From the NCBI GenBank assembly GCA_030431255.1, contig JAUIJL010000006.1:155850-219849 (forward strand): a stretch of DNA of 64,000 nucleotides, in the 5' to 3' direction. The notes below the pieces were generated by a model, which ran no database searches, had not been told where the DNA came from, and saw only the letters and a list, made by a program, of their open reading frames with translations. Of the stretch, positions 1-64,000 are shown piece by piece (within the stretch, counting starts at the first letter, position 1; every line of letters starts with the position of its first letter). Both the position numbers and the translations under genes were made by a program. Origin of the DNA: Thermoanaerobaculia bacterium. Lineage in GTDB: Bacteria; Acidobacteriota; Thermoanaerobaculia; Multivoradales; J023.

Positions 1-1
1 C

Positions 2-1192
2 GGCTGCCATTGGTGGGCTTGGTCGGCCCTTTCCGGCATGGAAATCCTATTGTTCTCGAATTTGGCGATTTGGGGTTTGATCCTTCACCAGCGGGAGGCC
101 GACGACGAGCACGCAGCCCCCATTTCCGTCGCCGTGCTGGCCGTCGCATGCTTGGCCCGGCCCGAGGGGCTGTTGCTGTGGGCTCTCGCCGTGGGTGAGC
201 GTATCTTGGACGAACGCGCCCGCTTGTCTCGAACGATGCCCGGACTAGCGGTGGGTCTGATGGTGCTGTCGTCGGTCTTGCTTTACAACATCTGGGTCGG
301 GGGCTCACCCCTGCCGACCACCTTCCATGCCAAGACCCACACCGACTGGGTGTTGGTGCCCAACGCCGGCTATCTGCGATCGGTGCTGAACGTGCTGTGG
401 GACGCCCAGCCGATCCTCAGTCTGTTGGCCCTAGCAGGCGGTATTCGCCTGGCGGCCCATGCCGATGTCCTACGCCCCCCGCGGCTGCTGCCGGTGCTGT
501 GGTTGATCGGCCAACCCCTGGCCTATTCGATCCTCACCTCTCCCCAAGGACCCCAGCCCCTGGGCAACTTCGGCCGCTACTATTTTCCCTTGGTGCCGGT
601 GGTGGTGGTGCTCGGGTTGGCGGCCCTGGAGCCGTTGCTCTCGGCCCCTGCCCTTGCGTTGCGCCGATGGCGATTAAGCTGGACGCCGTTGCTGACGATT
701 CTTCTTCTGACGCCCATGGCGTTTTCGGTCTGGAAAGGGCCTGGTCGATATCTGCAAACCGTGGCCAATGTGGAAGATTCGGACGTCCGGATGGCCCGAT
801 GGCTGCAACAACGGTTGCCCCCCGGCGCCCGCTTGGCGGCCCAAGATATCGGCGCGCTCAAATTCTTCCTACCCGACCATTACTTTGTCGATCTAGCGGG
901 CATCATCACCCCGGAAACCCGACGCATCCTTCACCGGTCCATGCAGGCGAGGTCGGGTGCAAACGGCGGCTCGGAACCTTATTGGGAGCTTCAGCTCGCC
1001 GACTACTTACAACGGTCTCAAGTGGACTACGTGGTGCTCTTCGAGGAGTCCTATCCCGCCTTGAGCCGGAGCCCCGATCTCGGCTTTGCCCGCATGCACC
1101 AGATAGCGATCGAGCGCAACGTCACCATGGCAGGAAAGACCTTGGTGGTGCTGAGGACCCCTTGGAGCCGCGGTCCTCTGCTTCAAGATTGA
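2..1192 (+). CDS. 3' part of a polytopic membrane protein gene (continues upstream of window); possibly the C-terminal/periplasmic part of a GT-C type glycosyltransferase
   Basis: Frame is open from pos 2 (first ATG at 38) to the stop at 1192. Several hydrophobic helices (LLWALAV.., VLWLIGQPLAYSIL.., LVPVVVVLGLAAL..) are followed by a charged soluble tail. No family-specific motif recognised. Confidence 0.45.
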   Translation, partial: GCHWWAWSALSGMEILLFSNLAIWGLILHQREADDEHAAPISVAVLAVACLARPEGLLLWALAVGERILDERARLSRTMPGLAVGLMVLSSVLLYNIWVGGSPLPTTFHAKTHTDWVLVPNAGYLRSVLNVLWDAQPILSLLALAGGIRLAAHADVLRPPRLLPVLWLIGQPLAYSILTSPQGPQPLGNFGRYYFPLVPVVVVLGLAALEPLLSAPALALRRWRLSWTPLLTILLLTPMAFSVWKGPGRYLQTVANVEDSDVRMARWLQQRLPPGARLAAQDIGALKFFLPDHYFVDLAGIITPETRRILHRSMQARSGANGGSEPYWELQLADYLQRSQVDYVVLFEESYPALSRSPDLGFARMHQIAIERNVTMAGKTLVVLRTPWSRGPLLQD

Positions 1193-1229
1193 ATCGACCC
1201 TCTTCGACCGCCGTCTTCAGCCCCTGTCT

Positions 1230-3131
1230 TCAACCCCCGTCTTTTCCGAGAATTTTCTCGTCGTTGGCCGCCCAGAAGAGATCCGTCGCCCGGAGATGCG
1301 CCAATAAGGTCTGCTCGAGGCGCCGGACCTCGGCTTCGGGAACGGACGAAGCAAGGTTGTCGAGCTCAAGGGGGTCTTGGGAAAGGTCGAAAAGCTGGGT
1401 CGGGCGCAATCCGAAATGATAGACCACCTTTAGATCCCCCTCGCGCAAGCCGGCACAGGTTCGGCTGCCCCAACAGCTGCTCCACACGCGCTCGTGAGGA
1501 ACCGAGTCGAACAGATCCCTTCCCGGCAACGCTCCCTGCCAAGACACGGAAAGCAGGCTCAGGAGGGTAGGCATCAGATCGACGTGATGGCTCAGGCCCT
1601 CCATTCGACGGGCGGGTCCGACCCCGGGACCACGCATCAATAAGGGCACTCTCACCACTTCTTCGTAGGGCACCCAATTGTGCTGCATGCCCACGTGCTC
1701 GCCAAAGGCCTCGCCGTGATCACCGACGACAATAAGAAGTGTGTCCTCCTTTAGCCCCGCGCTCTCCAACCCATGCACGAGCTCGCCCAGGAATCGATCC
1801 TGCTGCCTCAGGGTTTCGCGGTAATAAGCGGGGAATCGGCTGGGGTCCCGATTGATCGGCAGTCCGGGCACGTCGTACGGGTGGTGGGCGGAGGATGTCA
1901 GCAGCGTGAGGAAGAAGGGACCCTCGCCACCTTGCCGGGCCCACTGCAACGCCGGCTCGACCATCGCCCGATCTTCCATCGAGAAATATCCGAGCTTCTG
2001 GAACGGCTCCCGGAACAAGGTCTCCTGAAAGGCCGCGGTCGAGAACCCCATATTTCGCACCAAGACCATGCGGTTCTCAAAGACCTCTTCAGCGCTTTGC
2101 ATGAACGCGGTTCGGTAACCGGCCGCCTCCAACATGGACGGCAGACATTCCAAGGGCCAAGGCCAGCCCGCTACGGCTTCCCGAATATCCAAAACGGATC
2201 GGGGAAAGGTTCCGCAAAGCAGGCCCACCAAAGCTTTCGACGTGTGGGTCACCGACGAGTAGACGGGGTCGAAAACCACCGATTCCCGGGCCAGCTCGGC
2301 CATGGCCGGCAGCTGGCTCCAAACCTGCGGATCAGAGTAGGGCGGCACCACCGCCGCTCCCGTAGATTCGAGGATGACCAACACCACATTGGGGCGAGCC
2401 TCGGCCGAGACCTGCGACTGGGCAGCTACTACCGAAGGTTTTGAATAGCCAGGGACTTGCTCGAGGATCGGCTGGGGGATCGTGGCATAAAGCCGGTCGA
2501 GGTCCGGTGCGGGTTTCACCAGCTCCACGGCCATCGCCCCGGCCAACCCGGCATCCTGCAAGCTATCCGGCATGGGCACGATCGACAGCAAGACTCCCAC
2601 CGCGAGGCAGGCCACGAGACATTTCGGGCCGACCCCTTCGGCACGACGCCTGAGCAGCCAAAAGAGCACCCATGCCATGAGCAGCACCGCGAACGCGACG
2701 GCCATCCGCCAATAGAAAACCGGTCCGATCACCCGCTGAATAATTAACCGCAGCTCTTCGAAATTGAACACGCCGTATTTCACCGTCCGAAAATGCATCC
2801 GCATACCGGTGTGCTCCACATAGCAATGCTCGGCGACACTCAGCGCGTAATAGCCGGCGGAGACACCCACAAATAGAGGCCACCACAGCTTGCCGACCAA
2901 GCCAGGAACCGCCGCCAACAGCATGAGCAGCGCCGCCCCCAGACACCAAACCGCCAGCTCGGGCACAAATCCCATGAGGATTTCGAAGCCCCCGAAGGTC
3001 GGCATCATCAGGGTCTTTTCGAGGCGGAAAAGCAATCCGGGCAAAAGCCAAAAACCGCCGACGACACAAACCGCCATGGCACGGAGGCGCCATGCCGGAG
3101 TCTGGAACAGGAACATCGGGCTCGAGCTCAT
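1230..3131 (-). CDS. LtaS/phosphoglycerol-transferase-like membrane-anchored alkaline-phosphatase-superfamily ('sulfatase-like') enzyme
   Basis: N-terminal multi-TM region, then an extracytoplasmic domain with NVVLVILESTG...HTSKALVGLLCG and DHGEAFGEHVGMQHNW, typical of LtaS/MdoB/EptA-type metal-dependent transferases. ORF track starts at 3215; probable ATG start at 3131 (MSSSPMFLF...). Confidence 0.7.
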   Translation of the reverse strand: MSSSPMFLFQTPAWRLRAMAVCVVGGFWLLPGLLFRLEKTLMMPTFGGFEILMGFVPELAVWCLGAALLMLLAAVPGLVGKLWWPLFVGVSAGYYALSVAEHCYVEHTGMRMHFRTVKYGVFNFEELRLIIQRVIGPVFYWRMAVAFAVLLMAWVLFWLLRRRAEGVGPKCLVACLAVGVLLSIVPMPDSLQDAGLAGAMAVELVKPAPDLDRLYATIPQPILEQVPGYSKPSVVAAQSQVSAEARPNVVLVILESTGAAVVPPYSDPQVWSQLPAMAELARESVVFDPVYSSVTHTSKALVGLLCGTFPRSVLDIREAVAGWPWPLECLPSMLEAAGYRTAFMQSAEEVFENRMVLVRNMGFSTAAFQETLFREPFQKLGYFSMEDRAMVEPALQWARQGGEGPFFLTLLTSSAHHPYDVPGLPINRDPSRFPAYYRETLRQQDRFLGELVHGLESAGLKEDTLLIVVGDHGEAFGEHVGMQHNWVPYEEVVRVPLLMRGPGVGPARRMEGLSHHVDLMPTLLSLLSVSWQGALPGRDLFDSVPHERVWSSCWGSRTCAGLREGDLKVVYHFGLRPTQLFDLSQDPLELDNLASSVPEAEVRRLEQTLLAHLRATDLFWAANDEKILGKDGG

Positions 3132-3387
3132 GGCGGCAGTCTCGCAGAATCGGAAACTGCGGGAAACCCCTCCGATTCGACAGCCGACCGGCCACCGAGT
3201 CGGAGATTGCCTCACCGATGCGCCGGTGCTAAAGTGCCGCCGATTAGCCTGCTCTGCTGATTTCGTGTATTTGTCGATTCTAGTCTGGAACTCTTACCGA
3301 AGACCCATACATGCCCCATTGGCCCAGCTCCGCGGACGGTTGCCGACAGCGGCGTCATCCCGCTGAAGTCGGCCGACGAAGCCCGCA

Positions 3388-4605
3388 ATGAACGATCTGA
3401 GCGCCAATCCAGCACAGGGCGACGCCGTCGAGGCGTCCGTCGACACTGCCGCTTCGGCCCCTTCCCAAGAGCCGACTTCGCAAAGGCCGACTTCCCAAGA
3501 GCCGACTTCGCAAAGGCCGACCTGGCCGGAACGGATCAGCTCTTGGTTGAGCAAGCTCCATCCGGAAGAAAAATACGTCATCGCTTTGTCCCTCGTGGGC
3601 ATTCTGGTTTGCCACTTCTTTGGCAAGGGATTCAGCTTTTTCGTCGCCTACGAATATCTGATGATCTTTGCCCGGCACCTGGGGCTGTACTACATGGTCT
3701 CTCGGGTGTTCCTCTTCGTGGGAGAAAATTGGCGACCCACCGGGGCGGCCGGGATCTATTTCCGCCGTTTCTTCTTCGGCCCGATCCGCCCCCGCCACAG
3801 CTATTACGAGGCGGACATCGCGTTCCTCCGGGGTTTCTTCCTGATGTTCGGCGCACTGAGCGTTTACACGAACCTCAAAATTCGTATCCCGTTCATCAAC
3901 GCCTACACGGGCGACGAATTCTTCAAGCAGGTCGACTCCTGGCTCTTCGGCGATCAGCTCTGGCCTTGGCTGACCCAGGTGGTCCGATCTGACCCGGAAT
4001 GGACCAACTTCTTCCAGAATCTCTACTCCCACGACTATATGTACATGGTGATTCTGGTCATGCTGTTCCACATGCGGCGCGATATTTTCGCGATGCGCTG
4101 GTGTTTTGCCTCGGTCGGCGTGCTTTACATCGGCACAATTTTCGTCACCCTCGCCTATCCGTCCCTCGGCCCGTGCTTTTACGCCTGGGAGGAATGGCAA
4201 TGGCTGGCGGACTTGGATCCGCCTCAGATCCACCAAACTCAGTGGAGCCTGGCCCAAACCTTGATTAGCCTGGTGGGCATGGCCGATGTCCAGCCGCGTA
4301 TCGAGGCCCACGCTTTCTACGGCATCGCCGCCTTCCCGAGCCTGCACTGCGGCCACATGATGCTGCTCGTGGTTATCGCTTGGTATCGCTATCGTCTTTA
4401 CACCCTGGTGGCGGCCTCCATGACCTTCCTGACATTCATCGCCACCATGGCCTTCGGTTGGCATTGGGCCGTGGACGGCGTTGCCGGCGCCGCGATTGCG
4501 GTAGTGGTGCCGATCTTCTTGCTGAAGGTCATGCAGAAAGAAGAGGGCGAGGCGTCTTCTTCGCCGGTTTCGGACGCACCCACCGCCGTGGCCGATGCCC
4601 GATGA
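3388..4605 (+). CDS. PAP2_C-type (Aur1/sphingomyelin-synthase-like) lipid phosphotransferase/phosphatase family membrane protein
   Basis: Polytopic membrane protein. C-terminal motifs FPSLHCGH (PSxH-like) and HWAVDGVAGAAI (H-x3-D-V-x2-G) fit the PAP2/PAP2_C C2/C3 motifs. N-terminus carries a perfect 10-aa tandem repeat SQEPTSQRPT x2. Confidence 0.5.
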   Translation: MNDLSANPAQGDAVEASVDTAASAPSQEPTSQRPTSQEPTSQRPTWPERISSWLSKLHPEEKYVIALSLVGILVCHFFGKGFSFFVAYEYLMIFARHLGLYYMVSRVFLFVGENWRPTGAAGIYFRRFFFGPIRPRHSYYEADIAFLRGFFLMFGALSVYTNLKIRIPFINAYTGDEFFKQVDSWLFGDQLWPWLTQVVRSDPEWTNFFQNLYSHDYMYMVILVMLFHMRRDIFAMRWCFASVGVLYIGTIFVTLAYPSLGPCFYAWEEWQWLADLDPPQIHQTQWSLAQTLISLVGMADVQPRIEAHAFYGIAAFPSLHCGHMMLLVVIAWYRYRLYTLVAASMTFLTFIATMAFGWHWAVDGVAGAAIAVVVPIFLLKVMQKEEGEASSSPVSDAPTAVADAR

Positions 4606-6370
4606 TCAAAAGCCGGACGAGCTGGAGCCGGACAAGCTGACACAGGACGAGCTGGAGCCGCATCGTCCCAGGCTCGTCGGCCTCGTACGCGGGCCGCTCA
4701 TCCCCGGGCTGCTCGTTCTCGGGATCCTCGGCTTCGGCTTTGCCAACCTTCACCACTACAACATCACCTGGGACGATGCGCTGGGCGACCTCTTCTACGG
4801 CCAGCGCTATCTGAGCTTTTTCCTGAGCTGGGATCCTGTCTATCTGGACTTTGACGGCGACCCTTATCCGCCGGATCACACTCCCGACCTGAGCGCTTCA
4901 CCGTTTCGAGGACGCCCTTGGGAGTACTATCCGGTGGCCAATACCTTGGCGGCGGCCACCTCGGCCGTGCTCTCGGGCGCCTTGGGATGGATGGACCCAT
5001 TCGACGGATTTCACGCGCTCAATCTCTTCCTTGCCGCGAGCCTGGCGTGGGTTCTGTTCACATTTCTCGAGCGCCGATTCGACGGGGTTGTAGCCCTTGC
5101 GGCCGTGGTGTTTCTATTCGGCTCCCCGCGAATAGTGGCCCACATGATGGCCAACATCAAAGACTTTCCCCTGATGGTGCTGTTCAGCCTAGGAGCCCTG
5201 GCCTTCTATCGGGCCTTCGAGAGCGGATCGGCCCGTGGGCTGTGGCTTTTCGGCGGGCTGCTCGGCTTGGCCCTCGGCACCAAAGCAAATGCCCTCTTCT
5301 TGCCCTTAATCCCTGCCCTGACCCTCTTGCTCGGGGGGGTGCCCGAGGCTTGGCGGGGGAGAGAGGCGCGCCTTTTCTCCACCTTGATCGGCGCCGGCGC
5401 TCTCGGCGTGGTGGTGATGGTCGTCACGTGGCCCTATCTTTGGGGCGATCCTATCGGGGGCTTCTCAGAGCATCTGAAATTCGTGCTCTCCCGAAAGGAG
5501 TCCACCTCCCAGGGCAGTGTGGCGCCGGCTTACGAAGCGATCCTCTACACCACGCCGCCGTTGTTCCTCGTCGCTTTTGCATTGGGCGCCGTGCTTTCCG
5601 TCGGATCCTTGCGCCGAGGGCATCGCCCGCTGCTTTTCCTGTGGGTGTGGATCGCCGCGGTGCTCGGTCGGTACCTGCTGCCCCAGGCGATCAACTACGA
5701 TGGCGTCCGCCATTTCCTGGAGCTCTTTCCGCCCATGGCCGCGATTGGGGCCTACGGGCTCGCTACGGTCGCCGGCCGAGTGGCCACGCCACGGGACCCG
5801 CAGATTCGCTCCCAACATCATCGAGCTCTTTTCGTTAAGCTGGCCTTAGTGCTCCTATTCACCCTGCCCGGGGCCGTGCAAGTCTTCAAGACCCATCCCT
5901 TCCAATTGGCCTATTGGAGCTCATTGGCCGGGGGCTACCCGGGGGCCCGGGCATCGGACCAGCCCCAGGCTTCGGATTATTGGGGTTTGAGCTATCGGCT
6001 CGGCATGCGATGGCTGAACGAAAACGCGGAGCGCGACGCTCTCCTAGCCGTGCCGGTGGTCGAGCATGCCGTGCGACTGGTGGCACCGCAGCGCTTGCGG
6101 TCGGACATCCAGCTGCTGCCGATCACCACGCCGTTTTCGCCCCACATCCAACCGGAGCGGCTACGGCGCACCCTCGAGCTATCTCTGGAACGACCCCTCT
6201 ACGTGATGTTCGTAGAGCGCAGGGATTGGATGAACCCCCTGATGGTGGATTGCTTGCGGCGACTAAAACCCGTCAAGGAATGGCGGCTGGAAGGCGATCC
6301 GATCCTGCAGATCTACCGCTATCAGCCCCCTCGCCGGGGCGAGCGTCTCAGGCAAAGCGGTCAGCCGTAG
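4595..6370 (+). CDS. GT-C fold membrane glycosyltransferase (ArnT/PMT-like, GT39/GT83-type; polyprenyl-phosphate-sugar dependent)
   Basis: About 11 predicted TM helices with an N-terminal extracytoplasmic loop carrying acidic residues (ITWDDALGD). Overall ArnT/PMT_2-like architecture (…GTKANALFLPLIPALTLLLGG…). ATG at 4595 overlaps the upstream stop by 11 nt. Confidence 0.6.
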   Translation: MPDDQKPDELEPDKLTQDELEPHRPRLVGLVRGPLIPGLLVLGILGFGFANLHHYNITWDDALGDLFYGQRYLSFFLSWDPVYLDFDGDPYPPDHTPDLSASPFRGRPWEYYPVANTLAAATSAVLSGALGWMDPFDGFHALNLFLAASLAWVLFTFLERRFDGVVALAAVVFLFGSPRIVAHMMANIKDFPLMVLFSLGALAFYRAFESGSARGLWLFGGLLGLALGTKANALFLPLIPALTLLLGGVPEAWRGREARLFSTLIGAGALGVVVMVVTWPYLWGDPIGGFSEHLKFVLSRKESTSQGSVAPAYEAILYTTPPLFLVAFALGAVLSVGSLRRGHRPLLFLWVWIAAVLGRYLLPQAINYDGVRHFLELFPPMAAIGAYGLATVAGRVATPRDPQIRSQHHRALFVKLALVLLFTLPGAVQVFKTHPFQLAYWSSLAGGYPGARASDQPQASDYWGLSYRLGMRWLNENAERDALLAVPVVEHAVRLVAPQRLRSDIQLLPITTPFSPHIQPERLRRTLELSLERPLYVMFVERRDWMNPLMVDCLRRLKPVKEWRLEGDPILQIYRYQPPRRGERLRQSGQP

Positions 6371-7230
6371 ACGATCCACAGCACGAGCACTCCCCAAAGC
6401 ACGACGTTGACCACGAACGGCACGTCGCTGAGCAAGGCTTCCGTGGGATTGCGCTCTTCGGGTTGTTGGTAGATCAGGTAGAGATAGCGAAAGATGCCGA
6501 AGAGCACCAAGGGGATGGTGTAGATCAGGTTGTCGGTCCCGAAGCGCTCGATGGTGCCCTGGTCCACGCAGTAGAGGGCGTAAGACACCACGGTCGACGC
6601 GGTCACCACATTGATCATCTGATCGAGAAAGGCTGGGCTGTAGTGGCTCAACACCGAGCGATGGCTGGCGGCATCACCGGCCAACAGCACCAGCTCGTGG
6701 CGGCGTTTCGAAAAGATCAAGAAGAGGGCCAAGAAGATGCTGCACAGGAGGAGCCACTTGGACACTTCCACGTCGATCGCCGCGCCACCGGCCATCACCC
6801 GCAGAACATAACCGCTCGACACCGCCATCACGTCGAGGATGACCTTGCGCTTCAGCCAGCTCGAATAGAGCAAGTTGATGACGATATAGACCGCGAGAAT
6901 CGCCAAGAAGACCAGATTCAGGCTGAAGGAGATGGCCATGGCCAACAAGCCGAGCACCACCGCGGCCCCGGTCGCGACCGGCACCGGCAACGCTCCGGAA
7001 GCAATGGGGCGATTTTTTTTGAGGGGATGGAGGCGGTCGTCCTCCCGATCTCGCAGGTCATTGACCAAATAAATGCAGCTGGCAGCAAAGCAGAAGGCAA
7101 TGAAGGCCAAAGCCACCTTGATCAACAGGTCAGGGTCCGCCAATTGCTCGGCAAAAACAATCGGGGCCAACACAAAGACATTCTTGACCCATTGAATGGG
7201 CCGCATCGCTTTCATCAACGGCAAGATCAT
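6361..7230 (-). CDS. UbiA-family decaprenyl-phosphate phosphoribosyltransferase-like (DPPR synthase, Rv3806c-like)
   Basis: MILPLMKAMRPIQWVKNVFVLAPIVFA...CIYLVNDLRDREDDRLHPLKKNRPIASGAL is near-colinear with the mycobacterial Rv3806c Asp-rich NDxxDxxxD region. About 9 TM helices. ORF track starts at 7392; the likely start is ATG 7228-7230 (MILPLMK). Confidence 0.8.
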   Translation of the reverse strand: MILPLMKAMRPIQWVKNVFVLAPIVFAEQLADPDLLIKVALAFIAFCFAASCIYLVNDLRDREDDRLHPLKKNRPIASGALPVPVATGAAVVLGLLAMAISFSLNLVFLAILAVYIVINLLYSSWLKRKVILDVMAVSSGYVLRVMAGGAAIDVEVSKWLLLCSIFLALFLIFSKRRHELVLLAGDAASHRSVLSHYSPAFLDQMINVVTASTVVSYALYCVDQGTIERFGTDNLIYTIPLVLFGIFRYLYLIYQQPEERNPTEALLSDVPFVVNVVLWGVLVLWIVYG

Positions 7231-7241
7231 GGGCGTATTAT

Positions 7242-9818
7242 ATGGATCCGATGTCCGTTTCGCCCGACGATCACGCCCAAAAGTCAACCCGGGGCCAGAA
7301 TTTGCGAGCTCGAGCCGCGTCGATCTTGAAGAGCCGATTTGCCCGTTTCTACATGGCCCCGACCTTGTTGGTGATGGCCATGGCCGTTGCACCGCTGGTC
7401 AGCGGCTCGGGAACCCTCTACCACCGTGACGTCCTGGTGAGCCACTACCCGCTGAAAGCGGCGCACGCGCAGGTCATGGCCGACGGCCATTTCATGCCGT
7501 TGATCGACCCCTACCGATCCGGTGGCCAGCCTCTGATGGGCAATCCCAACGCTTTGCCCTTCTATCCCACCAACTTGCTCTATCGAATCGCCGAGCCCCT
7601 TTGGGCCCTCAACGCCCATTTTTGGCTGCATCTCTTGGCGGCGCCCCTGGCTTTGTTTTGGCTCGCCAGGGTTTGGGGGCTGTCTCGACCCGCCGCCTGG
7701 GCAGCGGCATCGACCTACGCCGTCAGTGGCTACGTCCTATCGCTGATGAATCTCTACAACCTGGTGGCGGCCGCGGTTTGGGTGCCCGCCTTTGCCGCGG
7801 CCTGCCTGCGTGCCGGACAAGATCGTCGGGCCGGGCCGTCCGTGGCTATCACCCTCACTTGGACCCTGCTGATCCTCGGGGGTGACCCCATGACCGCCTT
7901 GCTGGGAGGGGTCCTCGGGCTCAGCACCTGGCTTCTGCGCCGACCCGTCCAGGCGCGGGCGGCCACGGTTTCGCTGGTCGTCTCGGTGACCCTGGGCACC
8001 TTGATCGCGGCTCCCATGTGGATCGAGTTTCTCCGCATCTTGCCCTTGTCCTATCGGGGCTATTGGCGTTACTCCGTGGCCACCAGCTTGGCCCAAAGCT
8101 GGAATCCCTGGACCGTGCTCGATTGGATCGTGCCTTTCTTCTTCGGCAATTTGGATTACAACTTTTGGGGCTACTCCTTCTTCGGCGGCAACCCCCCGCT
8201 GCTTTACTCCCTCTTTCCCGGCGTATTGGCGATCGCCCTCGTGCTCGCCGCCGGCCTGCCGGGCCGGTCGAAGGTGATCGTCGAGAGCGCTGCCGATGGA
8301 TCGGGCCCGGGGGAGGCGGAGCAAGAAGAGGAAGCCCCGGGGAAGACCTCGGGGAAGGCCTCGGACGAATCTCCTTCCGAGACCCACTCCACAAAACGGC
8401 TCCAGATTTGGTGTTGGGCCTGGATCGGAGCCGGGGCCTTTGTGGCCGCGGGTTTCTACAACCCGGTGATGCACTGGCTCTACCAGCTACCGGGAGCTTC
8501 GGCCCTCCGCTATCCGGTGAAAGTTTGGATTCTGGTCGCGATCACGGCATCTTTGCTCGCCGGAGTCGGTTTCGAGCGATTTCTGGCCGGGGATCGACGC
8601 CTGAGCCGAATTTTGGGGTTTGCGACCTTGGGCTATGGCCTGCTTTGGGTAGCCCTGATCATTCTTCCGCCTCCCCTGGCCAAGGCCCTCCAAAGCCTCA
8701 ACCCCGAAGTGCTGGCCACCGGGCTCTTCGCGCATCAACGGCTGCAATGGGCGACCACTACGTTCTTTGTGCTCATCGGCTGTCTCGTCCTCTGGTTGAC
8801 GGCTCGCCAAGCCGATCGGCGATCCGCCTTTCACGTCGGCGCGGTGCTTTTGGTGTTACACACCGCCCTCCAGAGCTTCCTCCTCAATCCGCTGATCGCC
8901 ACCGACGAGTCGTCTCATTACACCGGGCTGCCCGAGGTCGCTCGCAGCCTACCGCCCGGATCACGGGTGGCCCACGGCACCTTCAGCGAGATCTTCGGCC
9001 CACGGGACAAGTCGATCTTCCCCAAGCTCCCCGGCACGGAATTTTTCTGGCTGACCCGTGAGGAATTCGCCTCTTTCGCCCATTTTTCGGCGGTTCCCCA
9101 CGGATACCGATTCGAGCTCAATCAAAGCCCGGAAGGTCTCGACTCGTTCTTCAGCCTCGCTCTGGGCAAAGCTTTCAAGAACCTGGACGATCTCTCGCGG
9201 GTTCGCCTGCTGGCCGCGGCGGGAACGGAGCATCTGCTGTTGCCGCGACCGCTGGACGCTTCGGCCGAAGCCCAAGCCACCCTCGTAACCCGGACCCCCG
9301 GCAGCGCATTCGACACCTGGCACTACGCCCTCGAGCGGGTCTTGCCGGAGCACCAGGTGGTGGGGAAGGTCCGCCGGGCGGACGACATGAATCAGGCCCT
9401 GAGCTTGCTGGCGGATCCCGACCTCGACCCCCGCGTCACCGCCGTGCTGCCCGCTCCGGGCCCAGAGCTCGACGGCCCGGGAGGGACCGCCGAGCTGGTC
9501 TCCGAGTCCCTGGAACGCATGGAAGTGACGGTCAGCTCGCCGAGCGGAGGGCTTTTGACCACCCGCCGCGCGTGGCTGCCTATCTACCGAGCCTGGGTCG
9601 ACGGCGAGCCGGCCACCGTGGAGAAGGTCAACATCTACAAGCTCGGTGTCCTCGTGCCGGCCGGAGAGCATTCCGTGGTGATCGCCACGGATCGCCGTCC
9701 CACCCTCGCGGCCGCCGCCACGTCGTTCACGGCACTGGCTTTCGTGCTCTTCTCGGCAGGCCACCGGCGACGCAAGACCCGCCCCGAGTTGGAAACCGAA
9801 GGGCCTGCTGCCCGATGA
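7242..9818 (+). CDS. YfhO-family GT-C membrane glycosyltransferase
   Basis: 858-aa polytopic membrane protein. N-terminal ...SGSGTLYHRDVLVSHYPLK...DPYRSGGQPLMGNPNALPFYPTNLLY matches the conserved YfhO N-terminal region (B. subtilis SHYYPFK...NPY...FYPLNLL); length also matches. Start uncertain (ATG 7242, or 7353 MAPTLLV). Confidence 0.7.
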   Translation: MDPMSVSPDDHAQKSTRGQNLRARAASILKSRFARFYMAPTLLVMAMAVAPLVSGSGTLYHRDVLVSHYPLKAAHAQVMADGHFMPLIDPYRSGGQPLMGNPNALPFYPTNLLYRIAEPLWALNAHFWLHLLAAPLALFWLARVWGLSRPAAWAAASTYAVSGYVLSLMNLYNLVAAAVWVPAFAAACLRAGQDRRAGPSVAITLTWTLLILGGDPMTALLGGVLGLSTWLLRRPVQARAATVSLVVSVTLGTLIAAPMWIEFLRILPLSYRGYWRYSVATSLAQSWNPWTVLDWIVPFFFGNLDYNFWGYSFFGGNPPLLYSLFPGVLAIALVLAAGLPGRSKVIVESAADGSGPGEAEQEEEAPGKTSGKASDESPSETHSTKRLQIWCWAWIGAGAFVAAGFYNPVMHWLYQLPGASALRYPVKVWILVAITASLLAGVGFERFLAGDRRLSRILGFATLGYGLLWVALIILPPPLAKALQSLNPEVLATGLFAHQRLQWATTTFFVLIGCLVLWLTARQADRRSAFHVGAVLLVLHTALQSFLLNPLIATDESSHYTGLPEVARSLPPGSRVAHGTFSEIFGPRDKSIFPKLPGTEFFWLTREEFASFAHFSAVPHGYRFELNQSPEGLDSFFSLALGKAFKNLDDLSRVRLLAAAGTEHLLLPRPLDASAEAQATLVTRTPGSAFDTWHYALERVLPEHQVVGKVRRADDMNQALSLLADPDLDPRVTAVLPAPGPELDGPGGTAELVSESLERMEVTVSSPSGGLLTTRRAWLPIYRAWVDGEPATVEKVNIYKLGVLVPAGEHSVVIATDRRPTLAAAATSFTALAFVLFSAGHRRRKTRPELETEGPAAR

Positions 9819-12118
9819 CCCCAACCCGGCTGCCCAGATCGGCCTACGCGTGGGCAGTGGGCTTTGTGTCTCTGGCGGTCCATGGGCTGTTGTCCCTGTG
9901 GTTCCCGGCCCCTCTTTTCGAAAAATACACGGTGGCAGCGGAGCTCTTTCTCGACGGCCGAATGGCGTCGGAGCGATGGCTGGATTTCAGCCCCCTCTAC
10001 CTCCATCTGGCCATGTTCCTGCGTCGACTCACGGAGGACGTGGAGTCGGTGCTGCTGATCCTGCAGCTGGGCTTGCTAGCAGCCACCTCGGCCCTGTTCT
10101 TTCTCTGGGCGGAGCGGCGGCTCGGTATTCGCTGGGCGCTGCTCGGGGCGGCGGTGATCACCCTCGATCGGCATGTGCTGATCTATTCCAGGATTCTCGA
10201 GCCGGAAGCGATCTTCCTCTTTCTGTTGATGCTCTTCCTCTATTGGGTGGACGGTCCAGAAGGGGAGCCGACGCGCCCTTTCGCCGCGGGTATCGTCGGG
10301 GCTTTGGGCATCGCCACCCGGCCGACCTTTCTACCGATTTGCTTGTGGGTGCTCGTGCTCTGGGGCTGGCATCGACGCGAGCAGCTGCGCCCGTGGGCGC
10401 GGCCGGCGGTCTATTTCTTGGCCGCCCCAGCCCTGATGCTGATGCTGCTCGCCGTTCGCGCGCAGGTCGTGGCCGGATCCTGGCGCGCGCCGACCATGAA
10501 TCCGGGCACCGTGCTCTACGAAGGCAATCAGCCCATGTCTCGGGGTACCAGCGCGGTCTACCCCCCTCTCGTGCATCAGCTTTCGAGCGGACAGGACTCC
10601 ACGCCGGATCCGGCCCACGTTTACTACCGAGAGATCGCCCGCCGGGAAGTCGGCTCCGGCGTGTCGGGAGACTTTGGAGACGGCGACCGAGGTGGCCGGC
10701 TTCTGGGGGTTCGCGACGTCAACCGGCTGTGGACACGGCGGGCCCTGGATTTCACCCTCGACCACCCGGGATTCGCCCTTCGCCGGCTCCAAACCAAGCT
10801 GCTCTACGCCTTCCACAATTTCCGCTGGCATGATCTTCCCGCGGCCTGGCTCTACGATCGAGCCTTGCCCCTTTCCGGGGTGCCGTTCGCCCTGCTCTCC
10901 GCCCTGGCGCTGCCCGGTCTGCTGCTGGAGATTCGCGGCCGACGGAACAGCCTCTTGCTCTACGGATTGTTGGGATCTCAGCTCTTGGTGATGCTGGTCT
11001 TCTACGTCTCACCACGCCAGCGCCTGATGTGGATCCCATTGCTGATCTACTTCAGCCTCGTCACCCTTCGCGATACGGTCCGTCAGCGCACCCTCTGGCC
11101 AGCCTTGCTGGCCCTGGTGCTGGTGCCCGCGTTCACCTTGCCGGACGACGCCATGCGGGACGAGATCTACCAGCGGAATCAGATGGAGCTGGCTCGGCCC
11201 ATCCTCCAGGAGATCTCAGGTCGAATCGCGGACGGTGAGCCCATAAGCGCCATGGCCGACGGCTTCGCCCAAGCTCTCGCCCACGCTCCTTGGTGGCTCG
11301 AGGGCCTTCAACCGGCTTTTCTCGATCGCTCGGGGCAAAGTCTAGAGCGGGCCATCGCGTCCAAGCTCGATCCCAGCCGGCTGTCGCTCTTCGATCAGGC
11401 CGAGATGTGGATGCGAGCGGGCGACGTAGAGCGGGCCCGAGCGCTCTTGCTCCAATGCCTAGAAACGGGAGAGCAGCTCTATCGAAAGGGTCGCCTCAAC
11501 ACCTCACCGGAGCTGCTCTTGGCGAGATTGGACCTGCTCGATGGGCGAAGGCAGGACGCCGAGGTCCGGCTCCGACGAGGGCTGAGAGCCCATCCCGGAG
11601 ATGCCTTTCTACTGGCAGAGCTGGTCGCCTTGGAATCGACCACCCACGCCGCAGGGGTTGGATCTCCCCTCTTCGACAGCCTGGAGACCTACTACGGCCG
11701 GCAAAGCGCACATTTTCTGGTGGGTCGAGCCTTGTTGGCCCAAGACGAGCCCGCCGCCGCCATCCGACATCTGGAGATCACCGTCCACGCTTTTCCTCAG
11801 CTGCGGGAGGCCCGGTTGGCCTTGGCGGCAGCGTTTTTTCGGACGAGCCGGCTCGATGACGCGCTGAAGCAGGTCCTGGTCGCGGATCGCATCCGGGCCG
11901 AGCCGGCGCTCTATGCGGACGATATGGCCGAGATCTACGGAGCTGCGGCCCAACAATCTTCTGCTCCCGATCAGGTGTTGCGGGCCGCCCAGGGTCTCTT
12001 CCACTACGGCCGGCCCCACCGCGCCTTGAGGGTGCTCGACCGACCTTGGCCCCCGGCCGAGCAGAAAAAAGTGGCCGCGCTTCAGCGGCGTCTACGTTCG
12101 GCGATCTCAAAACCCTAA
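9815..12118 (+). CDS. GT-C-like polytopic membrane protein with C-terminal TPR domain (PMT/DUF2723-like putative glycosyltransferase)
   Basis: ATG at 9815 overlaps the upstream stop (ATGA). N-terminal ~480 aa have about 11 TM helices. C-terminal ~250 aa carry TPR-like helical repeats (…AIRHLEITVHAFPQLREARLALAAAFFRTSRLDDALKQVL…). Confidence 0.55.
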   Translation: MTPTRLPRSAYAWAVGFVSLAVHGLLSLWFPAPLFEKYTVAAELFLDGRMASERWLDFSPLYLHLAMFLRRLTEDVESVLLILQLGLLAATSALFFLWAERRLGIRWALLGAAVITLDRHVLIYSRILEPEAIFLFLLMLFLYWVDGPEGEPTRPFAAGIVGALGIATRPTFLPICLWVLVLWGWHRREQLRPWARPAVYFLAAPALMLMLLAVRAQVVAGSWRAPTMNPGTVLYEGNQPMSRGTSAVYPPLVHQLSSGQDSTPDPAHVYYREIARREVGSGVSGDFGDGDRGGRLLGVRDVNRLWTRRALDFTLDHPGFALRRLQTKLLYAFHNFRWHDLPAAWLYDRALPLSGVPFALLSALALPGLLLEIRGRRNSLLLYGLLGSQLLVMLVFYVSPRQRLMWIPLLIYFSLVTLRDTVRQRTLWPALLALVLVPAFTLPDDAMRDEIYQRNQMELARPILQEISGRIADGEPISAMADGFAQALAHAPWWLEGLQPAFLDRSGQSLERAIASKLDPSRLSLFDQAEMWMRAGDVERARALLLQCLETGEQLYRKGRLNTSPELLLARLDLLDGRRQDAEVRLRRGLRAHPGDAFLLAELVALESTTHAAGVGSPLFDSLETYYGRQSAHFLVGRALLAQDEPAAAIRHLEITVHAFPQLREARLALAAAFFRTSRLDDALKQVLVADRIRAEPALYADDMAEIYGAAAQQSSAPDQVLRAAQGLFHYGRPHRALRVLDRPWPPAEQKKVAALQRRLRSAISKP

Positions 12119-12199
12119 ACACACCGTCACCACAGCGGCGCCTGAGACGGATGCCCAGGTGCCTGTGGTCAAGGCGACGGAATACGATAGGCTCGCGCC

Positions 12200-13978
12200 A
12201 TGATTGGCAACCTTTCGCAGACCGATCGAGCACTTCGATTCGTCGGCGCCTTTGTTTTAGCTCTCATGATCGGCCTTGGGATCTGGACTTTGTTCCAGAT
12301 TTCCGCCAACCGGGCCTATCAGGTCGATGAGGTGGAGCACCTGCACGCCGCCTACAATCTGCACATCGGCAAGCTGCCTTATTACGACTTCTATCAGGTC
12401 CATCCACCGCTCCTGCACTTCATGCTGTATCCGTTCACGGATCCGGACGACCCCGAAGCCAGCTATATTCGAGGCCGCCATCTTTCTTTGGTGGTGCTGT
12501 TGATCTCCCTGGCGCTTTGCGCGGGATGCGCAGCTCGCCTCTCCAATCCCCTCGGGGGTCTGATCGCCTTGGGTCTTGCGCTTTCCCATACGACTCTCAT
12601 GGAACGGGGAATGGAGATCCGACCCGACAACTCGGTGAATCTCCTGGCTTTTCTGGCCCTCTATCTGGAGCTGAGGGCCGACAAACCCTCGATCAAGCGT
12701 TATATGTTGCAGGGATTCCTGCTCGGCCTCGGTTTGCTGCTTGCCCAAAAGACCGCCTTTCCCAGCTTCGCCTTCGGTTGCTTGTGGCTGTTCACCGCGA
12801 TTCGGATTCGCAACCTTTGGTGGGCCATTCTGCCGGTTTGCGTGTGGGCCGTTCCCGCCTTGCTCGGAGCAGCGTGGCTGCTGTCGAACGGCATCCTTCA
12901 CGAAGCTTTCGTCTCCATTTTCGGCGGCGCCTACGACGCGGCTTCCGGGGCTGAGCACCGAGATACCTTCAGCCCTTGGGGTTACATCAAGAGCGAATCC
13001 GAGCGCAACGTGCCTTTTGTGATCTTCGGCGTCTTGGGCACCCTGCGGGGTTTGCTCGATCTCCTGGCACCCTCCAAATGGCTGAGCAAGCAACGTGCTC
13101 CTTTCCCCATTCAGGCCGGCCGACCGTTCGCCTTCCCAGCGTTCTTTACTTTGATCACGATCGCTTCTTTGTGGCTGAACCCGTTCCCGTGGCCGTACGT
13201 GCACCCGGCTCCGGCTCTGGCCCTGGCGATGATGGCCGGCGCCCTCATCGGGGGCATGTTGGTGCAGCGGCTCAAGTCTCCCTTTTCGTATACGGCCTTA
13301 TTCGGAGCCGCGCTAGTCATCGCCATGGCCGCCATGGTCAGCGCGCCGCGCCTGATCGAGAAATCCCAGCATCGGGGCGATCCCAACAGCACGGGATTCC
13401 AAATGTTCGTGCTCAAGGAGCTGACCCGCATTACCGAGCCCGACGACGCGGTCTTCGATTTGGTGGGCTTCTATTTCCGACCTGACGCCTATCCCGCCTA
13501 CAGCCTGAGCAAGGATTTGGTGGGTTGGTACAAAGACGGCGCCTATCCGCGCATGATCCCGACCCTGCGCCAAAACGAGACGGTGGCGTTCATCCACACC
13601 TATCGCAAGAAATGGCTGCCCGACGAAGAGCTCGACTTCCTGAAACACCGCTTCATTCGTTATTTCGGCAATATTTTCATTCTCGGCACCGACGTCTCCA
13701 ATTGCGAGCCGGACAAGGAGTATTTCTTCGAGGTGCTGAAAACCAAACCCTTCGTCTACGAGGGACCGGGCGAAATGACCGTCAACGGCCGGCCGTTCAC
13801 CCGCGGCGTCCTCGGCAAGGGGCATCACGTCATCACCGTCAAAGACAACCAGGGCCAGGGGCGGTTGATCATGGACACGCCTGCCCCCAAACCGCCTTTC
13901 CCGCAGGACAAGATTCCCGGGCCGGGCAATATGTTCCGAGCGCAGGTGGACGAAGAAAAATATTGGGTCTTCGACTGA
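12200..13978 (+). CDS. GT-C fold membrane glycosyltransferase, ArnT/PMT-like
   Basis: N-terminal TM then loop with YQVDEVEHLHAAYNL (acidic D/E motif of GT-C first loop). Multiple TM helices, C-terminal soluble domain. Confidence 0.6.
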   Translation: MIGNLSQTDRALRFVGAFVLALMIGLGIWTLFQISANRAYQVDEVEHLHAAYNLHIGKLPYYDFYQVHPPLLHFMLYPFTDPDDPEASYIRGRHLSLVVLLISLALCAGCAARLSNPLGGLIALGLALSHTTLMERGMEIRPDNSVNLLAFLALYLELRADKPSIKRYMLQGFLLGLGLLLAQKTAFPSFAFGCLWLFTAIRIRNLWWAILPVCVWAVPALLGAAWLLSNGILHEAFVSIFGGAYDAASGAEHRDTFSPWGYIKSESERNVPFVIFGVLGTLRGLLDLLAPSKWLSKQRAPFPIQAGRPFAFPAFFTLITIASLWLNPFPWPYVHPAPALALAMMAGALIGGMLVQRLKSPFSYTALFGAALVIAMAAMVSAPRLIEKSQHRGDPNSTGFQMFVLKELTRITEPDDAVFDLVGFYFRPDAYPAYSLSKDLVGWYKDGAYPRMIPTLRQNETVAFIHTYRKKWLPDEELDFLKHRFIRYFGNIFILGTDVSNCEPDKEYFFEVLKTKPFVYEGPGEMTVNGRPFTRGVLGKGHHVITVKDNQGQGRLIMDTPAPKPPFPQDKIPGPGNMFRAQVDEEKYWVFD

Positions 13979-14046
13979 GGTCCGTTCGATTGAGCCCTTT
14001 CGGTCGGGCCCGTTCTTTCAGCTTTTCTAGATTCCAAGGAGCACCT

Positions 14047-15216
14047 ATGGCCAGCTCACCTTCCGAGCCGACATCCGACGACAGCCCGATGATCTCCGTG
14101 GTCATCCCGTGTTTGAACGAGGTCCAAAGTGTCGGCAAATGCGTCCAAAAAGCCTTGGCGGGCATCGAGCGCTCCGGGCTCACCGGCGAGGTGGTGGTCA
14201 GCGACAACGACTCCGAGGACGGCTCGGCGGATGCGGCCCGGGCCGCCGGCGCGCGGGTGGTGCACGAGCCGCGACGGGGTTACGGCTCCGCCTATTTGCG
14301 CGGCTTCGAGGCGGCTCGCGGAAAATATTTCGTCATGGGCGATGCCGACGAGACCTACGATTTCGAAGATATCCCACGGTTTATCGAGCCCTTGCACGAA
14401 AAGGGCTTCGACATGGTCATGGGCACCCGGCTCAAGGGAGAGATCCTGCCCGGTGCCATGCCGTGGTCCCACCGTTGGATCGGCAACCCGATCCTCTCGG
14501 GCATGTTGAAGCTGCTCTTCCGCACTAAGATCTCCGACTCCCACTGCGGTATGCGCTCCTTCACCCGCGACGCCTACGAGCGCATGGGGCTGCGGACCAC
14601 GGGCATGGAATTCGCGTCGGAGATCGTGGTCAACGCCTTGCGCAACCAGCTCAAGATCGACGAGATCCCGATCACTTACTATCCGCGGGAAGGGGAGTCC
14701 AAGCTCCAAGGCTTCCGCGACGCTTGGCGCCACGTGCGTTTCATGTTGCTCTTTTCACCGTCCTACCTCTTCCAACTGCCGGGTTTCCTCTTGTCGCTTT
14801 TCGGCCTGCTGTCGATCGGCCTGCTGGCCGCCGGGCCCCGGGAGCTGCTGGGACGCACCTGGGATTTCCACGTGCTGCTCTTCGGCTGCTTGTCGTTGAT
14901 TCTCGGCTACAACCTGGTGATTTTCGACATCCTGGCCAAGCGCTTTTCCGTGGCCGCGGGTTTCGTCAAACCCAACGAATACCTTTCGGGGTTGGTGAGA
15001 TTCTTCACCTTGGAGAAGGGCCTCGTGCTCGGCGTGCTGGTCTTGATCGCCGGTCTCGGCCTGGAGCTCAAAATCGTCTACGACTGGGCCCAAGGTGGCT
15101 TCGGCCAGCTGATGGCGGTACGCGGGGTCGCCCTGGGCATGACCGCCATGGTGCTCGGCGCCCAAACCGTCTTCGCGTCGTTCCTATTCAGCTTGACGTT
15201 GATCCAGAGGCGCTGA
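14047..15216 (+). CDS. GT2 polyprenyl-phosphate sugar synthase (ArnC/CsbB/GtrB/DPM1-like) with C-terminal TM helices
   Basis: ISVVIPCLNE...VVVSDNDSEDGSA...GDADETYDF...MPWSHRWIGNPILS is the classic GT-A DxD fold of the Dpm1/ArnC family, followed by 2-4 C-terminal TM helices. The ORF-track long N-terminus is rejected; start at ATG 14047 (MASSPSEP). Confidence 0.8.
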   Translation: MASSPSEPTSDDSPMISVVIPCLNEVQSVGKCVQKALAGIERSGLTGEVVVSDNDSEDGSADAARAAGARVVHEPRRGYGSAYLRGFEAARGKYFVMGDADETYDFEDIPRFIEPLHEKGFDMVMGTRLKGEILPGAMPWSHRWIGNPILSGMLKLLFRTKISDSHCGMRSFTRDAYERMGLRTTGMEFASEIVVNALRNQLKIDEIPITYYPREGESKLQGFRDAWRHVRFMLLFSPSYLFQLPGFLLSLFGLLSIGLLAAGPRELLGRTWDFHVLLFGCLSLILGYNLVIFDILAKRFSVAAGFVKPNEYLSGLVRFFTLEKGLVLGVLVLIAGLGLELKIVYDWAQGGFGQLMAVRGVALGMTAMVLGAQTVFASFLFSLTLIQRR

Positions 15217-15930
15217 CTTCTTGACCGCCACGACCAGGAAACACTTGGCGATCCACCAGAAAATCGGCAGCCGTTCCAATAAGGCGACCCCCAGACGGTA
15301 GTGCCAGGGCCCGCCGGCCATGGTCAGCGAGATGTCCGCCGGGGGCACCAGGTGCATGTCGAGCTCGGGCCGACGTTTGAACATCCGCCTCAAGCCCCAA
15401 AGGGTCGGGGCGTAGCTGGCATCCTCGTAGTCTTCTCCGCGACCGGATAGGCGCAGGTAGGCGTTGGCCAAGGGCAGGGGTAAATATCCCAAGAAGGGCA
15501 GGAAATAGTGATGCTCAATGGGCCACAGCTTGTTGGGCACCACAATGTAGATCAACCCACCGGGTTTGAGGCTACGGCTGATGCGCTCCAGGGAGTCGTC
15601 GGCATTGGGCAGGTGCTCGAGCACGTTGTCGAGGATCACCAGGTCGAAGACCTCCTCCTCTTCCAGCTCCTCGACGGAGCGGTGGAGGATCTCCACATGG
15701 TCCAATCCCGAGCTCTCGGCCAACCGCGCGCCGAATTCCGCCAGCGGCAAGCTGGGCTCGATGCCCACCACCTTGCGGCAGGTACGGGCCAGCTCGATGG
15801 CGGTGTGACCATAGCCACAACCGACGTCCAACACCGCCAGCTCCTCTGCGGCTAGGGACCGAAAAGGCTCAGTGGTCGCCAAGGCCTGTCGGCAGAGCTG
15901 CTCCGCCAGAGGTCCGCGGCTTTCCAGCAT
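15184..15930 (-). CDS. Class I SAM-dependent methyltransferase
   Basis: VLDVGCGYGHTAIELA...VFDLVILDNVLEHLP...LKPGGLIYIVVPN are Rossmann MTase motifs I, post-I and II. ORF extends to 16170 but would overlap the upstream GT2 by 130 nt, so ATG 15930 (MLESRG) was chosen. Convergent 33-nt overlap with the GT2 gene ending at 15216. Confidence 0.65.
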   Translation of the reverse strand: MLESRGPLAEQLCRQALATTEPFRSLAAEELAVLDVGCGYGHTAIELARTCRKVVGIEPSLPLAEFGARLAESSGLDHVEILHRSVEELEEEEVFDLVILDNVLEHLPNADDSLERISRSLKPGGLIYIVVPNKLWPIEHHYFLPFLGYLPLPLANAYLRLSGRGEDYEDASYAPTLWGLRRMFKRRPELDMHLVPPADISLTMAGGPWHYRLGVALLERLPIFWWIAKCFLVVAVKKSAPLDQRQAE

Positions 15931-16040
15931 GGAGTCGCCGTGGGCATCGTATTGCGGCCGATGCTCCGTTTTCTGTTCTTGTGCCGATGTTTCCTGTGCG
16001 GTCACGCTGGATCCTTCCCATATCGCCCTGGACAACCGGA

Positions 16041-16868
16041 TCAGCCGTCGGCGACCTTTTGGTATCGCGCTTTGGTGCCGGCCCAGTACACCCATTTCGG
16101 CGGAAGCAGCCAAGCGATTCGTTCCATCCACATCTGAGCCCGATCCGACGCGGTCATATGCCCCATCCAATGGAGCCGTTTGGTCAGCAGCGTCGCCTCC
16201 AGGGTCCGACGGATTTTTTGGGCTTTGACCCCTTGCTCATGTAGACGATAGCGCACCTGGGCCGACTCCAGGTTGGCAAAGTGAGCATTGGCGTGGGCCA
16301 TGCGGCTCCAAAGCTCGTAGTCCTCCGCCGGCTCACCAGGATACCGATACCCACCCAGTTGCAGCGCTAGAGACTTGCGAAAGACCACGCTCGGATGGGA
16401 AATGGGATTGTGGCTGGCCAGAGCTCTGACGATATCCCGATGGGATTCCGGGAATTGACGGAAACCCAACAGCCGGCTGTGGTGGTCGATGACCTCGATT
16501 TGGGTGCCGAGCACATCGAGATCGGGATCTTGCTCAAGGCGCTTCTTTTGCTCCGCCAGACGCTCCGGCAGGGCGATGTCGTCCGCGTCCATGCGCGCAA
16601 TCCAGGGGGCACGGGCGATCCTCAGCCCGCGGTTGAGCTGTCCCACCAAAGACGACCGACTCTCCAGCCGCAGCCATCGGATGCGAGGGTCCTGAACACC
16701 CTCCATGAGATCTTCGGCCGACGACCCCGGGCTCGGATCCTCGACCACAAGGAGCTCAAAATCCCCGAATGTCTGACCCAAGATGCTGTCCAAGGCTTCC
16801 TTGAAAATCCTCGGATCCGGTCGATAGACCGGCATCAAAACGGAGAAATACGGGGTGGTTTCGTGCAT
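16041..16868 (-). CDS. Family 2 glycosyltransferase (soluble GT-A)
   Basis: FSVLMPVYRPDPRIFKEALDSILGQTFGDFELLVVEDPS...WIARMDADDIALPERL carries the GT2 DxD/DAD signature. Confidence 0.75.
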   Translation of the reverse strand: MHETTPYFSVLMPVYRPDPRIFKEALDSILGQTFGDFELLVVEDPSPGSSAEDLMEGVQDPRIRWLRLESRSSLVGQLNRGLRIARAPWIARMDADDIALPERLAEQKKRLEQDPDLDVLGTQIEVIDHHSRLLGFRQFPESHRDIVRALASHNPISHPSVVFRKSLALQLGGYRYPGEPAEDYELWSRMAHANAHFANLESAQVRYRLHEQGVKAQKIRRTLEATLLTKRLHWMGHMTASDRAQMWMERIAWLLPPKWVYWAGTKARYQKVADG

Positions 16869-17950
16869 CAGCTTTCCGTGGAGCCCGGCGACATGGAACC
16901 GTCGGTTTCAGCAGCCGTCCGTTCTACAGTGTCGGGCGGCGCGGTCCGGCTCAGGTCCGTGGGATCCGAACGTAACATGTGGACCGCGGCACCTACACAG
17001 GCGTAGAAAAGACTCAGGCTGAAAATGGTCAACGACAAGGCCACCGCCCGAGACGGGGAGATGCCTTGGGCCCCGAGAAGGGTGACGTAGACCCCCTCGC
17101 GCACCCCGAGACCGCTGACCGTGATCGGCAAGGCGATGGCCAAGTAGGTCGCGGGCATGAGATAGCAGAAGTGGATCCACTCCACCTGCAATCCGAGACT
17201 GCGGGAAACCCAGAAACAACCCACGATGTTGAGCCCCAAAGCCAACGCCTGGCAGACCACGAGGGCGATCAGCGGCCCGGCTCCCATCCGGCGCAAAGCT
17301 CCCACGGCCTCCTGGAGCTGGCGTCCCAGGGATTCTCGCCGGGTCGGGGTCAATAAGAAAGGCGACACGGCGACGACGATCATCACCGCGGCGGCGATCC
17401 ACGGCCACAGGCCGGCCAAACGCCCAAAAAGCCGGCCGAAATCCAGCTCCACCGCCGCCGGCAGGGTGACGGCCAAAGTACCGAGCACCATCATCAAAGC
17501 CACCGCCCGCTGGGCCGCCACCCCGAGGCCGACGTGGATCCAGCGTCGGGTACGGCGTCCGAGGTCGATCACCTTGAACACGTCGGCCCCCAGGCTGCTG
17601 GGCAGAAAACTGCCGACAAAGAGGGCTTCGAAGTGGGTGGCGGCGATTTGACCCCGCCGCACCTCGACCTTGAGGGCGGTCAAGCTGATGCGCAAACCCT
17701 CCGCCAGCGACAGATGCGCCAGGCCGAAAAGCGCGGCCGCGGGTAGAAACCACCGCCAAGAAATGCCGGTCCAGGCGGTCCAAATTTGCTTCGGATCCGC
17801 GTAGGTGAGAATCAGGGCCAAGAGCACCCATCCCACCACCCAGCGCCACCACCTGGCTATCCCCGAAGCCCGGGGGCTTTCTGAAGCCAGGGTGGTTTCT
17901 GAAGCCAGGGTGGTTCCCGAATCCGGCGGCCCAGCATGCTCGGATTTCAC
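16868..17950 (-). CDS. Flippase-like / lysylphosphatidylglycerol-synthase-TM-domain family membrane protein
   Basis: About 8 TM helices with an architecture like the flippase-like domain (TIGR00374 type) usually paired with GT2 polyprenyl-P glycosyltransferases. Start and stop overlap neighbours by 1-4 nt. N-terminus has an 18-bp tandem duplication (TTLASETTLASES). Confidence 0.5.
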   Translation of the reverse strand: MKSEHAGPPDSGTTLASETTLASESPRASGIARWWRWVVGWVLLALILTYADPKQIWTAWTGISWRWFLPAAALFGLAHLSLAEGLRISLTALKVEVRRGQIAATHFEALFVGSFLPSSLGADVFKVIDLGRRTRRWIHVGLGVAAQRAVALMMVLGTLAVTLPAAVELDFGRLFGRLAGLWPWIAAAVMIVVAVSPFLLTPTRRESLGRQLQEAVGALRRMGAGPLIALVVCQALALGLNIVGCFWVSRSLGLQVEWIHFCYLMPATYLAIALPITVSGLGVREGVYVTLLGAQGISPSRAVALSLTIFSLSLFYACVGAAVHMLRSDPTDLSRTAPPDTVERTAAETDGSMSPGSTES

Positions 17951-19656
17951 GGGAAGGGCCTCCGTCGCACCTTGCGCCTCACCATGCCGAACGACTCCAG
18001 CTCTTGGGGGGATACCCAGAGATAGTCCCTCCCTTTGATCAGCTGTCGGACTTGTTCTCGTTTCAGCTTATTGGCGGAAACGATGATCGGCCGATCGCGG
18101 AAGTAGGGATCGTTGCGCAGCAAATCCCAGCCGTACCACGAGCCTCCGCCGTCGATCAGCACCATGTCCGTATCCCGAGTCTCCAAGAAACGGGTGGCGT
18201 CCGCAAAGGGCTGAACGAAGGCGTGGACCTGAGCCAAGCGCACGGGTACCGCCAACATCACGGCTGCCAAAAGGCCCACGGTCACAAAGGCCGTCGCCCG
18301 ACTCTGCCCGAGCGTGCTTTTCAGCTCCTTCCAGCCGTACACCGCCAACAACACCCAATTACCGAGCACCGGCATGAAGTAGCGGTATCCCCAGCCATGG
18401 CCTTGATTGAGCTTGAAAAACCAGTAGAAGACGAAGGTGAAGGCGGCGCTCAAGGCCACATCCTGGAGAAATGGGCTCATGCGCCGAGCTTTGAATAGGC
18501 CGAGCAACACCAACACGGCCACCACCGGTGCCTGCCAGCCGACGATCATGCTCAGATTCATGCCCTGATCCGCCCATTGCTGAAAACGCGGAAAACCCCA
18601 ATCGTTGGCCATGGCGTTGACCGAGATGCTGCTCCGGGACCACCGCACCCAAGCCATCCAACCGTAGAGACCGGCGCCATAGGTGGCGGCCATCAACACC
18701 GACGGGATCCACCGACGTTTCAGGACCCACCGAAAAAGAAATGGGAAAGCGAAGAGCACATGCATCACGAATTGATGCAAGCCCATGGTCAGGAAGCCGA
18801 GAATCGCCAGGCACACCCAGCTCCATCGACGATCTTCTAGGTAGAGCCACATCCAAAGCAGGTTGAACACCAAGTGGGCGCTCATGGAGTAGAACGACAT
18901 GCCGTAGACCAAATGCACGCTGGATGTCGCCAACAGGAGGGCGGCCAGCCATCCCGCCTCCTCGAGATCCGGAAACACCCGGCGAGCCACCACGGCCATC
19001 CACCACACCGCCAACCCTGCCAGGATGGGATTGAGCAGCATTTGGGGGTGAATCGCCAGGGTCGCCGCACGCATCAGGGCGTAGATCGGCAAGTAGAAAG
19101 AGACCCAATGCTGCTGCTCGGTGACCGTAACGAAGATCGGCGTGATGCCTCTCTCGAGCGGTATCCACTCTTCGGGCAGGGGAGCGGTGAGCTCGCCGTT
19201 GAGAAAAATCTGAGCCTGAAACTCGGCGCCGTATTCGTCCATGCTGAAGGGATGGCTGTGGTAGACGGTCCGGCTGCCGACCCAGCACACCGCGCAGGTC
19301 AGCAGCGCCAGACCCACCACCCAACGGGTGCCGAGGTAGAGCCCAGGCTGGGGATCGGGCTCGGACTGCCTATCTCGGTCCAACTTTCCGCGCACGAAAG
19401 CCGCGGCCACGGCGAGCATCAACACCAAGAGCGACACGAGCAAACCCCAATGCTCGTTGGTTTCGAAGAGGGCGTAGAAGATATTCAGCTTGTTACGGCT
19501 CGAGCCGAGCTTTCCGAGGCCGTAGGACCGGCTGTAGCTCCACAACCACCATCCCAGGACGTGGATCAGGGCGACCAAGATCCACGCGCTCGGCCAGGGC
19601 TTCAACCGGCGGAGCAGCGCTTTGAGGTCGATGCGGATTTCCTGGTTCAGGTTCAT
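17947..19656 (-). CDS. Polytopic integral membrane protein of unknown family (possibly another GT-C-like enzyme)
   Basis: 569 aa with at least 12 hydrophobic helices; Trp/Tyr-rich. Lies in an operon with glycosylation genes. No diagnostic motif recognised. Confidence 0.45.
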   Translation of the reverse strand: MNLNQEIRIDLKALLRRLKPWPSAWILVALIHVLGWWLWSYSRSYGLGKLGSSRNKLNIFYALFETNEHWGLLVSLLVLMLAVAAAFVRGKLDRDRQSEPDPQPGLYLGTRWVVGLALLTCAVCWVGSRTVYHSHPFSMDEYGAEFQAQIFLNGELTAPLPEEWIPLERGITPIFVTVTEQQHWVSFYLPIYALMRAATLAIHPQMLLNPILAGLAVWWMAVVARRVFPDLEEAGWLAALLLATSSVHLVYGMSFYSMSAHLVFNLLWMWLYLEDRRWSWVCLAILGFLTMGLHQFVMHVLFAFPFLFRWVLKRRWIPSVLMAATYGAGLYGWMAWVRWSRSSISVNAMANDWGFPRFQQWADQGMNLSMIVGWQAPVVAVLVLLGLFKARRMSPFLQDVALSAAFTFVFYWFFKLNQGHGWGYRYFMPVLGNWVLLAVYGWKELKSTLGQSRATAFVTVGLLAAVMLAVPVRLAQVHAFVQPFADATRFLETRDTDMVLIDGGGSWYGWDLLRNDPYFRDRPIIVSANKLKREQVRQLIKGRDYLWVSPQELESFGMVRRKVRRRPFP

Positions 19657-19674
19657 GGGTCGCGAAGCATGGAT

Positions 19675-21534
19675 CTAGTCCAAATAGCCGAGACTCTTCA
19701 GCTGCTCCAACGTCTCCTCGTCCATTTCAGCTTCCGGCTCGACCTGCCCCGTCCGCTGCCAATCCAAGGCGCCGAAGACCACCTCGGTCTTGGGCTCAGC
19801 CCCCCCGCTCGGCTGGACCTGAACATCCACACGCCAATAGCCGTCTCGAACCTCAACCTCACCGAGATCCGCGTCCGTCTCACCCGAGACATCGGTGATC
19901 ACGGTTTGCCCTCGGCTGTGGCGAATATAGATCTTCGGCCCGGCCTGATGGATGTTGAGCCGCCAGCTCGCTTGGTAGATGCCGTCCGGCACGGCGATCC
20001 TCAGGGCCAGCGGCTTACAGCTCGCTTCAGCCTCGCCGGTGAACCTTATCTTGCGTTGCCAGTCGTCGCCGGCTCCGAAATCCCAACAGGGCGGCGAAGC
20101 TCCGAGCGGGGTTTCAATCTCCCGTGCGGGAATATGCATGGCACCCACTTGCCCGTCGACTTTGCGACCGCTTTGCCGTTCGAGATAAGTCTTGATGAAT
20201 CTCTTGAATTCCCGCGGCAGCTGGGCCCCGGAGGTCCGCACGAGGCCCAACGGCTCCTTCACAGGCCCGGCGTCCGACTCAGTGAGGCGGGAGATCTCTT
20301 GCCGCTCGTTGAGCATCCACGTCTGACCTGCGTCGCGATAGCCGAATCGTACGGCACGCCATCCCGCACGGAAGGTGTAGGCCACCCATTCGCGGGTGAC
20401 GGGCTCGGAGCCCGGGCCGCCCAACAGGTTCTGGCCGTCCAGAAGGGCGCCCTCCGGGGGCTTGATATCGGTCAAACCGAGCAGGGTGGGCATCACATCA
20501 ACGGTGCCGGTGAAGCCTCGGACCACCTTGCCCTCCGGCACTCCGTGGCCGAACAACAGCAGGGGTATGCGGTGCACCGCGTCCATGCCGAAGGTCGGAA
20601 AGGTGTGCTCGAAATGGCCGCCTTCCCCCATGGCATCGCCGTGATCGGCAGTGATCACCCCCACCACCTTGGTGCCGAGCCGGCTTTCGACCGATCTCAT
20701 CAGCGCACCCACCTGGGTATCCAACCGGCGCAACGACGAGCGAGCCGCGCCCTTGAACGTTTCCACCAGGAGCGGGTCCGGGTCGGCGATGAATTTGGTG
20801 TCCTTGCGAGCCGGCTGCTTTCGCGCCCATTCCGCACGATTCCAACCCAGGGCTTCGAGGGAGAAGAGCTCGTCTTCTTCGGGTGGATTGTGGGGCGTGT
20901 GTGTGTCGAGAAAGTGGACGTAGAGGAAGATGGGCTCGCCCTCGCGATCACGATGCTCCTTCAAGACTTCCTGGGCTTTCGCCACCAGAGCCTGGGCATC
21001 GGCATAGGGCCCGGATTTCGGTTTGACGAAATGGACCTCCTGAAACGACGCTCCGAGCCGTGAGTCGGCGGAGGTCCAAGGGTGGGCGGTCACCATCACC
21101 GTGCGATAACCCGCGTCGGCCAGAAGATCGGTCAGCAGCACCAAATCGTCCTGCGGCACCTCGTCCCGGCGCCACCAAGGCTCGTCCTGCCCCGGCGGAT
21201 AGTAGAGCAAGGACGGGGCATCGTAGCGGGAGGTGAAGAGCTGGGGCACCGATTGGCGGGTGGTGTGACCATGGCTGACGTGATGGTCGAAGCGTATGCC
21301 GCCGGCCGCGAGTCGATCCATTTCCGGCGTGGTGTCGTAGGGGTGCCCGTAGGATCCAAAGAAGTCGGCCCGCGCCGCGTCGAGCATCAACATCACCAAG
21401 TGGGGTCGTTCGGGATCCGGGGGTGGTCCACAGGCCGTCGCCAACACCACGACACAAAGAAAAGCCGACAGCCGAAGGCTCCTGCCGAGCCGGCAGAACG
21501 GGGTGTGGGGCAGCCATGGGCCTCTTCGTTTCAA
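19675..21534 (-). CDS. Alkaline-phosphatase-superfamily 'sulfatase-like' lipoprotein (paralog A)
   Basis: [29 protein letters not shown]...[16 protein letters not shown] has Thr/Ser in the nucleophile region, with no C/S-x-P-x-R. Lipobox-like VVLATAC. C-terminus ends ...EQLKSLGYLD. The first-ATG ORF would overlap the upstream gene by 180 nt; a TTG near 21534 with a GGAGA SD 6 nt upstream is the proposed start. Confidence 0.65.
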   Translation of the reverse strand: MKRRGPWLPHTPFCRLGRSLRLSAFLCVVVLATACGPPPDPERPHLVMLMLDAARADFFGSYGHPYDTTPEMDRLAAGGIRFDHHVSHGHTTRQSVPQLFTSRYDAPSLLYYPPGQDEPWWRRDEVPQDDLVLLTDLLADAGYRTVMVTAHPWTSADSRLGASFQEVHFVKPKSGPYADAQALVAKAQEVLKEHRDREGEPIFLYVHFLDTHTPHNPPEEDELFSLEALGWNRAEWARKQPARKDTKFIADPDPLLVETFKGAARSSLRRLDTQVGALMRSVESRLGTKVVGVITADHGDAMGEGGHFEHTFPTFGMDAVHRIPLLLFGHGVPEGKVVRGFTGTVDVMPTLLGLTDIKPPEGALLDGQNLLGGPGSEPVTREWVAYTFRAGWRAVRFGYRDAGQTWMLNERQEISRLTESDAGPVKEPLGLVRTSGAQLPREFKRFIKTYLERQSGRKVDGQVGAMHIPAREIETPLGASPPCWDFGAGDDWQRKIRFTGEAEASCKPLALRIAVPDGIYQASWRLNIHQAGPKIYIRHSRGQTVITDVSGETDADLGEVEVRDGYWRVDVQVQPSGGAEPKTEVVFGALDWQRTGQVEPEAEMDEETLEQLKSLGYLD

Positions 21535-21556
21535 GCGGGATCTCCGTCGTTTCGGC

Positions 21557-23431
21557 TCAGTCGAGATAACCCAAGCTTCTGAGCTGCTCGATGGTTTCCG
21601 GATCGAGCTCCTCGAGCTCCTCCGGTTGCAGGCTGCCCACCCTGAACAGCCGAAGGCTTTTGAGCTCCACAGGCCCCGATCCGGAGAGCGGCTCGACCCG
21701 AATCCGGGTCCGGCCCGTCGGCGCGGGAATGACCCCAAGCTTCAGCTCATCGTCACCGACGTGCTCGGACCCCACCTCCCAAGAGGCTCCGATCTCGGGC
21801 AAGCTCACCCGCAACCGGGTATCCGGATCAAATTCGCCCACCTTCCACCGTATCTCATATTCCTCCAACGGCACCTCGACCACCGCCTCGAACGGCCGGC
21901 AGCCGGCACCGTCCAGAGCCTTGAAGCGGATCTGCTTGCGCTCGCGACGCCATTCCGGGATTTGCCAACAACCCTCGGTAGACCCCAGCTCGCCCTGAAT
22001 CTCCAGCTCGGACAGGGGCACGTTCATCGACCGGGCCATGGGCTCGAACGGTCGACCTTTTAGCCGGGCTCGAATCCCCTCCACCAGCCGACGAAAGGGC
22101 TCCGGCGTTTGGTCGGCCACGTCTCGCCATGTGCCGAGCTCTTGGAAATCAAAGCCACTGTCGTTGCGAAAAAGACTCCCGTCCTCGGAAAGCACCATCG
22201 AGGTGTTTTCGTCGCGGAAGCCCATGCGCGCCCGCACCCAGCCCATTCGGTGGACATAGGGCACCAAGCGACCGGATCTCGCCCGGGGATCTGCCATCAG
22301 CCGGACGGTCGAGCGACCGTCCACGGCGATGCCACCGGGGATCTCGAGACCCAGCAGATCGAGCACGGTGGGCAGCACGTCCACGGTTCCGGTCAAGCTT
22401 TCGACCACCTTGCCGGACGGCACGCCGTGACCCGACAGGATCAGCGGGATGTGATGCACCGCATCGGTACCGAAGGTGGGCAGGATGTGCTCGAAATACC
22501 CTTGCTCGCCGATGGCGTCGCCGTGATCCGAGGTGATCACGTGCAAGGTCGGGGCGTCGAGGGTGTCTTCCAGCCAGCTCTTGAATCGTCCCAGCTCCCG
22601 GTCGGTATAGGCCAGCGACGAGCGAATGGCGCCGTGATACGCCTCTACCAGCTTCGGATCGGGATCTTTGAGGACCTTTCGATTGCGGATGCCCGGCTGC
22701 TTCTTGCGCCAATCCTCGAAGGTCCAACCGAGCTCGTCGAGGGAGAAGAATGTATCGTTCGGCGGCCGCGGCTCGTGGGGGGTGTGGGTGTCCAACAGGT
22801 GAATGTATAGGAAGAGCGGTCGGTCCAAGCCGTCGGCGATGTAGTCCCCCAGGGCCTTGCGGGCGTGTTTGAACACCTGCTCGGCCGAAGCGTAATAAGA
22901 CCGCCGCGGCACCTCGTAGTAGCTCTCGAATCCGCGGCTGAACCTGGACTCTTCGGTGGTCCAGGGGTGGGTGGTCACGATTTGGGTGGCATAACCCTGC
23001 TCACTCAGGAAAGGCGGCAGGAAGAGCATGTCTCGGGTCGCGACCTCATCCCGATCCCACCAGGGCATGTCCCACCCCGGCGGAAAAATCACCAACGGCG
23101 GAGCGTCGAGCCGTGAGGTGAAGAGCTGGGGCACCGAGCGCGCGGTAATGTGGGAATGGCTGTAGTGTCGCGCGAATCGTGTCCCTTGAGCGGCCATCCG
23201 GTCCATCTCGGGGGTGGTCTCGAAGGGGTGGCCGTAGCTGCTGAAAAAGTCGGCGCGGGCGGCATCGAGCAGATAGACGACCACCACCGGATGTGACGAC
23301 TTCTTCGGTCCGCCGAGCCCACAGCCCAGCAAGCTCAAGACACCGAAGCACACGAAATACACACGGCTTCGGCGGAGAGCGCGTCGAATCACCGGCCACC
23401 GGGAGCCCTTGAGCCGAGCCCCGTCGGTCAC
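21557..23431 (-). CDS. Alkaline-phosphatase-superfamily 'sulfatase-like' lipoprotein (paralog B)
   Basis: Signal peptide with lipobox LLGC; [29 protein letters not shown]...[17 protein letters not shown]-terminus ends ...[10 protein letters not shown]. About 45% identical to paralog A over its length by eye. Confidence 0.7.
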
Positions 23432-25005
23432 GCGCTCTTTTCCTCGTGGTATTCCTCTTCAGTATTGACGTCCCACAAATTGCTCTTGTCGGTTCGTCCC
23501 TCGAGAATATTCTCCACCGCCATCATGGCGGTGAGCATGGAGTGATCCTGATTGTTGTAGCGGTGCATGCCGTTTCGACCCACCAAGAAGAGATTCTCGA
23601 AGCCGTCGACGAAACCCCGCAGCTCGTCGAAGCGGTCGTAGCTGCCGAAGTAGGCGGGGTAGGTCTTGGGCATTTTGATCACCACCGCGTCGCTGACCCT
23701 ATCCGCCCGGATAATCTCGATCCGTTCCAGCTCGTCTTTCGCCAAAGCCACCAGGTCGTCGTCGCTTTTCTTCCACAGCTCGTCGGTGTCGTTGCAGAAG
23801 TACTCGAGGCCGATCCAGACCTTGGAGGAGTCGGCCACCATGTAGGGGCTCCAATTGTTGAAGATCTGCATCCGGCCCACCAACACGTCGGGTTCTTGGA
23901 TGTAGATCCAATTGTCTTGGATCAACTGGGTCCCGGCTTTGTCCTCGTGGATCTCCAGATCGTCCAGGAGCAGGCCGACGGTGAGGAAATCGCGGTAGAT
24001 CAGGCCATCGGAGATCTCCTGAAATTCGGCCGGTGCCGCCGGCTCCAAACCGCGAACGAGCTCTTTCATCGGCATGGTGGAGAAGAAATAGTCCCCTTCG
24101 AGCACCTGCCGCTCGCCGGTCTGGGTGTCGACCCACTTCACCGCCACCACCCGATCCCCTTCGGTCACGATGCCGTCCACCCGGGCGAAGGTGCGAATCT
24201 CGCCACCTTGCTCCACCACCCGCCGGGCCACTTCTTCCCACATCTGTCCAGGGCCGAGCTTGGGGTAGAGGAAGCGCTCGATCAGCGAGGTCTCCATGTC
24301 TTTTTGGGCGACGTCACTCCCGGATTTGGGCAACAGGGATTTGAAGAAATGCTTGAGCGCCGAGATGATCGACAGACCTTTGATCCGCTGGGCTCCCCAT
24401 TCGGCGCTGATCTGATCGCAGGCGGTGCCCCAGACTTTTTCGGTGTAGGACTTGAAGAACGTCAGATAGAGCTCTTTGCCGAAGCGGTTGATCAGGAATT
24501 GCTCCAGGCTCTTCTCGTTGCGGATCGGCAAGGCCAAGCTTTTCAGATAGCTCGCACCGATTTTGATCGAGCGCAAGAGACCGAGGTTTGCCAGCGTCTG
24601 CAAGCTCAAGCTGATGGGGTAGTCGAAGAATTTGCGCAAATAGTAGATCCGCGACCGCCGGTTGCGCACCAACATGACCAGATCTTCTTGCTCTGGATCC
24701 ACCACCTTGTCACCGGATACCTCGGTGGTCCGACGGTGATAGGTGATTTGCGCCTCCCCCTCGGACGAGGCTTCCAAGGGCATGATGTCCAGCCACCAAT
24801 TCATCACACGATCGGACTTCGAGAAGAAGCGGTGGCCACCGATGTCGATGCGGTTGCCGTTGTGCTCAACGGTGCGGGCGATGCCGCCCATGTAAGAGCT
24901 CATCTCCAGCACAATCGGCTGGATGTCCGACTGCTTCAATAGCTCGTAGGCAGCGGTCAGCCCCGCGGGGCCCGCGCCGATAATGATCGCCTTGCGGTCG
25001 GACAT
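23428..25005 (-). CDS. FAD-dependent oxidoreductase, long UDP-galactopyranose-mutase-like (Glf family) flavoenzyme
   Basis: N-terminal Rossmann [18 protein letters not shown]...GGHRFF. Central [24 protein letters not shown] matches the Glf motif FIGKELYEAFFKGYTxKQWG. 525 aa; stop overlaps the downstream start (ATGA). Confidence 0.65.
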
Positions 25006-25153
25006 GGGGTGAGGTCGACCTCCTTAAATAAAAACGGATGTGTTTCCGAGGCCGTCGGATCTTACCAGCCAAGTCGATGGTCGACAGCCCAGTGATCGTC
25101 GACAGCCCAGTGATCGTCGACACCGTTCGTGCGGAGCGGTTACCATCGATCCC

Positions 25154-27196
25154 ATGCTCGCTTTGCCGAACCAGCTCTCGCCCCCTGCTCGACTGGCGAT
25201 CCTGCTCTTATGCGCGGTGCTCGGCGGCGCCCTCGGCGGGCTCGCGGTCTTCGTAGCCGACCAGCTGCGTCTGTGGATTTTTGACGGCTATCTCGTCGCC
25301 GCCGGCTCGTACCTACCGCACTATTGGCGACCGGGCGCTACGTTGGGGCTGGTTTCCTTCCTGGTGACCGCCGGCTTCGACCGCTTCAAGCCGCCGGCTC
25401 ATGCAAGAACGATCCCCCGGATAGCCCTAGACGGAGCTTTGATCGCCTGCGCCGGCTTGTGGGTATTTGCATTCATCCGTCATCACCTGGAGGTCTTCGG
25501 CCCGGTCGCGGACGGCTATTCCCACGAGCCGGCTTGGAGGCCGGCCCTGCTGTGCCTGGCGTTCGCCCTTCCCGCCACGGCCCTAGCGATCGGCCTGCGC
25601 AAGCTTTCTCACCTTTCCTGGCCCCCGGCCCTTTGGCTGGCGTTTCTACCCTTCGCCATCAGCGTGACGTTTCGGGCCCATGGCCGACGTGATGCGGGGG
25701 CCGCGTGGTGGGCCCTGGTGGTCGCGGCAGTCGTGCTCTCAGTGATCGCTCGCCTCGGACGTGGGAATGCCCGTCGGCTTTTCGCGACCGTCACGGCGAC
25801 CCTGATGGCGGCATCCATCGCCGGTGCGTGGTCTCAACGTCCGACCTCGGCACTGGCACCGGCACCGACCTCGAATCCCCCCAACCTGCTGCTCTTGGTG
25901 GTCGACACCCTGAGGTTCGACATCTTCCAGCAGGTGGTGAACGAAACCCCGGAAGGACGCCGCTTTGCCGAGGCCATCAACGGCTCGGCTTGGTTCAGTC
26001 ACACCTTGGCGACGGGACCATGGACCGCGCCGTCCATGGGTTCTGTGCTCACAGGTCTCTATCCCGAAGAGCACGGCTTCATCTCAGCCTCTGACCAGAG
26101 CAGCCACGCGGTCCGTCCCCTGACCGACGCCGCGCCCACCCTGGCGGAAAGGCTCCAAGAGCAAGGCTTTTGGACCGAAGCCGTGATCAGCAATCCACTG
26201 TTGAAGGAATCCAGCGGCATCTCTAGGGGTTTTCACAGATATCGAATTTACGCCGGACCTACGGGTCGGCTCACGGTGTTGGGCACTTTGGAACGATTGG
26301 GTTGGATTGCCGCCGACTACTACCAAAACGCCGACGTCGTGGCCGGCGCCTTTGAAAAGCGGCTGCCGAAAGCCTTGAACAAAGGGCGGCCGTTCTTCTT
26401 CTGGGTGCACTTCATGGATCCCCATGCGCCCCTGAAGAGGCACAGCTTGCCGTGGTTGAAACCGGGGAAGCGCAAGCTGCCGAGCCCGACTGTTTTGCTC
26501 TATCGGGACGAGGTGCGCTTTGTGCTCCGGGAGATCGCCGTCCTGCTGGAGCGGCTCAAAAAACAGGGCCTGCTCGACAACACCACCCTCTTATTTGTGT
26601 CCGACCACGGCGAGATGCTCTCCATGGATCAACGGTCGTCACCACCCCTGGCCCGTACAAAAGGCCACGGTCACGCTTTGCATCAAGAGCTCATGCACGT
26701 GCCGCTGGTGATCCGTCCCGCCGGAGGTCTGCCACAGAATCGTCGGATCGAAGCCCAGGCCAGTCTGGTGGACCTCCACGACACGATTTTGGATCTAGCG
26801 GAGCTCGACAACCCGCGGATCGGATTTGATCGAAAAAGCCTGGCACCTTGGCTGAGCCCAACCGCTCCAGAGGGGCCCGACGTCGCTCGGACCTGGACCT
26901 ACGGCGGCTCGGTGCAAATCGGCGACCCCCAGCACGCCTTCGTCGTCGGCAGCTCAAAGCTCATTCTGCACGACGGACCCCGGCGGCCCGAGCTCTACGA
27001 CCTCGAAACCGACCGCCGGGAGCTTCGGAATCTGGCCCAGGAACAACCGGAGCAGCTCAACCAGCTGCGGCAAAAGCTGTCGTTGATCCGCTCCCAGCTG
27101 CGTCCCGTGGAAGAGAGCGGTCCCTTGGTTTTCGACGACGAAACCCGCCGCCAACTGGAGGCCCTGGGTTATCTAGGCGGCAGCGACGACAACTGA
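25154..27196 (+). CDS. Membrane-anchored alkaline-phosphatase-superfamily 'sulfatase-like' enzyme (paralog C; EptA/LtaS-like topology)
   Basis: N-terminal ~5 TM helices, then LLLVVDTLRFDIF...ATGPWTAPSMGSVLTG and DHGEMLS. C-terminus ...RRQLEALGYLGGSDDN shares its tail with paralogs A/B. Start ATG 25154 (MLALPNQ) was chosen over the ORF-track 25040. Confidence 0.7.
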   Translation: MLALPNQLSPPARLAILLLCAVLGGALGGLAVFVADQLRLWIFDGYLVAAGSYLPHYWRPGATLGLVSFLVTAGFDRFKPPAHARTIPRIALDGALIACAGLWVFAFIRHHLEVFGPVADGYSHEPAWRPALLCLAFALPATALAIGLRKLSHLSWPPALWLAFLPFAISVTFRAHGRRDAGAAWWALVVAAVVLSVIARLGRGNARRLFATVTATLMAASIAGAWSQRPTSALAPAPTSNPPNLLLLVVDTLRFDIFQQVVNETPEGRRFAEAINGSAWFSHTLATGPWTAPSMGSVLTGLYPEEHGFISASDQSSHAVRPLTDAAPTLAERLQEQGFWTEAVISNPLLKESSGISRGFHRYRIYAGPTGRLTVLGTLERLGWIAADYYQNADVVAGAFEKRLPKALNKGRPFFFWVHFMDPHAPLKRHSLPWLKPGKRKLPSPTVLLYRDEVRFVLREIAVLLERLKKQGLLDNTTLLFVSDHGEMLSMDQRSSPPLARTKGHGHALHQELMHVPLVIRPAGGLPQNRRIEAQASLVDLHDTILDLAELDNPRIGFDRKSLAPWLSPTAPEGPDVARTWTYGGSVQIGDPQHAFVVGSSKLILHDGPRRPELYDLETDRRELRNLAQEQPEQLNQLRQKLSLIRSQLRPVEESGPLVFDDETRRQLEALGYLGGSDDN

Positions 27197-27219
27197 TAGA
27201 TCGCCTCATCCACGAAACG

Positions 27220-27320
27220 CCTGGCACCTCTCACGAAACGCCTGGCACCGCGATGAAGCGCCTGGCACCGCGAAGTGCCCGGCACCGCAAAATCTGCACC
27301 GCAAAATCTGCAGCACCGAG
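27220..27320 (+). repeat. Cluster of 4-5 direct copies of a GAAA[CT]GCCTGGCACC-core repeat (REP-like) in a convergent intergenic gap
   Basis: cacgaaacgcctggcacc x2, then gaagcgcctggcacc, gtgcccggcacc, and a degenerate atctgcaccgcaaaatctgcagcacc. All in the same orientation. Confidence 0.7.
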
Positions 27321-27355
27321 CCGAACCCCTGATTCAGCGGTCCGTCAAACGGAAG

Positions 27356-29419
27356 TCACGGGGCGGAACAATATTGAGCGAGCTGGTAATACCCCTCTTG
27401 CCAGTTGATAGGAGTCTCGGCGCACGCCGGCTGCTGAAGGGAAGCACAGGCCTCAACCATGGGATAAGCGCAGACGTTGTCGACGGTCGTATCCCAAGCA
27501 GGACACGGACAGTCGAGTCGGCCGCCCATCGCCGTCAACTGAGACGAGTCGAGAACGCAGCTATCGGTCGCACACGCCTTGTATGCGTCCCACGCCAGAC
27601 GTCGCTCAAGGTCAACATCGATGAGCCCCATGCGCCCGCCACCGTTCACGGAATCCTGCACGTAGTCGCTCCAAGCGAACCAGAAGGCGTGGGCGACTTC
27701 GTCCTCGCTGTATTGGCCGAATAGCGTATAAGCAGCCGACAGGTAGTCGGCCTGCACCGCCGCCGGATCGCCGAAACTCTGCAGGTCGACGAGTGGCACA
27801 CCAAACTCAGTAATCCACAGCGGCACCGGCCGGGACATCAGATTGAGCACGTCGTCGATCGCGCTCTCCATGGTCTGCCCCTGGGGATACGCAGGCACCC
27901 CGGCGAGTCTTTTCCCGTAAGGGTGTACTGCAACGCCGTCGTAGGCCAAGGTTGCGTCGGTTTCGAGCTCGAAGAGGATCTCGTCGAAATAGTCCAACCA
28001 ATTCTGCCCCGCCGGCCCGCTGAGAATTACCGGTTTCGAGCTGACCGTACGCAAAGCCGCAGAGCCCTGGCGGATCAAATCCGGGAAAGCGTTCGACGGG
28101 ACGTCGGTGAGATCGGGTTCGTTCCAGAGCTCGTAAGCATCGACGTAGTCATCGTAGGAATTAGCAAATGACAGCAGATTGTCGGCGAATTGATCTTGGT
28201 ACGCGTACCAAAAGCAATTGCCGGGAATCTGAAAGCGATCCGTCTCACATAAGGTATCGACGAAGGATTGCGAATTGAAGACGACGATCAGATTGATGTT
28301 GGCTTGATTCAACGCTTCGCCGAGGTTGCGGACCATCTCCCAGTTGCCCGCATAAACGATCGTCCGCACCCAGCGCACACCGAGCGCCTGCAGCTGCGCT
28401 ACGGTCGGCGCCGAAACTGGCGGACCGTTAGCGTTGATGGCCAGCCCAAAGCAATTCAGGTTACGTGGACCACCATCGGCGCATGGCGAGCCGCCGATCG
28501 CCTGCCAACCATCGGGATCGCAGCGATACTGCTGGTTGTCGCCGCCGCACACCGTGTAGCCACAATAGGTCGAGTCGGGGTTGATCGCGTTACCCCAGTA
28601 GTCCGAGCCGTTGGTGCAGCGGCAACTCGGCGAAGGGGTCGCGCACGGCGAGCCGCCGCGCGACTGCCAGCCGGAGGTCGTGCACTCGTAGATCTGATTG
28701 TCGGCTCCGCAGACGTCGAGCCCGCAATAGGTCGACGCGGGATCGATTGCATGACCCCAATAGTCGGTTCCACCAGTGCATGTGCAGCTTGTCGGAGAGC
28801 CCGCGCAGGGGCTGCCGCCGCGCGACGCCCAACCTGTCGAAGTGCACTCATAGTTCTGGTTGTCGCCGCCACACACCGTGTAGCCGCAGTACGTTGAGGC
28901 TGGATTGATCGCGTTACCCCAATAATCCGAGCCGCCAGAGCATGAGCAGGACGGTGAAGGCGGCGGTGTGGAGCCGCAGCCACTCGGAAAGGAGTCTTGA
29001 TAGTCGTAGTAGCCGCGCACCCAATCCGCGTCGCTATAAGACGCGTCGCCGTTCGGATCGCAATAACCACCGGGCCAAGTCATGCCACAGCCGGGGGTCG
29101 ATGGCGCATGGTGGCAGAAATTGTCGAAACCGGCCGCCGAGCTGCACGGGCAGCTCTCTGATGCGTTGCAGCCATTCGGATACTGGCCCCGATATTCGTT
29201 GTAGCCACGCACCCAATCAGCGTCGGTGTAAGACGCGTCACCGTTCGGGTCACAATAGCCGCCGGGCCAGGTCATGCTGCAGCCGGCAGTCGAGGGCGCA
29301 TGATGGCAGAAATTGTCAAAACCGGCCGCTGAGCTACACGGACAAACTGCGCCGGCCGTCGCGGGCAGCAGGAGGCAGGTGAAGGCAAGCACGGCGAGAG
29401 CTAAGATAAATCGATGCAT
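27356..29419 (-). CDS. Secreted GH5-family glycoside hydrolase with N-terminal tandem Cys-rich modules
   Basis: Signal peptide. 2 x ~70-aa module (CPCSSAAGFDNFCHHAPST.GC.MTWPGGYCDPNGDASY.DADWVRGY). 3 x ~50-aa module (C.C.GG.DYWG.AI.P.STYCG..VCG.DNQ.Y.C...GW...GGSPCA). Catalytic domain has ELWNEPDL (acid/base NEP) and LWITEFGVP (nucleophile TEFG), the GH5 hallmarks. Cys-rich C-tail. Confidence 0.7.
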   Translation of the reverse strand: MHRFILALAVLAFTCLLLPATAGAVCPCSSAAGFDNFCHHAPSTAGCSMTWPGGYCDPNGDASYTDADWVRGYNEYRGQYPNGCNASESCPCSSAAGFDNFCHHAPSTPGCGMTWPGGYCDPNGDASYSDADWVRGYYDYQDSFPSGCGSTPPPSPSCSCSGGSDYWGNAINPASTYCGYTVCGGDNQNYECTSTGWASRGGSPCAGSPTSCTCTGGTDYWGHAIDPASTYCGLDVCGADNQIYECTTSGWQSRGGSPCATPSPSCRCTNGSDYWGNAINPDSTYCGYTVCGGDNQQYRCDPDGWQAIGGSPCADGGPRNLNCFGLAINANGPPVSAPTVAQLQALGVRWVRTIVYAGNWEMVRNLGEALNQANINLIVVFNSQSFVDTLCETDRFQIPGNCFWYAYQDQFADNLLSFANSYDDYVDAYELWNEPDLTDVPSNAFPDLIRQGSAALRTVSSKPVILSGPAGQNWLDYFDEILFELETDATLAYDGVAVHPYGKRLAGVPAYPQGQTMESAIDDVLNLMSRPVPLWITEFGVPLVDLQSFGDPAAVQADYLSAAYTLFGQYSEDEVAHAFWFAWSDYVQDSVNGGGRMGLIDVDLERRLAWDAYKACATDSCVLDSSQLTAMGGRLDCPCPAWDTTVDNVCAYPMVEACASLQQPACAETPINWQEGYYQLAQYCSAP
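28460..29350 (-). repeat. Intragenic tandem DNA repeats encoding the Cys-rich modules of the GH5 protein
   Basis: Repeated protein modules listed above. Spurious antisense ORFs in this region translate to repetitive peptides. Confidence 0.6.
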
Positions 29420-29682
29420 TGTATTTCCTTGAGAACAGAGTAGACAGGTTTTCGGTAAGCGTACGCGTAAAAAGCATGTTTATTGACCAGTAATATCATC
29501 AGATGACCGCGAATAGATCAGCGACCTAGCTCAATCTGCACATTGTACTTAAAGAGAGACATATTTACAATTTTCGAAATAACGCCCTCAGTGAGTCCAG
29601 CAGACACGCTATGGGAGGCTCCGTCCAGGAGCCCGCCCCGCCGGCCCATAACGGGAAACCTGCGCAATACCCGCCGTAACAA

Positions 29683-29752
29683 AGTACCCGGCACCCACGA
29701 TGAAGGGCACCACGATGAAGTGCCTGGCACCGCGAAATGCCCGGCACCGCGA
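29683..29752 (+). repeat. GCCTGGCACC-core repeat cluster (3-4 copies) upstream of the transposase-like gene
   Basis: gtacccggcacc, gaagtgcctggcaccgcga, aatgcccggcaccgcga; same orientation as the other clusters. Confidence 0.65.
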
Positions 29753-29896
29753 GGTCTCCCGCCAGACCCCAAAAGACGCTCAGCGTCAAGTTTTTTGCCT
29801 CCACTGCAGAATTGGCGCTCTTTTTTCCGTCCTAGCTTCTAAGAAGCCCCGAAGTATGTCTTCTTCGGCCGCCAAACACTCTTAGGAGGCAAAACC

Positions 29897-30877
29897 ATGG
29901 GACGCGAGCCAAGATACGTTCCCCCCAACAGTCTGCAACACGTTACCGACGTCACTTTTCAGAATCGTCCACTTTTACGCCCGTCGAAGGAGGTCAACGA
30001 ACGCATTCTCGGCGTGATTGGGCGAGCGCAAAAGAAATACGAGATGACCATTTGCGGGATAGTCGTTTTATCCACCCACTGGCATTTTCTCCTTCGGCCC
30101 AAGGACGCCTTCCACCTGTCGTCCTTCATGTGCTTCGTTAAAACCAATGTTTCCAAGGAGATCGGCATACATCTTCTCGGCTGGAGAGGTTCCCTCTTCG
30201 GTGGTCGATACCACTCGTCGACTGTCTCTGACGAGGAGATCGCTCAAGTTGGCGTGCTTCGCTATCTCCTCGCTCATGGCCCAAAGGAGCTCTTGGTGGA
30301 TTCCGTCGCGGAGTGGCCCGGAGCCCATAGCGCCGTCCCCACCGTCAAGGGCCAATGCATGGTCGGTGAGTGGATCGATCGCACCTCGTCCTACAGCGCC
30401 CGATCCCGACGGGGCGGATTGATCGACCTGAACGCTTTTACGATCGAGGAGAAGGTTGTGATCTCGCCTCTCCCTTGCTGGGAGCACCTACCCGAGTCCC
30501 AGTGGCGCGGGGCGGTTGGGGCTTTGGTCGACGACATCAACCGTGAGGCTGCTGTGATCCGACGGGATCTCAAGAAAACCAGCCTGGGTGTCACCCGAAT
30601 CTTGGCCAACGATCCGGAGAAACGTCCGAATCACGTGGAAAAGTCTCCGAAACCTAGATTCCATGCCCGAGATCCGGCCGTCTATCGAGCAATGCTCAGC
30701 ATTTGGCGTGAGGTGATCCAAAGCTTTCGAGAGGCCTCGGAGAAGCTTCGCTCCGGGATCCGAAGCGTGGCATTCCCAGAGGGGACTTTCCCGCCTGGGT
30801 TACCGTTCGTACCCTTCAGCGAAGAGACCCTCTTGGGAACTGGGTTGGTCCTGAACCGAGGTCAACCGACCTGCTGA
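29897..30877 (+). CDS. IS200-like HuH/Y1 tyrosine transposase-like protein with ~150-aa C-terminal extension (RAYT-like)
   Basis: MTICGIVVLSTHWHFLL (HuH motif H-x-H + hydrophobics), KTNVSKEI, and WRGSLFGGRYHSSTV (catalytic Tyr region) are colinear with IS200 TnpA (DHVHLL ... WSRGYFVSTVG). The gene and its flanks are visibly AT-richer than the surrounding genome. Confidence 0.55.
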   Translation: MGREPRYVPPNSLQHVTDVTFQNRPLLRPSKEVNERILGVIGRAQKKYEMTICGIVVLSTHWHFLLRPKDAFHLSSFMCFVKTNVSKEIGIHLLGWRGSLFGGRYHSSTVSDEEIAQVGVLRYLLAHGPKELLVDSVAEWPGAHSAVPTVKGQCMVGEWIDRTSSYSARSRRGGLIDLNAFTIEEKVVISPLPCWEHLPESQWRGAVGALVDDINREAAVIRRDLKKTSLGVTRILANDPEKRPNHVEKSPKPRFHARDPAVYRAMLSIWREVIQSFREASEKLRSGIRSVAFPEGTFPPGLPFVPFSEETLLGTGLVLNRGQPTC

Positions 30878-31159
30878 AGCCAGGGTGTCGTCAGCTCTGC
30901 CGGAAGAGCCTCGAACCGGCCCCATTCCTCTTTGATTTCCGGGATCTCGTCCGACGATCTGTCGGACTAGGGAGAGGTACGCCTTGGAGCAGCACTCGCG
31001 ACCCCGACTCGCAGGACGAACGAGCCATCAGCACAGATTGGGCCATTCACCCGTAGATATGCCTGGCACCCTTTCGAGGCTGAGCGCACTTGTAGTGCCG
31101 ACTTTTTTGCTAAGTCATTGAAAACATTAGACCGGGCATCGTGAGCTGCGGAAGTTGGG

Positions 31160-31200
31160 CTAGGCACCGCCGTCAGCGAAATGCCCGGCACCTCTACGAA
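31160..31200 (+). repeat. GCCTGGCACC-core repeat copies (2) downstream of the transposase-like gene; a further single copy lies at ~31055-31071
   Basis: ctaggcaccgcc...gaaatgcccggcacctctacgaa; gatatgcctggcaccc at 31055. Confidence 0.55.
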
Positions 31201-31203
31201 AAG

Positions 31204-32367
31204 CTAAGCCTCCCGCAGCAGACCCGTGATCTCGCGAGTCGACACCGCGATCGCCGGTGCCAGGCCTCCCAGCACACCGGTGAGCACCGCCAAACCCACT
31301 CCCAAAAGCAGGACCGGTGCCGTCAAAGTCAGCTCAAAGGTGATCTCACTAAAAGTGATGAAATTCGTCGTGCCGGCCGAAATCCCATTGAGCGGCAACG
31401 ACAACACCACCCCCAGCAAACCACCGAAGAAACCCAGAATGGCCGACTCCAGCAAAACCGCCGTGAACGTGTGGCTGCGACGAAAGCCGATCGCCCGCAA
31501 GGTCCCGAGCTCCCGGCTGCGGTTGGAGATTTGGGAATACATGGTGTTGGCGGCGGCAAAGCACGCGCCAAAGCCCATGAGCACCGCCATCAGGGTTCCC
31601 AATATCTCGAACATCGCGGTGTTGGCGCTGGTCTGCTCTTCGTAATACTGCACCTCGGGCAACACCTTCGTCCGCCATCGCTGATCCCCTTCGATGGTGG
31701 CCACCAGCTGATCGGCGCTTTCCTTCGACGAGGTGCGCAACCGGATGGAGGACACCGCGTTCGACCGATTGAACGCGTTGCCGATGTCTTCGATGGCCCC
31801 CAGCACCTCCGACTCAGCGCCCCCGCCCCCGGCGGTAAACACGCCGACGACCTGAAAATCGATTCGCCCAAAGCGGACACTCTGGCCGATGGACAGATCC
31901 GGGAATCGCCCGGCCAGGTTGTCGCCGACGATGATCTCCCCCTTGCCGGGCTCGAAATCACGCCCTTCGACGATCTCGAACCCGGGCCGCACGTCTCGGG
32001 TCGTCGGCATGATGCCGCGCACCGTGACGTTGGACTCACTGCCGTCGGTGCGAGAAAAGATTTGCAGCACCACCAGCTCACCGGAGGCCAGGGAGCCCGA
32101 CGGTCCCTGCTCGACCCCCGGCAACGCCGCGATATCGCGGAACACATCCATGGAGAAGCCGCTTTCGGTCTCGCTACGAGCACCGTCGCGCAGGACGATC
32201 AAATTGTCGGGGTCGCCGGTGGCGGAGAAGGCTTTTTCGAGACCCGCGGCCAGGGAGAACACCCCGATGAAAACGATCACCACAAAGGCGATCGACAACA
32301 TGGTCATGAAGGTCGTGGCCTTGCGCACGAAGAGGCTTCGCAGGTTGTATTTGAATGGAATCTTCAT
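31204..32367 (-). CDS. ABC transporter permease, FtsX/MacB-like (4 TM with large periplasmic domain)
   Basis: N-terminal TM (TFMTMLSIAFVVIVFIGVF), a ~220-aa periplasmic domain, and three C-terminal TM helices with the typical FtsX C-terminus ...GLAPAIAVSTREITGLLREA. Confidence 0.8.
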   Translation of the reverse strand: MKIPFKYNLRSLFVRKATTFMTMLSIAFVVIVFIGVFSLAAGLEKAFSATGDPDNLIVLRDGARSETESGFSMDVFRDIAALPGVEQGPSGSLASGELVVLQIFSRTDGSESNVTVRGIMPTTRDVRPGFEIVEGRDFEPGKGEIIVGDNLAGRFPDLSIGQSVRFGRIDFQVVGVFTAGGGGAESEVLGAIEDIGNAFNRSNAVSSIRLRTSSKESADQLVATIEGDQRWRTKVLPEVQYYEEQTSANTAMFEILGTLMAVLMGFGACFAAANTMYSQISNRSRELGTLRAIGFRRSHTFTAVLLESAILGFFGGLLGVVLSLPLNGISAGTTNFITFSEITFELTLTAPVLLLGVGLAVLTGVLGGLAPAIAVSTREITGLLREA

Positions 32368-32383
32368 CGTTTGCTCCTCGGCA

Positions 32384-33532
32384 TTACGCCACTTTGCGAA
32401 GACCTTCGACGATATCGATGCGGGCCGCCGACCATGCCGGAAAGACGCCGGAGACGAATCCGATGCTCAAACCGATGAATAGGGAGAGCCCGAGCATGCC
32501 CGGCGTGGGCTGCATGGCGCTCAAGGCGGGGAAGAAGCCCTCTGCGGCCTTGGCGGCGAAGCCGATCAATCCACTGGCACCGGCGGCCCCGATCACCGCT
32601 CCCAGCACGCCTACCAACAGGCTTTCAGCCAGCACCAGCGTGGTGACCTGACCGCGCTGGAAGCCGAGCGTTCTCAGCACAGCCACTTCCCGCACCCGGT
32701 CCCGGGCTGCCATCGCCATGGTGTTGGCGGTGATGAACAGAATCGAGATCACAATCGCCAAGCCGATCGAGGAGAAAAGCAGACGGATATTGCCCATCAT
32801 CTCCAAAAACGACAGGGCGAACGCCTCCTCGGTCTCCGCTCGAACCGGCGCCGCAGAGCTCTCGTACATGGCCTCGACGGTTTTCACCACCGCGGGCACA
32901 TGCTCCGGCGAGTCGAGCTTGAGCCAATAGGTGCCGACAATGCCCGGGTTGCTCATGGCTTCTTCCACGTACCGACGATGGAAGAAGATCTGCTTCTCTT
33001 GGGCCAAAGCGTCCGGTTGCTCGAAGATGCCCCGCAGGGTCAGCTCCAGGTCCAGCGGGTAGATATCACCCTTGATCGTGATCACATCCCCCAGCTCCCA
33101 ACCCTGTTTCTCCGCCAGGGACTTGCCGGCGATAAAACCAGAGCGGTCCGCCTCAAAAGCCCTTTGTTGCTCCTCACCCACCCTATACTCGGGAAAGACG
33201 TCGAAGAGGGTCTCCGGCTCGGCCCCGAAACGCGGGAAGAAATTCTCCGGCCGTTGATCTTTGTAGGTGCCGCCGAACCAATTCAGAATGGTCACTCCTT
33301 CCACGTGATCCACCGTTTTCAACCGCTTCTCGTAGGCTTCCGGCAGCTGGAAGGTCAGCGATACGGCGTGGCGGACCACCACCCGGCTATCCGACGAGCC
33401 TTGGGCGGACTCCATGGCGTCGAGCACCGCCCCGAGGAAGGTCAGAATGAAAAGGGCCAAACCGACACTGGCCAGGGTCAGGAATGTTCGGGTTTTGTTG
33501 CGCAGCAAATTGCGCCAGATGAGCTTGAGCAT
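32384..33532 (-). CDS. ABC transporter permease, FtsX/MacB-like (second paralog)
   Basis: [32 protein letters not shown]... has the same FtsX architecture. C-terminus ...[17 protein letters not shown]. Confidence 0.8.
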
Positions 33533-33542
33533 CTCGACCTCC

Positions 33543-34235
33543 TCACGCCGCCTCGGCGCCTACCAGCAGACCTTTTTCCAACCGAACCAAACGCTTGGCA
33601 CGACGGGCGGCCCCCGGATCGTGGGTCACCATCACGATGGTCTTGCCGAAATCTTCGTTGAGCTGCTGCAAGAGATCGAGGATCTCGCCGGCGCTCTCGC
33701 TGTCGAGGTCACCGGTCGGCTCGTCGGCGAGCAGCAAGGCGGGATCGGTCACGATCGAGCGGGCAATGGCCACCCGCTGCTCCTGGCCGCCCGAGAGCTG
33801 ACGGGGGTAGTGGTCCATGCGATCCGCCAGCCCCACCACCTGCAAGGCCGTCTCCACTTTCTGTCGCCGCTTGGCCTTGCTCAGCCGGGTCAGCGTCAGC
33901 GGCAGCTCGACATTCTCGAAGGCGGTCAGCACCGGCAACAAATTGTAGAACTGAAAGATGAAGCCGATGTGCCGGTGACGCCACCGGGCCAGCTTGCTGT
34001 CGCTGAGCTTCGACATATCGCTGCCACCGACCACGATCTTGCCGGCGGTGGGTTTATCGATCCCGGCCAGGAGATTGAGCAAGGTGCTCTTGCCGGACCC
34101 GGAGGGGCCCATCAGGGCCACGTACTCACCGGAGTGAATCTCCAAATCGATACCTTGAAGCACCTGAACCTCAAAGCTCTCCTTCTTATAAGTTTTCTCA
34201 AGGCCCGAAACCTCGACAATCACTTGCTGAGACAT
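33543..34235 (-). CDS. ABC transporter ATP-binding protein (MacB/LolD-type ATPase)
   Basis: Walker [10 protein letters not shown], signature [14 protein letters not shown], Walker [14 protein letters not shown]-loop VMVTHD. Start at ATG 34235 (MSQQVIVEV). Confidence 0.85.
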
Positions 34236-34303
34236 GCTCGTATCTCCCCTATCGCCTGATGATCGGCTTCCGCCGCTGATTGCTCTCTCCAATCCGTAAA
34301 TCT

Positions 34304-35530
34304 CTAGTCGCCGGCTTCCTTGACCTGCTGTCCGTCTTTGAGATCCGCGACCTCAGAGACCACCACTCGATCTCCGGCCTTCAAACCCGACAGCACGACC
34401 CGCTCGTTGCCTTCGCTTTGCCCGAGCTCCACGGCACGCAGCTCGAGGACGTTCTTGCCGAGCACGAACACCCGATTCTCCCCACCACGCTTGAAGACCG
34501 CGCCGGACGGCACGTAGAGCACCGGCTCGGCTTCCAAGGTTTCCGCCACGGTGCCCTCTTCGAGAAAGGTCACTGTACAGCTCATATCCGGCACCAGCCG
34601 CTCGTCGCGATCATCGATCGTGACCTTGACCTGAACCACCGCACGCTGCCGATCCGCGGTCGGAACGATTTGCCGCAGCCGCCCCCGATAGGCCTTGTCC
34701 GGCACCGCGTCGACCTTGATCGACACCGGTTGCTCGCGCCGCAAGCGGGCGATATAGCTCTCGTTGATGTCCGCTTCTATCTCCAGGGACGTCGGGTCCG
34801 CCATGCGCAGGATGGCGCCGGTGGACTGCTGGGAGGTGAAGCCGCCCGGGGCGACCATTTCGCCCACCTCGACGTTTTTCTCGATCACCACACCGTCGAT
34901 CGGCGCGTAGACCCTGGCGTATGCCAGCTGGGCCTCGGCCGATTCGAGCCGCGCCTTCGCCAGCTCTACTTGAGCAGCCACCACATCGGTTCGAGTGGAC
35001 GCGGCGTCCAGCTCCGCTTGCGCCGAAACCCCCGCCTCGACCAGGCGGGTCAACCGAGCTTGCTCGCGTTTCGCATCCGCCAGCTGAGCCTCAGCTTCCA
35101 AGATAGCGGCCTCGGCTTGTGCCCTCGATGCTTCCAAATCGTCACTGTCCAGAACGGCGATCAGGTCTCCCTCTTGGAGGGTATCCCCTTCATCAACGTC
35201 GATCTGCAGAATGCGACCGACGATCTTGGCCCCCACTGCCGCCCGCTTTCTGGCATAGGTATAGCCCGTGGCGGTGAGCACCGTGGACTTTTGGGTCGGG
35301 GTCTCCATGCGCACCGACGCCGTTTCCACCTTCGGCAGGAGAAAAGAAAGCGGCACGTAAGCCCAGGCCCCGTAGCCCGCGGCGACCAATAGGGCCAAGC
35401 CCAACAACCAACCCAACCAACCCGCGCTCCTGCGTTCTTCGAGCTCTTCCGGATCCATCCTCAAGACGGAGAGATCCGGCCTACCGGAACGATCGTCACT
35501 ATCTGCCATAGGAAGTGGTTCCTTATTCAA
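34304..35530 (-). CDS. Periplasmic adaptor / membrane fusion protein (HlyD/MacA/DevB family)
   Basis: N-terminal TM, then a coiled-coil (ASRAQAEAAILEAEAQLADAKREQARLTRL), lipoyl and beta-barrel segments typical of MFPs. First gene of an MFP-ATPase-permease-permease operon. Confidence 0.75.
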   Translation of the reverse strand: MNKEPLPMADSDDRSGRPDLSVLRMDPEELEERRSAGWLGWLLGLALLVAAGYGAWAYVPLSFLLPKVETASVRMETPTQKSTVLTATGYTYARKRAAVGAKIVGRILQIDVDEGDTLQEGDLIAVLDSDDLEASRAQAEAAILEAEAQLADAKREQARLTRLVEAGVSAQAELDAASTRTDVVAAQVELAKARLESAEAQLAYARVYAPIDGVVIEKNVEVGEMVAPGGFTSQQSTGAILRMADPTSLEIEADINESYIARLRREQPVSIKVDAVPDKAYRGRLRQIVPTADRQRAVVQVKVTIDDRDERLVPDMSCTVTFLEEGTVAETLEAEPVLYVPSGAVFKRGGENRVFVLGKNVLELRAVELGQSEGNERVVLSGLKAGDRVVVSEVADLKDGQQVKEAGD

Positions 35531-35755
35531 AAGCTCACATTCAACCCACGCCCAAAGAGGGGGCGCGTTGTATTCATGGGTCTTACGCTCAGCGGTGAGC
35601 CGTGTTCATGCCGTTCGGTGAACGGAGGTTGTGCCTCGGTGAACGACGCTGCTAGCCGGAAATCTCCGGGCAGGGACAGGTAGATACTGGTCTGGATGCT
35701 ATCCGATTCGCCAAGTCGACAGACGCGGAAGGAGGGCGGGCCCGACGATAAGGGC

Positions 35756-36466
35756 TCAGACGCCGCGGGTTTCCGGGCTCCAGATCAGCTTGTGCATCTG
35801 GAGCTGCAGCCGCATGGGAAACCGATCTCGCAGGATCCAGCCTGCCAAGGCTTCCAAGTCCACCGTGCCGTGGACCGGCGAAATATGAACCGGGCAGATC
35901 TCGCCCAGCTTGCGATCCCGAACCAGGCCGGCGGCCCATCGGTAGTCGTTCTCGTCAGCGATGACGAATTTAAGCTCGTCGGTGGCCCGCAAGACGTCCA
36001 GATTCGGCCAGTGGTTGGCCTCGGACTCGCCGCTGGCGGGGCATTTGACGTCGAGGATTCGGCGCACCCGCGGGTCGACGCGGGAGATGTCGACCCCGCC
36101 TCCGGTTTCCACCAACACCTCATAACCCGCGTCGCAGAGCTCGGTCAGCAGGGGAAAGGCTCCGGGTTGAAGCAACGGCTCGCCGCCGGTCAGCTCCACC
36201 AGCGGACAGCCGTGGTCGGCCACTTGCTCGAGGATTTGATCCCGGGTCATCCAAGAGCCTTCGTAGAAGGCGTATTCGGTATCGCACCAGGTGCAGCGCA
36301 TCTGGCAGCCGGTCAGCCGCACCAGCACGCACGGGCGACCGGCGAAAGTGCTCTCACCCTGGATGGAGTAGAAGATCTCGTGGACCTTGAGGCGATCCTC
36401 CACCGGCAAGGCGGCGACCGGGTCCACCGGCCGCTTGTCGGAAGAGCGTTCGTCGGAAGAGATCAT
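35756..36466 (-). CDS. queE: 7-carboxy-7-deazaguanine synthase QueE (radical SAM)
   Basis: LTGCQMRCTWCDTEYAF matches the QueE CxxxCxxC cluster motif (E. coli TGCNLRCTWCDTPY). About 236 aa. Confidence 0.85.
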   Translation of the reverse strand: MISSDERSSDKRPVDPVAALPVEDRLKVHEIFYSIQGESTFAGRPCVLVRLTGCQMRCTWCDTEYAFYEGSWMTRDQILEQVADHGCPLVELTGGEPLLQPGAFPLLTELCDAGYEVLVETGGGVDISRVDPRVRRILDVKCPASGESEANHWPNLDVLRATDELKFVIADENDYRWAAGLVRDRKLGEICPVHISPVHGTVDLEALAGWILRDRFPMRLQLQMHKLIWSPETRGV

Positions 36467-36503
36467 GTCCTGCTCCGCTGGGAGGCGCGGTCCGTGAGTG
36501 CGA

Positions 36504-36890
36504 TCAAGCTTCGTAGATCGCGCAACAGCTGTCGTTTTCCCACAGCTCCACTTTGGCGATTTCTACCCGACCGGCCGCGGTCTCGTCTTTTGCCAGCCGC
36601 TGGGCGACCTCGGTGAAGATGTACTCGGATAGGTTTTCCGCGGTGGGATTGCGCTCGTCGAAAGGTGGCAGGTCATTGATGACCCGGTGGTCGAACGGCC
36701 CGACCACCTCGTTCATCAGAACCTTCAAACGCGCGAAGTCAAAGACCATGCCGAGCTCATCGAGGGTCTCCGAGCGTAAAAACACCCTCGTCCGGTAGTT
36801 GTGACCGTGTAGATTGCGGCATTTTCCGGGATGGTCGGGAATGTGATGTCCCGCGGCGAATTCGAATTCTTTGAATATGGTGTAAGGCAC
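36504..36890 (-). CDS. queD: 6-carboxy-5,6,7,8-tetrahydropterin synthase QueD
   Basis: TIFKEFEFAAGHHIPDHPGKCRNLHGHNY matches the QueD/PTPS motif (C..HGH). ORF extends to a TTG at 36926. A GTG at 36888-36890 preceded by GGGGG gives a 128-aa product close to E. coli QueD length. Start uncertain. Confidence 0.8.
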   Translation of the reverse strand: MPYTIFKEFEFAAGHHIPDHPGKCRNLHGHNYRTRVFLRSETLDELGMVFDFARLKVLMNEVVGPFDHRVINDLPPFDERNPTAENLSEYIFTEVAQRLAKDETAAGRVEIAKVELWENDSCCAIYEA

Positions 36891-37024
36891 CCTAGGGCCC
36901 CCATGAGCTTTTTTCACTGGAAGCAATCCATTCGGACCTACCGCCCGAACAAATATCTGCGACGCCGGTGACCTCGCGGGTCACCGCACGAAGCGAACAC
37001 GAGACTCTTCAGGATTCTCTCCTC

Positions 37025-37062
37025 CCCCGCGCTTTACTCTCAAAGAGCGCGGGGTGTTTTTT
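37025..37062 (+). terminator. Intrinsic-terminator-like element: 9-bp GC-rich stem (CCCCGCGCT/AGCGCGGGG) + TGTTTTTT on the + strand, orphan (no + strand gene upstream)
   Basis: Sequence cccccgcgctttactctcaaagagcgcggggtgttttttg read directly. Lies in the queD(−)/acnA(−) intergenic region. Confidence 0.4.
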
Positions 37063-37153
37063 GTGCCCACCCAGCGAAACCGAAACATCTGCGGTGGCGA
37101 CCCGGGCCGCCCCTCAAAGGCCTGCGCCGAGCGGCCAACCGCGGAATTCACGA

Positions 37154-39865
37154 TCAGAGCAGCTGACGCAGCACGTACTGCAAAATGCCACCGTGGTGGT
37201 AATAAGCCACCTCTTGAGGGGTGTCCAACCGAACCACGACTTTAAACTCGGTCTTGGTTCCGTCGTCGGCGGTGGCAACCACGTCGAGCTTACGCCCCCC
37301 CTCGAACTCTCCTTCCACCAAGCCGGCGATACCTTCGATGTCGATCGTCTCCCGGCCGGTGAGCCCCAGGCCCTCCGCGGTGGTGCCGGGCTCGAGCTCC
37401 AGGGGCAGCACCCCCATGCCGATCAGATTCGACCGATGGATGCGCTCGTAGCTTTGGGTGATCACCGCCCGAATGCCCAGCAGCCGGGAGCCCTTGGCGG
37501 CCCAATCCCGCGACGAGCCGGTGCCGTATTCCTTGCCGGCGATCACCACCAGCGGCACGTTCTCTTCCTGGTATTTCATCGCCGCGTCGTAAATCGACAT
37601 CGACTCGCCGGAAGGAATGTGCTCCGTATAGCCGCCCTCGATCTCCGGCACCAATTTGTTGCGCAGTCGCACGTTGGCAAAGGTGCCGCGCATCATCACC
37701 TCGTGGTTGCCGCGCCGGGATCCATAGGAGTTGAAGTCCCGAACGTGGACCCCATGGCTGGTCAGATACTCGCCGGCGGGGCTCTTCAGCTTGATGGCAC
37801 CGGCCGGTGAGATGTGATCGGTGGTGACGGTATCGCCCAAATAGGCCAGCACCCGGGCGCCGTGGATGTCCGACGGAACGGAGGGCTCCCGATCCATGTC
37901 GGTGAAGAAGCTCGGCAGACGCACGTAGGTCGAATCCGCTTGCCAATCGAAAGTCGAGCCTTTGGGGGTCGGCAGCGCCTGCCACTGCTCCGGACCGGTG
38001 AAGACGTCACGATATTCCGTCTCGAACATTTCCGCTTTCAAACAAGCATTAACCGCCGCGGCGATCTCGTCATTCGAGGGCCAAACATCTTTCAGATACA
38101 CCGGGCCGTTTTTGCCCTCGCCCAGCGGCTCGTTGTAGATGTCGATATCCACCCGGCCGGCCAGGGCGTAGGCCACCACCAGGGGCGGCGAAGCCAGGTA
38201 GTTGGCGCGCACATCGGAGCTGATGCGCCCTTCGAAGTTGCGGTTGCCGGACAACACGGACGTCGCCACCAAGCCGTTGTCGTTGATCGCTTTGGAGATC
38301 TCGGGCCGAAGCGGTCCGCTATTGCCGATGCAAGTGGTGCACCCGTAACCCACCACGTGGAAGCGCAAGGCTTCCAGGTGGTCCATGAGATTCGCTTCCT
38401 CCAGGTAGCGGGTCACGACCTTGGAGCCGGGGGCCAGGCTGGACTTGACCCACGGACGGGTCTGCAGACCCAGCTCGTGGGCTTTCTTGGCCACCAAGCC
38501 GGCCGCCACCATGACCGACGGGTTGGAGGTATTGGTACAGCTGGTGATCGCCGCGATCACCACCGAGCCGTGGTCGATTTCGAAGGTCTCGCCGTCCATG
38601 GTGACCTGCACCGCGGTTTTCTCCGCCACCGCCGCGCCACCGCCCTCGTCCGCCGCGGACGACACTCCCTTGAGGCTGTCGAGCTGGGACTCGAAGGTGG
38701 TGTGCACCTTGGATAGGAGGATGCGATCTTGAGGCCGCTTCGGGCCCGCGAGACTCGGCTCGACCGTGGAGAGATCCAGCTCGAGCACATCGGTGTAGAT
38801 GGCTTCCGGAGTCGACGCGGTGTGGAAGAGACCTTGCTCTTTCATATACGCCTCAGCCAAGGCCACCTGCTCGGGAGAGCGGTTGGTGAAGCGCATGTAG
38901 TCGAGGCTCACCTCGTCGACGGGGAAGATGCCACAAGTGGCGCCATATTCCGGCGCCATATTGCTGATGGTGGCGCGATCGGCGAGCGGCAGATTCTCCA
39001 AACCGGGGCCGAAGAACTCGACGAATTTGCCCACCACACCGCGGGCGCGCAACATCTCGACCACCCGCAACACCAAGTCCGTGGCCGTGGCCCCTTCCGA
39101 CAGACGACCCTTGAGGCGGAAACCCACCACCTGCGGAATGAGCATCGAAATCGGTTGGCCGAGCATGGCCGCCTCGGCTTCAATGCCGCCGACGCCCCAG
39201 CCGAGCACACCGATGCCGTTGATCATGGTGGTGTGGGAGTCGGTGCCGACCAGGGTGTCGGGGTAGGCGAAGGGGTTGTCTCCTTCGCCGGCCATCACCA
39301 CCCGGGCGAGATACTCCAGGTTGACCTGGTGCACGATGCCGGTGGCCGGGGGCACGACTTTGAAATTCTTGAAGGCGTTTTGGCCCCAACGCAAGAAGGC
39401 GTAGCGCTCGTAGTTGCGCTCGAACTCGCGCTCGGCATTGATCAGCAGCGCCGCCTCTTTGCCGTATTCGTCGACCTGCACGGAATGGTCGATCACCAAC
39501 TCGGCCGGCTGGAGCGGGTTGATCTTCTCCGGATCGCCACCCATGGCGACCATGGCGTCGCGCATGGCGGCCAAATCCACCACCGCGGGCACGCCGGTGA
39601 AGTCTTGTAGCAGGACCCTTCCGGGCATGAAAGCAATCTCTACGCTCGGCTCGGCATCGGGATCCCAATTCGCAACCGCTTCAATATCACCGGCGTCGAC
39701 GGCACCACCGTCCTCGCGACGCAGCAGATTTTCGAGCAAGATGCGGGTTGCGAACGGCAACCGGGACAAATCGTAGCCTTGGTCGGCCAGGGCAGGCAGA
39801 CTCGCGATGCGGTAGCTACGGTCGCCGACCTTCAATTCCTTAAGCGTAGAGAAGCTATCCTTCAT
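37154..39865 (-). CDS. acnA: Aconitate hydratase A
   Basis: 903 aa. N-terminus [26 protein letters not shown]...[12 protein letters not shown] and C-terminal swivel domain are typical of AcnA/IRP-type aconitases. Confidence 0.9.
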
Positions 39866-40147
39866 TCTGGACCTCGTCTGGAGCTCACGTTGGGCGGCGA
39901 GGCCTGACTCGGCGCCGCACCGTGGCCGGGGATATTTGACGTAAATTGAGTCTTTGGACAGCCGTTGGGATCGACAATTCAGGGATGGCTAGAGTCCGAA
40001 TCGATGGCTCCAGAGACACGGACCCAAAGACTATCGAAAAACGGCCTTCCAAGGAAGACCGCTAGCCCATGGCGAGCCGATGTCGAGAGCACGACCGCTC
40101 AGAATTTAGCGACCGGCTCCAGCCAGGGCTGTTAAGATAAGAGGCCT

Positions 40148-40702
40148 ATGTCTGACACGAGCACCTTAGACACACCCCTCCTGCTCCTGGCCATGCCCCA
40201 GGTCCACGATCCCTGTTTCCATCGCAGTGTCGTCTTGCTGGTTCGACACGAGCAAGAAGGTAGCCTGGGATTTATCGTCAACCGACCGACCGAGCTCAAA
40301 ATCGGCGAGATTCTCGAAGATTTAGAGGTCGATTGGGTCGGTGACGAAAACTCGCCGGCCTACTTTGGAGGGCCCGTCAATCCTGAGCTCGGCACCCTCG
40401 TGTACCTCGAACGGGAGCTCGAAGACGACGAGCTACCGGTGAATCCTCAAACCATCGGTGATTTGGACGAGGTCTCCCAGCTGCCTCCCGGATCCTTCCG
40501 CCTATTTCTCGGTTATGCCGGTTGGGGCGAAGGTCAGCTCGAGCAGGAGCTGCTACGAAACGATTGGCTGATCGCGCCGGTTCAACGCCGGCTGATCTTT
40601 ACGGATTCGCCCGATTCCGTCTGGCGCAACGCTTTTGAATCGGTGGGGGTCAATCCCGACCTGCTGGCCTCTTATAACCACGACGGCTCGGACGTGAATT
40701 GA
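40148..40702 (+). CDS. yqgE: YqgE/AlgH family protein (UPF0301)
   Basis: 184 aa. LLLAMPQVHDPCFHRSVVLLVRHEQEGSLGFIVNRP...LFLGYAGWGEGQLEQE is the conserved YqgE/AlgH signature. Confidence 0.8.
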   Translation: MSDTSTLDTPLLLLAMPQVHDPCFHRSVVLLVRHEQEGSLGFIVNRPTELKIGEILEDLEVDWVGDENSPAYFGGPVNPELGTLVYLERELEDDELPVNPQTIGDLDEVSQLPPGSFRLFLGYAGWGEGQLEQELLRNDWLIAPVQRRLIFTDSPDSVWRNAFESVGVNPDLLASYNHDGSDVN

Positions 40703-40724
40703 CGCCCTGAGGAGGGCTTTCCCC

Positions 40725-41480
40725 ATGAAAACAGCCATTGTCACCGGCGGCAGCGCCGGTATTGGTGAAGCGACGGTACGCCGACTTCACCACGACGGGT
40801 TTCGCGTGATCACCGGCGCCCGCCGGCTCGACAAGCTCGAGCACATCACCGGGCCCCTCGACCACGCCACCGCGCTCTCCCTCGACGTCACCGACCCGGA
40901 TAGCATCGATCGTTTCGTCGCCGACGCCGTGGCTGCGGCCGGAGACGACGGCATCGCGGTGTTGGTCAACAATGCCGGGGCGGCCCTGGGGTTGGAATCC
41001 GTGGCCGAGGCGCGGGAGGATCTCTGGCAGCGCATGTTCGAGCTCAACGTCATGGGCGTGCTGCGCATGACCAAAGCTCTGCTTCCCCAGCTGATCGCCT
41101 CCGGAGACGGCCATATTTTGAACGTCGGCTCCATCGCGGGATTCGAGACCTATCCCGGCGGCGGCGGTTATACCGCGTCCAAGCACGCCTTGCGCGCGGT
41201 CACCCGGACCTTGCGGATCGAGCTGCTCGGCAAGCCCGTGCGGGTCACGGAGGTGGCCCCGGGGCTGGTGGAAACCGAGTTTTCCCTGGTGCGATTCGAG
41301 CAAGACGCTAAACGGGCCAAGGGCGTTTATTCGGGCATGCAGCCGCTCACCGGCGAGGACATCGCCGACTGCATTGCCTGGGCGGTCACCCGGCCGGCCC
41401 ACGTCAACATCGATGAAATCCTGGTCCGTCCACGGGCCCAAGCCACTGCCACCGCGGTTTACCGTGAGCCGACTAGCTGA
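40725..41480 (+). CDS. SDR family NAD(P)-dependent oxidoreductase (YdfG/serine-3-dehydrogenase-like)
   Basis: TGGSAGIG (TGxxxGxG), NNAG, and catalytic S...YxxxK (YTASKHA). Confidence 0.8.
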   Translation: MKTAIVTGGSAGIGEATVRRLHHDGFRVITGARRLDKLEHITGPLDHATALSLDVTDPDSIDRFVADAVAAAGDDGIAVLVNNAGAALGLESVAEAREDLWQRMFELNVMGVLRMTKALLPQLIASGDGHILNVGSIAGFETYPGGGGYTASKHALRAVTRTLRIELLGKPVRVTEVAPGLVETEFSLVRFEQDAKRAKGVYSGMQPLTGEDIADCIAWAVTRPAHVNIDEILVRPRAQATATAVYREPTS

Positions 41481-41498
41481 CCGAGGGTAGGAGAGAAC

Positions 41499-41705
41499 AT
41501 GGATCCCGAAAAGATGAAGGCGGCCTACCAGCGATTGGAAGCTCTTGACGAACGGCTGAGCTACAAGATTCGCCCAAAGAGCGGTTATACCCAGCCGAGC
41601 GCCGACCAAATCAACGCTCACCTCACCGATGTGGCCAACTACACCCTCGAGCTTAAAGACATCGTCCGCGACCTGATGCTCGCCTTCGCCAGCCGCAAGA
41701 CCTAA
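41499..41705 (+). CDS. Small hypothetical protein (68 aa)
   Basis: ORF preceded by a GGAGAG SD-like sequence. Coiled, charged sequence; no family recognised. Confidence 0.35.
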   Translation: MDPEKMKAAYQRLEALDERLSYKIRPKSGYTQPSADQINAHLTDVANYTLELKDIVRDLMLAFASRKT

Positions 41706-41717
41706 CGACGATCACGA

Positions 41718-42161
41718 TCAGCTCAGCCCGGAAGAGCCGAAGCCGCCGCTGCCGCGCTCGGTCTCGGGCAGAGCATCGACCACTTGCCATTCCACGGCCT
41801 CGACCCGGGCGAAGACGACCTGGGCGATGCGATGTCCCCGTTCGATGACGAAAGGCTCGGGGCCGTGGTTGATCAACAACACCTGGACCTCACCGCGATA
41901 GTCGCTGTCGATGGTGCCCGGGCTGTTGAGCACGGTGATGCCGTGGCGACGGGCCAGACCGCTGCGGGGCCTTACCTGAGCTTCCCAGCTCGCCGGCAAG
42001 GCCATGGCGAGGCCCGTGGGGATTGCGACGAAGGACCCGGGCACTAGGGTGACCGGCTCGTCGACCGCGGCACGCAGGTCGAAGCCGGCGCTGCCGCCCG
42101 ACGCACGTTCGGGCAGGGGTAGGCCCCGCCCGTGGTCCAGGATTGAAATCAGCACGCCCAT
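41718..42161 (-). CDS. dut: dUTP diphosphatase
   Basis: [36 protein letters not shown] are the dUTPase motifs 1-5. 147 aa. Confidence 0.9.
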
Positions 42162-42169
42162 ACCCTGAT

Positions 42170-43069
42170 CTATCCCTTGGATTGGATCGGCGGTGCGCCG
42201 TCACCCCGAATGTCCGGTCGGGTCGTGGGAGATGGGGGAGCGTTCAGATCGCCGCCGCCACCGCCCGGATTGTTGGGGTTCGGTTTCTGTTGCTTCGGCT
42301 CGCTCGATGGCTGGGGCGTTTGGGGGACCACCCCTTCGGGCCAATTACCCGTGATCTCCCAGGCCAAAAACGGCGTCAGCAACGACGGATTCGCGGGTCC
42401 ACCCTGCTTTTGGGTGGCGTAGAGCTCGACCGTGAACTGCCATTCGTTGAGATTTTCTTTTCCCAGAAATCGCAAGACCGACTCCTCGGACATCGCCGCG
42501 TAAACACCCCGGATCTGCATGTTTGAAGGGGGTGCGCCGAAGGTCTCCTCGGGGTCGGCCGAGAGAATGGTGCCGGGCGCCTCACCACCTCGCCCTTGGT
42601 CGAGCTCGTCATCCTCACCGAAACCATCGTCTTCGCCGAAGCCGCCACCCAGCTCCTGCGGCTGACCGGGCTGCCCCTGTTGACCTGGCTGACCTGGCTG
42701 ACCGGGCCGCAGCCCCGCCGGCACCAATCCCCAGCGGCCGTCCTCGCGCATGGGGTTTTCCCACAGCCGCCGGATACATCGAGGCTCGACCTCGATCAAC
42801 TCCTTGAGCTGGTTCGGATATCGGTTGTAGCGGGCCTGAAAAACCCGGATCGCCTCGGCGTATTGCATGCCGCGGAAGATCAGCTCCGCCTCTTTATCCC
42901 GTTGGATTTGATGGCTCCACACCGGCAAGCTGGACGCCACCCAGATGTTGAGCAGGGTCACCGCCACCGTCAGCACCACCAAGTTGTAGGCCCGCCGGCT
43001 CCCTGGTGCACGAAACGACAAGTCCGAGACGCGGCGTCTCAAACGCGTCAGGCGGCCCTGCGGCGTCAT
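42170..43069 (-). CDS. Putative type II secretion minor component (GspK-like?) with Gln/Pro/Gly-rich C-terminus
   Basis: Start ATG 43069 overlaps the upstream pseudopilin stop (ATGA). N-terminal single TM ([19 protein letters not shown]), then a periplasmic domain. Placement after pseudopilins suggests GspK/minor pseudopilin. Weak. Confidence 0.35.
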
Positions 43070-43085
43070 CCCGTCACCCACGACG

Positions 43086-43553
43086 TCACCACTCGGAGTA
43101 GGGCTCGCCTTCGAGGGAGCTTTGGGTCGACTTGGAGTAGACGTCGATGATGCCCGCGGCCGCGCCACCGTCGATGAAGTCCGATTCGACCGCCCCTTCT
43201 TCGGCGCCTTCCTGATCGTAGACCAAGCCCCAATCCTCCGATTCCATGATCGGATCGATGGGCACGTTGCGCAGATAACCCTCCTCGACCAGCGCGTCGA
43301 GGGACGGCGGATAGACCCCTTTGTCGCCATAGTGCTGATCGATCACCTCGCGCAGAGTGCGCAGATTCGTTTTCAGCACCGCTTCTTTGGCCCGGCGTGG
43401 GGTGTTGATCATGTTCGGCATGGCGATCGCCGCCAAAATGCCGATGATCGAGATGACGATGATCAGCTCCAAGAGGGTAAATCCTCGGCGACGCGATGCG
43501 ACGTTTTGGCTGGGCGCCGGCACCAAAGAGCTGGGGTGGGGATTGGGAATCAT
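43086..43553 (-). CDS. gspG: Type II secretion major pseudopilin (GspG-like) / type IV pilin-like protein
   Basis: Prepilin leader ending ...RRRG|FTLLELIIVISIIGILAAIA (class III signal, Glu+5), then NTPRRAKEAV. Start ATG 43553. The overlapping ORF 43066..43710 in another frame is rejected. Confidence 0.75.
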   Translation of the reverse strand: MIPNPHPSSLVPAPSQNVASRRRGFTLLELIIVISIIGILAAIAMPNMINTPRRAKEAVLKTNLRTLREVIDQHYGDKGVYPPSLDALVEEGYLRNVPIDPIMESEDWGLVYDQEGAEEGAVESDFIDGGAAAGIIDVYSKSTQSSLEGEPYSEW

Positions 43554-43576
43554 GGGAATACCTTTTCGCTCGCGGC

Positions 43577-44062
43577 TCACCACTCGGAGTAGGGGATGTC
43601 GTTGAGACCGATGCCGCTCGACAGGGAGTAGACGTCGTATACGTTCTCTCCTCCCCACGAGCTGGCGTCGAAATCGTCTTGATAGCTGCGCAAGCCCCAT
43701 TCCGCTTCACCGGTCATGGGATCGATCGGAATCCGACGCAAGAACCTTTGGTTTTTGTCGATCTGGCCTACCAGCTCGACCCCTTCGACCAAGATTTCGA
43801 GCTCGGCGGGATAACCCTCGGTGCCGAGCTCCACCGGTAGAAGCCCGGCGTCGCTGAAGCGCTTGTAGTCGTCGATAGCGTTGCGCATTTGGCGCAGAGC
43901 TTTTCGCAGCTCGATTTCCTTCTGGCGCCGGACGGTAAATCTAGCGACCGGGAAGACCGTCAAGGAAAGTATCGAGAGCAGGGTGCAGACCACCAACAGC
44001 TCCGTCATGCTATAACCCGCCATCGCGCGACGCTTGCGAGTCATTTGATTCAAGACGGTCAT
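43577..44062 (-). CDS. Pseudopilin / type IV pilin-like protein (second copy)
   Basis: ...AMAG|YSMTELLVVCTLLSILSLTV is a prepilin N-terminal methylation motif. Start uncertain (ATG 44062 or 44044). Confidence 0.65.
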   Translation of the reverse strand: MTVLNQMTRKRRAMAGYSMTELLVVCTLLSILSLTVFPVARFTVRRQKEIELRKALRQMRNAIDDYKRFSDAGLLPVELGTEGYPAELEILVEGVELVGQIDKNQRFLRRIPIDPMTGEAEWGLRSYQDDFDASSWGGENVYDVYSLSSGIGLNDIPYSEW

Positions 44063-44197
44063 AGCTTGGGTCCTAGGCTCATGGAACGGATGGTGAAGAA
44101 CAGATGCCGGCTGCCGGCGCACTGTATTTGCCGGAGCAAAGGGCGGCCGCGGCCGCCCTTTGCTTTCAGTCCTTTTACGTAATCGGGCCCCGGAGCG

Positions 44198-46126
44198 TTA
44201 GTTCTCTTCCTCGTCGTCACTCTTCTTGAACGGATCGTCGAAACCGGACGGCGCCAAGTCCACCCCTTGGGGGGCTTCCTCGACCGGCTCCTCAGAGCCC
44301 TCGTCACCGGCGTCTTGGAGACCTCGGGGAAGAGAGCGTAGGCGCTCACGCAAACGCTCGCGGACTCGGGTGCGGGCATCGGCATCGCCGTCGAACGGAC
44401 CTTCGACATCCGACTCGACCCGCGGGCTACCGCCCCGGAAGGTGATGTTGCTTTCGGTGCCGACCCAGATGGGCAGCAGGTCGTTGCGCTCGATGGACGC
44501 CCGACGGATCACGTGCGGGGTCAAGGTGAGCACGATGTCGGTCCGGCGACGCTCGTTGGAGACGTTGGTGAAAAGGCGGCCGAGCACCGGAATATCCGAA
44601 AGGCCCGGAATGCCCGACTCCGATTGGGATTCCTCGGCGCGGATCAAACCGGCGAGGAAATTGGTCTCGCCGTCGCGCAGGCGGATATTGGACTCGATGG
44701 TTCGGGTTCCGATCACCGGCTGCTGCTGACCGCCGGAGCCGGTGACGAACGAGGTGATGTCGGACACCTCGACCTTCACCTTGAGGGAGACCTCTTGGTT
44801 GTGGTGAACCCGCGGCTCGAGCTCAATCTTGATGCCGACCTCTTGGTATTGAAAGGAGGTCACCGGGACGATGTTGCCGCCCACCGTATTCGAGGTGTTG
44901 AAGGTGGTGGTAGGAATCGGCACCCGATCACCGATCACCAACGAAGCCTTCTCGCCCTCGGTGATGCGCAGCTTCGGCTGGGCCAACGCTTGGGCGTCGC
45001 CGGCGCTTTTCAGGAAATCGAAAAGGAAGCTAGGCACGGTGAGCACCCAGTTGTTCTGATTCAGATACTGCAGGTCGGAGATGCGCAGGGGCACATTCTC
45101 ACCACCGAGGTCGAGGCTCGAGCTGATGCTGTTCTCCGACAGGCTCAAACCCAGATCCTGCAATTTGTTGGTGTTGATCTGCAGCAGCTCGACGTCGACC
45201 ACCACCTCGGCCTTGGCCTTGTCGTTGGCCAGGATGATCTGCTCGGCGACCTTCACCTTGTCGGCGGTGTCGCGCAACACGATGGCGTTGAGCTGCTCGT
45301 TGGCGGCCACGTGCTTGGCACCGATCAAGCTGCGCACCATGGTCATCACGTCCTTCACCTCGGCGTTGTCGAGGAAGAAGGTCTGGATGACTTGGTCTTC
45401 GTAGTTGCGACGATTCTGCGGTGTGTCGTCGGCGATGATGATCGAGTGCTCGTCCAACACCTTGTAGAAGTGGCCGACGGTGCGCATCAGGATTTCCAGG
45501 CCACCTTGAGCGGTCACTTCCTTGAGCTCGATGGAGATCTCTTGGTCCTTCAGCTTGGGATCGAAGAGCACATTGACGCCGAACGCCTTGCCCAACGCCC
45601 GGTAGATATCCATCACCGACGCGGGCTTGGAGAAGATCAAATCGATGGGGTCGTCGGAGCGCGGGTTGAGGATCGGCGGCTGCGCCCGCGCGCCTTCCAC
45701 CCCCTCCTTCATCTCCGCGATGGTCTGGATGCCCTCTCCGCCTTCGGCCAGGGCTTTCATCTCGTCGACCACCCGGCCGAGCTCGGCCTCGGCAAATTGA
45801 TTCGTGGGGTCGAGCTCAATGGCTTGGCGATATTCCACCAAAGCCCGCTCCAGGACACCGGCGTTGTGGAATTTCTTGCCCCTCTGGACGTGCTTTTGCG
45901 AAGCCTGGATCTTGGCCCGCATCAACGCGGCGCGATAGGCGATGTTGTCCGGGTCCTGACGAACCGCCTCCAGGTATCTGAGGACCGCTTCGTCCCAATC
46001 TCCGGTCTGCTCCGCGGCTTGGGCCTGGCGGAAATGGCCTTGGGTGGCACAGCCCGAGATAAGGACCGCCATCAATAGTGCCGAAAGTGCGCCGATCCAC
46101 GGCCGCACCGGTCGTGCGTTTCGCAT
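44198..46126 (-). CDS. gspD: Secretin (GspD/PilQ family) with N-terminal lipoprotein signal and TPR module
   Basis: Signal LLMAVLISGC (lipobox). TPR-like AVLRYLEAVRQDPDNIAYRAALMRAKIQ...ERALVEYRQAIELDPTNQF. N-domains, then C-terminal secretin domain (...VLTLTPHVIR). Start ATG 46126. Confidence 0.8.
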   Translation of the reverse strand: MRNARPVRPWIGALSALLMAVLISGCATQGHFRQAQAAEQTGDWDEAVLRYLEAVRQDPDNIAYRAALMRAKIQASQKHVQRGKKFHNAGVLERALVEYRQAIELDPTNQFAEAELGRVVDEMKALAEGGEGIQTIAEMKEGVEGARAQPPILNPRSDDPIDLIFSKPASVMDIYRALGKAFGVNVLFDPKLKDQEISIELKEVTAQGGLEILMRTVGHFYKVLDEHSIIIADDTPQNRRNYEDQVIQTFFLDNAEVKDVMTMVRSLIGAKHVAANEQLNAIVLRDTADKVKVAEQIILANDKAKAEVVVDVELLQINTNKLQDLGLSLSENSISSSLDLGGENVPLRISDLQYLNQNNWVLTVPSFLFDFLKSAGDAQALAQPKLRITEGEKASLVIGDRVPIPTTTFNTSNTVGGNIVPVTSFQYQEVGIKIELEPRVHHNQEVSLKVKVEVSDITSFVTGSGGQQQPVIGTRTIESNIRLRDGETNFLAGLIRAEESQSESGIPGLSDIPVLGRLFTNVSNERRRTDIVLTLTPHVIRRASIERNDLLPIWVGTESNITFRGGSPRVESDVEGPFDGDADARTRVRERLRERLRSLPRGLQDAGDEGSEEPVEEAPQGVDLAPSGFDDPFKKSDDEEEN

Positions 46127-46173
46127 GCTTCTCAATCTCCTCGCTCCCTCGAGCGAATCCAAGGGACCCACGA

Positions 46174-46758
46174 TCAGCGCTCGCCGATCTCGATTCGGGT
46201 CGTTTCGTCTTCTGGAAAATCGACGAAACGAAATTCCACCCACTGAAGGCCTATTTCGTTGACGATGAATTGATCCTTGATCACGTCCTCGTGCAACGCA
46301 TTGATGATCTCTTTGCCGTCTATCAACACCGCGATTCGGCGATCCTCAGGGCCGAAAATGCCGAGCAGGTCCAGATCCACCGGCGGCGGTCGACGAACCG
46401 GCGGCCCCGGATCCACCACCGGCGGCGGAGGGGGAGGGGGCACATACGGCGGAGGAGGGGGCGGTGGGGGCGGTGCCACCCGACGTTGACCGTAGCGGAA
46501 AATATTCCGGTTCGGCTCGTAGGTGGCAGCCTCGGCGTTCAGGTCTTCCAGCTTGACCATCACCACGGGTCTTTTGGTGATTCGCTTGGTTTTGGCCACC
46601 CTCTTACTGGCTCTCGATTGCCCAGCCTTCTCACTGGTCCAACCCTTCATCGCCGGCAAGACGAACCGCCAACCGACCACCAGAAGCAAAGCGATCAGCA
46701 GAAGATTGAGCATCTTCTTTTGTTGCTCGGGGCTGCCCAGCCCGCCGCCTTGTCTCAT
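46174..46758 (-). CDS. PilP/GspC-like secretin-interacting protein (TM + poly-Pro linker + C-terminal beta domain)
   Basis: TM LLLIALLLVVGW, linker APPPPPPPPPYVPPPPPPP, C-terminal RIAVLIDGKEIINALHEDVIKDQFIVNEI (PilP/HR-domain-like). Sits immediately upstream of the secretin. Confidence 0.45.
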   Translation of the reverse strand: MRQGGGLGSPEQQKKMLNLLLIALLLVVGWRFVLPAMKGWTSEKAGQSRASKRVAKTKRITKRPVVMVKLEDLNAEAATYEPNRNIFRYGQRRVAPPPPPPPPPYVPPPPPPPVVDPGPPVRRPPPVDLDLLGIFGPEDRRIAVLIDGKEIINALHEDVIKDQFIVNEIGLQWVEFRFVDFPEDETTRIEIGER

Positions 46759-47558
46759 GTTTCTTCGTCCTCTTCAGGCGTCGACCCGTTGTCGCCTTCC
46801 GGCAAACCTTCTGTCGACAGCTCTTGGCTCGGCAAAGCTCGTGTCGATTCTTCTACGCTGCCCGGGCTCTCCGCATCTAGGCTTTCTTCGCCCTCGGGAT
46901 CTTCTTCGTCGTCGATGTCTACCGACAGCTCCATCGTCGGATCGAGGGCGGTGCCTTCGGTGAGCACCTCGTTGGCCAGCTCCAGGGATTCGGCATCGTT
47001 CTGGGCAAACATGGTGGAGGCACCGAAGCGCAATTGCAGGCGCGCGTCGCGATCCCCTTTGCCACCGGCCAGCTTCACCGATTCCAGGGTCAGAAATTGA
47101 TCGGTCAGCTCCAGAAAGTTGATGAACGTCCGGAGCTGGTCGTAGGTGCCGTCGACGGAAAAGCGAATTCCCAGTCGATTGAGCTCGTAGGCGTCGATCT
47201 CACTACCCGGGTAGGAAAAGCTCCGCGGATCCAAGCCGGCTCGCCGAGCGAGGGTTCGAATTTCCCGAAGCACCCGCGTGAATCGCTCACTTTCAGTGGC
47301 GAAGTGATCTCTGTACAAGGTGCCGACCTGGCGGTCCTGCTCGGCGACTCGTTGCAGGAATTCCTCTGCTCGCTCCACCTCCGAGCGGTGGCTTTCGAGC
47401 CTCGTCGCCCGATTGCCGTAGCGATCTTCCAACTTGTCCAGCTGGCCCGCATAGGTCGCCTGGTAGTAGAAGATCCCACCCAGGCAGAGTGAGACGAAGG
47501 CCGCGGGGAGCCACCAGACCCAGGAGCGCTGACGCCAAGCCGCGAATTTATCGTTCAT
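46755..47558 (-). CDS. PilO/GspM-like inner-membrane alignment protein
   Basis: Start ATG 47558 overlaps the upstream stop. N-terminal TM (WVWWLPAAFVSLCLGGIFYY), a coiled coil, then a domain. Acidic C-terminal tail. Confidence 0.5.
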   Translation of the reverse strand: MNDKFAAWRQRSWVWWLPAAFVSLCLGGIFYYQATYAGQLDKLEDRYGNRATRLESHRSEVERAEEFLQRVAEQDRQVGTLYRDHFATESERFTRVLREIRTLARRAGLDPRSFSYPGSEIDAYELNRLGIRFSVDGTYDQLRTFINFLELTDQFLTLESVKLAGGKGDRDARLQLRFGASTMFAQNDAESLELANEVLTEGTALDPTMELSVDIDDEEDPEGEESLDAESPGSVEESTRALPSQELSTEGLPEGDNGSTPEEDEET

Positions 47559-48985
47559 GACGTCACCTCCGTCCCGCGCTCGCTGGGCTCGGAATAGCTC
47601 GGCTCGGAAATATCCGGCGTCCAGAGCAAGAAGTCCGGTATCCAACGGTCGAAGAGACTGCCCTGCAACCTAGGAGACGAGGATGCCGCGGGCAAAGTGG
47701 GTGAAGGCGTAGTGGCACCCGAACGGGTGGTGGATGGCCGTGCCCCGGGTCGCGCGGGGCTCGGCGTGGTTTGCGGAACCACGTTTTGCTGTTGCAGCCT
47801 CCTTTGGGCCCGCTCACGTGCTCGGGCTTCTTTCTCAGCCTGCTCTCGCGCCCTGGCGTCTTCGATGCTCGACGTGCTCGAGCCGGCTCCGGGAGCCACG
47901 GACACCGTCGATCGTGGGCGAGTGACCGAGCGAGACCCCCTCGAGCGGCTATGTCGACGTCGGGTAGCTTCCTCGACCTCGGACTCGCCTTCTTCCGGTG
48001 GAAAGCCCGTGCTCGCCTGGGGCTCTGCCCGCCTCACGTCGCGAGAGCTCCGGCCGCGATCAGCCCTCGACGAGGTCCTTGACCGCGAGTCGGTTGTGAC
48101 CGGAGATCCCGTGGGTCGCAAGGTCGAGGGTTGCCCTTCGATCTCGGGTACGGGTTCTTCGATCACGGAGACCATCTCGGGACGAGCTCCCGCGTCGGTG
48201 CGATCGGAGGCGCTGCCGGACGCGAGGGCGAGCTGCTCGGCGCCGGGGTCACCTTCCTCCGGCGGCGGAGCGTTTCGTTTCGGCGTGAGATAAACCGTTT
48301 TGATGTTGAAGCTCAGCTTGCCCGTCTTGTCCTTGCTCTCGCGAGACAAGGTGGGATCCAAGAAAGACGGGCTTTGGTAGAGCAAATCGACAAACTCAAA
48401 GAGGGCTTCGTCGTTTTTGGCGTAACCGCGCAAGGTCAGAGTCACGCGATCTCCGGAGAAGTACGACTCTTCGTCCTGCTCGTCCTCGAGCTCATCACTG
48501 TCGTCGATGTCGTCGGCGTCGCTCTCACCCCGCGCCCGAGCTCGCGCCTCGCGGGCGGTGAGGGCTCGACTGGGCCTCGCCGACTCGGAAATCGCCGGCT
48601 GCTTGGCCAAACGCAGGGAGGGCTGCACCGACCCCAAATACACGTCGATCGGTAGCACTTTCTCAAGATCGTCGAAAAGCGCGCTCCAAGGAAAGGTGCG
48701 ATTGTGGATCAACGAGTTCAGATAGCGAGCTTTGCGGTTGCGGTCACCGAGATTCAGGCTCCTCAGCTCTTTCCACAGCTCCGCCAAGCGATCTTCTTCC
48801 TGCTGGATTTGGCGGTTGAGGGATTGCAAACGACCCTTGCCTTTCTCGGACCCGCTGAAGTGACTGGCATAGAGCCAGATATTCACCAACAACAGGAGCG
48901 CACCCAAGACCCACAAACAGGCCGCGACCCGCACCACCGGCCGACGATTGATAAACGGTCGGCGTGAAAGATTGACCACCTTCAC
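47555..48985 (-). CDS. PilN-like protein (GspL periplasmic-part homolog) with long disordered Ser/Arg/Glu-rich C-terminus
   Basis: N-terminus NLSRRPFINRRPVVRVAACLWVLGALLLL resembles the PilN INLLP...RR + TM. GTG start adjacent to the PilM-like stop. Confidence 0.5.
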   Translation of the reverse strand: MKVVNLSRRPFINRRPVVRVAACLWVLGALLLLVNIWLYASHFSGSEKGKGRLQSLNRQIQQEEDRLAELWKELRSLNLGDRNRKARYLNSLIHNRTFPWSALFDDLEKVLPIDVYLGSVQPSLRLAKQPAISESARPSRALTAREARARARGESDADDIDDSDELEDEQDEESYFSGDRVTLTLRGYAKNDEALFEFVDLLYQSPSFLDPTLSRESKDKTGKLSFNIKTVYLTPKRNAPPPEEGDPGAEQLALASGSASDRTDAGARPEMVSVIEEPVPEIEGQPSTLRPTGSPVTTDSRSRTSSRADRGRSSRDVRRAEPQASTGFPPEEGESEVEEATRRRHSRSRGSRSVTRPRSTVSVAPGAGSSTSSIEDARAREQAEKEARARERAQRRLQQQNVVPQTTPSPARPGARPSTTRSGATTPSPTLPAASSSPRLQGSLFDRWIPDFLLWTPDISEPSYSEPSERGTEVTS

Positions 48986-48986
48986 G

Positions 48987-49961
48987 TCAATACACCTCTA
49001 AGCTCGCTGCGCCGAGCAATGGCGCCGTTCTCACCCAAGAAACACCGGCTCGACCCCGGGTCAGCTCAAAATGCTCGAATCTCAGGGGCTCCGGAGTGAG
49101 ATCCAGCTCCCCTTGGAGCCATCCCAACCACTGCTCTTCAAGCTCTTCCGGAGCGGCCAAGAACGCCCGATGGAGGGGCGTGTCCGGGAAGTGACGCCCA
49201 AGAAAGCTGATCGTCATCCGCAGATCTCTGAGCACGGAGTCGCCGTAGGCGCCACCGTCGGCGAACGCTTTGTAGCGATAAAGCAACGGCTCGCCGGAGC
49301 GGAAGAAGCTGAGGGAGTAGGAGTCGTCGAAGACGCTGACCAGGGCCGCCAGCTCGTCCGGTGCCACCGTATGCTCCACGCTCGACAATAGGGCCAGGGT
49401 GGTGTTGGTGATGTTGCCCAATTGAACGCCGGCTTGCTCGAAAGCGTTTTCGAGCTGGGTCATCAACAGCTCGATGGCGAAGCCCAACAGCAGACGCATG
49501 GGCTCTTCTTGGTTGGGGAACGGGGTCACCTGCATGGCCGAGATGCGCAGATCGTCGACCGAGAAGGGCACCAAGCGCTTGAGCTTCCAGGCCAAGATTT
49601 CGTGACGATCCGCCGGATTGCGGGGCAAATCGGAGATCTCGGAGAACACCAGGCGCATCCAGGTGTCGGGCAGCACGAGGGACGCCACGGGCACGGGCGC
49701 CCCGACGTCGGCCACCAAGGCTTCGAGGCTTTTTTGGAAGCCCTTGATGTCGCGCATGGGGCCTCCGAGCACCCCGTTGACGAAGGTTTCCTCGGGCAGC
49801 TCGACGCTTTTCTCGACGTCGAAAGCATAGCCTTGCGGACCCAAGTGGAACGCGCCGTAACGCAGCTCGTTTTGGGACACGGAGAAAACGTGCGGGGGAG
49901 ACGCGATCGGGTCGAAACCCAGGGCTCGCTCAATCCACGAAGGTAACTTTATTGATTTCAC
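48987..49961 (-). CDS. PilM-like / GspL-cytoplasmic-domain-like actin-fold protein
   Basis: ELPEETFVNG...LVLPDTWMRLVFSEISDLPRNPADRHEILAWKLKRLVPFSVDDL is colinear with the PilM N-terminal region. GTG start; overlaps the GspE stop by ~32 nt. Confidence 0.5.
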   Translation of the reverse strand: MKSIKLPSWIERALGFDPIASPPHVFSVSQNELRYGAFHLGPQGYAFDVEKSVELPEETFVNGVLGGPMRDIKGFQKSLEALVADVGAPVPVASLVLPDTWMRLVFSEISDLPRNPADRHEILAWKLKRLVPFSVDDLRISAMQVTPFPNQEEPMRLLLGFAIELLMTQLENAFEQAGVQLGNITNTTLALLSSVEHTVAPDELAALVSVFDDSYSLSFFRSGEPLLYRYKAFADGGAYGDSVLRDLRMTISFLGRHFPDTPLHRAFLAAPEELEEQWLGWLQGELDLTPEPLRFEHFELTRGRAGVSWVRTAPLLGAASLEVY

Positions 49962-51654
49962 GAAGCGTCGTGACTCCCTGGAAAACTTTCTCGAGGGCGG
50001 ATTCCCGCAAGAAGCTCATGCCTTCTTCCTTGGCGGCTCGTCGAATTTCGGCGGCCGGGCGGCGCGACAAAATGAGCTCACGGATCGGATCGGAAAGATG
50101 CAAAAGCTCGGTGACGGCGAGTCGTCCGTGGTAACCCGCACCGTTGCATTCGATGCACCCCTTGCCTTCGTAGAACGTGGTGTCCTCATAGGCGTCGGGA
50201 TCCAAACCGCTGTAATCCAACAGCTCACGGGAAAGATGAACCGGAGCTTTGCAGTGCTCGCAGATCCGGCGAACGAGCCGTTGGGCCAAAACGCAGTTGA
50301 GCGCGGAGACGAAATTGTACAGATCCACGTTCATATTGAGAAATCGGCCCAGGACGTCGACCACGTTGTTGGCGTGAACGGTAGTAAAGACCAAGTGTCC
50401 GGTCAACGCGGATTGAATGGCGATCTGGGCGGTTTCCTCGTCTCGAATCTCACCGATCATCACCTTGTCCGGATCGTGGCGCAGGATCGAGCGCAGACCC
50501 CTGGCAAATGTCAGGCCCTTCTTTTCGTTCACCGGAATCTGGGTGATGCCTTTGAGCTGATACTCCACCGGATCCTCAATGGTGATGATCTTGTCTTCCG
50601 GGGAGTTGATCTCGTTCAAACAAGCGTAGAGGGTGGTGGTTTTACCGGAACCCGTGGGGCCCGTCACCAACACCATGCCGTAGGGCTCGCGAATCGATTT
50701 GTTCAGCTTGCGCTGGGTTTCTTCGTCGATGCCCAGAACGTTGAGGCTCAGGTTGCGAAACTCCTTGTTCATCGACTCTTTGTCGAGCACACGGATCACG
50801 CAGTCTTCGCCGTGGACCGTCGGCAGGATGGAGACACGGAAATCAATGGTTCGGCCCCGAAGACGCAGCTTGAAGCGCCCGTCCTGGGGCACGCGCTTTT
50901 CAGAGATGTCGAGCTCGGACATCACCTTGATGCGGGAGATGATGGTCTGGTGATGTTTTTTGTCGATCGCTTCCATGGCCTGGAAGAGGGCGCCGTCGAT
51001 GCGGTACTTGATGTTGACCTCGGTGTCGCCGGTTTCAACGTGGATGTCGCTGGCGCGGCGCTCGATGGCGTTGAAGAGGGTGGAATCCACCAAGCGGATG
51101 ATGGGATTCTGCTCTTCGGCGGTGATGCTTTTGATCGAGACTTCTTCGTCGTCGTCACCGTGGACCAAGGTGATCTTGAAGTCTTCCGTGGCCTCTTCAA
51201 GGGCCCGCTGCGCGCTGTCGGACTTTTCCAACAGCTCGCGGATCGCCGACACCGCGCCGACTTTGACCTCCACCGGCTGGGCGAGCAGCATTTCCAGCTC
51301 GTCGATCTTGCGCACATCCGTGGGATCCGCCATCACCACGGTCATCCGTCCGTTGCCCTGAGATTCCGGCACGAATTGATAACGCAACATGACGTCGAAG
51401 GGCACCCGGCGGAAGAGATCGCTTTGAATGCGGAAATCGAAGACGTCGACGTATTCGAGCCCGTAGGCCTCGGCGATTTCCTGCGCCTTTTCCTCTTCCT
51501 CCCGGCGCTGCTCGGCGGACAGGCGCCCGGAGCCGCCGCTATCCACGGCTGCCGCGGTCGCGGTGTCGTTTTCGACCACCGCTTCCAGCACGTTGGTCAA
51601 CGGCTCGTCGGCGCTCGGATCGATTTCGATCGGGTTTTCGCTCTGAAATTCCAT
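49930..51654 (-). CDS. gspE: Type II secretion / type IV pilus assembly ATPase (GspE/PilB family)
   Basis: Walker A VLVTGPTGSGKTTTLYACL, Asp box, Walker B VMIGEIRDEETAQIAIQSALTGHLVFTTVHAN, tetracysteine CEHCK...CIECNGAGYHGR. Confidence 0.9.
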   Translation of the reverse strand: MEFQSENPIEIDPSADEPLTNVLEAVVENDTATAAAVDSGGSGRLSAEQRREEEEKAQEIAEAYGLEYVDVFDFRIQSDLFRRVPFDVMLRYQFVPESQGNGRMTVVMADPTDVRKIDELEMLLAQPVEVKVGAVSAIRELLEKSDSAQRALEEATEDFKITLVHGDDDEEVSIKSITAEEQNPIIRLVDSTLFNAIERRASDIHVETGDTEVNIKYRIDGALFQAMEAIDKKHHQTIISRIKVMSELDISEKRVPQDGRFKLRLRGRTIDFRVSILPTVHGEDCVIRVLDKESMNKEFRNLSLNVLGIDEETQRKLNKSIREPYGMVLVTGPTGSGKTTTLYACLNEINSPEDKIITIEDPVEYQLKGITQIPVNEKKGLTFARGLRSILRHDPDKVMIGEIRDEETAQIAIQSALTGHLVFTTVHANNVVDVLGRFLNMNVDLYNFVSALNCVLAQRLVRRICEHCKAPVHLSRELLDYSGLDPDAYEDTTFYEGKGCIECNGAGYHGRLAVTELLHLSDPIRELILSRRPAAEIRRAAKEEGMSFLRESALEKVFQGVTTLREINKVTFVD

Positions 51655-51682
51655 GCCTAGAGATTCTCCTCGGACCCCGGGC

Positions 51683-52897
51683 TTAGGCCCTGACCTGGCT
51701 TAGGGCGCCGAACATGGGCATATAAATCGACACCAAGAGAATACCGATCAGCAGACCCATGATGATCAACATCACCGGCTCGATCAACGCCAATAGACGC
51801 TCAACCCGAGTCTCCACATGCTCGTCGAAATAGTCGGCTACGGACGACAACATTTCGTCTAATGAGCCCGTGGCCTCTCCGACTTTGATCATGTCGATCG
51901 ACATGTGTGGGAAGACCTCGGTCTGCTCCAGCGCTTCGTTGAAGCTGGTGCCTTGGCGGACCCTTTCGATCGCCGGACCGATCTGCCCGCTGATGTGCTT
52001 ATTACCGATCGCGGTATTGGCGGTTTCGAAGGCCGACACGAAGGGAATACCGCCGGCGATCAAGGTCGACAAGGAACGGCAAAACTCGGACAACGAAAAG
52101 TAGAGGAAGATCGTGCCCAGCAGGGGGATGTACAGCTTCCAGCGATCGGCGGTCGCGCGTCCCGAGGGGCTCCGGCTCCAAATTCGGAAGGCGATACCTC
52201 CGATCAACAAGGCCCCGAAGGTGATCGCATAATAATCTCTCAAGAAAGAAGAGACGCTCAGGGTCACCTTGGTAATGGTCGGCAGCTCGGCCTCCAAATC
52301 GCCGTAGAACTGCGCGAACATAGGCACCACGTAGATCGCCATCACGACCAACATGGCGATCGACAATAGGATCAGCACCGACGGATAAACCATGGCCGAC
52401 ACCACCCGCTTGCGGGCATCGATCACCAAGCGCAAATAGCGGATAAACCGACGGATCACCTGCTCGAGCTCGCCGGATCGCTCGCCGGCCTTGAGGGTCG
52501 AGGCGTAGAGCGGCGGAAACATATCTCCGAAGCTGGCAAAGGCGTCCGACAGCTCCTCACCGGACTTCACCTTGTCGCGAATCTCGGTCAGGACCTCCTT
52601 CAGACCGGGATCCTCCATACGTTCCAGCATCATTTCCAGGCCCTGAAGCAGCGGCAGACCCGCGCGCAGCAGGGCCGCCAGCTCTTGGTTGAACGCCAAG
52701 AAAGCCGGCATGCTCATCTTTTTGCGACGGTTCGCGAACGGCAGCTGGAGCTGCATCAGGGGCGACCGAGGCTTTACCTCGAAGATGTGGCAGCCTTGCC
52801 TCTCCAGCTCTCGGCGCACAGCGCCGACATCGGTACCTTGTTGAACCTCGGTAAGAACCCGGCCGTCCGGGGTTCCGTAGCGACAAACGAATTGCAT
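51683..52897 (-). CDS. gspF: Type II secretion / T4P inner-membrane platform protein (GspF/PilC family)
   Basis: 404 aa with two GspF repeats (…LLRAGLPLLQGLEMM… and …LSTLIAGGIPFVSAFETA…) and 3 TM. Confidence 0.85.
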   Translation of the reverse strand: MQFVCRYGTPDGRVLTEVQQGTDVGAVRRELERQGCHIFEVKPRSPLMQLQLPFANRRKKMSMPAFLAFNQELAALLRAGLPLLQGLEMMLERMEDPGLKEVLTEIRDKVKSGEELSDAFASFGDMFPPLYASTLKAGERSGELEQVIRRFIRYLRLVIDARKRVVSAMVYPSVLILLSIAMLVVMAIYVVPMFAQFYGDLEAELPTITKVTLSVSSFLRDYYAITFGALLIGGIAFRIWSRSPSGRATADRWKLYIPLLGTIFLYFSLSEFCRSLSTLIAGGIPFVSAFETANTAIGNKHISGQIGPAIERVRQGTSFNEALEQTEVFPHMSIDMIKVGEATGSLDEMLSSVADYFDEHVETRVERLLALIEPVMLIIMGLLIGILLVSIYMPMFGALSQVRA

Positions 52898-52980
52898 GGT
52901 CTTAGGGCTCGGTCGAAGTCATCACGTGGAGGTCATTACAAAAAAGGAATCAGGTCTCGGATTTCTGCGGATTCTCAACC

Positions 52981-53781
52981 CTAGCGAGCGGGCGCCGGAT
53001 CAGCGGGAACGGGCTCCCGATGACACGAGATGGCGATCATCAGCGCCTCTTGCTTGGAATCGTCTTGGGCCAATACCAGCGTGAACGGCTTCTCCAACCA
53101 TAGGTTGAGGGTGGCATGAAAAAGCTGACGCGGGGGCAATCGCCGTCCCTTGTTGGTGGCCGGAATCTTCTTGACGATTTTGAAGCCCTCGAGCTTCAAC
53201 CGACGCCCCGCCATCACCGAGCCGAGCTTGAAGCTGACGTCGTAGCGCTCTCCGAGGGAATAGGTGACCTCATCCCCCTCCTTAGAGCTGACGCCCGCCT
53301 TGGCCAGAACCTGATAGTCCTCATAGCGGAGAAGGTTTCGGAGCCGATTCTCCAAATCTTCCGGCAGCTCGGCCACCGCCTGCTCTGCGGAGACGCTCGG
53401 CGGAGAGATGATGCTGCGGGTTTTCGGCCCCGCCTTCACCACCTGAATGTCGAGTCTCAGGTTCTCGGGCGGACGATCGAATTCGGCCAAGGTCGCTTTG
53501 ACCCTGGAGAGAGCGGCGACCGTATCCCGAAATACCAGGGTGTTGCTACCCGGTTGCTCCTCAATGGTGCCCCGATTCGTCAATTGAGGACGAATCAGCG
53601 CCATCGCATCCTTGGCGGAGCGATGCTGGAGGGTGTGAGCATAGACCTTGAGCACCTCGTTCGGAGCTTCGGCCGATGCCGGCCCTGCGCTCAAAAGCGA
53701 CAAGATGCAGAGGAGCCAAAGGCCGAGCGCTGAAGTGGCTCGGCCTCGGGATGCCGTCGACTGGGCTCGCTGGACGTTCAT
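52981..53781 (-). CDS. Secreted protein with secretin-N/STN-like domain (possible GspC/GspN-type accessory)
   Basis: Signal peptide LGLWLLCILSLLSAGPASAEA. LKVYAHTLQHRSAKDAMALIRPQL...NTLVFRDTVAALSRVKATLAEFD resembles the small secretin-N/STN fold. ATG 53781 chosen; ORF extends to 53892. Confidence 0.35.
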   Translation of the reverse strand: MNVQRAQSTASRGRATSALGLWLLCILSLLSAGPASAEAPNEVLKVYAHTLQHRSAKDAMALIRPQLTNRGTIEEQPGSNTLVFRDTVAALSRVKATLAEFDRPPENLRLDIQVVKAGPKTRSIISPPSVSAEQAVAELPEDLENRLRNLLRYEDYQVLAKAGVSSKEGDEVTYSLGERYDVSFKLGSVMAGRRLKLEGFKIVKKIPATNKGRRLPPRQLFHATLNLWLEKPFTLVLAQDDSKQEALMIAISCHREPVPADPAPAR

Positions 53782-53878
53782 GGGCTCAGGGATTCTCTTC
53801 CTTCGTTCTTGGATAGCTCGGAGATCATTCGGATTCTCTTCCGGAAAGCGGGGCGCCAAGGCCCCGCGGGCTCGACGA

Positions 53879-54496
53879 TCAGGCATCCCCACTACTGGGT
53901 GAAAGGCTGCTTGGTGAAAGGCCGTCCGGCGAAGGGTTGCCCGTCGGAAGGAGGTCCGACGAAAGGTCGCTGTCGGCGGCCATCACCACGACCAGAGACA
54001 CTCCGTCGTCTTCGATTTGCATCAGCGGGCCCATCTCCGGGGAAACGTCCTCGACCAACGGCAGCTGGGCGATCTCACTCGGTACCGGGGCAGGTCGCTG
54101 GGAGGCTTGCTCCCAAGTCGGAACGTCCGCCGAGTCCATGGTGATTCCGGTCAAACCGGCGACGGATACCGCCAGGGCCAGTAGCGCGGCGATCGACCAA
54201 TTTCGTGCCCGATCCGCGCTGCCGTCCACTTGGTCCCGCAGCCCGTCGGCCCGGCGCATAGACGCTTGGGTCCGCCTCATGGAAGCCACCGCATCTTTCA
54301 TCGCCTCGATATCCGCGGGTCCGGTTTCCACTTCCGGCAAGCCGTGGAAGAGCATCAACGGATCCGCGTCCACGGCAGCGTCCCACGCTTCGGGATCGTC
54401 GTCCATGGAGGCCAGAGCGGCCAGCCATTCGTCGGCATCCCGCTCGGGGTGACGGTCGTGCTCCGCCGTCAGGCGTTGCCAATCGATTTCGCTCAT
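53879..54496 (-). CDS. Putative anti-sigma factor (single-pass membrane protein)
   Basis: Start overlaps the ECF sigma stop (ATGA). Acidic cytoplasmic N-domain, one TM (WSIAALLALAVSVAGL), then a Pro/Ser-rich periplasmic tail. The position after the ECF sigma gene is the main evidence. Confidence 0.45.
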   Translation of the reverse strand: MSEIDWQRLTAEHDRHPERDADEWLAALASMDDDPEAWDAAVDADPLMLFHGLPEVETGPADIEAMKDAVASMRRTQASMRRADGLRDQVDGSADRARNWSIAALLALAVSVAGLTGITMDSADVPTWEQASQRPAPVPSEIAQLPLVEDVSPEMGPLMQIEDDGVSLVVVMAADSDLSSDLLPTGNPSPDGLSPSSLSPSSGDA

Positions 54497-55275
54497 CGAG
54501 AGCCCTCCGCCCGGCGTCCGCGGGCATATTCCGGATATTTTTCGACCAGCTTTTGGCGCAGCTGCTTGCGCGCGTTGAAAAGATGATTGCGCACGGTGGA
54601 TTCTCGGCAGCCGACGATCTCCGACACCTCTTTCGAGGGCAGGCCCTCGACTTCGCGCAGCAAAAAGACCATGCGCTGTTTTTCGGTCAGGTCGGCGGAA
54701 AGCTCTTGGAAGATGTCCATGATCTCGCGCTCGTGCAGATTGGCGCGATCCCGGCGAGCGCGATCCTCAAAGCCGGTTTGGATGTGCAGGCGGACCGGAT
54801 CGGTGTTGCGTTGCTTGCTCTGGCGCGACCTCAGCTGGTCGATGGCCAGGTTGGTGGCGATCCGATAGATCCACGTGTTCGGGCTCCACCGATCGTCGAA
54901 TCGATCCCGGTGCTCCCACAGACGAAAAAAGGTGATCTGCACGATGTCGCGCGCCTCTTCGGCGTCGTGGAGGATTCGGTTCACCGTGTTGACGAGGGGT
55001 CCGGTCTTGCGCTCGATCAGCTCGTCAAGGGCCAGCTCGTCGTCGTTCTTCAGGGCCCAGAGCAGCTCCTTGTCGGTGGCCTCCCGCAGCTCGACCCGGT
55101 GTCGGTTGACGGAGAAGGCCAGCTTGGGGCCGGTCGGCGTCGAGCCTGTTGTCTGTGCTGCGGTTAAGGTGGACATGGTTTGCTCTCTGGGTGCGTCGAC
55201 CTCCGCCCTGGGCGGATCGTCGTGGGTCTCGGGCGGGTCTTTGGTCGAGACCCCGTCGTCTGTTGTGGATGCCAT
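54493..55275 (-). CDS. RNA polymerase sigma-70 factor, ECF subfamily
   Basis: Region 2 (ITFFRLWEHRDRFDDRWSPNTWIYRIATNLAIDQLR) and region 4 (LPSKEVSEIVGCRESTVRNHLFNARKQLR). Start either 55275 or ATG 55176. Confidence 0.8.
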   Translation of the reverse strand: MASTTDDGVSTKDPPETHDDPPRAEVDAPREQTMSTLTAAQTTGSTPTGPKLAFSVNRHRVELREATDKELLWALKNDDELALDELIERKTGPLVNTVNRILHDAEEARDIVQITFFRLWEHRDRFDDRWSPNTWIYRIATNLAIDQLRSRQSKQRNTDPVRLHIQTGFEDRARRDRANLHEREIMDIFQELSADLTEKQRMVFLLREVEGLPSKEVSEIVGCRESTVRNHLFNARKQLRQKLVEKYPEYARGRRAEGSR

Positions 55276-55392
55276 GGATCTTGGCCTGCTTTCGTGGGAT
55301 GTATACGGTCACACCGAGAGGAGCGTCTAAAGACAATCGATTTTTTCCGGAATCGATCGACGACGACCGGCAGGCATTATACTCCCGGCTTC

Positions 55393-56730
55393 ATGGGATT
55401 CCTTCGCGCATTCGCTTGGTGGCTCTACCAGGGCTTGCAGATCTTGTTTCTGGGCCTCAGCGGCCCCTTCTACGCCTTGCGCCGTGGCGGCAAGGGTTTG
55501 GGGCACTACCTGCCGACCCTACGCGGTCGAGCGACCCTGGACGCCCCACCCGCCGGACCGGAGCCCGCGGAGCCACCGGTTTGGATCCACGCGGTATCCG
55601 TCGGAGAGGTGGGGGTGGCAGCCACCTTCGCCTCCCGCCTACCGAGCTCCCTGCCGCTGGTGATCACCACCGTGACGCCGACCGGACAAGCCCAGGCTAG
55701 CCGTCTTTTCCAAGGCAAAGCTTTCCAGGGACGACACGTCCGCGTGGCTTACCTGCCCTTCGACCTCGGCCCGATCGTGCGCCGATTCCTGCGCCGATTC
55801 CGACCCCGAGCCTTGGTGCTGACCGAAGGTGACTATTGGCCGTTGACCCTCTCGATCTTGCGGCGAAGGGGTCTTCCCATCGCCGTGGTCAACGGTCGCA
55901 TCAGCGATCGAGCTTTTCGACGCCAACAGCGCATCGGGCGAATCAACGACCTCTTTTATGCACCGGTCCAACGTTTCGGCCTGCAAACCGAGCAGGACCG
56001 AAGCCGATTGGTGGATCTGGGGGCCGATCCCGCGCGGGTCCATGTGACCGGCAATCTGAAATTCGACAGCCGCCCGCCCGCCGAGGTGCTCGACGTCGAG
56101 AAGCTGATCGAGGAGCTGGCGGCCGGTCGCCCGATCCTGGTCGCCGGCTCGACCATGGACGGCGAGGACGAGCTGGTGCTCGACGCATTCAGCGGGTTGG
56201 GGGCAGGAGAACGCGCCCTCCTGGTGATCGCCCCGCGTCACCCAGAACGCTGGGATCGGGTCGCGGGCTTGATGCTCGACCGCGGATATACCGTGGCTCG
56301 GCGCAGCGCCTTCGGTCCGGAATCCACAGGTCTGCGGTCAGAGCAGCGGGTCGATCTCGTGCTTCTGGACAGCCTCGGGGAGCTGGCGTCGATCTATCGC
56401 GTCGCGGCCGCGGCCTTCATCGGCGGAACCCTGGTGCCCACGGGCGGACACAATCCCCTGGAGCCGGCGGTCTTCGGCACGCCGACCGTGGTCGGGCCCT
56501 CGATGTTCAATTTTCAGGAAATGGCCGACTCCTTTGACCAATTCAATGCTTGGGGTCGAGCCGCCGATAGCGACGAGCTGGGGCGCATCTGGGATTCTTG
56601 GCTGGAGCAGCCTGAGCTCGGCCAAGCCGTGGGCGGGCGGGCCCTGGAGCTCTTGGAAGCCAATCGAGGTGCATTGGATCGCACCCTGGAGCTGCTTCAA
56701 CCCTTGTTGGACCGGAGCCCGGAGCCGTGA
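55393..56730 (+). CDS. waaA: 3-deoxy-D-manno-octulosonic acid (Kdo) transferase
   Basis: IHAVSVGEVGVAATFASRLP...LVITTVTPTG, and a C-terminal GT-B half with ...GGHNPLEPAVFGTPTVVGP. ATG 55393 chosen (ORF track 55180). Confidence 0.85.
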   Translation: MGFLRAFAWWLYQGLQILFLGLSGPFYALRRGGKGLGHYLPTLRGRATLDAPPAGPEPAEPPVWIHAVSVGEVGVAATFASRLPSSLPLVITTVTPTGQAQASRLFQGKAFQGRHVRVAYLPFDLGPIVRRFLRRFRPRALVLTEGDYWPLTLSILRRRGLPIAVVNGRISDRAFRRQQRIGRINDLFYAPVQRFGLQTEQDRSRLVDLGADPARVHVTGNLKFDSRPPAEVLDVEKLIEELAAGRPILVAGSTMDGEDELVLDAFSGLGAGERALLVIAPRHPERWDRVAGLMLDRGYTVARRSAFGPESTGLRSEQRVDLVLLDSLGELASIYRVAAAAFIGGTLVPTGGHNPLEPAVFGTPTVVGPSMFNFQEMADSFDQFNAWGRAADSDELGRIWDSWLEQPELGQAVGGRALELLEANRGALDRTLELLQPLLDRSPEP

Positions 56731-57770
56731 CGTCCCAAAAGCTGATCGCTCCGCCGAAACCGGGCTCACCCTGGCAGCGCTTCTATGGCGGCGTCCACGG
56801 TCTGCGCGCTCGCTACTATCGAAGCCGCGCCCTCAGGCTTCCACGCCCCGTGGTCAGCATCGGCAACTTGCATTGGGGCGGCAGCGGCAAGACCCCCATG
56901 ACCGCGGCCGTGGCCACCCATCTCCGGGATCGAGGCTGGTCGCCCGCCATTTTGTCGCGGGGTTACGGCAGCAAAGGTAAAGGCGTGCGCATCGTCAGCA
57001 GGGGGCAAGGACCTCTGCTCGGCCCGCGGCTGGCCGGTGACGAGCCGGTTTTGCTCGCGGGCATGTTGCAAGGCGTCTCCGTAGTGGTGTGCCCCGATCG
57101 TCACCACGCCGGCGAGCATGCCTTGGAGCGGCTGGACCCGGCCCCCGACATCTTCTTGCTCGACGACGGTTTTTCCCACCTCCGCCTCTACCGCGATCTG
57201 GACATCCTGGTCTTTCCCGCCTCCGACCCCTTTGCCGGCGGTCGACTCCTGCCGTCGGGGCGACTGCGGGAACCGCTGGCCGCCAGCCGTCGTGCCCATG
57301 CCGCCGTCCTCTCCGGCTTTTCCGGCAGCCTCGCCCGGGGCGACGCCCTGGCCAAGGCCCTACGCCCCCACGGTTTTGCCGGACCGGGATTCGTGTCCAG
57401 CACGGTCAGCGAGCCGGCCAGACCCTTCGGTCCAGGACATATCGAGCCCGGGGCCTCGGTCTTCGCGGTCTCCGCTATAGCTCGACCCGAGCGTTTTCTA
57501 GACACCGTGCAAGAGCAGGGTTTCAGGATCGTCGACCACCTGTCTTTTCCGGACCATCATCGCTATTCCGACGCCGCTCTCCAGCAGATTCGGAAAGTCT
57601 TCGAAGGCAGCGGAGCGGAGTGGCTGATCACCACCGGCAAGGACAGGGTCAAGCTCCAGGGTCGTCTCGAGCTGCCGGCCGCTGAGATCCCGGTCCGCGC
57701 CCAACCGGACCCTGAGCTCTTCCACTGGCTGGACCTGCGCTTGGACGAAATCCGAGGCCGCAAACCATGA
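56727..57770 (+). CDS. lpxK: Tetraacyldisaccharide 4'-kinase
   Basis: VVSIGNLHWGGSGKTPMTAAVA...ILSRGYGSKGKG is the LpxK P-loop signature. GTG start overlaps the waaA stop (GTGA). Confidence 0.85.
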   Translation: MTSQKLIAPPKPGSPWQRFYGGVHGLRARYYRSRALRLPRPVVSIGNLHWGGSGKTPMTAAVATHLRDRGWSPAILSRGYGSKGKGVRIVSRGQGPLLGPRLAGDEPVLLAGMLQGVSVVVCPDRHHAGEHALERLDPAPDIFLLDDGFSHLRLYRDLDILVFPASDPFAGGRLLPSGRLREPLAASRRAHAAVLSGFSGSLARGDALAKALRPHGFAGPGFVSSTVSEPARPFGPGHIEPGASVFAVSAIARPERFLDTVQEQGFRIVDHLSFPDHHRYSDAALQQIRKVFEGSGAEWLITTGKDRVKLQGRLELPAAEIPVRAQPDPELFHWLDLRLDEIRGRKP

Positions 57771-58768
57771 CCGATGCTGAGACCGAGCCACGCCGTCGAT
57801 GTTTGGTGGTCTTGCCGGCCGATCTCGGCGCGGCCCTCTGGAGCTTGCCGGCCCTGGCGTCCTTGAGCCGATCCAGAAGGCTGTTGGTGGTGCTCGCCAC
57901 CGAGGATCAGATGGCGATCCTCGACCCGACCCTTCTGCGATGGCGGCTGCGGGACTACCCCAAGCACGTGGCCGTGCCGGTGACCCTGCTGCGGGACACT
58001 GTCACCGCGAAGAGCTTGGCAGCGCTCGCCTTCGACGAAGCCCTCTTCGTGTCGCCCGATTGGCGCGATGTCGGCTTGGCGCGCAAAGCCGACATCCGCC
58101 GCCTGTGGGGCTTCCGCGGAGGCGCGGCAGGATTTCGGCTGAGCCATCCGGTCCCTATGCCCGCAGACCCGCCGGAGCATCGGTCTGAGCGTCTGAAGCC
58201 CTTGGTACGAGCCATGGACGTCGCTTGGCGACCCGTCGAGCTCGACTCGGAGCTTCATATTCCCGAGACCTGGAATAGAGTGGGCAAAGAACGCCTGGAG
58301 AAAGCGCGGCTGAAGGTCGGCGAATCACCCATCGTCGGTGTCTTCATCGGTGGCGACGGGGGAGAAGCTTGGCCCGCCGAGTCGTTCGAAGCGCTCCTGC
58401 AAGGGCTTCGACGACATCATCCGGATTGGCAATTCGTGATCCTCTCCACCGATGCCGAGCTGTGGTCGTCAGTGCTCTTGCACGAGCGCACGGGCAAAAT
58501 CCACCCGGTGATCGGTCCGGAGCTGAGCCTCGACGGGCTGGCCGCGGTATTGCTCCATCTCGAGCTCCTCATCAGCAGCGGCTCCGAGCTGTTGCAGCTC
58601 AGCGCCCTCGTCGGCACTCCGACCCTGGGTCTCTTTCAAAGAAACGGTCGACGTCGGGCACCGCGAGGCAAAAAGCATCGCCACCTGGAGCGCAGCCCGC
58701 TCAAAAGCCTAACGGTCGAGGACGTGCTGGCGGTCTGCGAAGCCATGATGGCGCGTCGGCAAGGCTGA
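57767..58768 (+). CDS. Family 9 glycosyltransferase (LPS heptosyltransferase-like)
   Basis: ATG overlaps the lpxK stop. GT9 architecture (…VVLPADLGAALWSLPALASL…, C-terminal …LISSGSELLQLSALVGTPTLGLF). Sits in the LPS core operon. Confidence 0.65.
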   Translation: MTDAETEPRRRCLVVLPADLGAALWSLPALASLSRSRRLLVVLATEDQMAILDPTLLRWRLRDYPKHVAVPVTLLRDTVTAKSLAALAFDEALFVSPDWRDVGLARKADIRRLWGFRGGAAGFRLSHPVPMPADPPEHRSERLKPLVRAMDVAWRPVELDSELHIPETWNRVGKERLEKARLKVGESPIVGVFIGGDGGEAWPAESFEALLQGLRRHHPDWQFVILSTDAELWSSVLLHERTGKIHPVIGPELSLDGLAAVLLHLELLISSGSELLQLSALVGTPTLGLFQRNGRRRAPRGKKHRHLERSPLKSLTVEDVLAVCEAMMARRQG

Positions 58769-58857
58769 GTCTCCTCCGGGCCACCCATCGGACGGACGAT
58801 TTCTCGGGATCGGGAATTCTCGAAGACCGTTTTCTGTTATCTTCAACGAAGACTCAC

Positions 58858-59210
58858 GGGGGCGCACCGGTTTCGACGGGTAACAGGCAGCTCCGTAGTC
58901 GCGTGCCGGATCCATCCGTTAATTGGAACAAAAACACAAAAGCCAACGATAATTTGGCCCTCGCGGCAGCTTGACCGCGCGTCTTGATGACGAGCCCTGA
59001 TCTACGGCTCCCATCAAGGCGCTACTTAAAGTAGATCAATGGGACGCGGTTGGCTTCGGGCCACGTCCCGGATACTTACCGAAGCTGGCCGAGGGGCCGG
59101 GTTGCTTTCCGCCCAAACTCCTCGGCGAGACAAAAACCGGAAAGCTACGCACGTAGAAGCTGCGGATCTGAGTTGCTCGGACGTGGGTTCGATTCCCACC
59201 GCCTCCACCA
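58858..59210 (+). ncRNA. ssrA: tmRNA (ssrA), standard one-piece; tag reading frame GCC AAC GAT AAT TTG GCC CTC GCG GCA GCT TGA = (A)NDNLALAAA
   Basis: 5' GGGGGCGCACCGGUUUCGACGGG (canonical tmRNA 5' end) pairs with the 3' acceptor strand CGCCUCC + A + CCA, including a G3:U wobble. T-arm GGGUUCGAUUCCCAC. The tag ORF ends in ALAAA and is followed by a stop. Confidence 0.85.
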
Positions 59211-59254
59211 TCTTCCCTTTCCCTCCTTGCTTCACCTCCCCTTGTCGGGAACCC

Positions 59255-59445
59255 TTGCCCGGCACCATTTCGAGAAACGCCTGGCACCTCATACTCGGCC
59301 TCTCTGAAGCCATTTCGAGAAATGCCTGGCACCTCATATTCGGCCTCTCTGAAAGATGCCTGGCACCGCTGAGATGCCATTTCGAGAAATGCCTGGCACC
59401 TCATATTTTGCCTCTCTGAAAAATGCCTGGCACCGCTGAGAAGCT
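59255..59445 (+). repeat. Cluster of ~6 GCCTGGCACC-core repeats, including three ~45-bp units (catttcgagaaa[ct]gcctggcacctcata[ct]tcggcctctctgaa), immediately 3' of ssrA
   Basis: Read directly from sequence; same orientation and same core as the clusters at 27.2, 29.7 and 31.1-31.2 kb. Confidence 0.75.
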
Positions 59446-59495
59446 GAACACGAGCTTTCCGTGCTCAGGATTCCTGGACGTTGCCCGGCGTTGTC

Positions 59496-59840
59496 CTAAC
59501 AGTCGAAGCACACCGGGTTGAGCAGAAGGAAGACCCGGTCGGGCGCACTAGGATCCTGGCCCTGGATGGACAGGGGGTAACTCGCGGTCGACGCAAAACC
59601 TTCGAGCGTGCCCGTCCCCGCATACGTCCCTGGCGCGATGGACCGAAACCACGCCTTTCCCTCGGCGTCGGTGGCTTGTTGAGCACACCGCTCGGAGCTT
59701 GCGATGTAGGGACAGAGCGCCAATGTCACCCCGGCAAGGGCTGACCCCCCGCTTCCATGGCCACCACCTCGAGAGAGTCCTTGTGGCTGAAGATAAAGGC
59801 AGCCTCGCCTTGGAACGAGCGGGCCTGTGCTCGGTAGAGC
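59496..59840 (-). other. Out-of-frame C-terminal segment resembling a carboxypeptidase-regulatory-like/SdrD-B-like beta-sandwich domain; may be a frameshifted continuation of the upstream large gene or a separate short ORF
   Basis: Frame-B translation ...ALAGVTLALCPYIASSERCAQQATDAEGKAWFRSIAPGTYAGTGTLEGFAS... is protein-like (LAG.TV.L...TDA.G...F..L.PGTY pattern). Further upstream in the same frame it turns into an Arg-rich off-frame artefact. Confidence 0.25.
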
Positions 59841-59902
59841 TCCACCGGCTTCTCTGTGCTCGGCTCGAAGGGAATCAGCGGTGGCTTCCAATCCGGGGCC
59901 GG

Positions 59903-62900
59903 CTACGGGGACGACCAAGCCGAGGTGTCGCCGGACTCGAAGCCGTCGGCGAAGAGCTCCTCCAGGGCGCCGAAGAAGAGGACGTCGTAGTAGACGTCGA
60001 AGGCCGTCGTGTCGCCCGGGAGCGCGGCGAAGGTGACCAGGGCCGAGAGCGCCCCGCCCGGGGCCTGGCCGGCGATCTCCACCGCGATCCAGGTCGCACC
60101 GGTGTCGCCGGCAGCGGCGTCGCCGAAAGAGGCGATGGGGTCGCCCTCGCACCCGGCCGCGGAGAAGAGCTCGGCCAGCAGGCCGGCGCTCGCCGGCAGC
60201 GCCCCGGGGGCGTCGACGCGGGCGCGGGCCCGGAGGACCAGATGGGTGGCGTCGACGGGCACACACTGGCTGAGCCCTATCGGTCCCCCGCCGGTGCCGT
60301 CGCTGCGCGAAAGCCGAGCGGAGCCGGACGTGGGGAGCCCGTCGGCGTCGAGCGTGTCGTGGAGGATCGGGCTGCCGAGAGCCTCCACCGTCATCCAACC
60401 GCCCAGCCCCTCGTCGAGGTTCGGATTGCGCAGCAGGTTCGTCGTCGACACGACGAAGTCGAGGACGAAGTCGCCGCCCGGGGCGCCGTCGGCGTCGCCG
60501 TCCAGCGGATCGTCTGCTTCGTCGTGCAGTCCCGCGGCGCAGCCGAGGAGCCGATGGCGACCCTTACCGAGCGCCAGGTCGTCGGCGAGCCAGATCTGGG
60601 CTCGGCGCGGCGTGGCGAAGTACTCCACCCGCTCGATCTCGATCACGTCGTCGGAGGGGGCGACGCCGGCGCAGTCGGAGGTCTCCACCGTGCCGTCGCC
60701 GCCGTCGACGACGAGCCTCCAACTCGCCGGGTTGGTGACGTCAACCGGGTCGATGTCGCCCGCAGGATCGGTCAGTGCCCGGCTGAAATCGACCGCGAGC
60801 TGGGTGATCGGGATCCCCACCACTTCGCCGTCGTCGAGTCGGCCATCGCCCGTGTCGGCGACGGTCGCGACGGCGGTCACGCTCGCCGGAACAGTGGAGA
60901 TGGCGTAGGGACCGGCCGTCGCCACCTCAGTCCAGTTCCCTGCCGCGTCGACCCCGCAAACGTGGGCGTACCAGGTCCCGTCGGCGAGCGTCGGGCTCGA
61001 CGCCTCCGTCGTCGAGGGGTCGACGTCGGCTACCTCGTCACAGGTCCACTGCGGGTCGAGCTCGAAAGCGACGGCATAACCGGCGACGCCGCTCGAGGCG
61101 TCGCTTGAGGCGTCGCTTGAGGCGTCCCAGACGATGTCGATGACCTGCAGCGTCGAGGTGTCGTCGGTCGGGTGGCTGGTGCTGACGAGTCCGGTAACGG
61201 GCGACGGCGGCACCGTGTCGATCCAGAACGGTCCCGCCGTGGCGACCGGGCTCGCGTTGCCGACGGCGTCGGCGGCGCAGAGATGGAAGTACCAGGTGCC
61301 GTCCGCGAGCGGTGGGCTCGAGGTGCCGACGGCGTTCGCCGGCAGGCTCTGGGCGAAGTCGCAGCCCCAGGTCGTGGAGGCATTGAAGGCGTAGCCGTAG
61401 GCGGCGACGCCGGAGAGCGCGTCGATGGCCGCGGTCCACACCACGTCGATCACCGCCTCGTGGCTCGGGGCACCGCCCAGACCATGACTCGGGCTGTCGA
61501 GCGCGGTGGGCGGCGTGGGCGGCGTGGCGTCGACGCGGAAGGGTCCGGCGTGGCTCACGGTGCAGTTGTCGGCGTGGTCGCAGGTCAGGAGATGGGCGTA
61601 GCGGTCGCCGTCAGGCTGGGGATCGGTCGCGGCCCCATGCGGGTCGAGCCCGTGAGGAAAAAAGACGTCGCCGGCGTCGGGAACCGTGTCGGGCGCCGAA
61701 TCGAGGCGGAGGAAGTAGCCGCCGATGCCCGAGCCGGCGTCCTCGTCGAAGGCGCCGGACCACACGAGATCGATCACCGGCTCGACCGAGTAGGTGCCGG
61801 CCATGTGGCTGGTGCTGGTCAGCTCCTCGGGAGCGGTCGGAGCGACCCGGTCGCGCCGGAAGACGGCCAGGGCATCGTCGAGGGTGCCGGTGGCGTAGAC
61901 GCTGAGATCGTCCGGAGAAACGGCCACGGCGGTGGCGCCGTCGAGGCCGTCGATGCCGCCGATGTCGTCGCGCTCGGCCTCGACGGGCGAGAGCGTGCCG
62001 TCGGCCGCGCGCGCGAAGACGACCAGGGCGTCGCCGCCGAAGCCGGTGGCATAGACCAGGGCCCCGTCCGGGCTCACGGCGACGTCGGTGGCGATGCCGA
62101 GGCCCTGGACGCCGCCCGTGCCATCGAGGTGCGCCTCGAGGAAGATGAGCCGGCCGTCGGCCTGGCGCTCGAAGACGGCTAGGCCGTTGTCGTCCTGACC
62201 CGTCACGTAGACGGTGGCGCCGTCGGGCGACACGGCGACGGCGGAGGCACCGGCGAGCCCGTCGATGGCACCGCCATCGACGTGGACCTCGACGAAGCTC
62301 AGCTCACCGGTCAGGGGATCGCGGTCGAAGACCGCCACCGAGTCGCCGTCGAGGCCGGCGGCGTAGAGCTGCTCGCCGCCCGGGGCGAGGGCGAGGGCGA
62401 CGACGCGGCCGAGGCCGTCGACGCCGGGGTCGGAGTCGTTCAGGACGCCTTCGAAGCTCAGCCGACCGTCGATCGGATGGCGCGAGAAGACGGTCAAGGC
62501 GTCGGACTCGCTGCCGGCCACGTAGATGTGCTCCCCGCTCGGACCGATGGCGACGGCGAGCGCGATGGCCCCCTCGAGCCCCTCGACCGTCTCGCTGGTC
62601 TCGACGTCTCGCTGTCCATCGCGTTCGAGCTCGACGAGGGTCAGCGTGCCGTCGGCCGGATCGCGCTCGAAGACCGCCAGGGCGCCGTCGTCGAAGGCCG
62701 CGGCGTAGACGCGGTCGCCGGCGGGCGAGACGGCGACGGCTTCGATGCCGGAGAGCCCCGCCAGGCCTTCGGAGCCGTCACGGTAGGCGGCGACGAAGGC
62801 GAGGCGCCCAGTGCCGTCCTCGCGCTCGAAGACCGTGAGGGCGTCGTCGCCCCGGCCCGCGACGTAGACGTGCCGTCCGTCGGGAGCGACGTCGACGTCG

Positions 62901-63991
62901 ATGGCGCCGAAGAGGCCGTCGACGCCGGCCTCGCCGTCGCGCTGACGCTCGATGAAGGTGAGGAGACGCGGCGCGGCGAGGATGGTGCCGAGGCCGCCGC
63001 CGGGCCGAATGCCCGCACCGATCGGATCTGCGAGGACCAACGTGAAGGTCTCGTCCGCCTCGCTCTCGGCGTCGGCCGGCACCCGGACCGGGATCTCGGC
63101 CTCGAGCTCGCCGGCGGGGATGACCGCGCTCCCCGGTTCGAGCTCGTAGTCTTCGGGTCCCGCGGTGCCGGGGACGGCGGACCAGGAGAACGAGACGTCC
63201 TCGTCCCAGACATGGCTGAGGCGTACCGTGAACGAGGCTTCGACGGCCTCGTTCGGGGGCTCGACCACGGAGAGATTGGTGACGGAGAGTGCCGGCGGAG
63301 TGTCGTCGTCGAGGATCGTCACCTTGGCGACGGGGTCGAGCAGGACGGCCTCCGTGGGGTTCGAGAGCTCGACGAAGAACGCCTCGCCGAGGATCCGGCG
63401 CATCGGGTCCGCCTCCGGCAGGGCGTCGTCGAAGACGGTGACGACGGCGGTCGCGACCGTCTCGCCGGGAGCAAAGGTCGCGACGCCCGAGGCCGCGGCG
63501 TAGTCGTCGCCCGAGACGGCGTCGCCGTCCATCGTCGACCACTCGACGGTGACCGGCTCGTCGGCGGCGAAGGAGAGCCGGAGGGTGACCGGCACCTCGA
63601 GCCCGAAGGGGCCCGCCACGCGCTCGGCCCCGGCCGTGTCGACCACCACCAACCCCGGAAAGCGGGGAACGAAGTTGGTGTCGAGGTCGAGGGCCTGGAC
63701 CTCGCCGGGATCGCCGATCACCGCTTCGCCGGCGAGCGCACCGTCGAGGAAGAGGGTGGCGTCGTCGCCGGGCCGGGCGCGGCCCGGAAGCGCGGGGTCG
63801 GCGAAGTCCATCGGCACCCGCAGCGCGAAGTAGCATGCTCCGACACCGTCGCACGGTCCGAGGAGCGGGTCGCTGCCGAGCTCATAGCTCGCCAGCACCT
63901 CACCGCCCACCGCCAGGGTGACGGTGCCCAGGGTGGCCATGGCGTCGTCGACCGTCGCCGCGCCGTAGATCGTGTGGTCGGGGTCCGGCAA
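59903..63991 (-). CDS. Large secreted/surface multidomain protein: Calx-beta domains + ~7-8 bladed YVTN/lactonase-type beta-propeller + Ig/FN3-like modules (N-terminus probably beyond window end)
   Basis: Calx-beta signatures (VTVFDDALPEADP..., VTILDDDTP). Propeller blades DGRHVYVAGRGDDALTVFER, DGATVYVTGQDDNGLAVFERQ and similar, x7-8. Repeated ...ADGTWY.H.C..DA.GN modules. Ends ...FADGFESGDTSAWSSP. Confidence 0.65.
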   Translation of the reverse strand: MPDPDHTIYGAATVDDAMATLGTVTLAVGGEVLASYELGSDPLLGPCDGVGACYFALRVPMDFADPALPGRARPGDDATLFLDGALAGEAVIGDPGEVQALDLDTNFVPRFPGLVVVDTAGAERVAGPFGLEVPVTLRLSFAADEPVTVEWSTMDGDAVSGDDYAAASGVATFAPGETVATAVVTVFDDALPEADPMRRILGEAFFVELSNPTEAVLLDPVAKVTILDDDTPPALSVTNLSVVEPPNEAVEASFTVRLSHVWDEDVSFSWSAVPGTAGPEDYELEPGSAVIPAGELEAEIPVRVPADAESEADETFTLVLADPIGAGIRPGGGLGTILAAPRLLTFIERQRDGEAGVDGLFGAIDVDVAPDGRHVYVAGRGDDALTVFEREDGTGRLAFVAAYRDGSEGLAGLSGIEAVAVSPAGDRVYAAAFDDGALAVFERDPADGTLTLVELERDGQRDVETSETVEGLEGAIALAVAIGPSGEHIYVAGSESDALTVFSRHPIDGRLSFEGVLNDSDPGVDGLGRVVALALAPGGEQLYAAGLDGDSVAVFDRDPLTGELSFVEVHVDGGAIDGLAGASAVAVSPDGATVYVTGQDDNGLAVFERQADGRLIFLEAHLDGTGGVQGLGIATDVAVSPDGALVYATGFGGDALVVFARAADGTLSPVEAERDDIGGIDGLDGATAVAVSPDDLSVYATGTLDDALAVFRRDRVAPTAPEELTSTSHMAGTYSVEPVIDLVWSGAFDEDAGSGIGGYFLRLDSAPDTVPDAGDVFFPHGLDPHGAATDPQPDGDRYAHLLTCDHADNCTVSHAGPFRVDATPPTPPTALDSPSHGLGGAPSHEAVIDVVWTAAIDALSGVAAYGYAFNASTTWGCDFAQSLPANAVGTSSPPLADGTWYFHLCAADAVGNASPVATAGPFWIDTVPPSPVTGLVSTSHPTDDTSTLQVIDIVWDASSDASSDASSGVAGYAVAFELDPQWTCDEVADVDPSTTEASSPTLADGTWYAHVCGVDAAGNWTEVATAGPYAISTVPASVTAVATVADTGDGRLDDGEVVGIPITQLAVDFSRALTDPAGDIDPVDVTNPASWRLVVDGGDGTVETSDCAGVAPSDDVIEIERVEYFATPRRAQIWLADDLALGKGRHRLLGCAAGLHDEADDPLDGDADGAPGGDFVLDFVVSTTNLLRNPNLDEGLGGWMTVEALGSPILHDTLDADGLPTSGSARLSRSDGTGGGPIGLSQCVPVDATHLVLRARARVDAPGALPASAGLLAELFSAAGCEGDPIASFGDAAAGDTGATWIAVEIAGQAPGGALSALVTFAALPGDTTAFDVYYDVLFFGALEELFADGFESGDTSAWSSP

Positions 63992-64000
63992 GGCGGCGGC

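Follow-up and report, generated by a model that had tools for sequence, protein, structure and literature searches.

It is still debated by what route secretins come to the outer membrane and insert there, and what part TPR pilotins play; PilF and Tgl are described by largely computational models, and the binding mode of TadD differs. Some secretins are themselves lipidated. BfpB and TcpC of type IVb pili (T4bP systems) are outer-membrane lipoprotein secretins that carry no TPR module, and HxcQ has only a linker between its anchor and N0, with no TPR domain. For HxcQ, from the Hxc type II secretion system (T2SS) of Pseudomonas aeruginosa, two papers citing Viarre et al. 2009 (PMC3542185, PMC12475490) describe a lipid anchor that suffices for Lol-dependent, pilotin-independent targeting to the outer membrane. 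PilF, PilW and Tgl are outer-membrane TPR lipoproteins that promote secretin stability and multimerisation; their 6 TPRs, in 13 helices, coil into a superhelix with a concave groove (PMC10653833). TadD, a separate TPR lipoprotein with 5 TPRs in 11 helices, forms a ring that stays bound around a short secretin (PMC10499894; PDB 8odn), and the four C-terminal RcpA residues bind in the TadD groove (PMC10499894). Finally, a curated table for Pelobacter (2012) lists pulF-E-M-N-O-P, a 'secretin lipoprotein PulQ', pulG and oxpG (PMC3543383 Additional file 5), and the Pul system of Geobacter sulfurreducens is linked to OmpB secretion in the same paper, which cites a 2006 study (PMC3543383). In the literature we found neither a mechanistic study of the Geobacter Pul secretin nor a paper discussing a TPR-secretin fusion; the search led no further than HxcQ, the stand-alone TPR pilotins and the annotation of PulQ.

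The window analysed here, a stretch of 64 kb from a Thermoanaerobaculia genome (Acidobacteriota), holds a secretin gene within a 13-gene cluster, whose members are as follows (window coordinates).

54493-55275, minus strand: ECF sigma factor (Pfam Sigma70_r2/r4_2; syntenic)
53879-54496, minus strand: putative membrane anti-sigma factor (TM segment in the sequence; syntenic)
52981-53892, minus strand: gene heading the cluster, for a secreted protein (303 aa) with a lone Secretin_N domain (PF03958, 36.4 bits)
51683-52897, minus strand: GspF/PilC-type platform protein (Pfam T2SSF; best NCBIfam match GspF, below its cut-off)
49930-51654, minus strand: GspE/PilB-type assembly ATPase with MshEN N-domain (Pfam T2SSE, E 7e-131)
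48987-49961, minus strand: PilM/PulM-like gene (weak match to Thermus PilM 2ych, E 0.008)
47555-48985, minus strand: PilN-like gene; the C-terminal extension is long and disordered (Pfam PilN)
46755-47645, minus strand: PilO/GspM-like gene (Pfam PilO; weak NCBIfam GspM_XpsM match)
46174-46758, minus strand: PulP/PilP-like gene (TM segment, poly-proline spacer, small C-terminal beta domain)
44198-46126, minus strand: secretin precursor gene (642 aa plus stop codon)
43577-44062, minus strand: pseudopilin 1, PulG position, prepilin motif G/YSMTELLVV (N_methyl; start inferred)
43086-43553, minus strand: pseudopilin 2, OxpG position, GspG-like, motif G/FTLLELIIV (N_methyl, E 9e-9)
42170-43069, minus strand: atypical third pseudopilin-like ORF; hydrophobic segment at the N-terminus, insert rich in Gly/Pro/Gln

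The order pulF-E-M-N-O-P-Q-G-oxpG is syntenic across Thermoanaerobaculia, and all long related loci compared show synteny over the 13-gene cluster; the lone Secretin_N protein is conserved in 49 related loci and the third pseudopilin-like ORF in 69 of 80. Neither this ORF nor the PulP/PilP-like gene gave a family match in Pfam or NCBIfam, but the latter stands where PulP is expected, after PilO and before the secretin, both here and in a Geobacter sp. locus, where the gene in the PilM/PulM position matches PilM_2. Pseudopilin 2 gives partial GspG and PilA matches. The sigma/anti-sigma pair lies immediately upstream, in the same orientation, and KdtA and LpxK are encoded beside the cluster, which indicates that the organism has an LPS outer membrane.

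Judged from sequence, this cluster is the Acidobacteriota counterpart of the atypical 'Pul' T2SS of Geobacter and Pelobacter. First, the gene order F-E-M-N-O-P-Q followed by two GspG-like pseudopilins is the same in the Geobacter sp. locus and in the Pelobacter table. Second, the individual proteins correspond: the assembly ATPase is 59% identical to that of the Geobacter Pul cluster, pseudopilins 1 and 2 are 46% and 43% identical to the first and second pseudopilins of the Geobacter sp. locus, and the secretins share 32% identity over residues 17-560 (E 2e-87). The Geobacter sp. secretin also has a lipobox (...LAFIAGC) followed by TPR-like helices. The sigma/anti-sigma pair, the lone Secretin_N protein and the third pseudopilin-like gene are extras relative to the Geobacter cluster, and a dUTPase flanks our cluster, whereas ftsEX-envC cell-division genes lie beside those of Geobacter and Pelobacter. 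In place of the type IVa pilus (T4aP) comparison made in the original prediction, the system is T2SS-like, with pseudopilins of GspG type and the gene order of Pul, and not T4aP; the secretin is, by its sequence relationships, a liposecretin of the known but mechanistically little-explored PulQ kind.

The mechanical ORF of the secretin begins at a GTG at 46243, but the true start is the ATG at 46126, as judged from the sequence and the N-termini of homologues: a GGAG stands 10 nt upstream, the upstream gene stops at 46174-46176, and homologues start with MRNARP.... The span 44198-46126 given earlier for the gene was therefore right. The precursor is built in the following order.

46137-46140, minus strand: Shine-Dalgarno GGAG, 10 nt 5' of the secretin ATG (read from the sequence)
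46052-46126, minus strand: signal peptide, residues 1-25 (MRNARPVRPWIGALSALLMAVLISG), with basic n-region and hydrophobic h-region
46049-46063, minus strand: lipobox LISG/C, residues 22-26; lipidation is predicted at Cys26, the first mature residue
45746-46048, minus strand: TPR module, residues 27-127; its five helices follow the Cys immediately, without a tether (AF2)
45647-45745, minus strand: linker, residues 128-160, about 33 aa, partly conserved (...AQPPxLNPRS..P; low-confidence model)
45422-45646, minus strand: N0-like domain, residues 161-235 (AF2 fold and a weak FecR_C match)
45209-45385, minus strand: Secretin_N domain (N1/N3-type, ring-building), residues 248-306 (PF03958, 31.1 bits against a cut-off of 28.2)
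44504-45013, minus strand: secretin domain (outer-membrane channel), residues 372-541 (PF00263)
44318-44503, minus strand: S-domain-like region, residues 542-603 (DLLPIWVGTE...GPFD...RVRERLRERLRSLPRGL), with one amphipathic helix
44198-44317, minus strand: acidic disordered tail, residues 604-642, then the stop codon

This anatomy of lipobox, TPR, N-domains and secretin is far beyond chance. The secretin domain scores 143.1 bits (cut-off 27.5, E 8e-42), and with the N-domains and the accompanying GspE/GspF-type ATPase, platform protein and pseudopilins it places the protein in the secretin superfamily. The N-domains and secretin domain foreseen after the TPRs were thus recovered: the N0-like domain (mature residues 136-208) is modelled as beta-alpha-beta-beta-alpha-beta-beta with a pLDDT of ~80, and STN (PF07660) is matched by deltaproteobacterial homologues in what is presumed to be the N0-equivalent region. 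Secretin_N is detected by Pfam in a single copy, in a region poorly modelled by AF2. Among solved proteins, T2SS GspD proteins, A. caldus 8jvb and RcpA (E 2.3e-20, among the closer relatives) match the secretin domain by sequence; Foldseek matches solved secretins at E 1e-13 to 1e-15, and the BfpB structure 9u5s is among the fold matches. Neither classical class fits. The canonical GspD model (TIGR02517) reaches 158 bits where 351 are required and covers only the C-terminal part, with one Secretin_N instead of N0-N1-N2-N3, and the T4aP PilQ model (TIGR02515) reaches 101 bits of the required 284, with no AMIN match in Pfam. In BfpB and TcpC the secretin is likewise lipidated at its N-terminus, but in a different gene context.

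Behind the channel, the S-domain-like region has invariant columns in an 83-sequence alignment and a modelled helix at mature residues 557-573, and is kept in Thermoanaerobaculia and partly in distant relatives. The tail, which contains 15 D/E against 2 K/R, has a pLDDT below 60, and its motif GVDLAPxG is nearly invariant among close relatives and absent in distant ones. Pfam detected no cohesin domain (PF00963) in the precursor, while the Geobacter sp. secretin, the ~840-aa Thermoanaerobaculia forms and many relatives carry one at the C-terminus. [quoted passage not shown]

The N-terminal module is a genuine TPR domain, as anticipated for the ~100 aa after the lipobox. TPR_11 (E 1.7e-10, 40.8 bits, cut-off 26.8), TPR_2 (34.9 bits, cut-off 27) and TPR_14 (26.4 bits, cut-off 23.5) all pass their gathering scores, and AF2 gives a compact fold of ~2.5 repeats with helices at mature residues 2-15, 19-32, 37-63, 67-80 and 85-102 (pLDDT 94-98). 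About 4 repeats were counted by eye in the Geobacter sequence. The comparison with PilF/PilW gave no specific resemblance: compared with the 13 helices of PilF/PilW/Tgl, with which the precursor shares TPRs and a predicted outer-membrane lipoprotein nature, the module has 5, and the corresponding model TIGR02521 scores 16.7 bits over 50 residues (E 0.004) where the cut-off is 154. Family models and fold search revealed no affinity specific to PilF, PilW, Tgl or TadD; the fold neighbours are the generic peptide-binding TPRs of Hop, Sgt2, Cpr7, TOM70, BamD and BepA, none of which is a pilotin. In the AF2 monomer no segment is confidently docked onto the TPR. An NCBIfam match of residues 13-126 to TraC reflects only generic similarity of signal peptide plus TPR; this myxobacterial TPR lipoprotein takes part in outer-membrane exchange, and its C-terminal domain is unrelated (PMC8546572).

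The lipobox proposed at LISGC is strongly backed. The stretch ALLMAVLISGC (residues 16-26) satisfies a PROSITE PS51257-type rule, the n-region supplying Arg2 and Arg5, and in the 83-sequence alignment (48% mean column identity) the Cys column is invariant and the Gly-1 column nearly so. Among relatives having a complete N-terminus, [GAS]-C precedes the TPR in 206 of 237, and the spacing from Cys to the W/Y of the TPR core is exactly 18 residues in 183 of the 206 with a lipobox. Residue +2, which is Ala in our protein, is A/S/T/G in 194/206 and never Asp (0/206). The conserved lipobox, the fixed spacing and the absence of Asp at +2 make this protein, by prediction from sequence, almost certainly a lipoprotein secretin. 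Like HxcQ, it is a T2SS secretin with a type II signal peptide and a lipobox Cys at the mature start, although lipidation, a prediction here, has been demonstrated for HxcQ, the similarity between the two is confined to the secretin core, and the GspD-family scores are below cut-off. The same fusion was looked for in orthologues and was found: among 374 genome stretches encoding a relative, 78 of the best 80 loci match from mature residue 1 to ~600, and full-length matches among 50%-identity cluster representatives extend down to 31-35% identity. The lipobox-TPR-secretin design is thus, to judge from these alignments, widely conserved.

We propose, with a probability of about 60%, that the protein is a PulQ-type liposecretin of a T2SS-like machine which is self-piloting through its lipid anchor, and that the TPR module serves as a docking or assembly scaffold in cis. 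The precursor would be exported by Sec; Cys26 would be modified with diacylglycerol, signal peptidase II would cleave before it, and N-acylation would follow. As in HxcQ, the Lol pathway would then carry the monomer to the outer membrane's inner leaflet, a destination suggested by the Ala at +2 and the lack of Asp there in relatives. The TPR module would be held flat against the membrane, since it starts at mature residue 2, and the ~33-residue linker would let the chain return to N0, at the channel's periplasmic base. Because secretin N-termini normally lie far from the outer membrane, this model needs the linker to span the vestibule, which by estimate is geometrically possible; the linker has a pLDDT of ~60 or below, with conserved columns at K115, G120, Q124-P126, L128 and P130. 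Acting in cis or on a neighbouring protomer, the TPR would provide a membrane-proximal scaffold and may persist as a peripheral ring of 1:1 stoichiometry.

Anchor and TPR together would probably spare the pore a separate helper on its way to the outer membrane. Pfam and NCBIfam searches found no other lipoprotein or TPR gene, and no separate pilotin-like lipoprotein, in the conserved 13-gene cluster, and no cognate pilotin gene was recognised in the 64-kb window. An 848-aa TPR-containing ORF at 9572-12118 was set aside as a stand-alone pilotin: it is large, without family match and unlinked to the cluster. An ABC transporter at 31204-34292, considered as LolCDE, has a MacA/RND-type adaptor alongside and scores far below the lolCE cut-off; it is MacAB-like and carries no information on the Lol pathway.

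The idea of a fused pilotin, as first put forward, survives in part. The lipobox and the HxcQ precedent of self-piloting through a lipid anchor speak for it, and the ~2.5 repeats and the score far under the PilW cut-off speak against it; likewise, a self-piloting fusion agrees with the cluster devoid of a pilotin gene and fits poorly with the Bryobacterales, which keep the TPR without the Cys. A true pilotin in cis, in which the TPR, after Lol delivery, grips the unfolded beta-lip or S-domain of its own or a neighbouring protomer and drives BAM-independent oligomerisation at the outer membrane into a stoichiometric, lipid-anchored ring, is in our opinion doubtful. Comparably tentative is a reading in which the TPR is a general interaction platform, not equivalent to a pilotin, and the lipid anchor is an accessory tether in some lineages; putative partners include substrates, the PulP-like poly-proline protein, the lone Secretin_N protein and cell-wall or division-site proteins. 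The Bryobacterales, a sister lineage, speak for it: in 116 of 119 of their proteins the homologous TPR follows a signal peptide of the ordinary kind, lacking the Cys, so the module must serve a function independent of the lipid anchor and its role is separable from lipid-dependent targeting. The linker of this lineage has a visibly longer insertion, of roughly 16-19 residues as counted from the alignment. The longer N-terminal module of the deltaproteobacterial proteins (alignment offsets of 14-54 residues, in two-stretch matches), the higher repeat count in Geobacter, the generic fold neighbours and the ftsEX-envC genes adjoining the Geobacter and Pelobacter clusters point the same way. However, in lipidated members the TPR starts one residue past the Cys at invariant spacing, which argues that it works at the membrane surface together with the anchor.

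It is quite improbable that the anchor instead holds the N-terminus in the inner membrane, placing TPR and N0 by the PulM-N-O-P platform in replacement of a GspC-type link. N0 normally contacts the inner-membrane platform in T2SS and T4P, no recognisable GspC was found in the cluster with Pfam and NCBIfam, and lipoprotein sorting signals are poorly known outside Proteobacteria. Asp at +2 is the classical inner-membrane retention signal, although the rule may not be that of Acidobacteriota, and the residues found at +2 speak against such retention; in addition, the PulP/PilP-like protein is already there and could make the link, and the precedents HxcQ, BfpB and TcpC are outer-membrane lipoproteins. 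It is extremely unlikely that the Cys escapes lipidation and that the lipobox-like string arose fortuitously, within an ordinary or uncleaved signal sequence, for although the related Bryobacterales use a type I signal peptide, the invariant Cys, the preceding Gly/Ala/Ser and the fixed spacing hold down to ~31% identity, and those who curated the Geobacteraceae genomes arrived independently at a lipoprotein assignment for the orthologue.

In conclusion, our preferred reading is that of a self-piloting, PulQ-type liposecretin with an in-cis TPR scaffold. Its pilotin-secretin aspect derives from domain architecture, and its lipoprotein part is already in the curated annotation of PulQ (PMC3543383). 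With anchor and TPR on one chain, the stoichiometry is fixed at 1:1 and the interaction is obligatory, which makes these secretins a convenient subject for cryo-EM and domain-deletion genetics; G. sulfurreducens, with an orthologous Pul system and an OmpB secretion phenotype, is a tractable host, and lineages with and without the lipobox but with the same TPR are a natural experiment within the family. If the TPR were a true pilotin in cis, PulQ-type secretins would be a natural pilotin-secretin fusion, gene fusion or fission would connect liposecretins with the stand-alone TPR pilotins of T4aP and Tad systems, and the lipobox-less Bryobacterales would represent a derived state in which targeting had shifted to another factor. 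Acidobacteriota are a dominant phylum of soils and sediments, and a major T2SS-like machine of theirs is, on the sequence comparisons given here, the same system as the atypical T2SS of Geobacter.

The secretin gene lies on the minus strand and ends at 44198, and its longest mechanical version opens with GTG at 46243. The true start codon is the ATG at 46126, because GGAG stands 10 nt upstream, the preceding gene stops at 46174-46176 and the same Met opens close homologues. The 642-aa product begins with MRNARPVRPWIGALSALLMAVLISGC; two Arg are found in its n-region, and residues 16-26 follow the PROSITE-type lipoprotein rule. In Pfam, matches to TPR_2, TPR_11 and TPR_14, each above its gathering score, fall within residues 30-109, with Secretin_N at residues 248-306 and Secretin at residues 372-541 (143 bits). 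From the start-site, lipobox and Pfam evidence, therefore, the original prediction of a lipobox, TPR, N-domains and secretin domain on one chain was correct, coordinates included. When the mature secretin was modelled with AF2, the N-terminal helical module was confident, N0 and the barrel were reasonable, and the N1 region was poor (mean pLDDT 65). The N-terminal 150 residues alone gave five helices at pLDDT 94-98 (mature residues 2-15, 19-32, 37-63, which is long, 67-80 and 85-102), followed by a low-confidence linker. Because of these helix positions, the TPR module is predicted to start one residue past the predicted lipidated Cys (Cys26) and to comprise roughly 2.5 TPRs. By sequence, the nearest match to the secretin core is the Acidithiobacillus caldus T2SS secretin (8jvb), followed by GspD proteins and RcpA, and none of the curated secretin subfamily models reaches its cut-off.

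The lipobox is strongly conserved. In an alignment of 83 homologues with 63-97% identity to the window secretin (mean column identity 48%), the lipobox Cys is invariant and the Gly before it nearly so. A wider set combined the nearest 120 cluster representatives with the best 149 of the 50%-identity representatives, down to ~31% identity; 237 of its members are N-terminally complete, and in 206 of them [GAS]-C precedes the TPR. The distance from Cys to the TPR core W/Y is exactly 18 residues in 183 of these 206 relatives, and residue +2 after Cys is A/S/T/G in 194 and Asp in none. On the conservation of the Cys, the spacing and the +2 residue, we read the lipobox of TPR-secretins as a selected feature and not a fortuitous string.

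Scanning a single genome for each GTDB species gave 374 stretches encoding a relative of the secretin. The best 80 belong to Thermoanaerobaculia, other Acidobacteriota or unclassified MAGs, and one contig is 97% identical; in 78 of these 80 loci the match extends over mature residues 1 to ~600, and the whole cluster is syntenic in every long related locus. Longer homologues (~840 aa) have an extra C-terminal cohesin domain, which the window protein lacks. In the Bryobacterales sister lineage (Paludibaculum fermentans, Ca. Solibacter, Bryobacteraceae MAGs), the secretins have a homologous TPR, a longer linker, N0, secretin and cohesin domains and an ordinary signal peptide, with the Cys absent in 116 of 119 members. 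Another branch, labelled Deltaproteobacteria, Thermodesulfobacteriota or Geobacter, combines the lipobox and a TPR region of greater length with STN, Secretin_N and Secretin; some of its proteins also have cohesin and others do not, and one is called 'Predicted secretion system X protein GspD-like' in SEED. Many homologous secretins of ~770-925 aa (P0097-P0120, P0257, P0508) have a C-terminal cohesin (PF00963) past an S-domain-like region, and NCBI names the cohesin-bearing ones 'cohesin domain-containing protein'; to our knowledge, no cohesin domain on a secretin has been described. The cohesin domain has been lost from the window secretin. In the cultured P. fermentans (L083), a lipobox-less TPR-secretin-cohesin gene and two pseudopilin genes lie away from any pulF-E-M-N-O-P genes, so that lineage has a fragmented cluster.

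The secretin gene lies within a co-oriented cluster at 42170-55275, in the following order.

Gene order of the secretion cluster
53879-55275 (-), ECF sigma factor and putative single-pass anti-sigma factor
52981-53892 (-), secreted protein with a lone Secretin_N domain, 303 aa
GspF-type platform protein
GspE/PilB-type ATPase with an MshEN domain
PilM-like, PilN (47555-48985, -) and PilO/GspM proteins
46174-46758 (-), PilP-like protein (TM segment, poly-proline stretch)
44198-46126 (-), TPR-secretin
Two GspG-like pseudopilins, then an atypical third (42170-43069, -)

A dUTPase gene comes next after the cluster, and divergent KdtA and LpxK genes lie upstream, which indicate an organism with an LPS outer membrane. 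No second lipoprotein or TPR gene is found within the secretion cluster. In a Geobacter sp. contig, the order is T2SSF, T2SSE(MshEN), PilM, PilN, PilO, a 213-aa ORF, TPR-secretin-cohesin (P0508), two N_methyl pseudopilins, ftsE, ftsX and an M23 peptidase. Between the two clusters the ATPases are 59% identical and the pseudopilins 46% and 43%, and the window secretin matches P0508 at 32% identity over residues 17-560 (E 2e-87), with the lipobox and TPR inside the aligned span. Judged from gene order and these protein matches, the window cluster corresponds, in Acidobacteriota, to the atypical T2SS of Geobacteraceae ('Pul'), whose secretin has been a lipoprotein in curated annotation since at least 2012. 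As stated in PMC3543383, citing Mehta et al. 2006, secretion of the multicopper oxidase OmpB in Geobacter requires the Pul system.

The lone-Secretin_N protein, which heads the secretion genes and has an N1-type ring-building domain as its only recognisable domain, is kept in 49 related Acidobacteriota loci, but the Geobacter sp. cluster has none; it may build an additional ring in the periplasm, and can be likened to RhcC1 of the rhizobial T3SS, a split secretin fragment that is an N-terminal remnant (PMC4500985). Because the sigma/anti-sigma pair is directly upstream, co-oriented and conserved in position, envelope-signal-dependent control of the secretion machine is suggested. The PilN-like protein has 476 aa and its equivalent in the Geobacter cluster 180 aa; a ~250-aa disordered C-terminal extension rich in Ser/Arg/Pro/Glu accounts for the extra length. 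In the protein at the PulP/PilP position, a ~20-proline run (PPPPPPPPPYVPPPPPPPVVDPGPP) between the TM segment and a small C-terminal beta domain could serve as a rigid spacer in the periplasm or as a ligand of the TPR. The third pseudopilin-like ORF is without a canonical prepilin motif, has a collagen-like insert and keeps its syntenic position in 69 of 80 related loci.

Elsewhere in the window, four sulfatase-family (PF00884) genes (1230-3215, -; 19675-21738, -; 21557-23431, -; 25040-27196, +), two with long N-terminal extensions, neighbour PAP2, PMT_2-type glycosyltransferase, UbiA prenyltransferase, LPG_synthase_TM and methyltransferase genes in what looks like an envelope-lipid or glycan modification region. 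A MacAB-like exporter (31204-35530, -) comprises two MacB_PCD/FtsX permeases, an ABC ATPase and an RND-type periplasmic adaptor; the ATPase has LolD as its best NCBIfam match, below cut-off, and the adaptor and low lolCE scores argue against a Lol system. A very large ORF running beyond the window end (59903-63991, -; >1362 aa) encodes Calx-beta domains and a lactonase-type beta-propeller and lies in a region of 72-73% GC (GC3 0.91) versus mostly 58-65% in the remaining window; it is a compositional outlier, and its product is possibly a secreted or surface protein.

A self-targeting liposecretin is the best-supported reading of the window secretin. It would be exported by Sec, lipidated at Cys26 and delivered to the outer membrane by Lol, along the route of HxcQ, which is established and needs no pilotin (PMC3542185; PMC12475490). 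The membrane-apposed TPR would probably act as an assembly or anchoring scaffold, and by our own estimate the ~33-residue linker and ~45 Å TPR could bridge the outer-membrane leaflet to N0 of this two-N-domain secretin. Separate TPR lipoproteins pilot the secretins of T4aP systems, in which the unfolded beta-lip is what they are predicted to grip (PMC10653833), and those of Tad systems, in which the groove binds the last four RcpA residues (PMC10499894). The idea of a fused pilotin has its limits: known pilotins are far larger than this TPR module, which does not specifically resemble them. What the TPR does is, at least in part, independent of lipidation, since Bryobacterales secretins retain it and have no anchor. 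AF2 docked nothing onto the TPR module. A TadD-like grip of the TPR on the secretin's own C-terminus is also unlikely as a general mode, as the family shares no conserved tail. On these grounds a plain protein-interaction role of the TPR stays a serious rival, whereas retention of the secretin in the inner membrane by its lipid anchor is a minor one.

Liposecretins were already known and the TPR-secretin family was already annotated as liposecretin. None of the papers found in our literature search noted or analysed the TPR-secretin fusion. The present analysis adds that the Cys and the TPR stand in a fixed geometry, that the architecture is spread over Acidobacteriota and reaches deltaproteobacterial lineages (Thermodesulfobacteriota, Geobacter), that lineages with and without the lipobox occur naturally, and that the Acidobacteriota cluster is tied to the Geobacter Pul system. 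The TPR-secretin is not a surprise, but a useful model for secretin biogenesis.

Follow-up and report, generated by a model that had tools for sequence, protein, structure and literature searches.

We consider it probable that the window, the whole 64-kb stretch of DNA analysed here, brings together an intact ssrA gene, a gene-gain hotspot on the 3' side of this gene, an array of a Y1-linked repeat family that does not act as an att site, and a surface-protein gene that was gained with no integrase or attR in view. The locus is of an ordinary kind and modest. The features on which this reading is built are listed in Table 1.

Table 1. Features of the ssrA locus and of the repeat family in the 64-kb window
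Feature	Position	Strand	Evidence
Array of four cores and additional degenerate units; flanking genes convergent, one sulfatase-like and one glycosyl-hydrolase-like	27205..27312	+	Motif scan
Array ~150 nt upstream of Y1 gene	29679..29757	+	Repeat families D1, D5
Gene for Y1 (HUH) transposase-like protein, 326 aa, RAYT/TIRYT-like	29897..30877	+	Pfam Y1_Tnp, E 1.1e-7
Two unit copies downstream of Y1 gene	31054-31070 and 31176-31192	+	Repeat family D1
waaA-like Kdo transferase gene, heading the conserved LPS-core operon	55180..56730	+	Pfam Glycos_transf_N, E 3.7e-49; order kept in L001, L002, L138
lpxK (tetraacyldisaccharide-1-P 4'-kinase)	56727..57770	+	Pfam LpxK, E 1.8e-77; syntenic in relatives
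Family 9 glycosyltransferase (GT9) gene, heptosyltransferase-like, final conserved protein gene upstream of ssrA	57767..58768	+	Pfam Glyco_transf_9, 27.1 bits, cut-off 22
ssrA, one-piece tmRNA, tag ANDNLALAAA, CCA at 59210	58858..59210	+	ARAGORN; Rfam RF00023 full-length match
Pyrimidine-rich trailer, inside which homology to relatives ends	59211..59253	+	blastn end points; alignment A3
Tandem array, six GCCYGGCACC cores at 59257-59434	59254..59441	+	Sequence reading; Tandem Repeats Finder
Imperfect hairpin at distal edge of array, 9-position stem, one mismatch, 7-nt loop	59444..59468	.	Sequence reading
Spacer, ~400 nt, with doubtful ORF or gene remnant	59496..59902	-	Pfam CarboxypepD_reg, sub-threshold
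Surface-protein gene, ~1,390 aa, 5' end just past window	59903..64000 (continues beyond 64000)	-	Pfam; homologues

The ssrA gene and its upstream operon

The tmRNA gene reported by the initial annotation was recovered by ARAGORN with the same tag, ANDNLALAAA followed by a stop, and the covariance-model check agreed. Rfam RF00023 matched with 156.9 bits (gathering score, 47; E = 6.6e-62) over model positions 1-374, the full model, and the coordinates were those of ARAGORN. The gene has a CCA acceptor end (...CCTCCACCA at 59210), an internal tag frame with its stop, and the 3'-terminal stretch ...GGTTCGATTCCCACCGCCTCCACCA. It is an ordinary, intact, single tmRNA gene that closes a conserved waaA-lpxK-GT9 operon. 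The start codon of the waaA-like gene probably lies downstream of 55180, because the orthologues are 448-476 aa long. Orthologues of ssrA hold the same position in L001, L002-L006, and L138.

Variable DNA beyond the 3' end of ssrA

Related loci were retrieved via GT9 orthologues at 87, 85, 71, and 46% identity. The comparison set comprised four related metagenomic genomes, with L001 as the closest relative and L138 as the outgroup. The upstream genes through ssrA are common to the four genomes, and the gene order (pil/T2SS genes, ECF sigma factor, waaA, lpxK, GT9, and ssrA) is identical in L001, L002, and L138. Upstream identity is 87% at the nucleotide level for L001 and 75-83% for L002; for L138, the GT9 protein is 46% identical at the amino acid level. 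Homology to the relatives breaks off in blastn 14-28 nt beyond the CCA, at ~59238 for L001 and ~59224 for L002. The four-way alignment A3 has no variation through the CCA and then breaks down.

The DNA that follows ssrA is unlike in each related genome examined, and synteny is interrupted there. In L138, ssrA is followed by 154 nt and then by a small lipoprotein gene. The order in L001 is ssrA, antitoxin/PemK, three repeat units, lipoprotein, and Pkinase, and that in L002 is ssrA, three RND efflux genes, lipoprotein, and Pkinase. The lipoprotein genes are orthologous across the loci (63% and 34-36% identity), and the inserts measure 0.7 kb in L001 and 6 kb in L002. The toxin-antitoxin genes of L001 are atypical, with a GC3 of 0.58-0.62 against 0.72-0.75 in their neighbours.

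Because the relatives carry different DNA after ssrA, sequence comparison identifies the ssrA 3' flank, for the genomes compared, as a lineage-specific variable region and a gene-gain hotspot. We infer, with the direction of events taken from one outgroup (L138), that the ancestral neighbour of ssrA was the small coiled-coil lipoprotein gene. Lineages would have gained different cargo between ssrA and the lipoprotein gene, with a PemK toxin-antitoxin pair entering one and an RND efflux operon another. As a separate observation, the gene neighbourhood of Pkinase differs among relatives as well (L016, L137).

The surface-protein gene and the adjacent spacer

The predicted surface protein has two Calx-beta stretches, a 7-bladed lactonase-type beta-propeller, Ig-like repeats (domains from Pfam), and the C-terminal motif FADGFESGDTSAWSSP. 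Its best homologues, of 1339 and 1385 aa, are 49-50% identical, come from Holophagales and Thermoanaerobaculales MAGs, and share the C-terminal motif; the alignment spans 100% of the 1362 visible aa. Because these homologues align end to end, the full protein is estimated at the length given in Table 1, with the first 20-40 codons outside the window. The gene had been described initially as a giant, adhesin-like gene on the opposite strand. Its Calx-beta/beta-propeller content, its minus-strand position, and its length of more than 4 kb were borne out, but a protein of ~1,390 aa, as judged from the homologues, is not giant.

The GC3 of the surface-protein gene is 0.91, and that of the other 39 window genes is 0.66-0.82 (mean of the 40 window genes, this one included, 0.765; sd, 0.043). 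The value is uniform from end to end (0.88-0.93), and the homologues of the gene have 0.78-0.82. This is the atypical composition sought in cargo. The gene is foreign-looking in composition and may have been acquired horizontally; high GC3 alone is no proof. The initial annotation had held that conserved synteny of ssrA and the large gene in relatives would speak against an insertion junction. None of L001, L002, and L138 has the gene at the ssrA flank, and no homologue of the surface protein was found at an ssrA locus.

The spacer between the array and the surface-protein gene is probably non-coding or decayed. Its ORF scored below the cut-off against Pfam CarboxypepD_reg (E = 0.0013; 19.5 bits; cut-off, 32.3). 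The GC3 of 0.63 and GC2 of 0.62 are unlike the coding pattern of the source genome, and a homologue was found in none of the retrieved loci. ORF 59496-59909 was rejected as a real gene or an integrase remnant on account of the sub-threshold match, the non-coding-like GC3, and the lack of homologues in the loci.

The six-copy array

The initial annotation placed six repeat copies close behind the CCA end, and all six were found, the first of them starting 47 nt past the CCA. This first copy is GCCCGGCACC at 59257 (+). The other five are exact copies of GCCTGGCACC at 59279, 59324, 59358, 59391, and 59425, all on the plus strand. The array is laid out as a partial unit followed by the sub-units A-A-B-A-B (A = 45 nt, B = 22 nt), and Tandem Repeats Finder reports two 67-nt copies (95%) at 59309-59441, each made up of a 45-nt and a 22-nt sub-unit. 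The unit of the repeat family is GAAAYGCCYGGCACC; units are ~17-22 nt long, and the 9-nt TGCCTGGCA is the only palindrome.

The folding z-score of the array was -2.55 as DNA and -1.68 as RNA, mildly above shuffles at best. Across arrays, the z-scores ranged from -0.81 to -2.55, and no stable REP-type hairpins were found. The array was rejected as a hairpin, REP, or terminator in view of this weak folding and since no terminator was called inside it. A reading of TGGCAC as a sigma-54 promoter (TGGCAC-N5-TTGC, GG-N10-GC) was also rejected, because the spacing was wrong and matches were absent: at one mismatch or fewer, the pattern had 0 matches in any array, and its single match in the window lies elsewhere and is below chance expectation. 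The hairpin at the distal edge of the array appears in a shorter form (5 pairs, 7-nt loop) in both the minimum-free-energy and the centroid DNA folds. It may be a terminator for convergent transcripts; it is followed by no T-run, and the terminator scan called no terminator there.

In L001, three copies of the same unit are present at 12267-12353, in the same intergenic zone, which supports the earlier suggestion of a hotspot for this repeat family. L002 has no motif copy in 21 kb. The array is not an att site but a local cluster of a dispersed, strand-oriented family of short repeats.

The repeat family in the window and the Y1 gene

The core motif, at one mismatch or fewer, has 24 matches in the window, against 7.5 +/- 2.7 in shuffled sequences, and 24 was reached in 0 of 100 shuffles. 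The window contains five intergenic motif clusters. The motif occurrences elsewhere (26838, 27219-27286, 29722-29748, 31061, and 31183) surround the Y1 gene; the initial annotation had noted the array repeat at the flanks of the transposase-like islet 28 kb away. The 52 nt at 29706-29757 match those at 27244-27295 at 88%, so that one copy lies on each side of the gene at 27356-29419. The unit at 31176-31192 is identical to that at 29732-29748 in 17 of 17 nt. In the window, the units to the left and right of the Y1 gene run in the same direction rather than being inverted.

The match to Pfam Y1_Tnp, the family of IS200-like transposases, covers residues 30-118 of the Y1 protein. NCBIfam REP_Tyr_transpos scored 41.6 bits, below its cut-off of 80, and a PDB sequence search with the protein gave no relevant match. 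The catalytic residues H61, H63, and Y123 are invariant in 25 family members; the tyrosine motif is RYLLAHGPKE and lacks NP. The family comprises at least 314 clusters (50% identity, E<=1e-30) that align over the full length, ~305 of ~310 aa. The cluster of the window protein itself is found on 3 contigs, with one distinct place among them. The repeat and the Y1/HUH gene co-occur, and this protein is likely the partner of the repeat family.

The repeat core in metagenome loci

Metagenomes were scanned for the 10-mer in three tandem copies, and at least 120 such stretches came back. As the loci were chosen for containing the 10-mer, and this was the one 10-mer scanned, the count says nothing on how special the motif is. 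The stretches vary widely (GC, 0.33-0.76; periods, 11-47), and most of them are unrelated repeats, either tandem or palindromic. The loci used from the scan were L021, L053, and L087, which have a window-type flank, and two loci with Y1 genes. Only 2 of the 120 scanned loci contain a Y1 gene. Adjacency of the metagenome arrays to tRNA or tmRNA genes was rejected: a tRNA gene is present in only 3 of the 120 loci, the nearest ~1 kb from the array, and a tmRNA gene in 0 of the 120.

On two independent metagenome contigs, Y1 homologues are bracketed by the same 10-mer. The homologue in L090 (35% identity over 280 aa; E = 4e-42; 56.7 bits against NCBIfam REP_Tyr_transpos, cut-off 80) has the bracketing copies in inverted orientation; the 19 shared nt, CAAGCGCCTGGCACCTCTA, constitute a terminal inverted repeat that contains the core. 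The Y1 protein of L029 passes the NCBIfam RAYT cut-off (83.6 vs 80 bits), and its gene has three motif copies downstream and an inverted GCCTGGCAC upstream. The Y1 homologues accompanied by the 10-mer share only 22-35% identity. In L140, which was selected by protein similarity alone, the Y1 gene is likewise accompanied by a short tandem array and by direct repeats of 58 nt.

Search for an integrase and att sites

The window has no second copy of any piece, 13 nt or longer, of the final 45 nt of ssrA, and 59211-64000 has none at all. The two other matches to the ssrA 3' end in the window (11 and 12 nt) are no longer than expected by chance and are situated far upstream. In L001 and L002, the whole insert from ssrA to the lipoprotein gene is free of any piece, 14 nt or longer, of these 45 nt. 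Candidates for attR, sought with 120 nt around the ssrA end and with 11-mers of its last 45 nt, were rejected as chance matches (11-14 nt across the window and the loci). No integrase gene is present in 59211-64000, which holds only the array, the spacer, and the surface-protein gene. The genes called in the L001 insert are a toxin-antitoxin pair, and those in the L002 insert are RND genes; neither insert has a called recombinase gene, and no target-site duplications or terminal direct or inverted repeats were found around the two inserts. The classical island signature is missing in the visible DNA (to 64000), because there is neither an integrase nor a partial ssrA copy. Of the earlier proposal that the junction marks the edge of an acquired island, the synteny break at the ssrA 3' end and the compositional outlier hold, but an ssrA-targeted, integrase-mediated island is not supported by the DNA up to 64000, in which neither an integrase nor a partial ssrA copy was found. 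The right-hand boundary of the insert lies past 64000, where an integrase and attR may be located.

Discussion

In the reading that we favour, the cargo of the source genome would be a horizontally acquired Calx-beta/beta-propeller surface-protein gene. It would most likely have arrived with an integrative element that has since degraded, or through recombination, whether illegitimate or homologous, into a convergent and permissive intergenic region. By analogy with REP/RAYT and TIR/TIRYT, we infer that the Y1 enzyme may bind or cut the repeat on single-stranded DNA and seed or amplify intergenic copies.

We judge a classical ssrA-targeted island to be unlikely. In this explanation, a site-specific recombinase would have integrated a circular element at the ssrA 3' end, leaving the intact ssrA as attL, with the integrase and attR located past the window. 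It would fit the homology break right at the ssrA 3' end, the foreign composition of the cargo gene, the different filling of the site in each relative, and the standing of ssrA as a well-documented target (PMC3146451); in addition, a 50%-identical homologue of the surface protein (P0019) is encoded by a 17.7-kb contig with a name ending in '_c', possibly a sign of circularity. However, no integrase gene is found beside ssrA, where the Dehalococcoides module sits (attL; PMC3146451), the ssrA 3' end does not recur at 13 nt or more in the window or at 14 nt or more in the L001 and L002 inserts, and these inserts have no recombinase gene. The repeat arrays could instead have caused rearrangements, via Y1/HUH action or array-array homologous recombination, and thereby captured or shuffled gene cassettes; the variable content beside ssrA would then be due to the array. 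The insert breakpoints do adjoin the array, on opposite sides in the source genome and in L001. The gene at 27356-29419 lies between 52-nt direct array repeats of 88% identity, and Y1 genes lie between identical 17-mers in the window and between 58-nt direct repeats in L140. This explanation nevertheless seems improbable to us, since an operon of 6 kb was gained at this position in L002, where the motif is absent in 21 kb, no excision or insertion junction was seen, the arrays sampled are very few, and REP-type repeats commonly build up in intergenic DNA without insertions (PMC3733652).

That no acquisition took place is, of these explanations, the one we would least expect to hold. The surface-protein gene would then be native, the relatives would differ by deletions or rearrangements, and the GC3 would reflect the codon and amino acid bias of the gene itself. 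Large Calx-beta/propeller proteins are indeed common in Acidobacteriota MAGs, and the varying Pkinase neighbours (L016, L137) suggest that the whole area is prone to rearrangement. Yet in the outgroup L138 the lipoprotein gene is the immediate downstream neighbour of ssrA, the best homologues reach only ~50% identity and none is at an ssrA locus, and a GC3 of 0.88-0.93 throughout is above that of all other window genes and of the homologues of the gene (0.78-0.82). We would also give little credence to a bolder proposal, namely that a distinct ~310-aa Y1/HUH clade (at least 314 clusters, YxxAHGxKE in place of Y---NP) uses non-hairpin GCCTGGCACC-core arrays as cis-elements, which would serve as integrase-independent landing pads that capture foreign genes, including at the ssrA flank. 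If true, this would be a new way in which islands arise beside tmRNA genes.

The locus provides an Acidobacteriota (Thermoanaerobaculia-like) example of the rule that the ssrA 3' flank gathers lineage-specific genes. No integrase or att scar was seen at any place open to checking; hence, the region matters for island-finding tools, because those that seek t(m)RNA fragments would miss it. The repeat family is the more useful lead. Its conserved 10-15-nt core travels with poorly studied long Y1/HUH proteins of uncultured soil and sediment bacteria, and the core and the Y1 protein offer a concrete protein-DNA pair for the RAYT/TIRYT field. The function of the long Y1 subclasses that are not associated with REPs is still open (PMC6006769).

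Comparison with known systems

ssrA is a well-documented target of genomic islands, which have ssrA and a ~20-bp direct repeat as their boundaries; in Dehalococcoides, the integration module of the ssrA islands is at attL (PMC3146451). The present locus resembles the Dehalococcoides islands in its single-copy ssrA, the synteny break on the 3' side, and the lineage-specific, atypical cargo downstream. It differs in that the relatives have small inserts, of 0.7 and 6 kb, that lack a recombinase.

With IS200/IS605 elements, the Y1 gene shares the Pfam Y1_Tnp catalytic fold family and end elements with a common orientation on one strand. In contrast to these elements, it lacks subterminal hairpins and tnpB. 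Against the NCBIfam IS200 model, the window Y1 protein gave no match at E<=0.1, and that of L090 scored only 19.3 bits (cut-off, 55).

RAYT/REPtron and TIRYT/TIRtron systems, an Acidobacteria-specific TIRYT group, and clustered TIR repeats have been described (PMC3733652; PMC6006769). REPtrons combine REP/BIME sequences with a RAYT (TnpA-REP) gene (PMC3116915; PMC3733652; PMC6006769). Like them, the present family has short intergenic repeats, often in tandem clusters, and a repeat-flanked Y1/HUH gene with the HUH motif and tyrosine intact, and the associated homologue in L029 passes the NCBIfam RAYT model. Unlike REPs, which are 20-40-nt imperfect palindromes with a 5' GT[AG]G foot, the window units are ~17-22 nt long, have only the 9-nt palindrome TGCCTGGCA, and form no stable hairpin; neither GTAG nor GTGG occurs in the unit. 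The Y1-flanking copies in the window are direct, whereas those in L090 and L029 are inverted as in REPtrons. The 326-aa window protein also has a conserved C-terminal extension of ~180 aa, and YLLAHG replaces the Y---NP of class 2.

Di Nocera et al., 2013 (PMC3733652), described TIRtrons and TIRYTs, which Quentin et al., 2018 (PMC6006769), identify with TnpAY1 subclass 2.1. The window differs from them in that its copies are not in inverted arrangement and the Y---NP motif is absent, and Pfam (E<=1) detected no C-terminal HTH/Bac_DnaA_C domain in the window Y1 protein. The window has a long Y1 protein with a conserved C-terminal extension, as TIRYTs do, together with flanking non-REP repeats that also occur elsewhere as dimers or clusters. 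An Acidobacteria-specific group of TIRYTs has been described, and the Y1 gene of L090 has a 19-nt terminal inverted repeat that contains the same core.

Loci and searches

Orthologues of the family 9 glycosyltransferase (GT9) were retrieved from uncultured Acidobacteriota by protein search (87, 85, 71, and 46% identity). Their loci were L015 (87%), L001 (85%), L002-L007 (71%), and the outgroup L138 with L139 (46%); L015 was too short for information. The consensus of the array unit was about CGAAAYGCCYGGCACCG. A scan of JGI metagenomes for the 10-mer repeated three times in tandem returned at least 120 stretches (L017-L136), a number that in itself proves nothing.

Features of the ssrA and Y1 regions and of the slot after ssrA in relatives
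Feature	Position	Strand	Description
Array of CGAAAYGCCYGGCACCG-type units	27205-27312		one side of Y1 gene
Array of CGAAAYGCCYGGCACCG-type units	29679-29757		about 150 nt upstream of Y1 gene
CGAAAYGCCYGGCACCG-type units	31054-31070 and 31176-31192		downstream of Y1 gene
Clustered GCCYGGCACC cores	26838, 27219-27286, 29722-29748, 31061, 31183	
52-nt direct repeats	27244-27295, 29706-29757		either side of gene 27356-29419 (-)
Y1 gene	29897-30877	+	326-aa HUH transposase-like protein
Identical 17-mers	29732-29748, 31176-31192		either side of Y1 gene
waaA (Kdo transferase), lpxK, GT9 genes	preceding ssrA, in this order	+	
ssrA	58858-59210	+	single tmRNA gene
Slot after ssrA, window			repeat array, about 400 nt spacer, surface-protein gene
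Variant repeat copy (one)	59257	+	GCCCGGCACC
Exact repeat copies (five)	59279, 59324, 59358, 59391, 59425	+	
Surface-protein ORF	59903 to beyond 64000	-	two Calx-beta stretches and lactonase-type beta-propeller
Slot after ssrA, L138			154 nt, then 155-aa coiled-coil lipoprotein gene
Slot after ssrA, L001			antitoxin/PemK pair (0.66 kb), then orthologous lipoprotein gene
Slot after ssrA, L002			three-gene RND efflux operon (6 kb), GC3 native-like, then lipoprotein gene
After lipoprotein gene, L001 and L002			1107-aa protein kinase gene, opposite strand

The ssrA locus and its downstream flank

The tmRNA with tag ANDNLALAAA proposed in the initial annotation was borne out by ARAGORN (tag peptide ANDNLALAAA*) and by a whole-model RF00023 match at the same coordinates (Rfam, 156.9 bits; gathering score 47). 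The gene ends at 59210 in ...CCTCCACCA. A common gene order was found across the fetched relatives, namely pilus/T2SS genes, an ECF sigma factor gene, waaA, lpxK, GT9, and ssrA. Their ssrA genes lie at the equivalent position and, by ARAGORN, carry the same tag in most and ANDNLAVAAA in L138. Over about 11.5 kb, nucleotide identity to the window was 87% for L001 and 75-83% for L002. The DNA upstream of ssrA is conserved housekeeping DNA.

A four-way alignment had no variation as far as the CCA and broke down beyond it; similarity stopped 14-28 nt after the CCA, at ~59238 (L001) and ~59224 (L002). The downstream content was different in each genome compared. The antitoxin/PemK pair of L001 has a GC3 of 0.58-0.62, against 0.72-0.75 for its neighbours, and three GAAAAATGCCTGGCACC units stand immediately ahead of the lipoprotein gene. 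At the L002 locus, no repeat units were found. The lipoprotein and kinase genes are both absent from the window. With the direction given by one outgroup, the simplest reading would be that ssrA and the lipoprotein gene were ancestrally adjacent and that three lineages gained genes independently. Other neighbours of the kinase gene vary too (L016 and L137, loci with a kinase orthologue), so the area as a whole is prone to rearrangement.

In L137, from another relative (1408-4740), the 1107-aa kinase orthologue is broken into ORFs of 648 and 454 aa by an apparent frameshift, and glycosyltransferase and LPG-synthase genes follow in place of the lipoprotein gene and ssrA. The L138 ssrA-lipoprotein spacer (about 11500-11560) contains a hairpin resembling a terminator, together with a 15-nt unit of another kind, CCGCGAGCCCCTGGT, repeated three times in tandem; both occupy a position equivalent to that of the arrays in L001 and the window. 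Between the lipoprotein and kinase genes of L002 (18283-18744) lie dense GC-rich hairpins, e.g., CCCAGGACAAGCGAAGCGCCGTCCTGGG and CCCCTTCGGGG, which could be REP-like elements or structured RNA.

The surface-protein gene

The surface-protein gene looks acquired. Its GC3 is 0.91 (0.88-0.93 in every 200-codon slice), compared with 0.66-0.82 for the 39 other called window genes (mean over all 40, 0.765) and 0.78-0.82 for its homologues. ssrA was found in none of the homologue contexts inspected. The nearest database relatives, P0018 (Holophagales, 1339 aa) and P0019 (1385 aa), are 49-50% identical, span 100% of the 1362 visible residues, and have the C-terminal motif ...FAD(D/G)FESGxxxxWS... in common with it. 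Its full length is therefore about 1,390 aa, of which 20-40 codons are outside the window, and it is not the giant gene first described.

The only extra ORF in 59211-64000, at 59496-59909 (-), was rejected; its CarboxypepD_reg match was below threshold and its codon-position profile was non-coding-like. A 50%-identical surface-protein homologue in L012 (ENA ERZ25074695 ctg333826_5x_c, 17,728 bp) lies next to two ORFs, one of 2945 aa and one of 627 aa or more. This contig is small, comes from the same sample as L001, and has a name whose ending '_c' may mean circular; a mobile element is possible, as is an artefact of assembly.

Repeat arrays and the Y1 gene

The six-copy repeat after ssrA, reported to recur around a transposase-like islet, was confirmed by the copy positions and by the match of the Y1 ORF to Y1_Tnp, the IS200-like HUH transposase family (Pfam). 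All six GCCYGGCACC copies are on the + strand, the first 47 nt after the ssrA end. At a tolerance of one mismatch, 24 matches were counted in the window; shuffled sequences gave 7.5 ± 2.7, and none of the 100 reached 24. Tandem Repeats Finder and find_repeats resolved the ssrA-side array into two 67-nt copies (95% identity), both built from sub-units of 45 and 22 nt, which shows that the array arose by recent duplication in place. The Y1 gene lies between identical 17-mers, and the 52-nt direct repeats are 88% identical.

The gene at 27356-29419 encodes a 687-aa glycosyl-hydrolase-like protein and is itself repetitive, with a ~162-nt tandem repeat present three times and a further pair of copies spaced at 192 nt; with the array repeats that bracket it, the layout looks cassette-like. 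All intergenic copies (26838-31192, 59254-59441) are on the + strand, whose GC skew is negative window-wide. This pattern, from too few arrays for statistics, suggests that orientation is biased with respect to replication, which would be expected of elements processed in single-stranded form. A short-read contig of the same genome (L014, Logan ERR3428547), 100% identical to window 19897-31129, ends between the two repeat units that follow the Y1 gene, and this break hints at multi-copy sequence or a strain variant.

The top NCBIfam match of the window Y1 protein was the REP-associated tyrosine transposase (RAYT) model, with a sub-threshold score of 41.6 bits (cut-off 80). The catalytic tyrosine and HUH histidines are invariant among 25 aligned family members, and the family comprises at least 314 representative clusters at E<=1e-30, aligned over the full ~310 aa.

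Most stretches from the metagenome scan were unrelated tandem or palindromic repeats (GC 0.33-0.76, periods 11-47 nt). Several (L021, L053, L087) have in common the window-type flank GAAAxGCCTGGCACC, which lies outside the requirement of the search pattern. The Y1 homologue encoded by L090 has 305 aa and aligns with the window protein over 280 aa at 35% identity (E 4e-42); its gene has four 10-mer copies upstream on the opposite strand and two downstream, and 19 nt, CAAGCGCCTGGCACCTCTA, are common to both sides in inverted orientation. L029 encodes a 220-aa Y1 protein above the NCBIfam RAYT cut-off (83.6 bits); three copies lie immediately past the 3' end of its gene and an inverted GCCTGGCAC upstream. 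Two Y1 genes lie less than 500 nt from arrays within 0.63 Mb of scan loci. Y1-type genes occur roughly once per megabase by our own estimate, and at that frequency such proximity is far more than chance would give. L140, picked by protein similarity alone (32% identity), likewise carries a short tandem array, built from another unit of 22 nt.

In that IMG/VR contig, the Y1 homologue lies between 58-nt direct repeats (93% identity; 2731-2788, 4278-4335) and is followed at 4092-4277 by the array of the 22-23-nt unit ATAAAAGGCTGCCTCTTTGTT, a window-like architecture with a different motif. About 30% of the 10-mer copies in L017-L136 extend to a perfect 13-nt palindrome, GGTGCCTGGCACC, whose outer flanks are often complementary (TTGGTGCC.T.GGCACCAA, CTAGGTGCC.T.GGCACCTAG, CAAGGTGCC.T.GGCACCTTG). 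These extended copies are hairpin-type tandem repeats with a common apex, on contigs of widely differing GC.

Discussion

ssrA-specific islands have ssrA at one boundary and, at the other, a direct repeat of ~20 bp that copies the ssrA 3' end, and the integration module usually adjoins the att site (PMC3146451). The last 45 nt of ssrA had no stretch of at least 13 nt recurring in the window, not a single hit within 59211-64000, and no recurrence of at least 14 nt in the complete L001 and L002 inserts. No recombinase gene was found in 59211-64000 or in either insert, and no direct or inverted repeats flanked the two inserts. Nothing in the visible sequence supports the initial proposal that an element integrated at ssrA between attL and attR sites. 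The classical island model is weakened and no further, because the far boundary of the insert lies beyond 64000, outside the window. What stands of the initial proposal of an island edge or repeat hotspot is that conserved DNA meets acquired DNA at the 3' end of ssrA and that the repeat family accumulates at this site.

Units of the repeat family occur in the ssrA-to-lipoprotein zone of the window genome and of L001, its closest relative, and none in the more distant L002; therefore, the array is probably older than the surface-protein insertion, and probably unrelated to ssrA function. The toxin-antitoxin pair of L001 came in between ssrA and the array; the foreign gene of the window lies beyond the array. 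The arrays could be recombination substrates, as hinted by the direct repeats at 27244 and 29706 that bracket a gene. The hotspot is independent of the repeats, since L002 gained 6 kb at the ssrA flank without any array. The ssrA locus is an unremarkable case of something already known. A side finding merits genome-scale attention: a family of long Y1/HUH proteins accompanied by a conserved repeat core of non-hairpin type.

The layout of Y1 gene and arrays matches the known pattern of REP/RAYT 'REPtrons' and TIR/TIRYT 'TIRtrons'. TIR/TIRYT systems include an Acidobacteria-specific group, with TIR repeats in dimers or clusters (PMC3733652), and long Y1 subclasses with C-terminal extensions and without typical REPs were described by Quentin et al. 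(PMC6006769). Spacing excluded the TGGCAC core as a sigma-54 promoter. Unlike the units of these systems, those of the window have only a 9-nt palindrome, TGCCTGGCA, fold unconvincingly (z -0.8 to -2.6), lack the GT[AG]G foot, and are direct, not inverted, around the Y1 gene. The window Y1 protein reads RYLLAHGPKE in place of the class 2 Y---NP motif, and no HTH domain was detected in its C-terminal part. Because palindrome, folding, foot, orientation, tyrosine motif, and HTH fit imperfectly, the repeat is filed under neither named family and is described as REP/TIR-like, linked to a Y1 gene.
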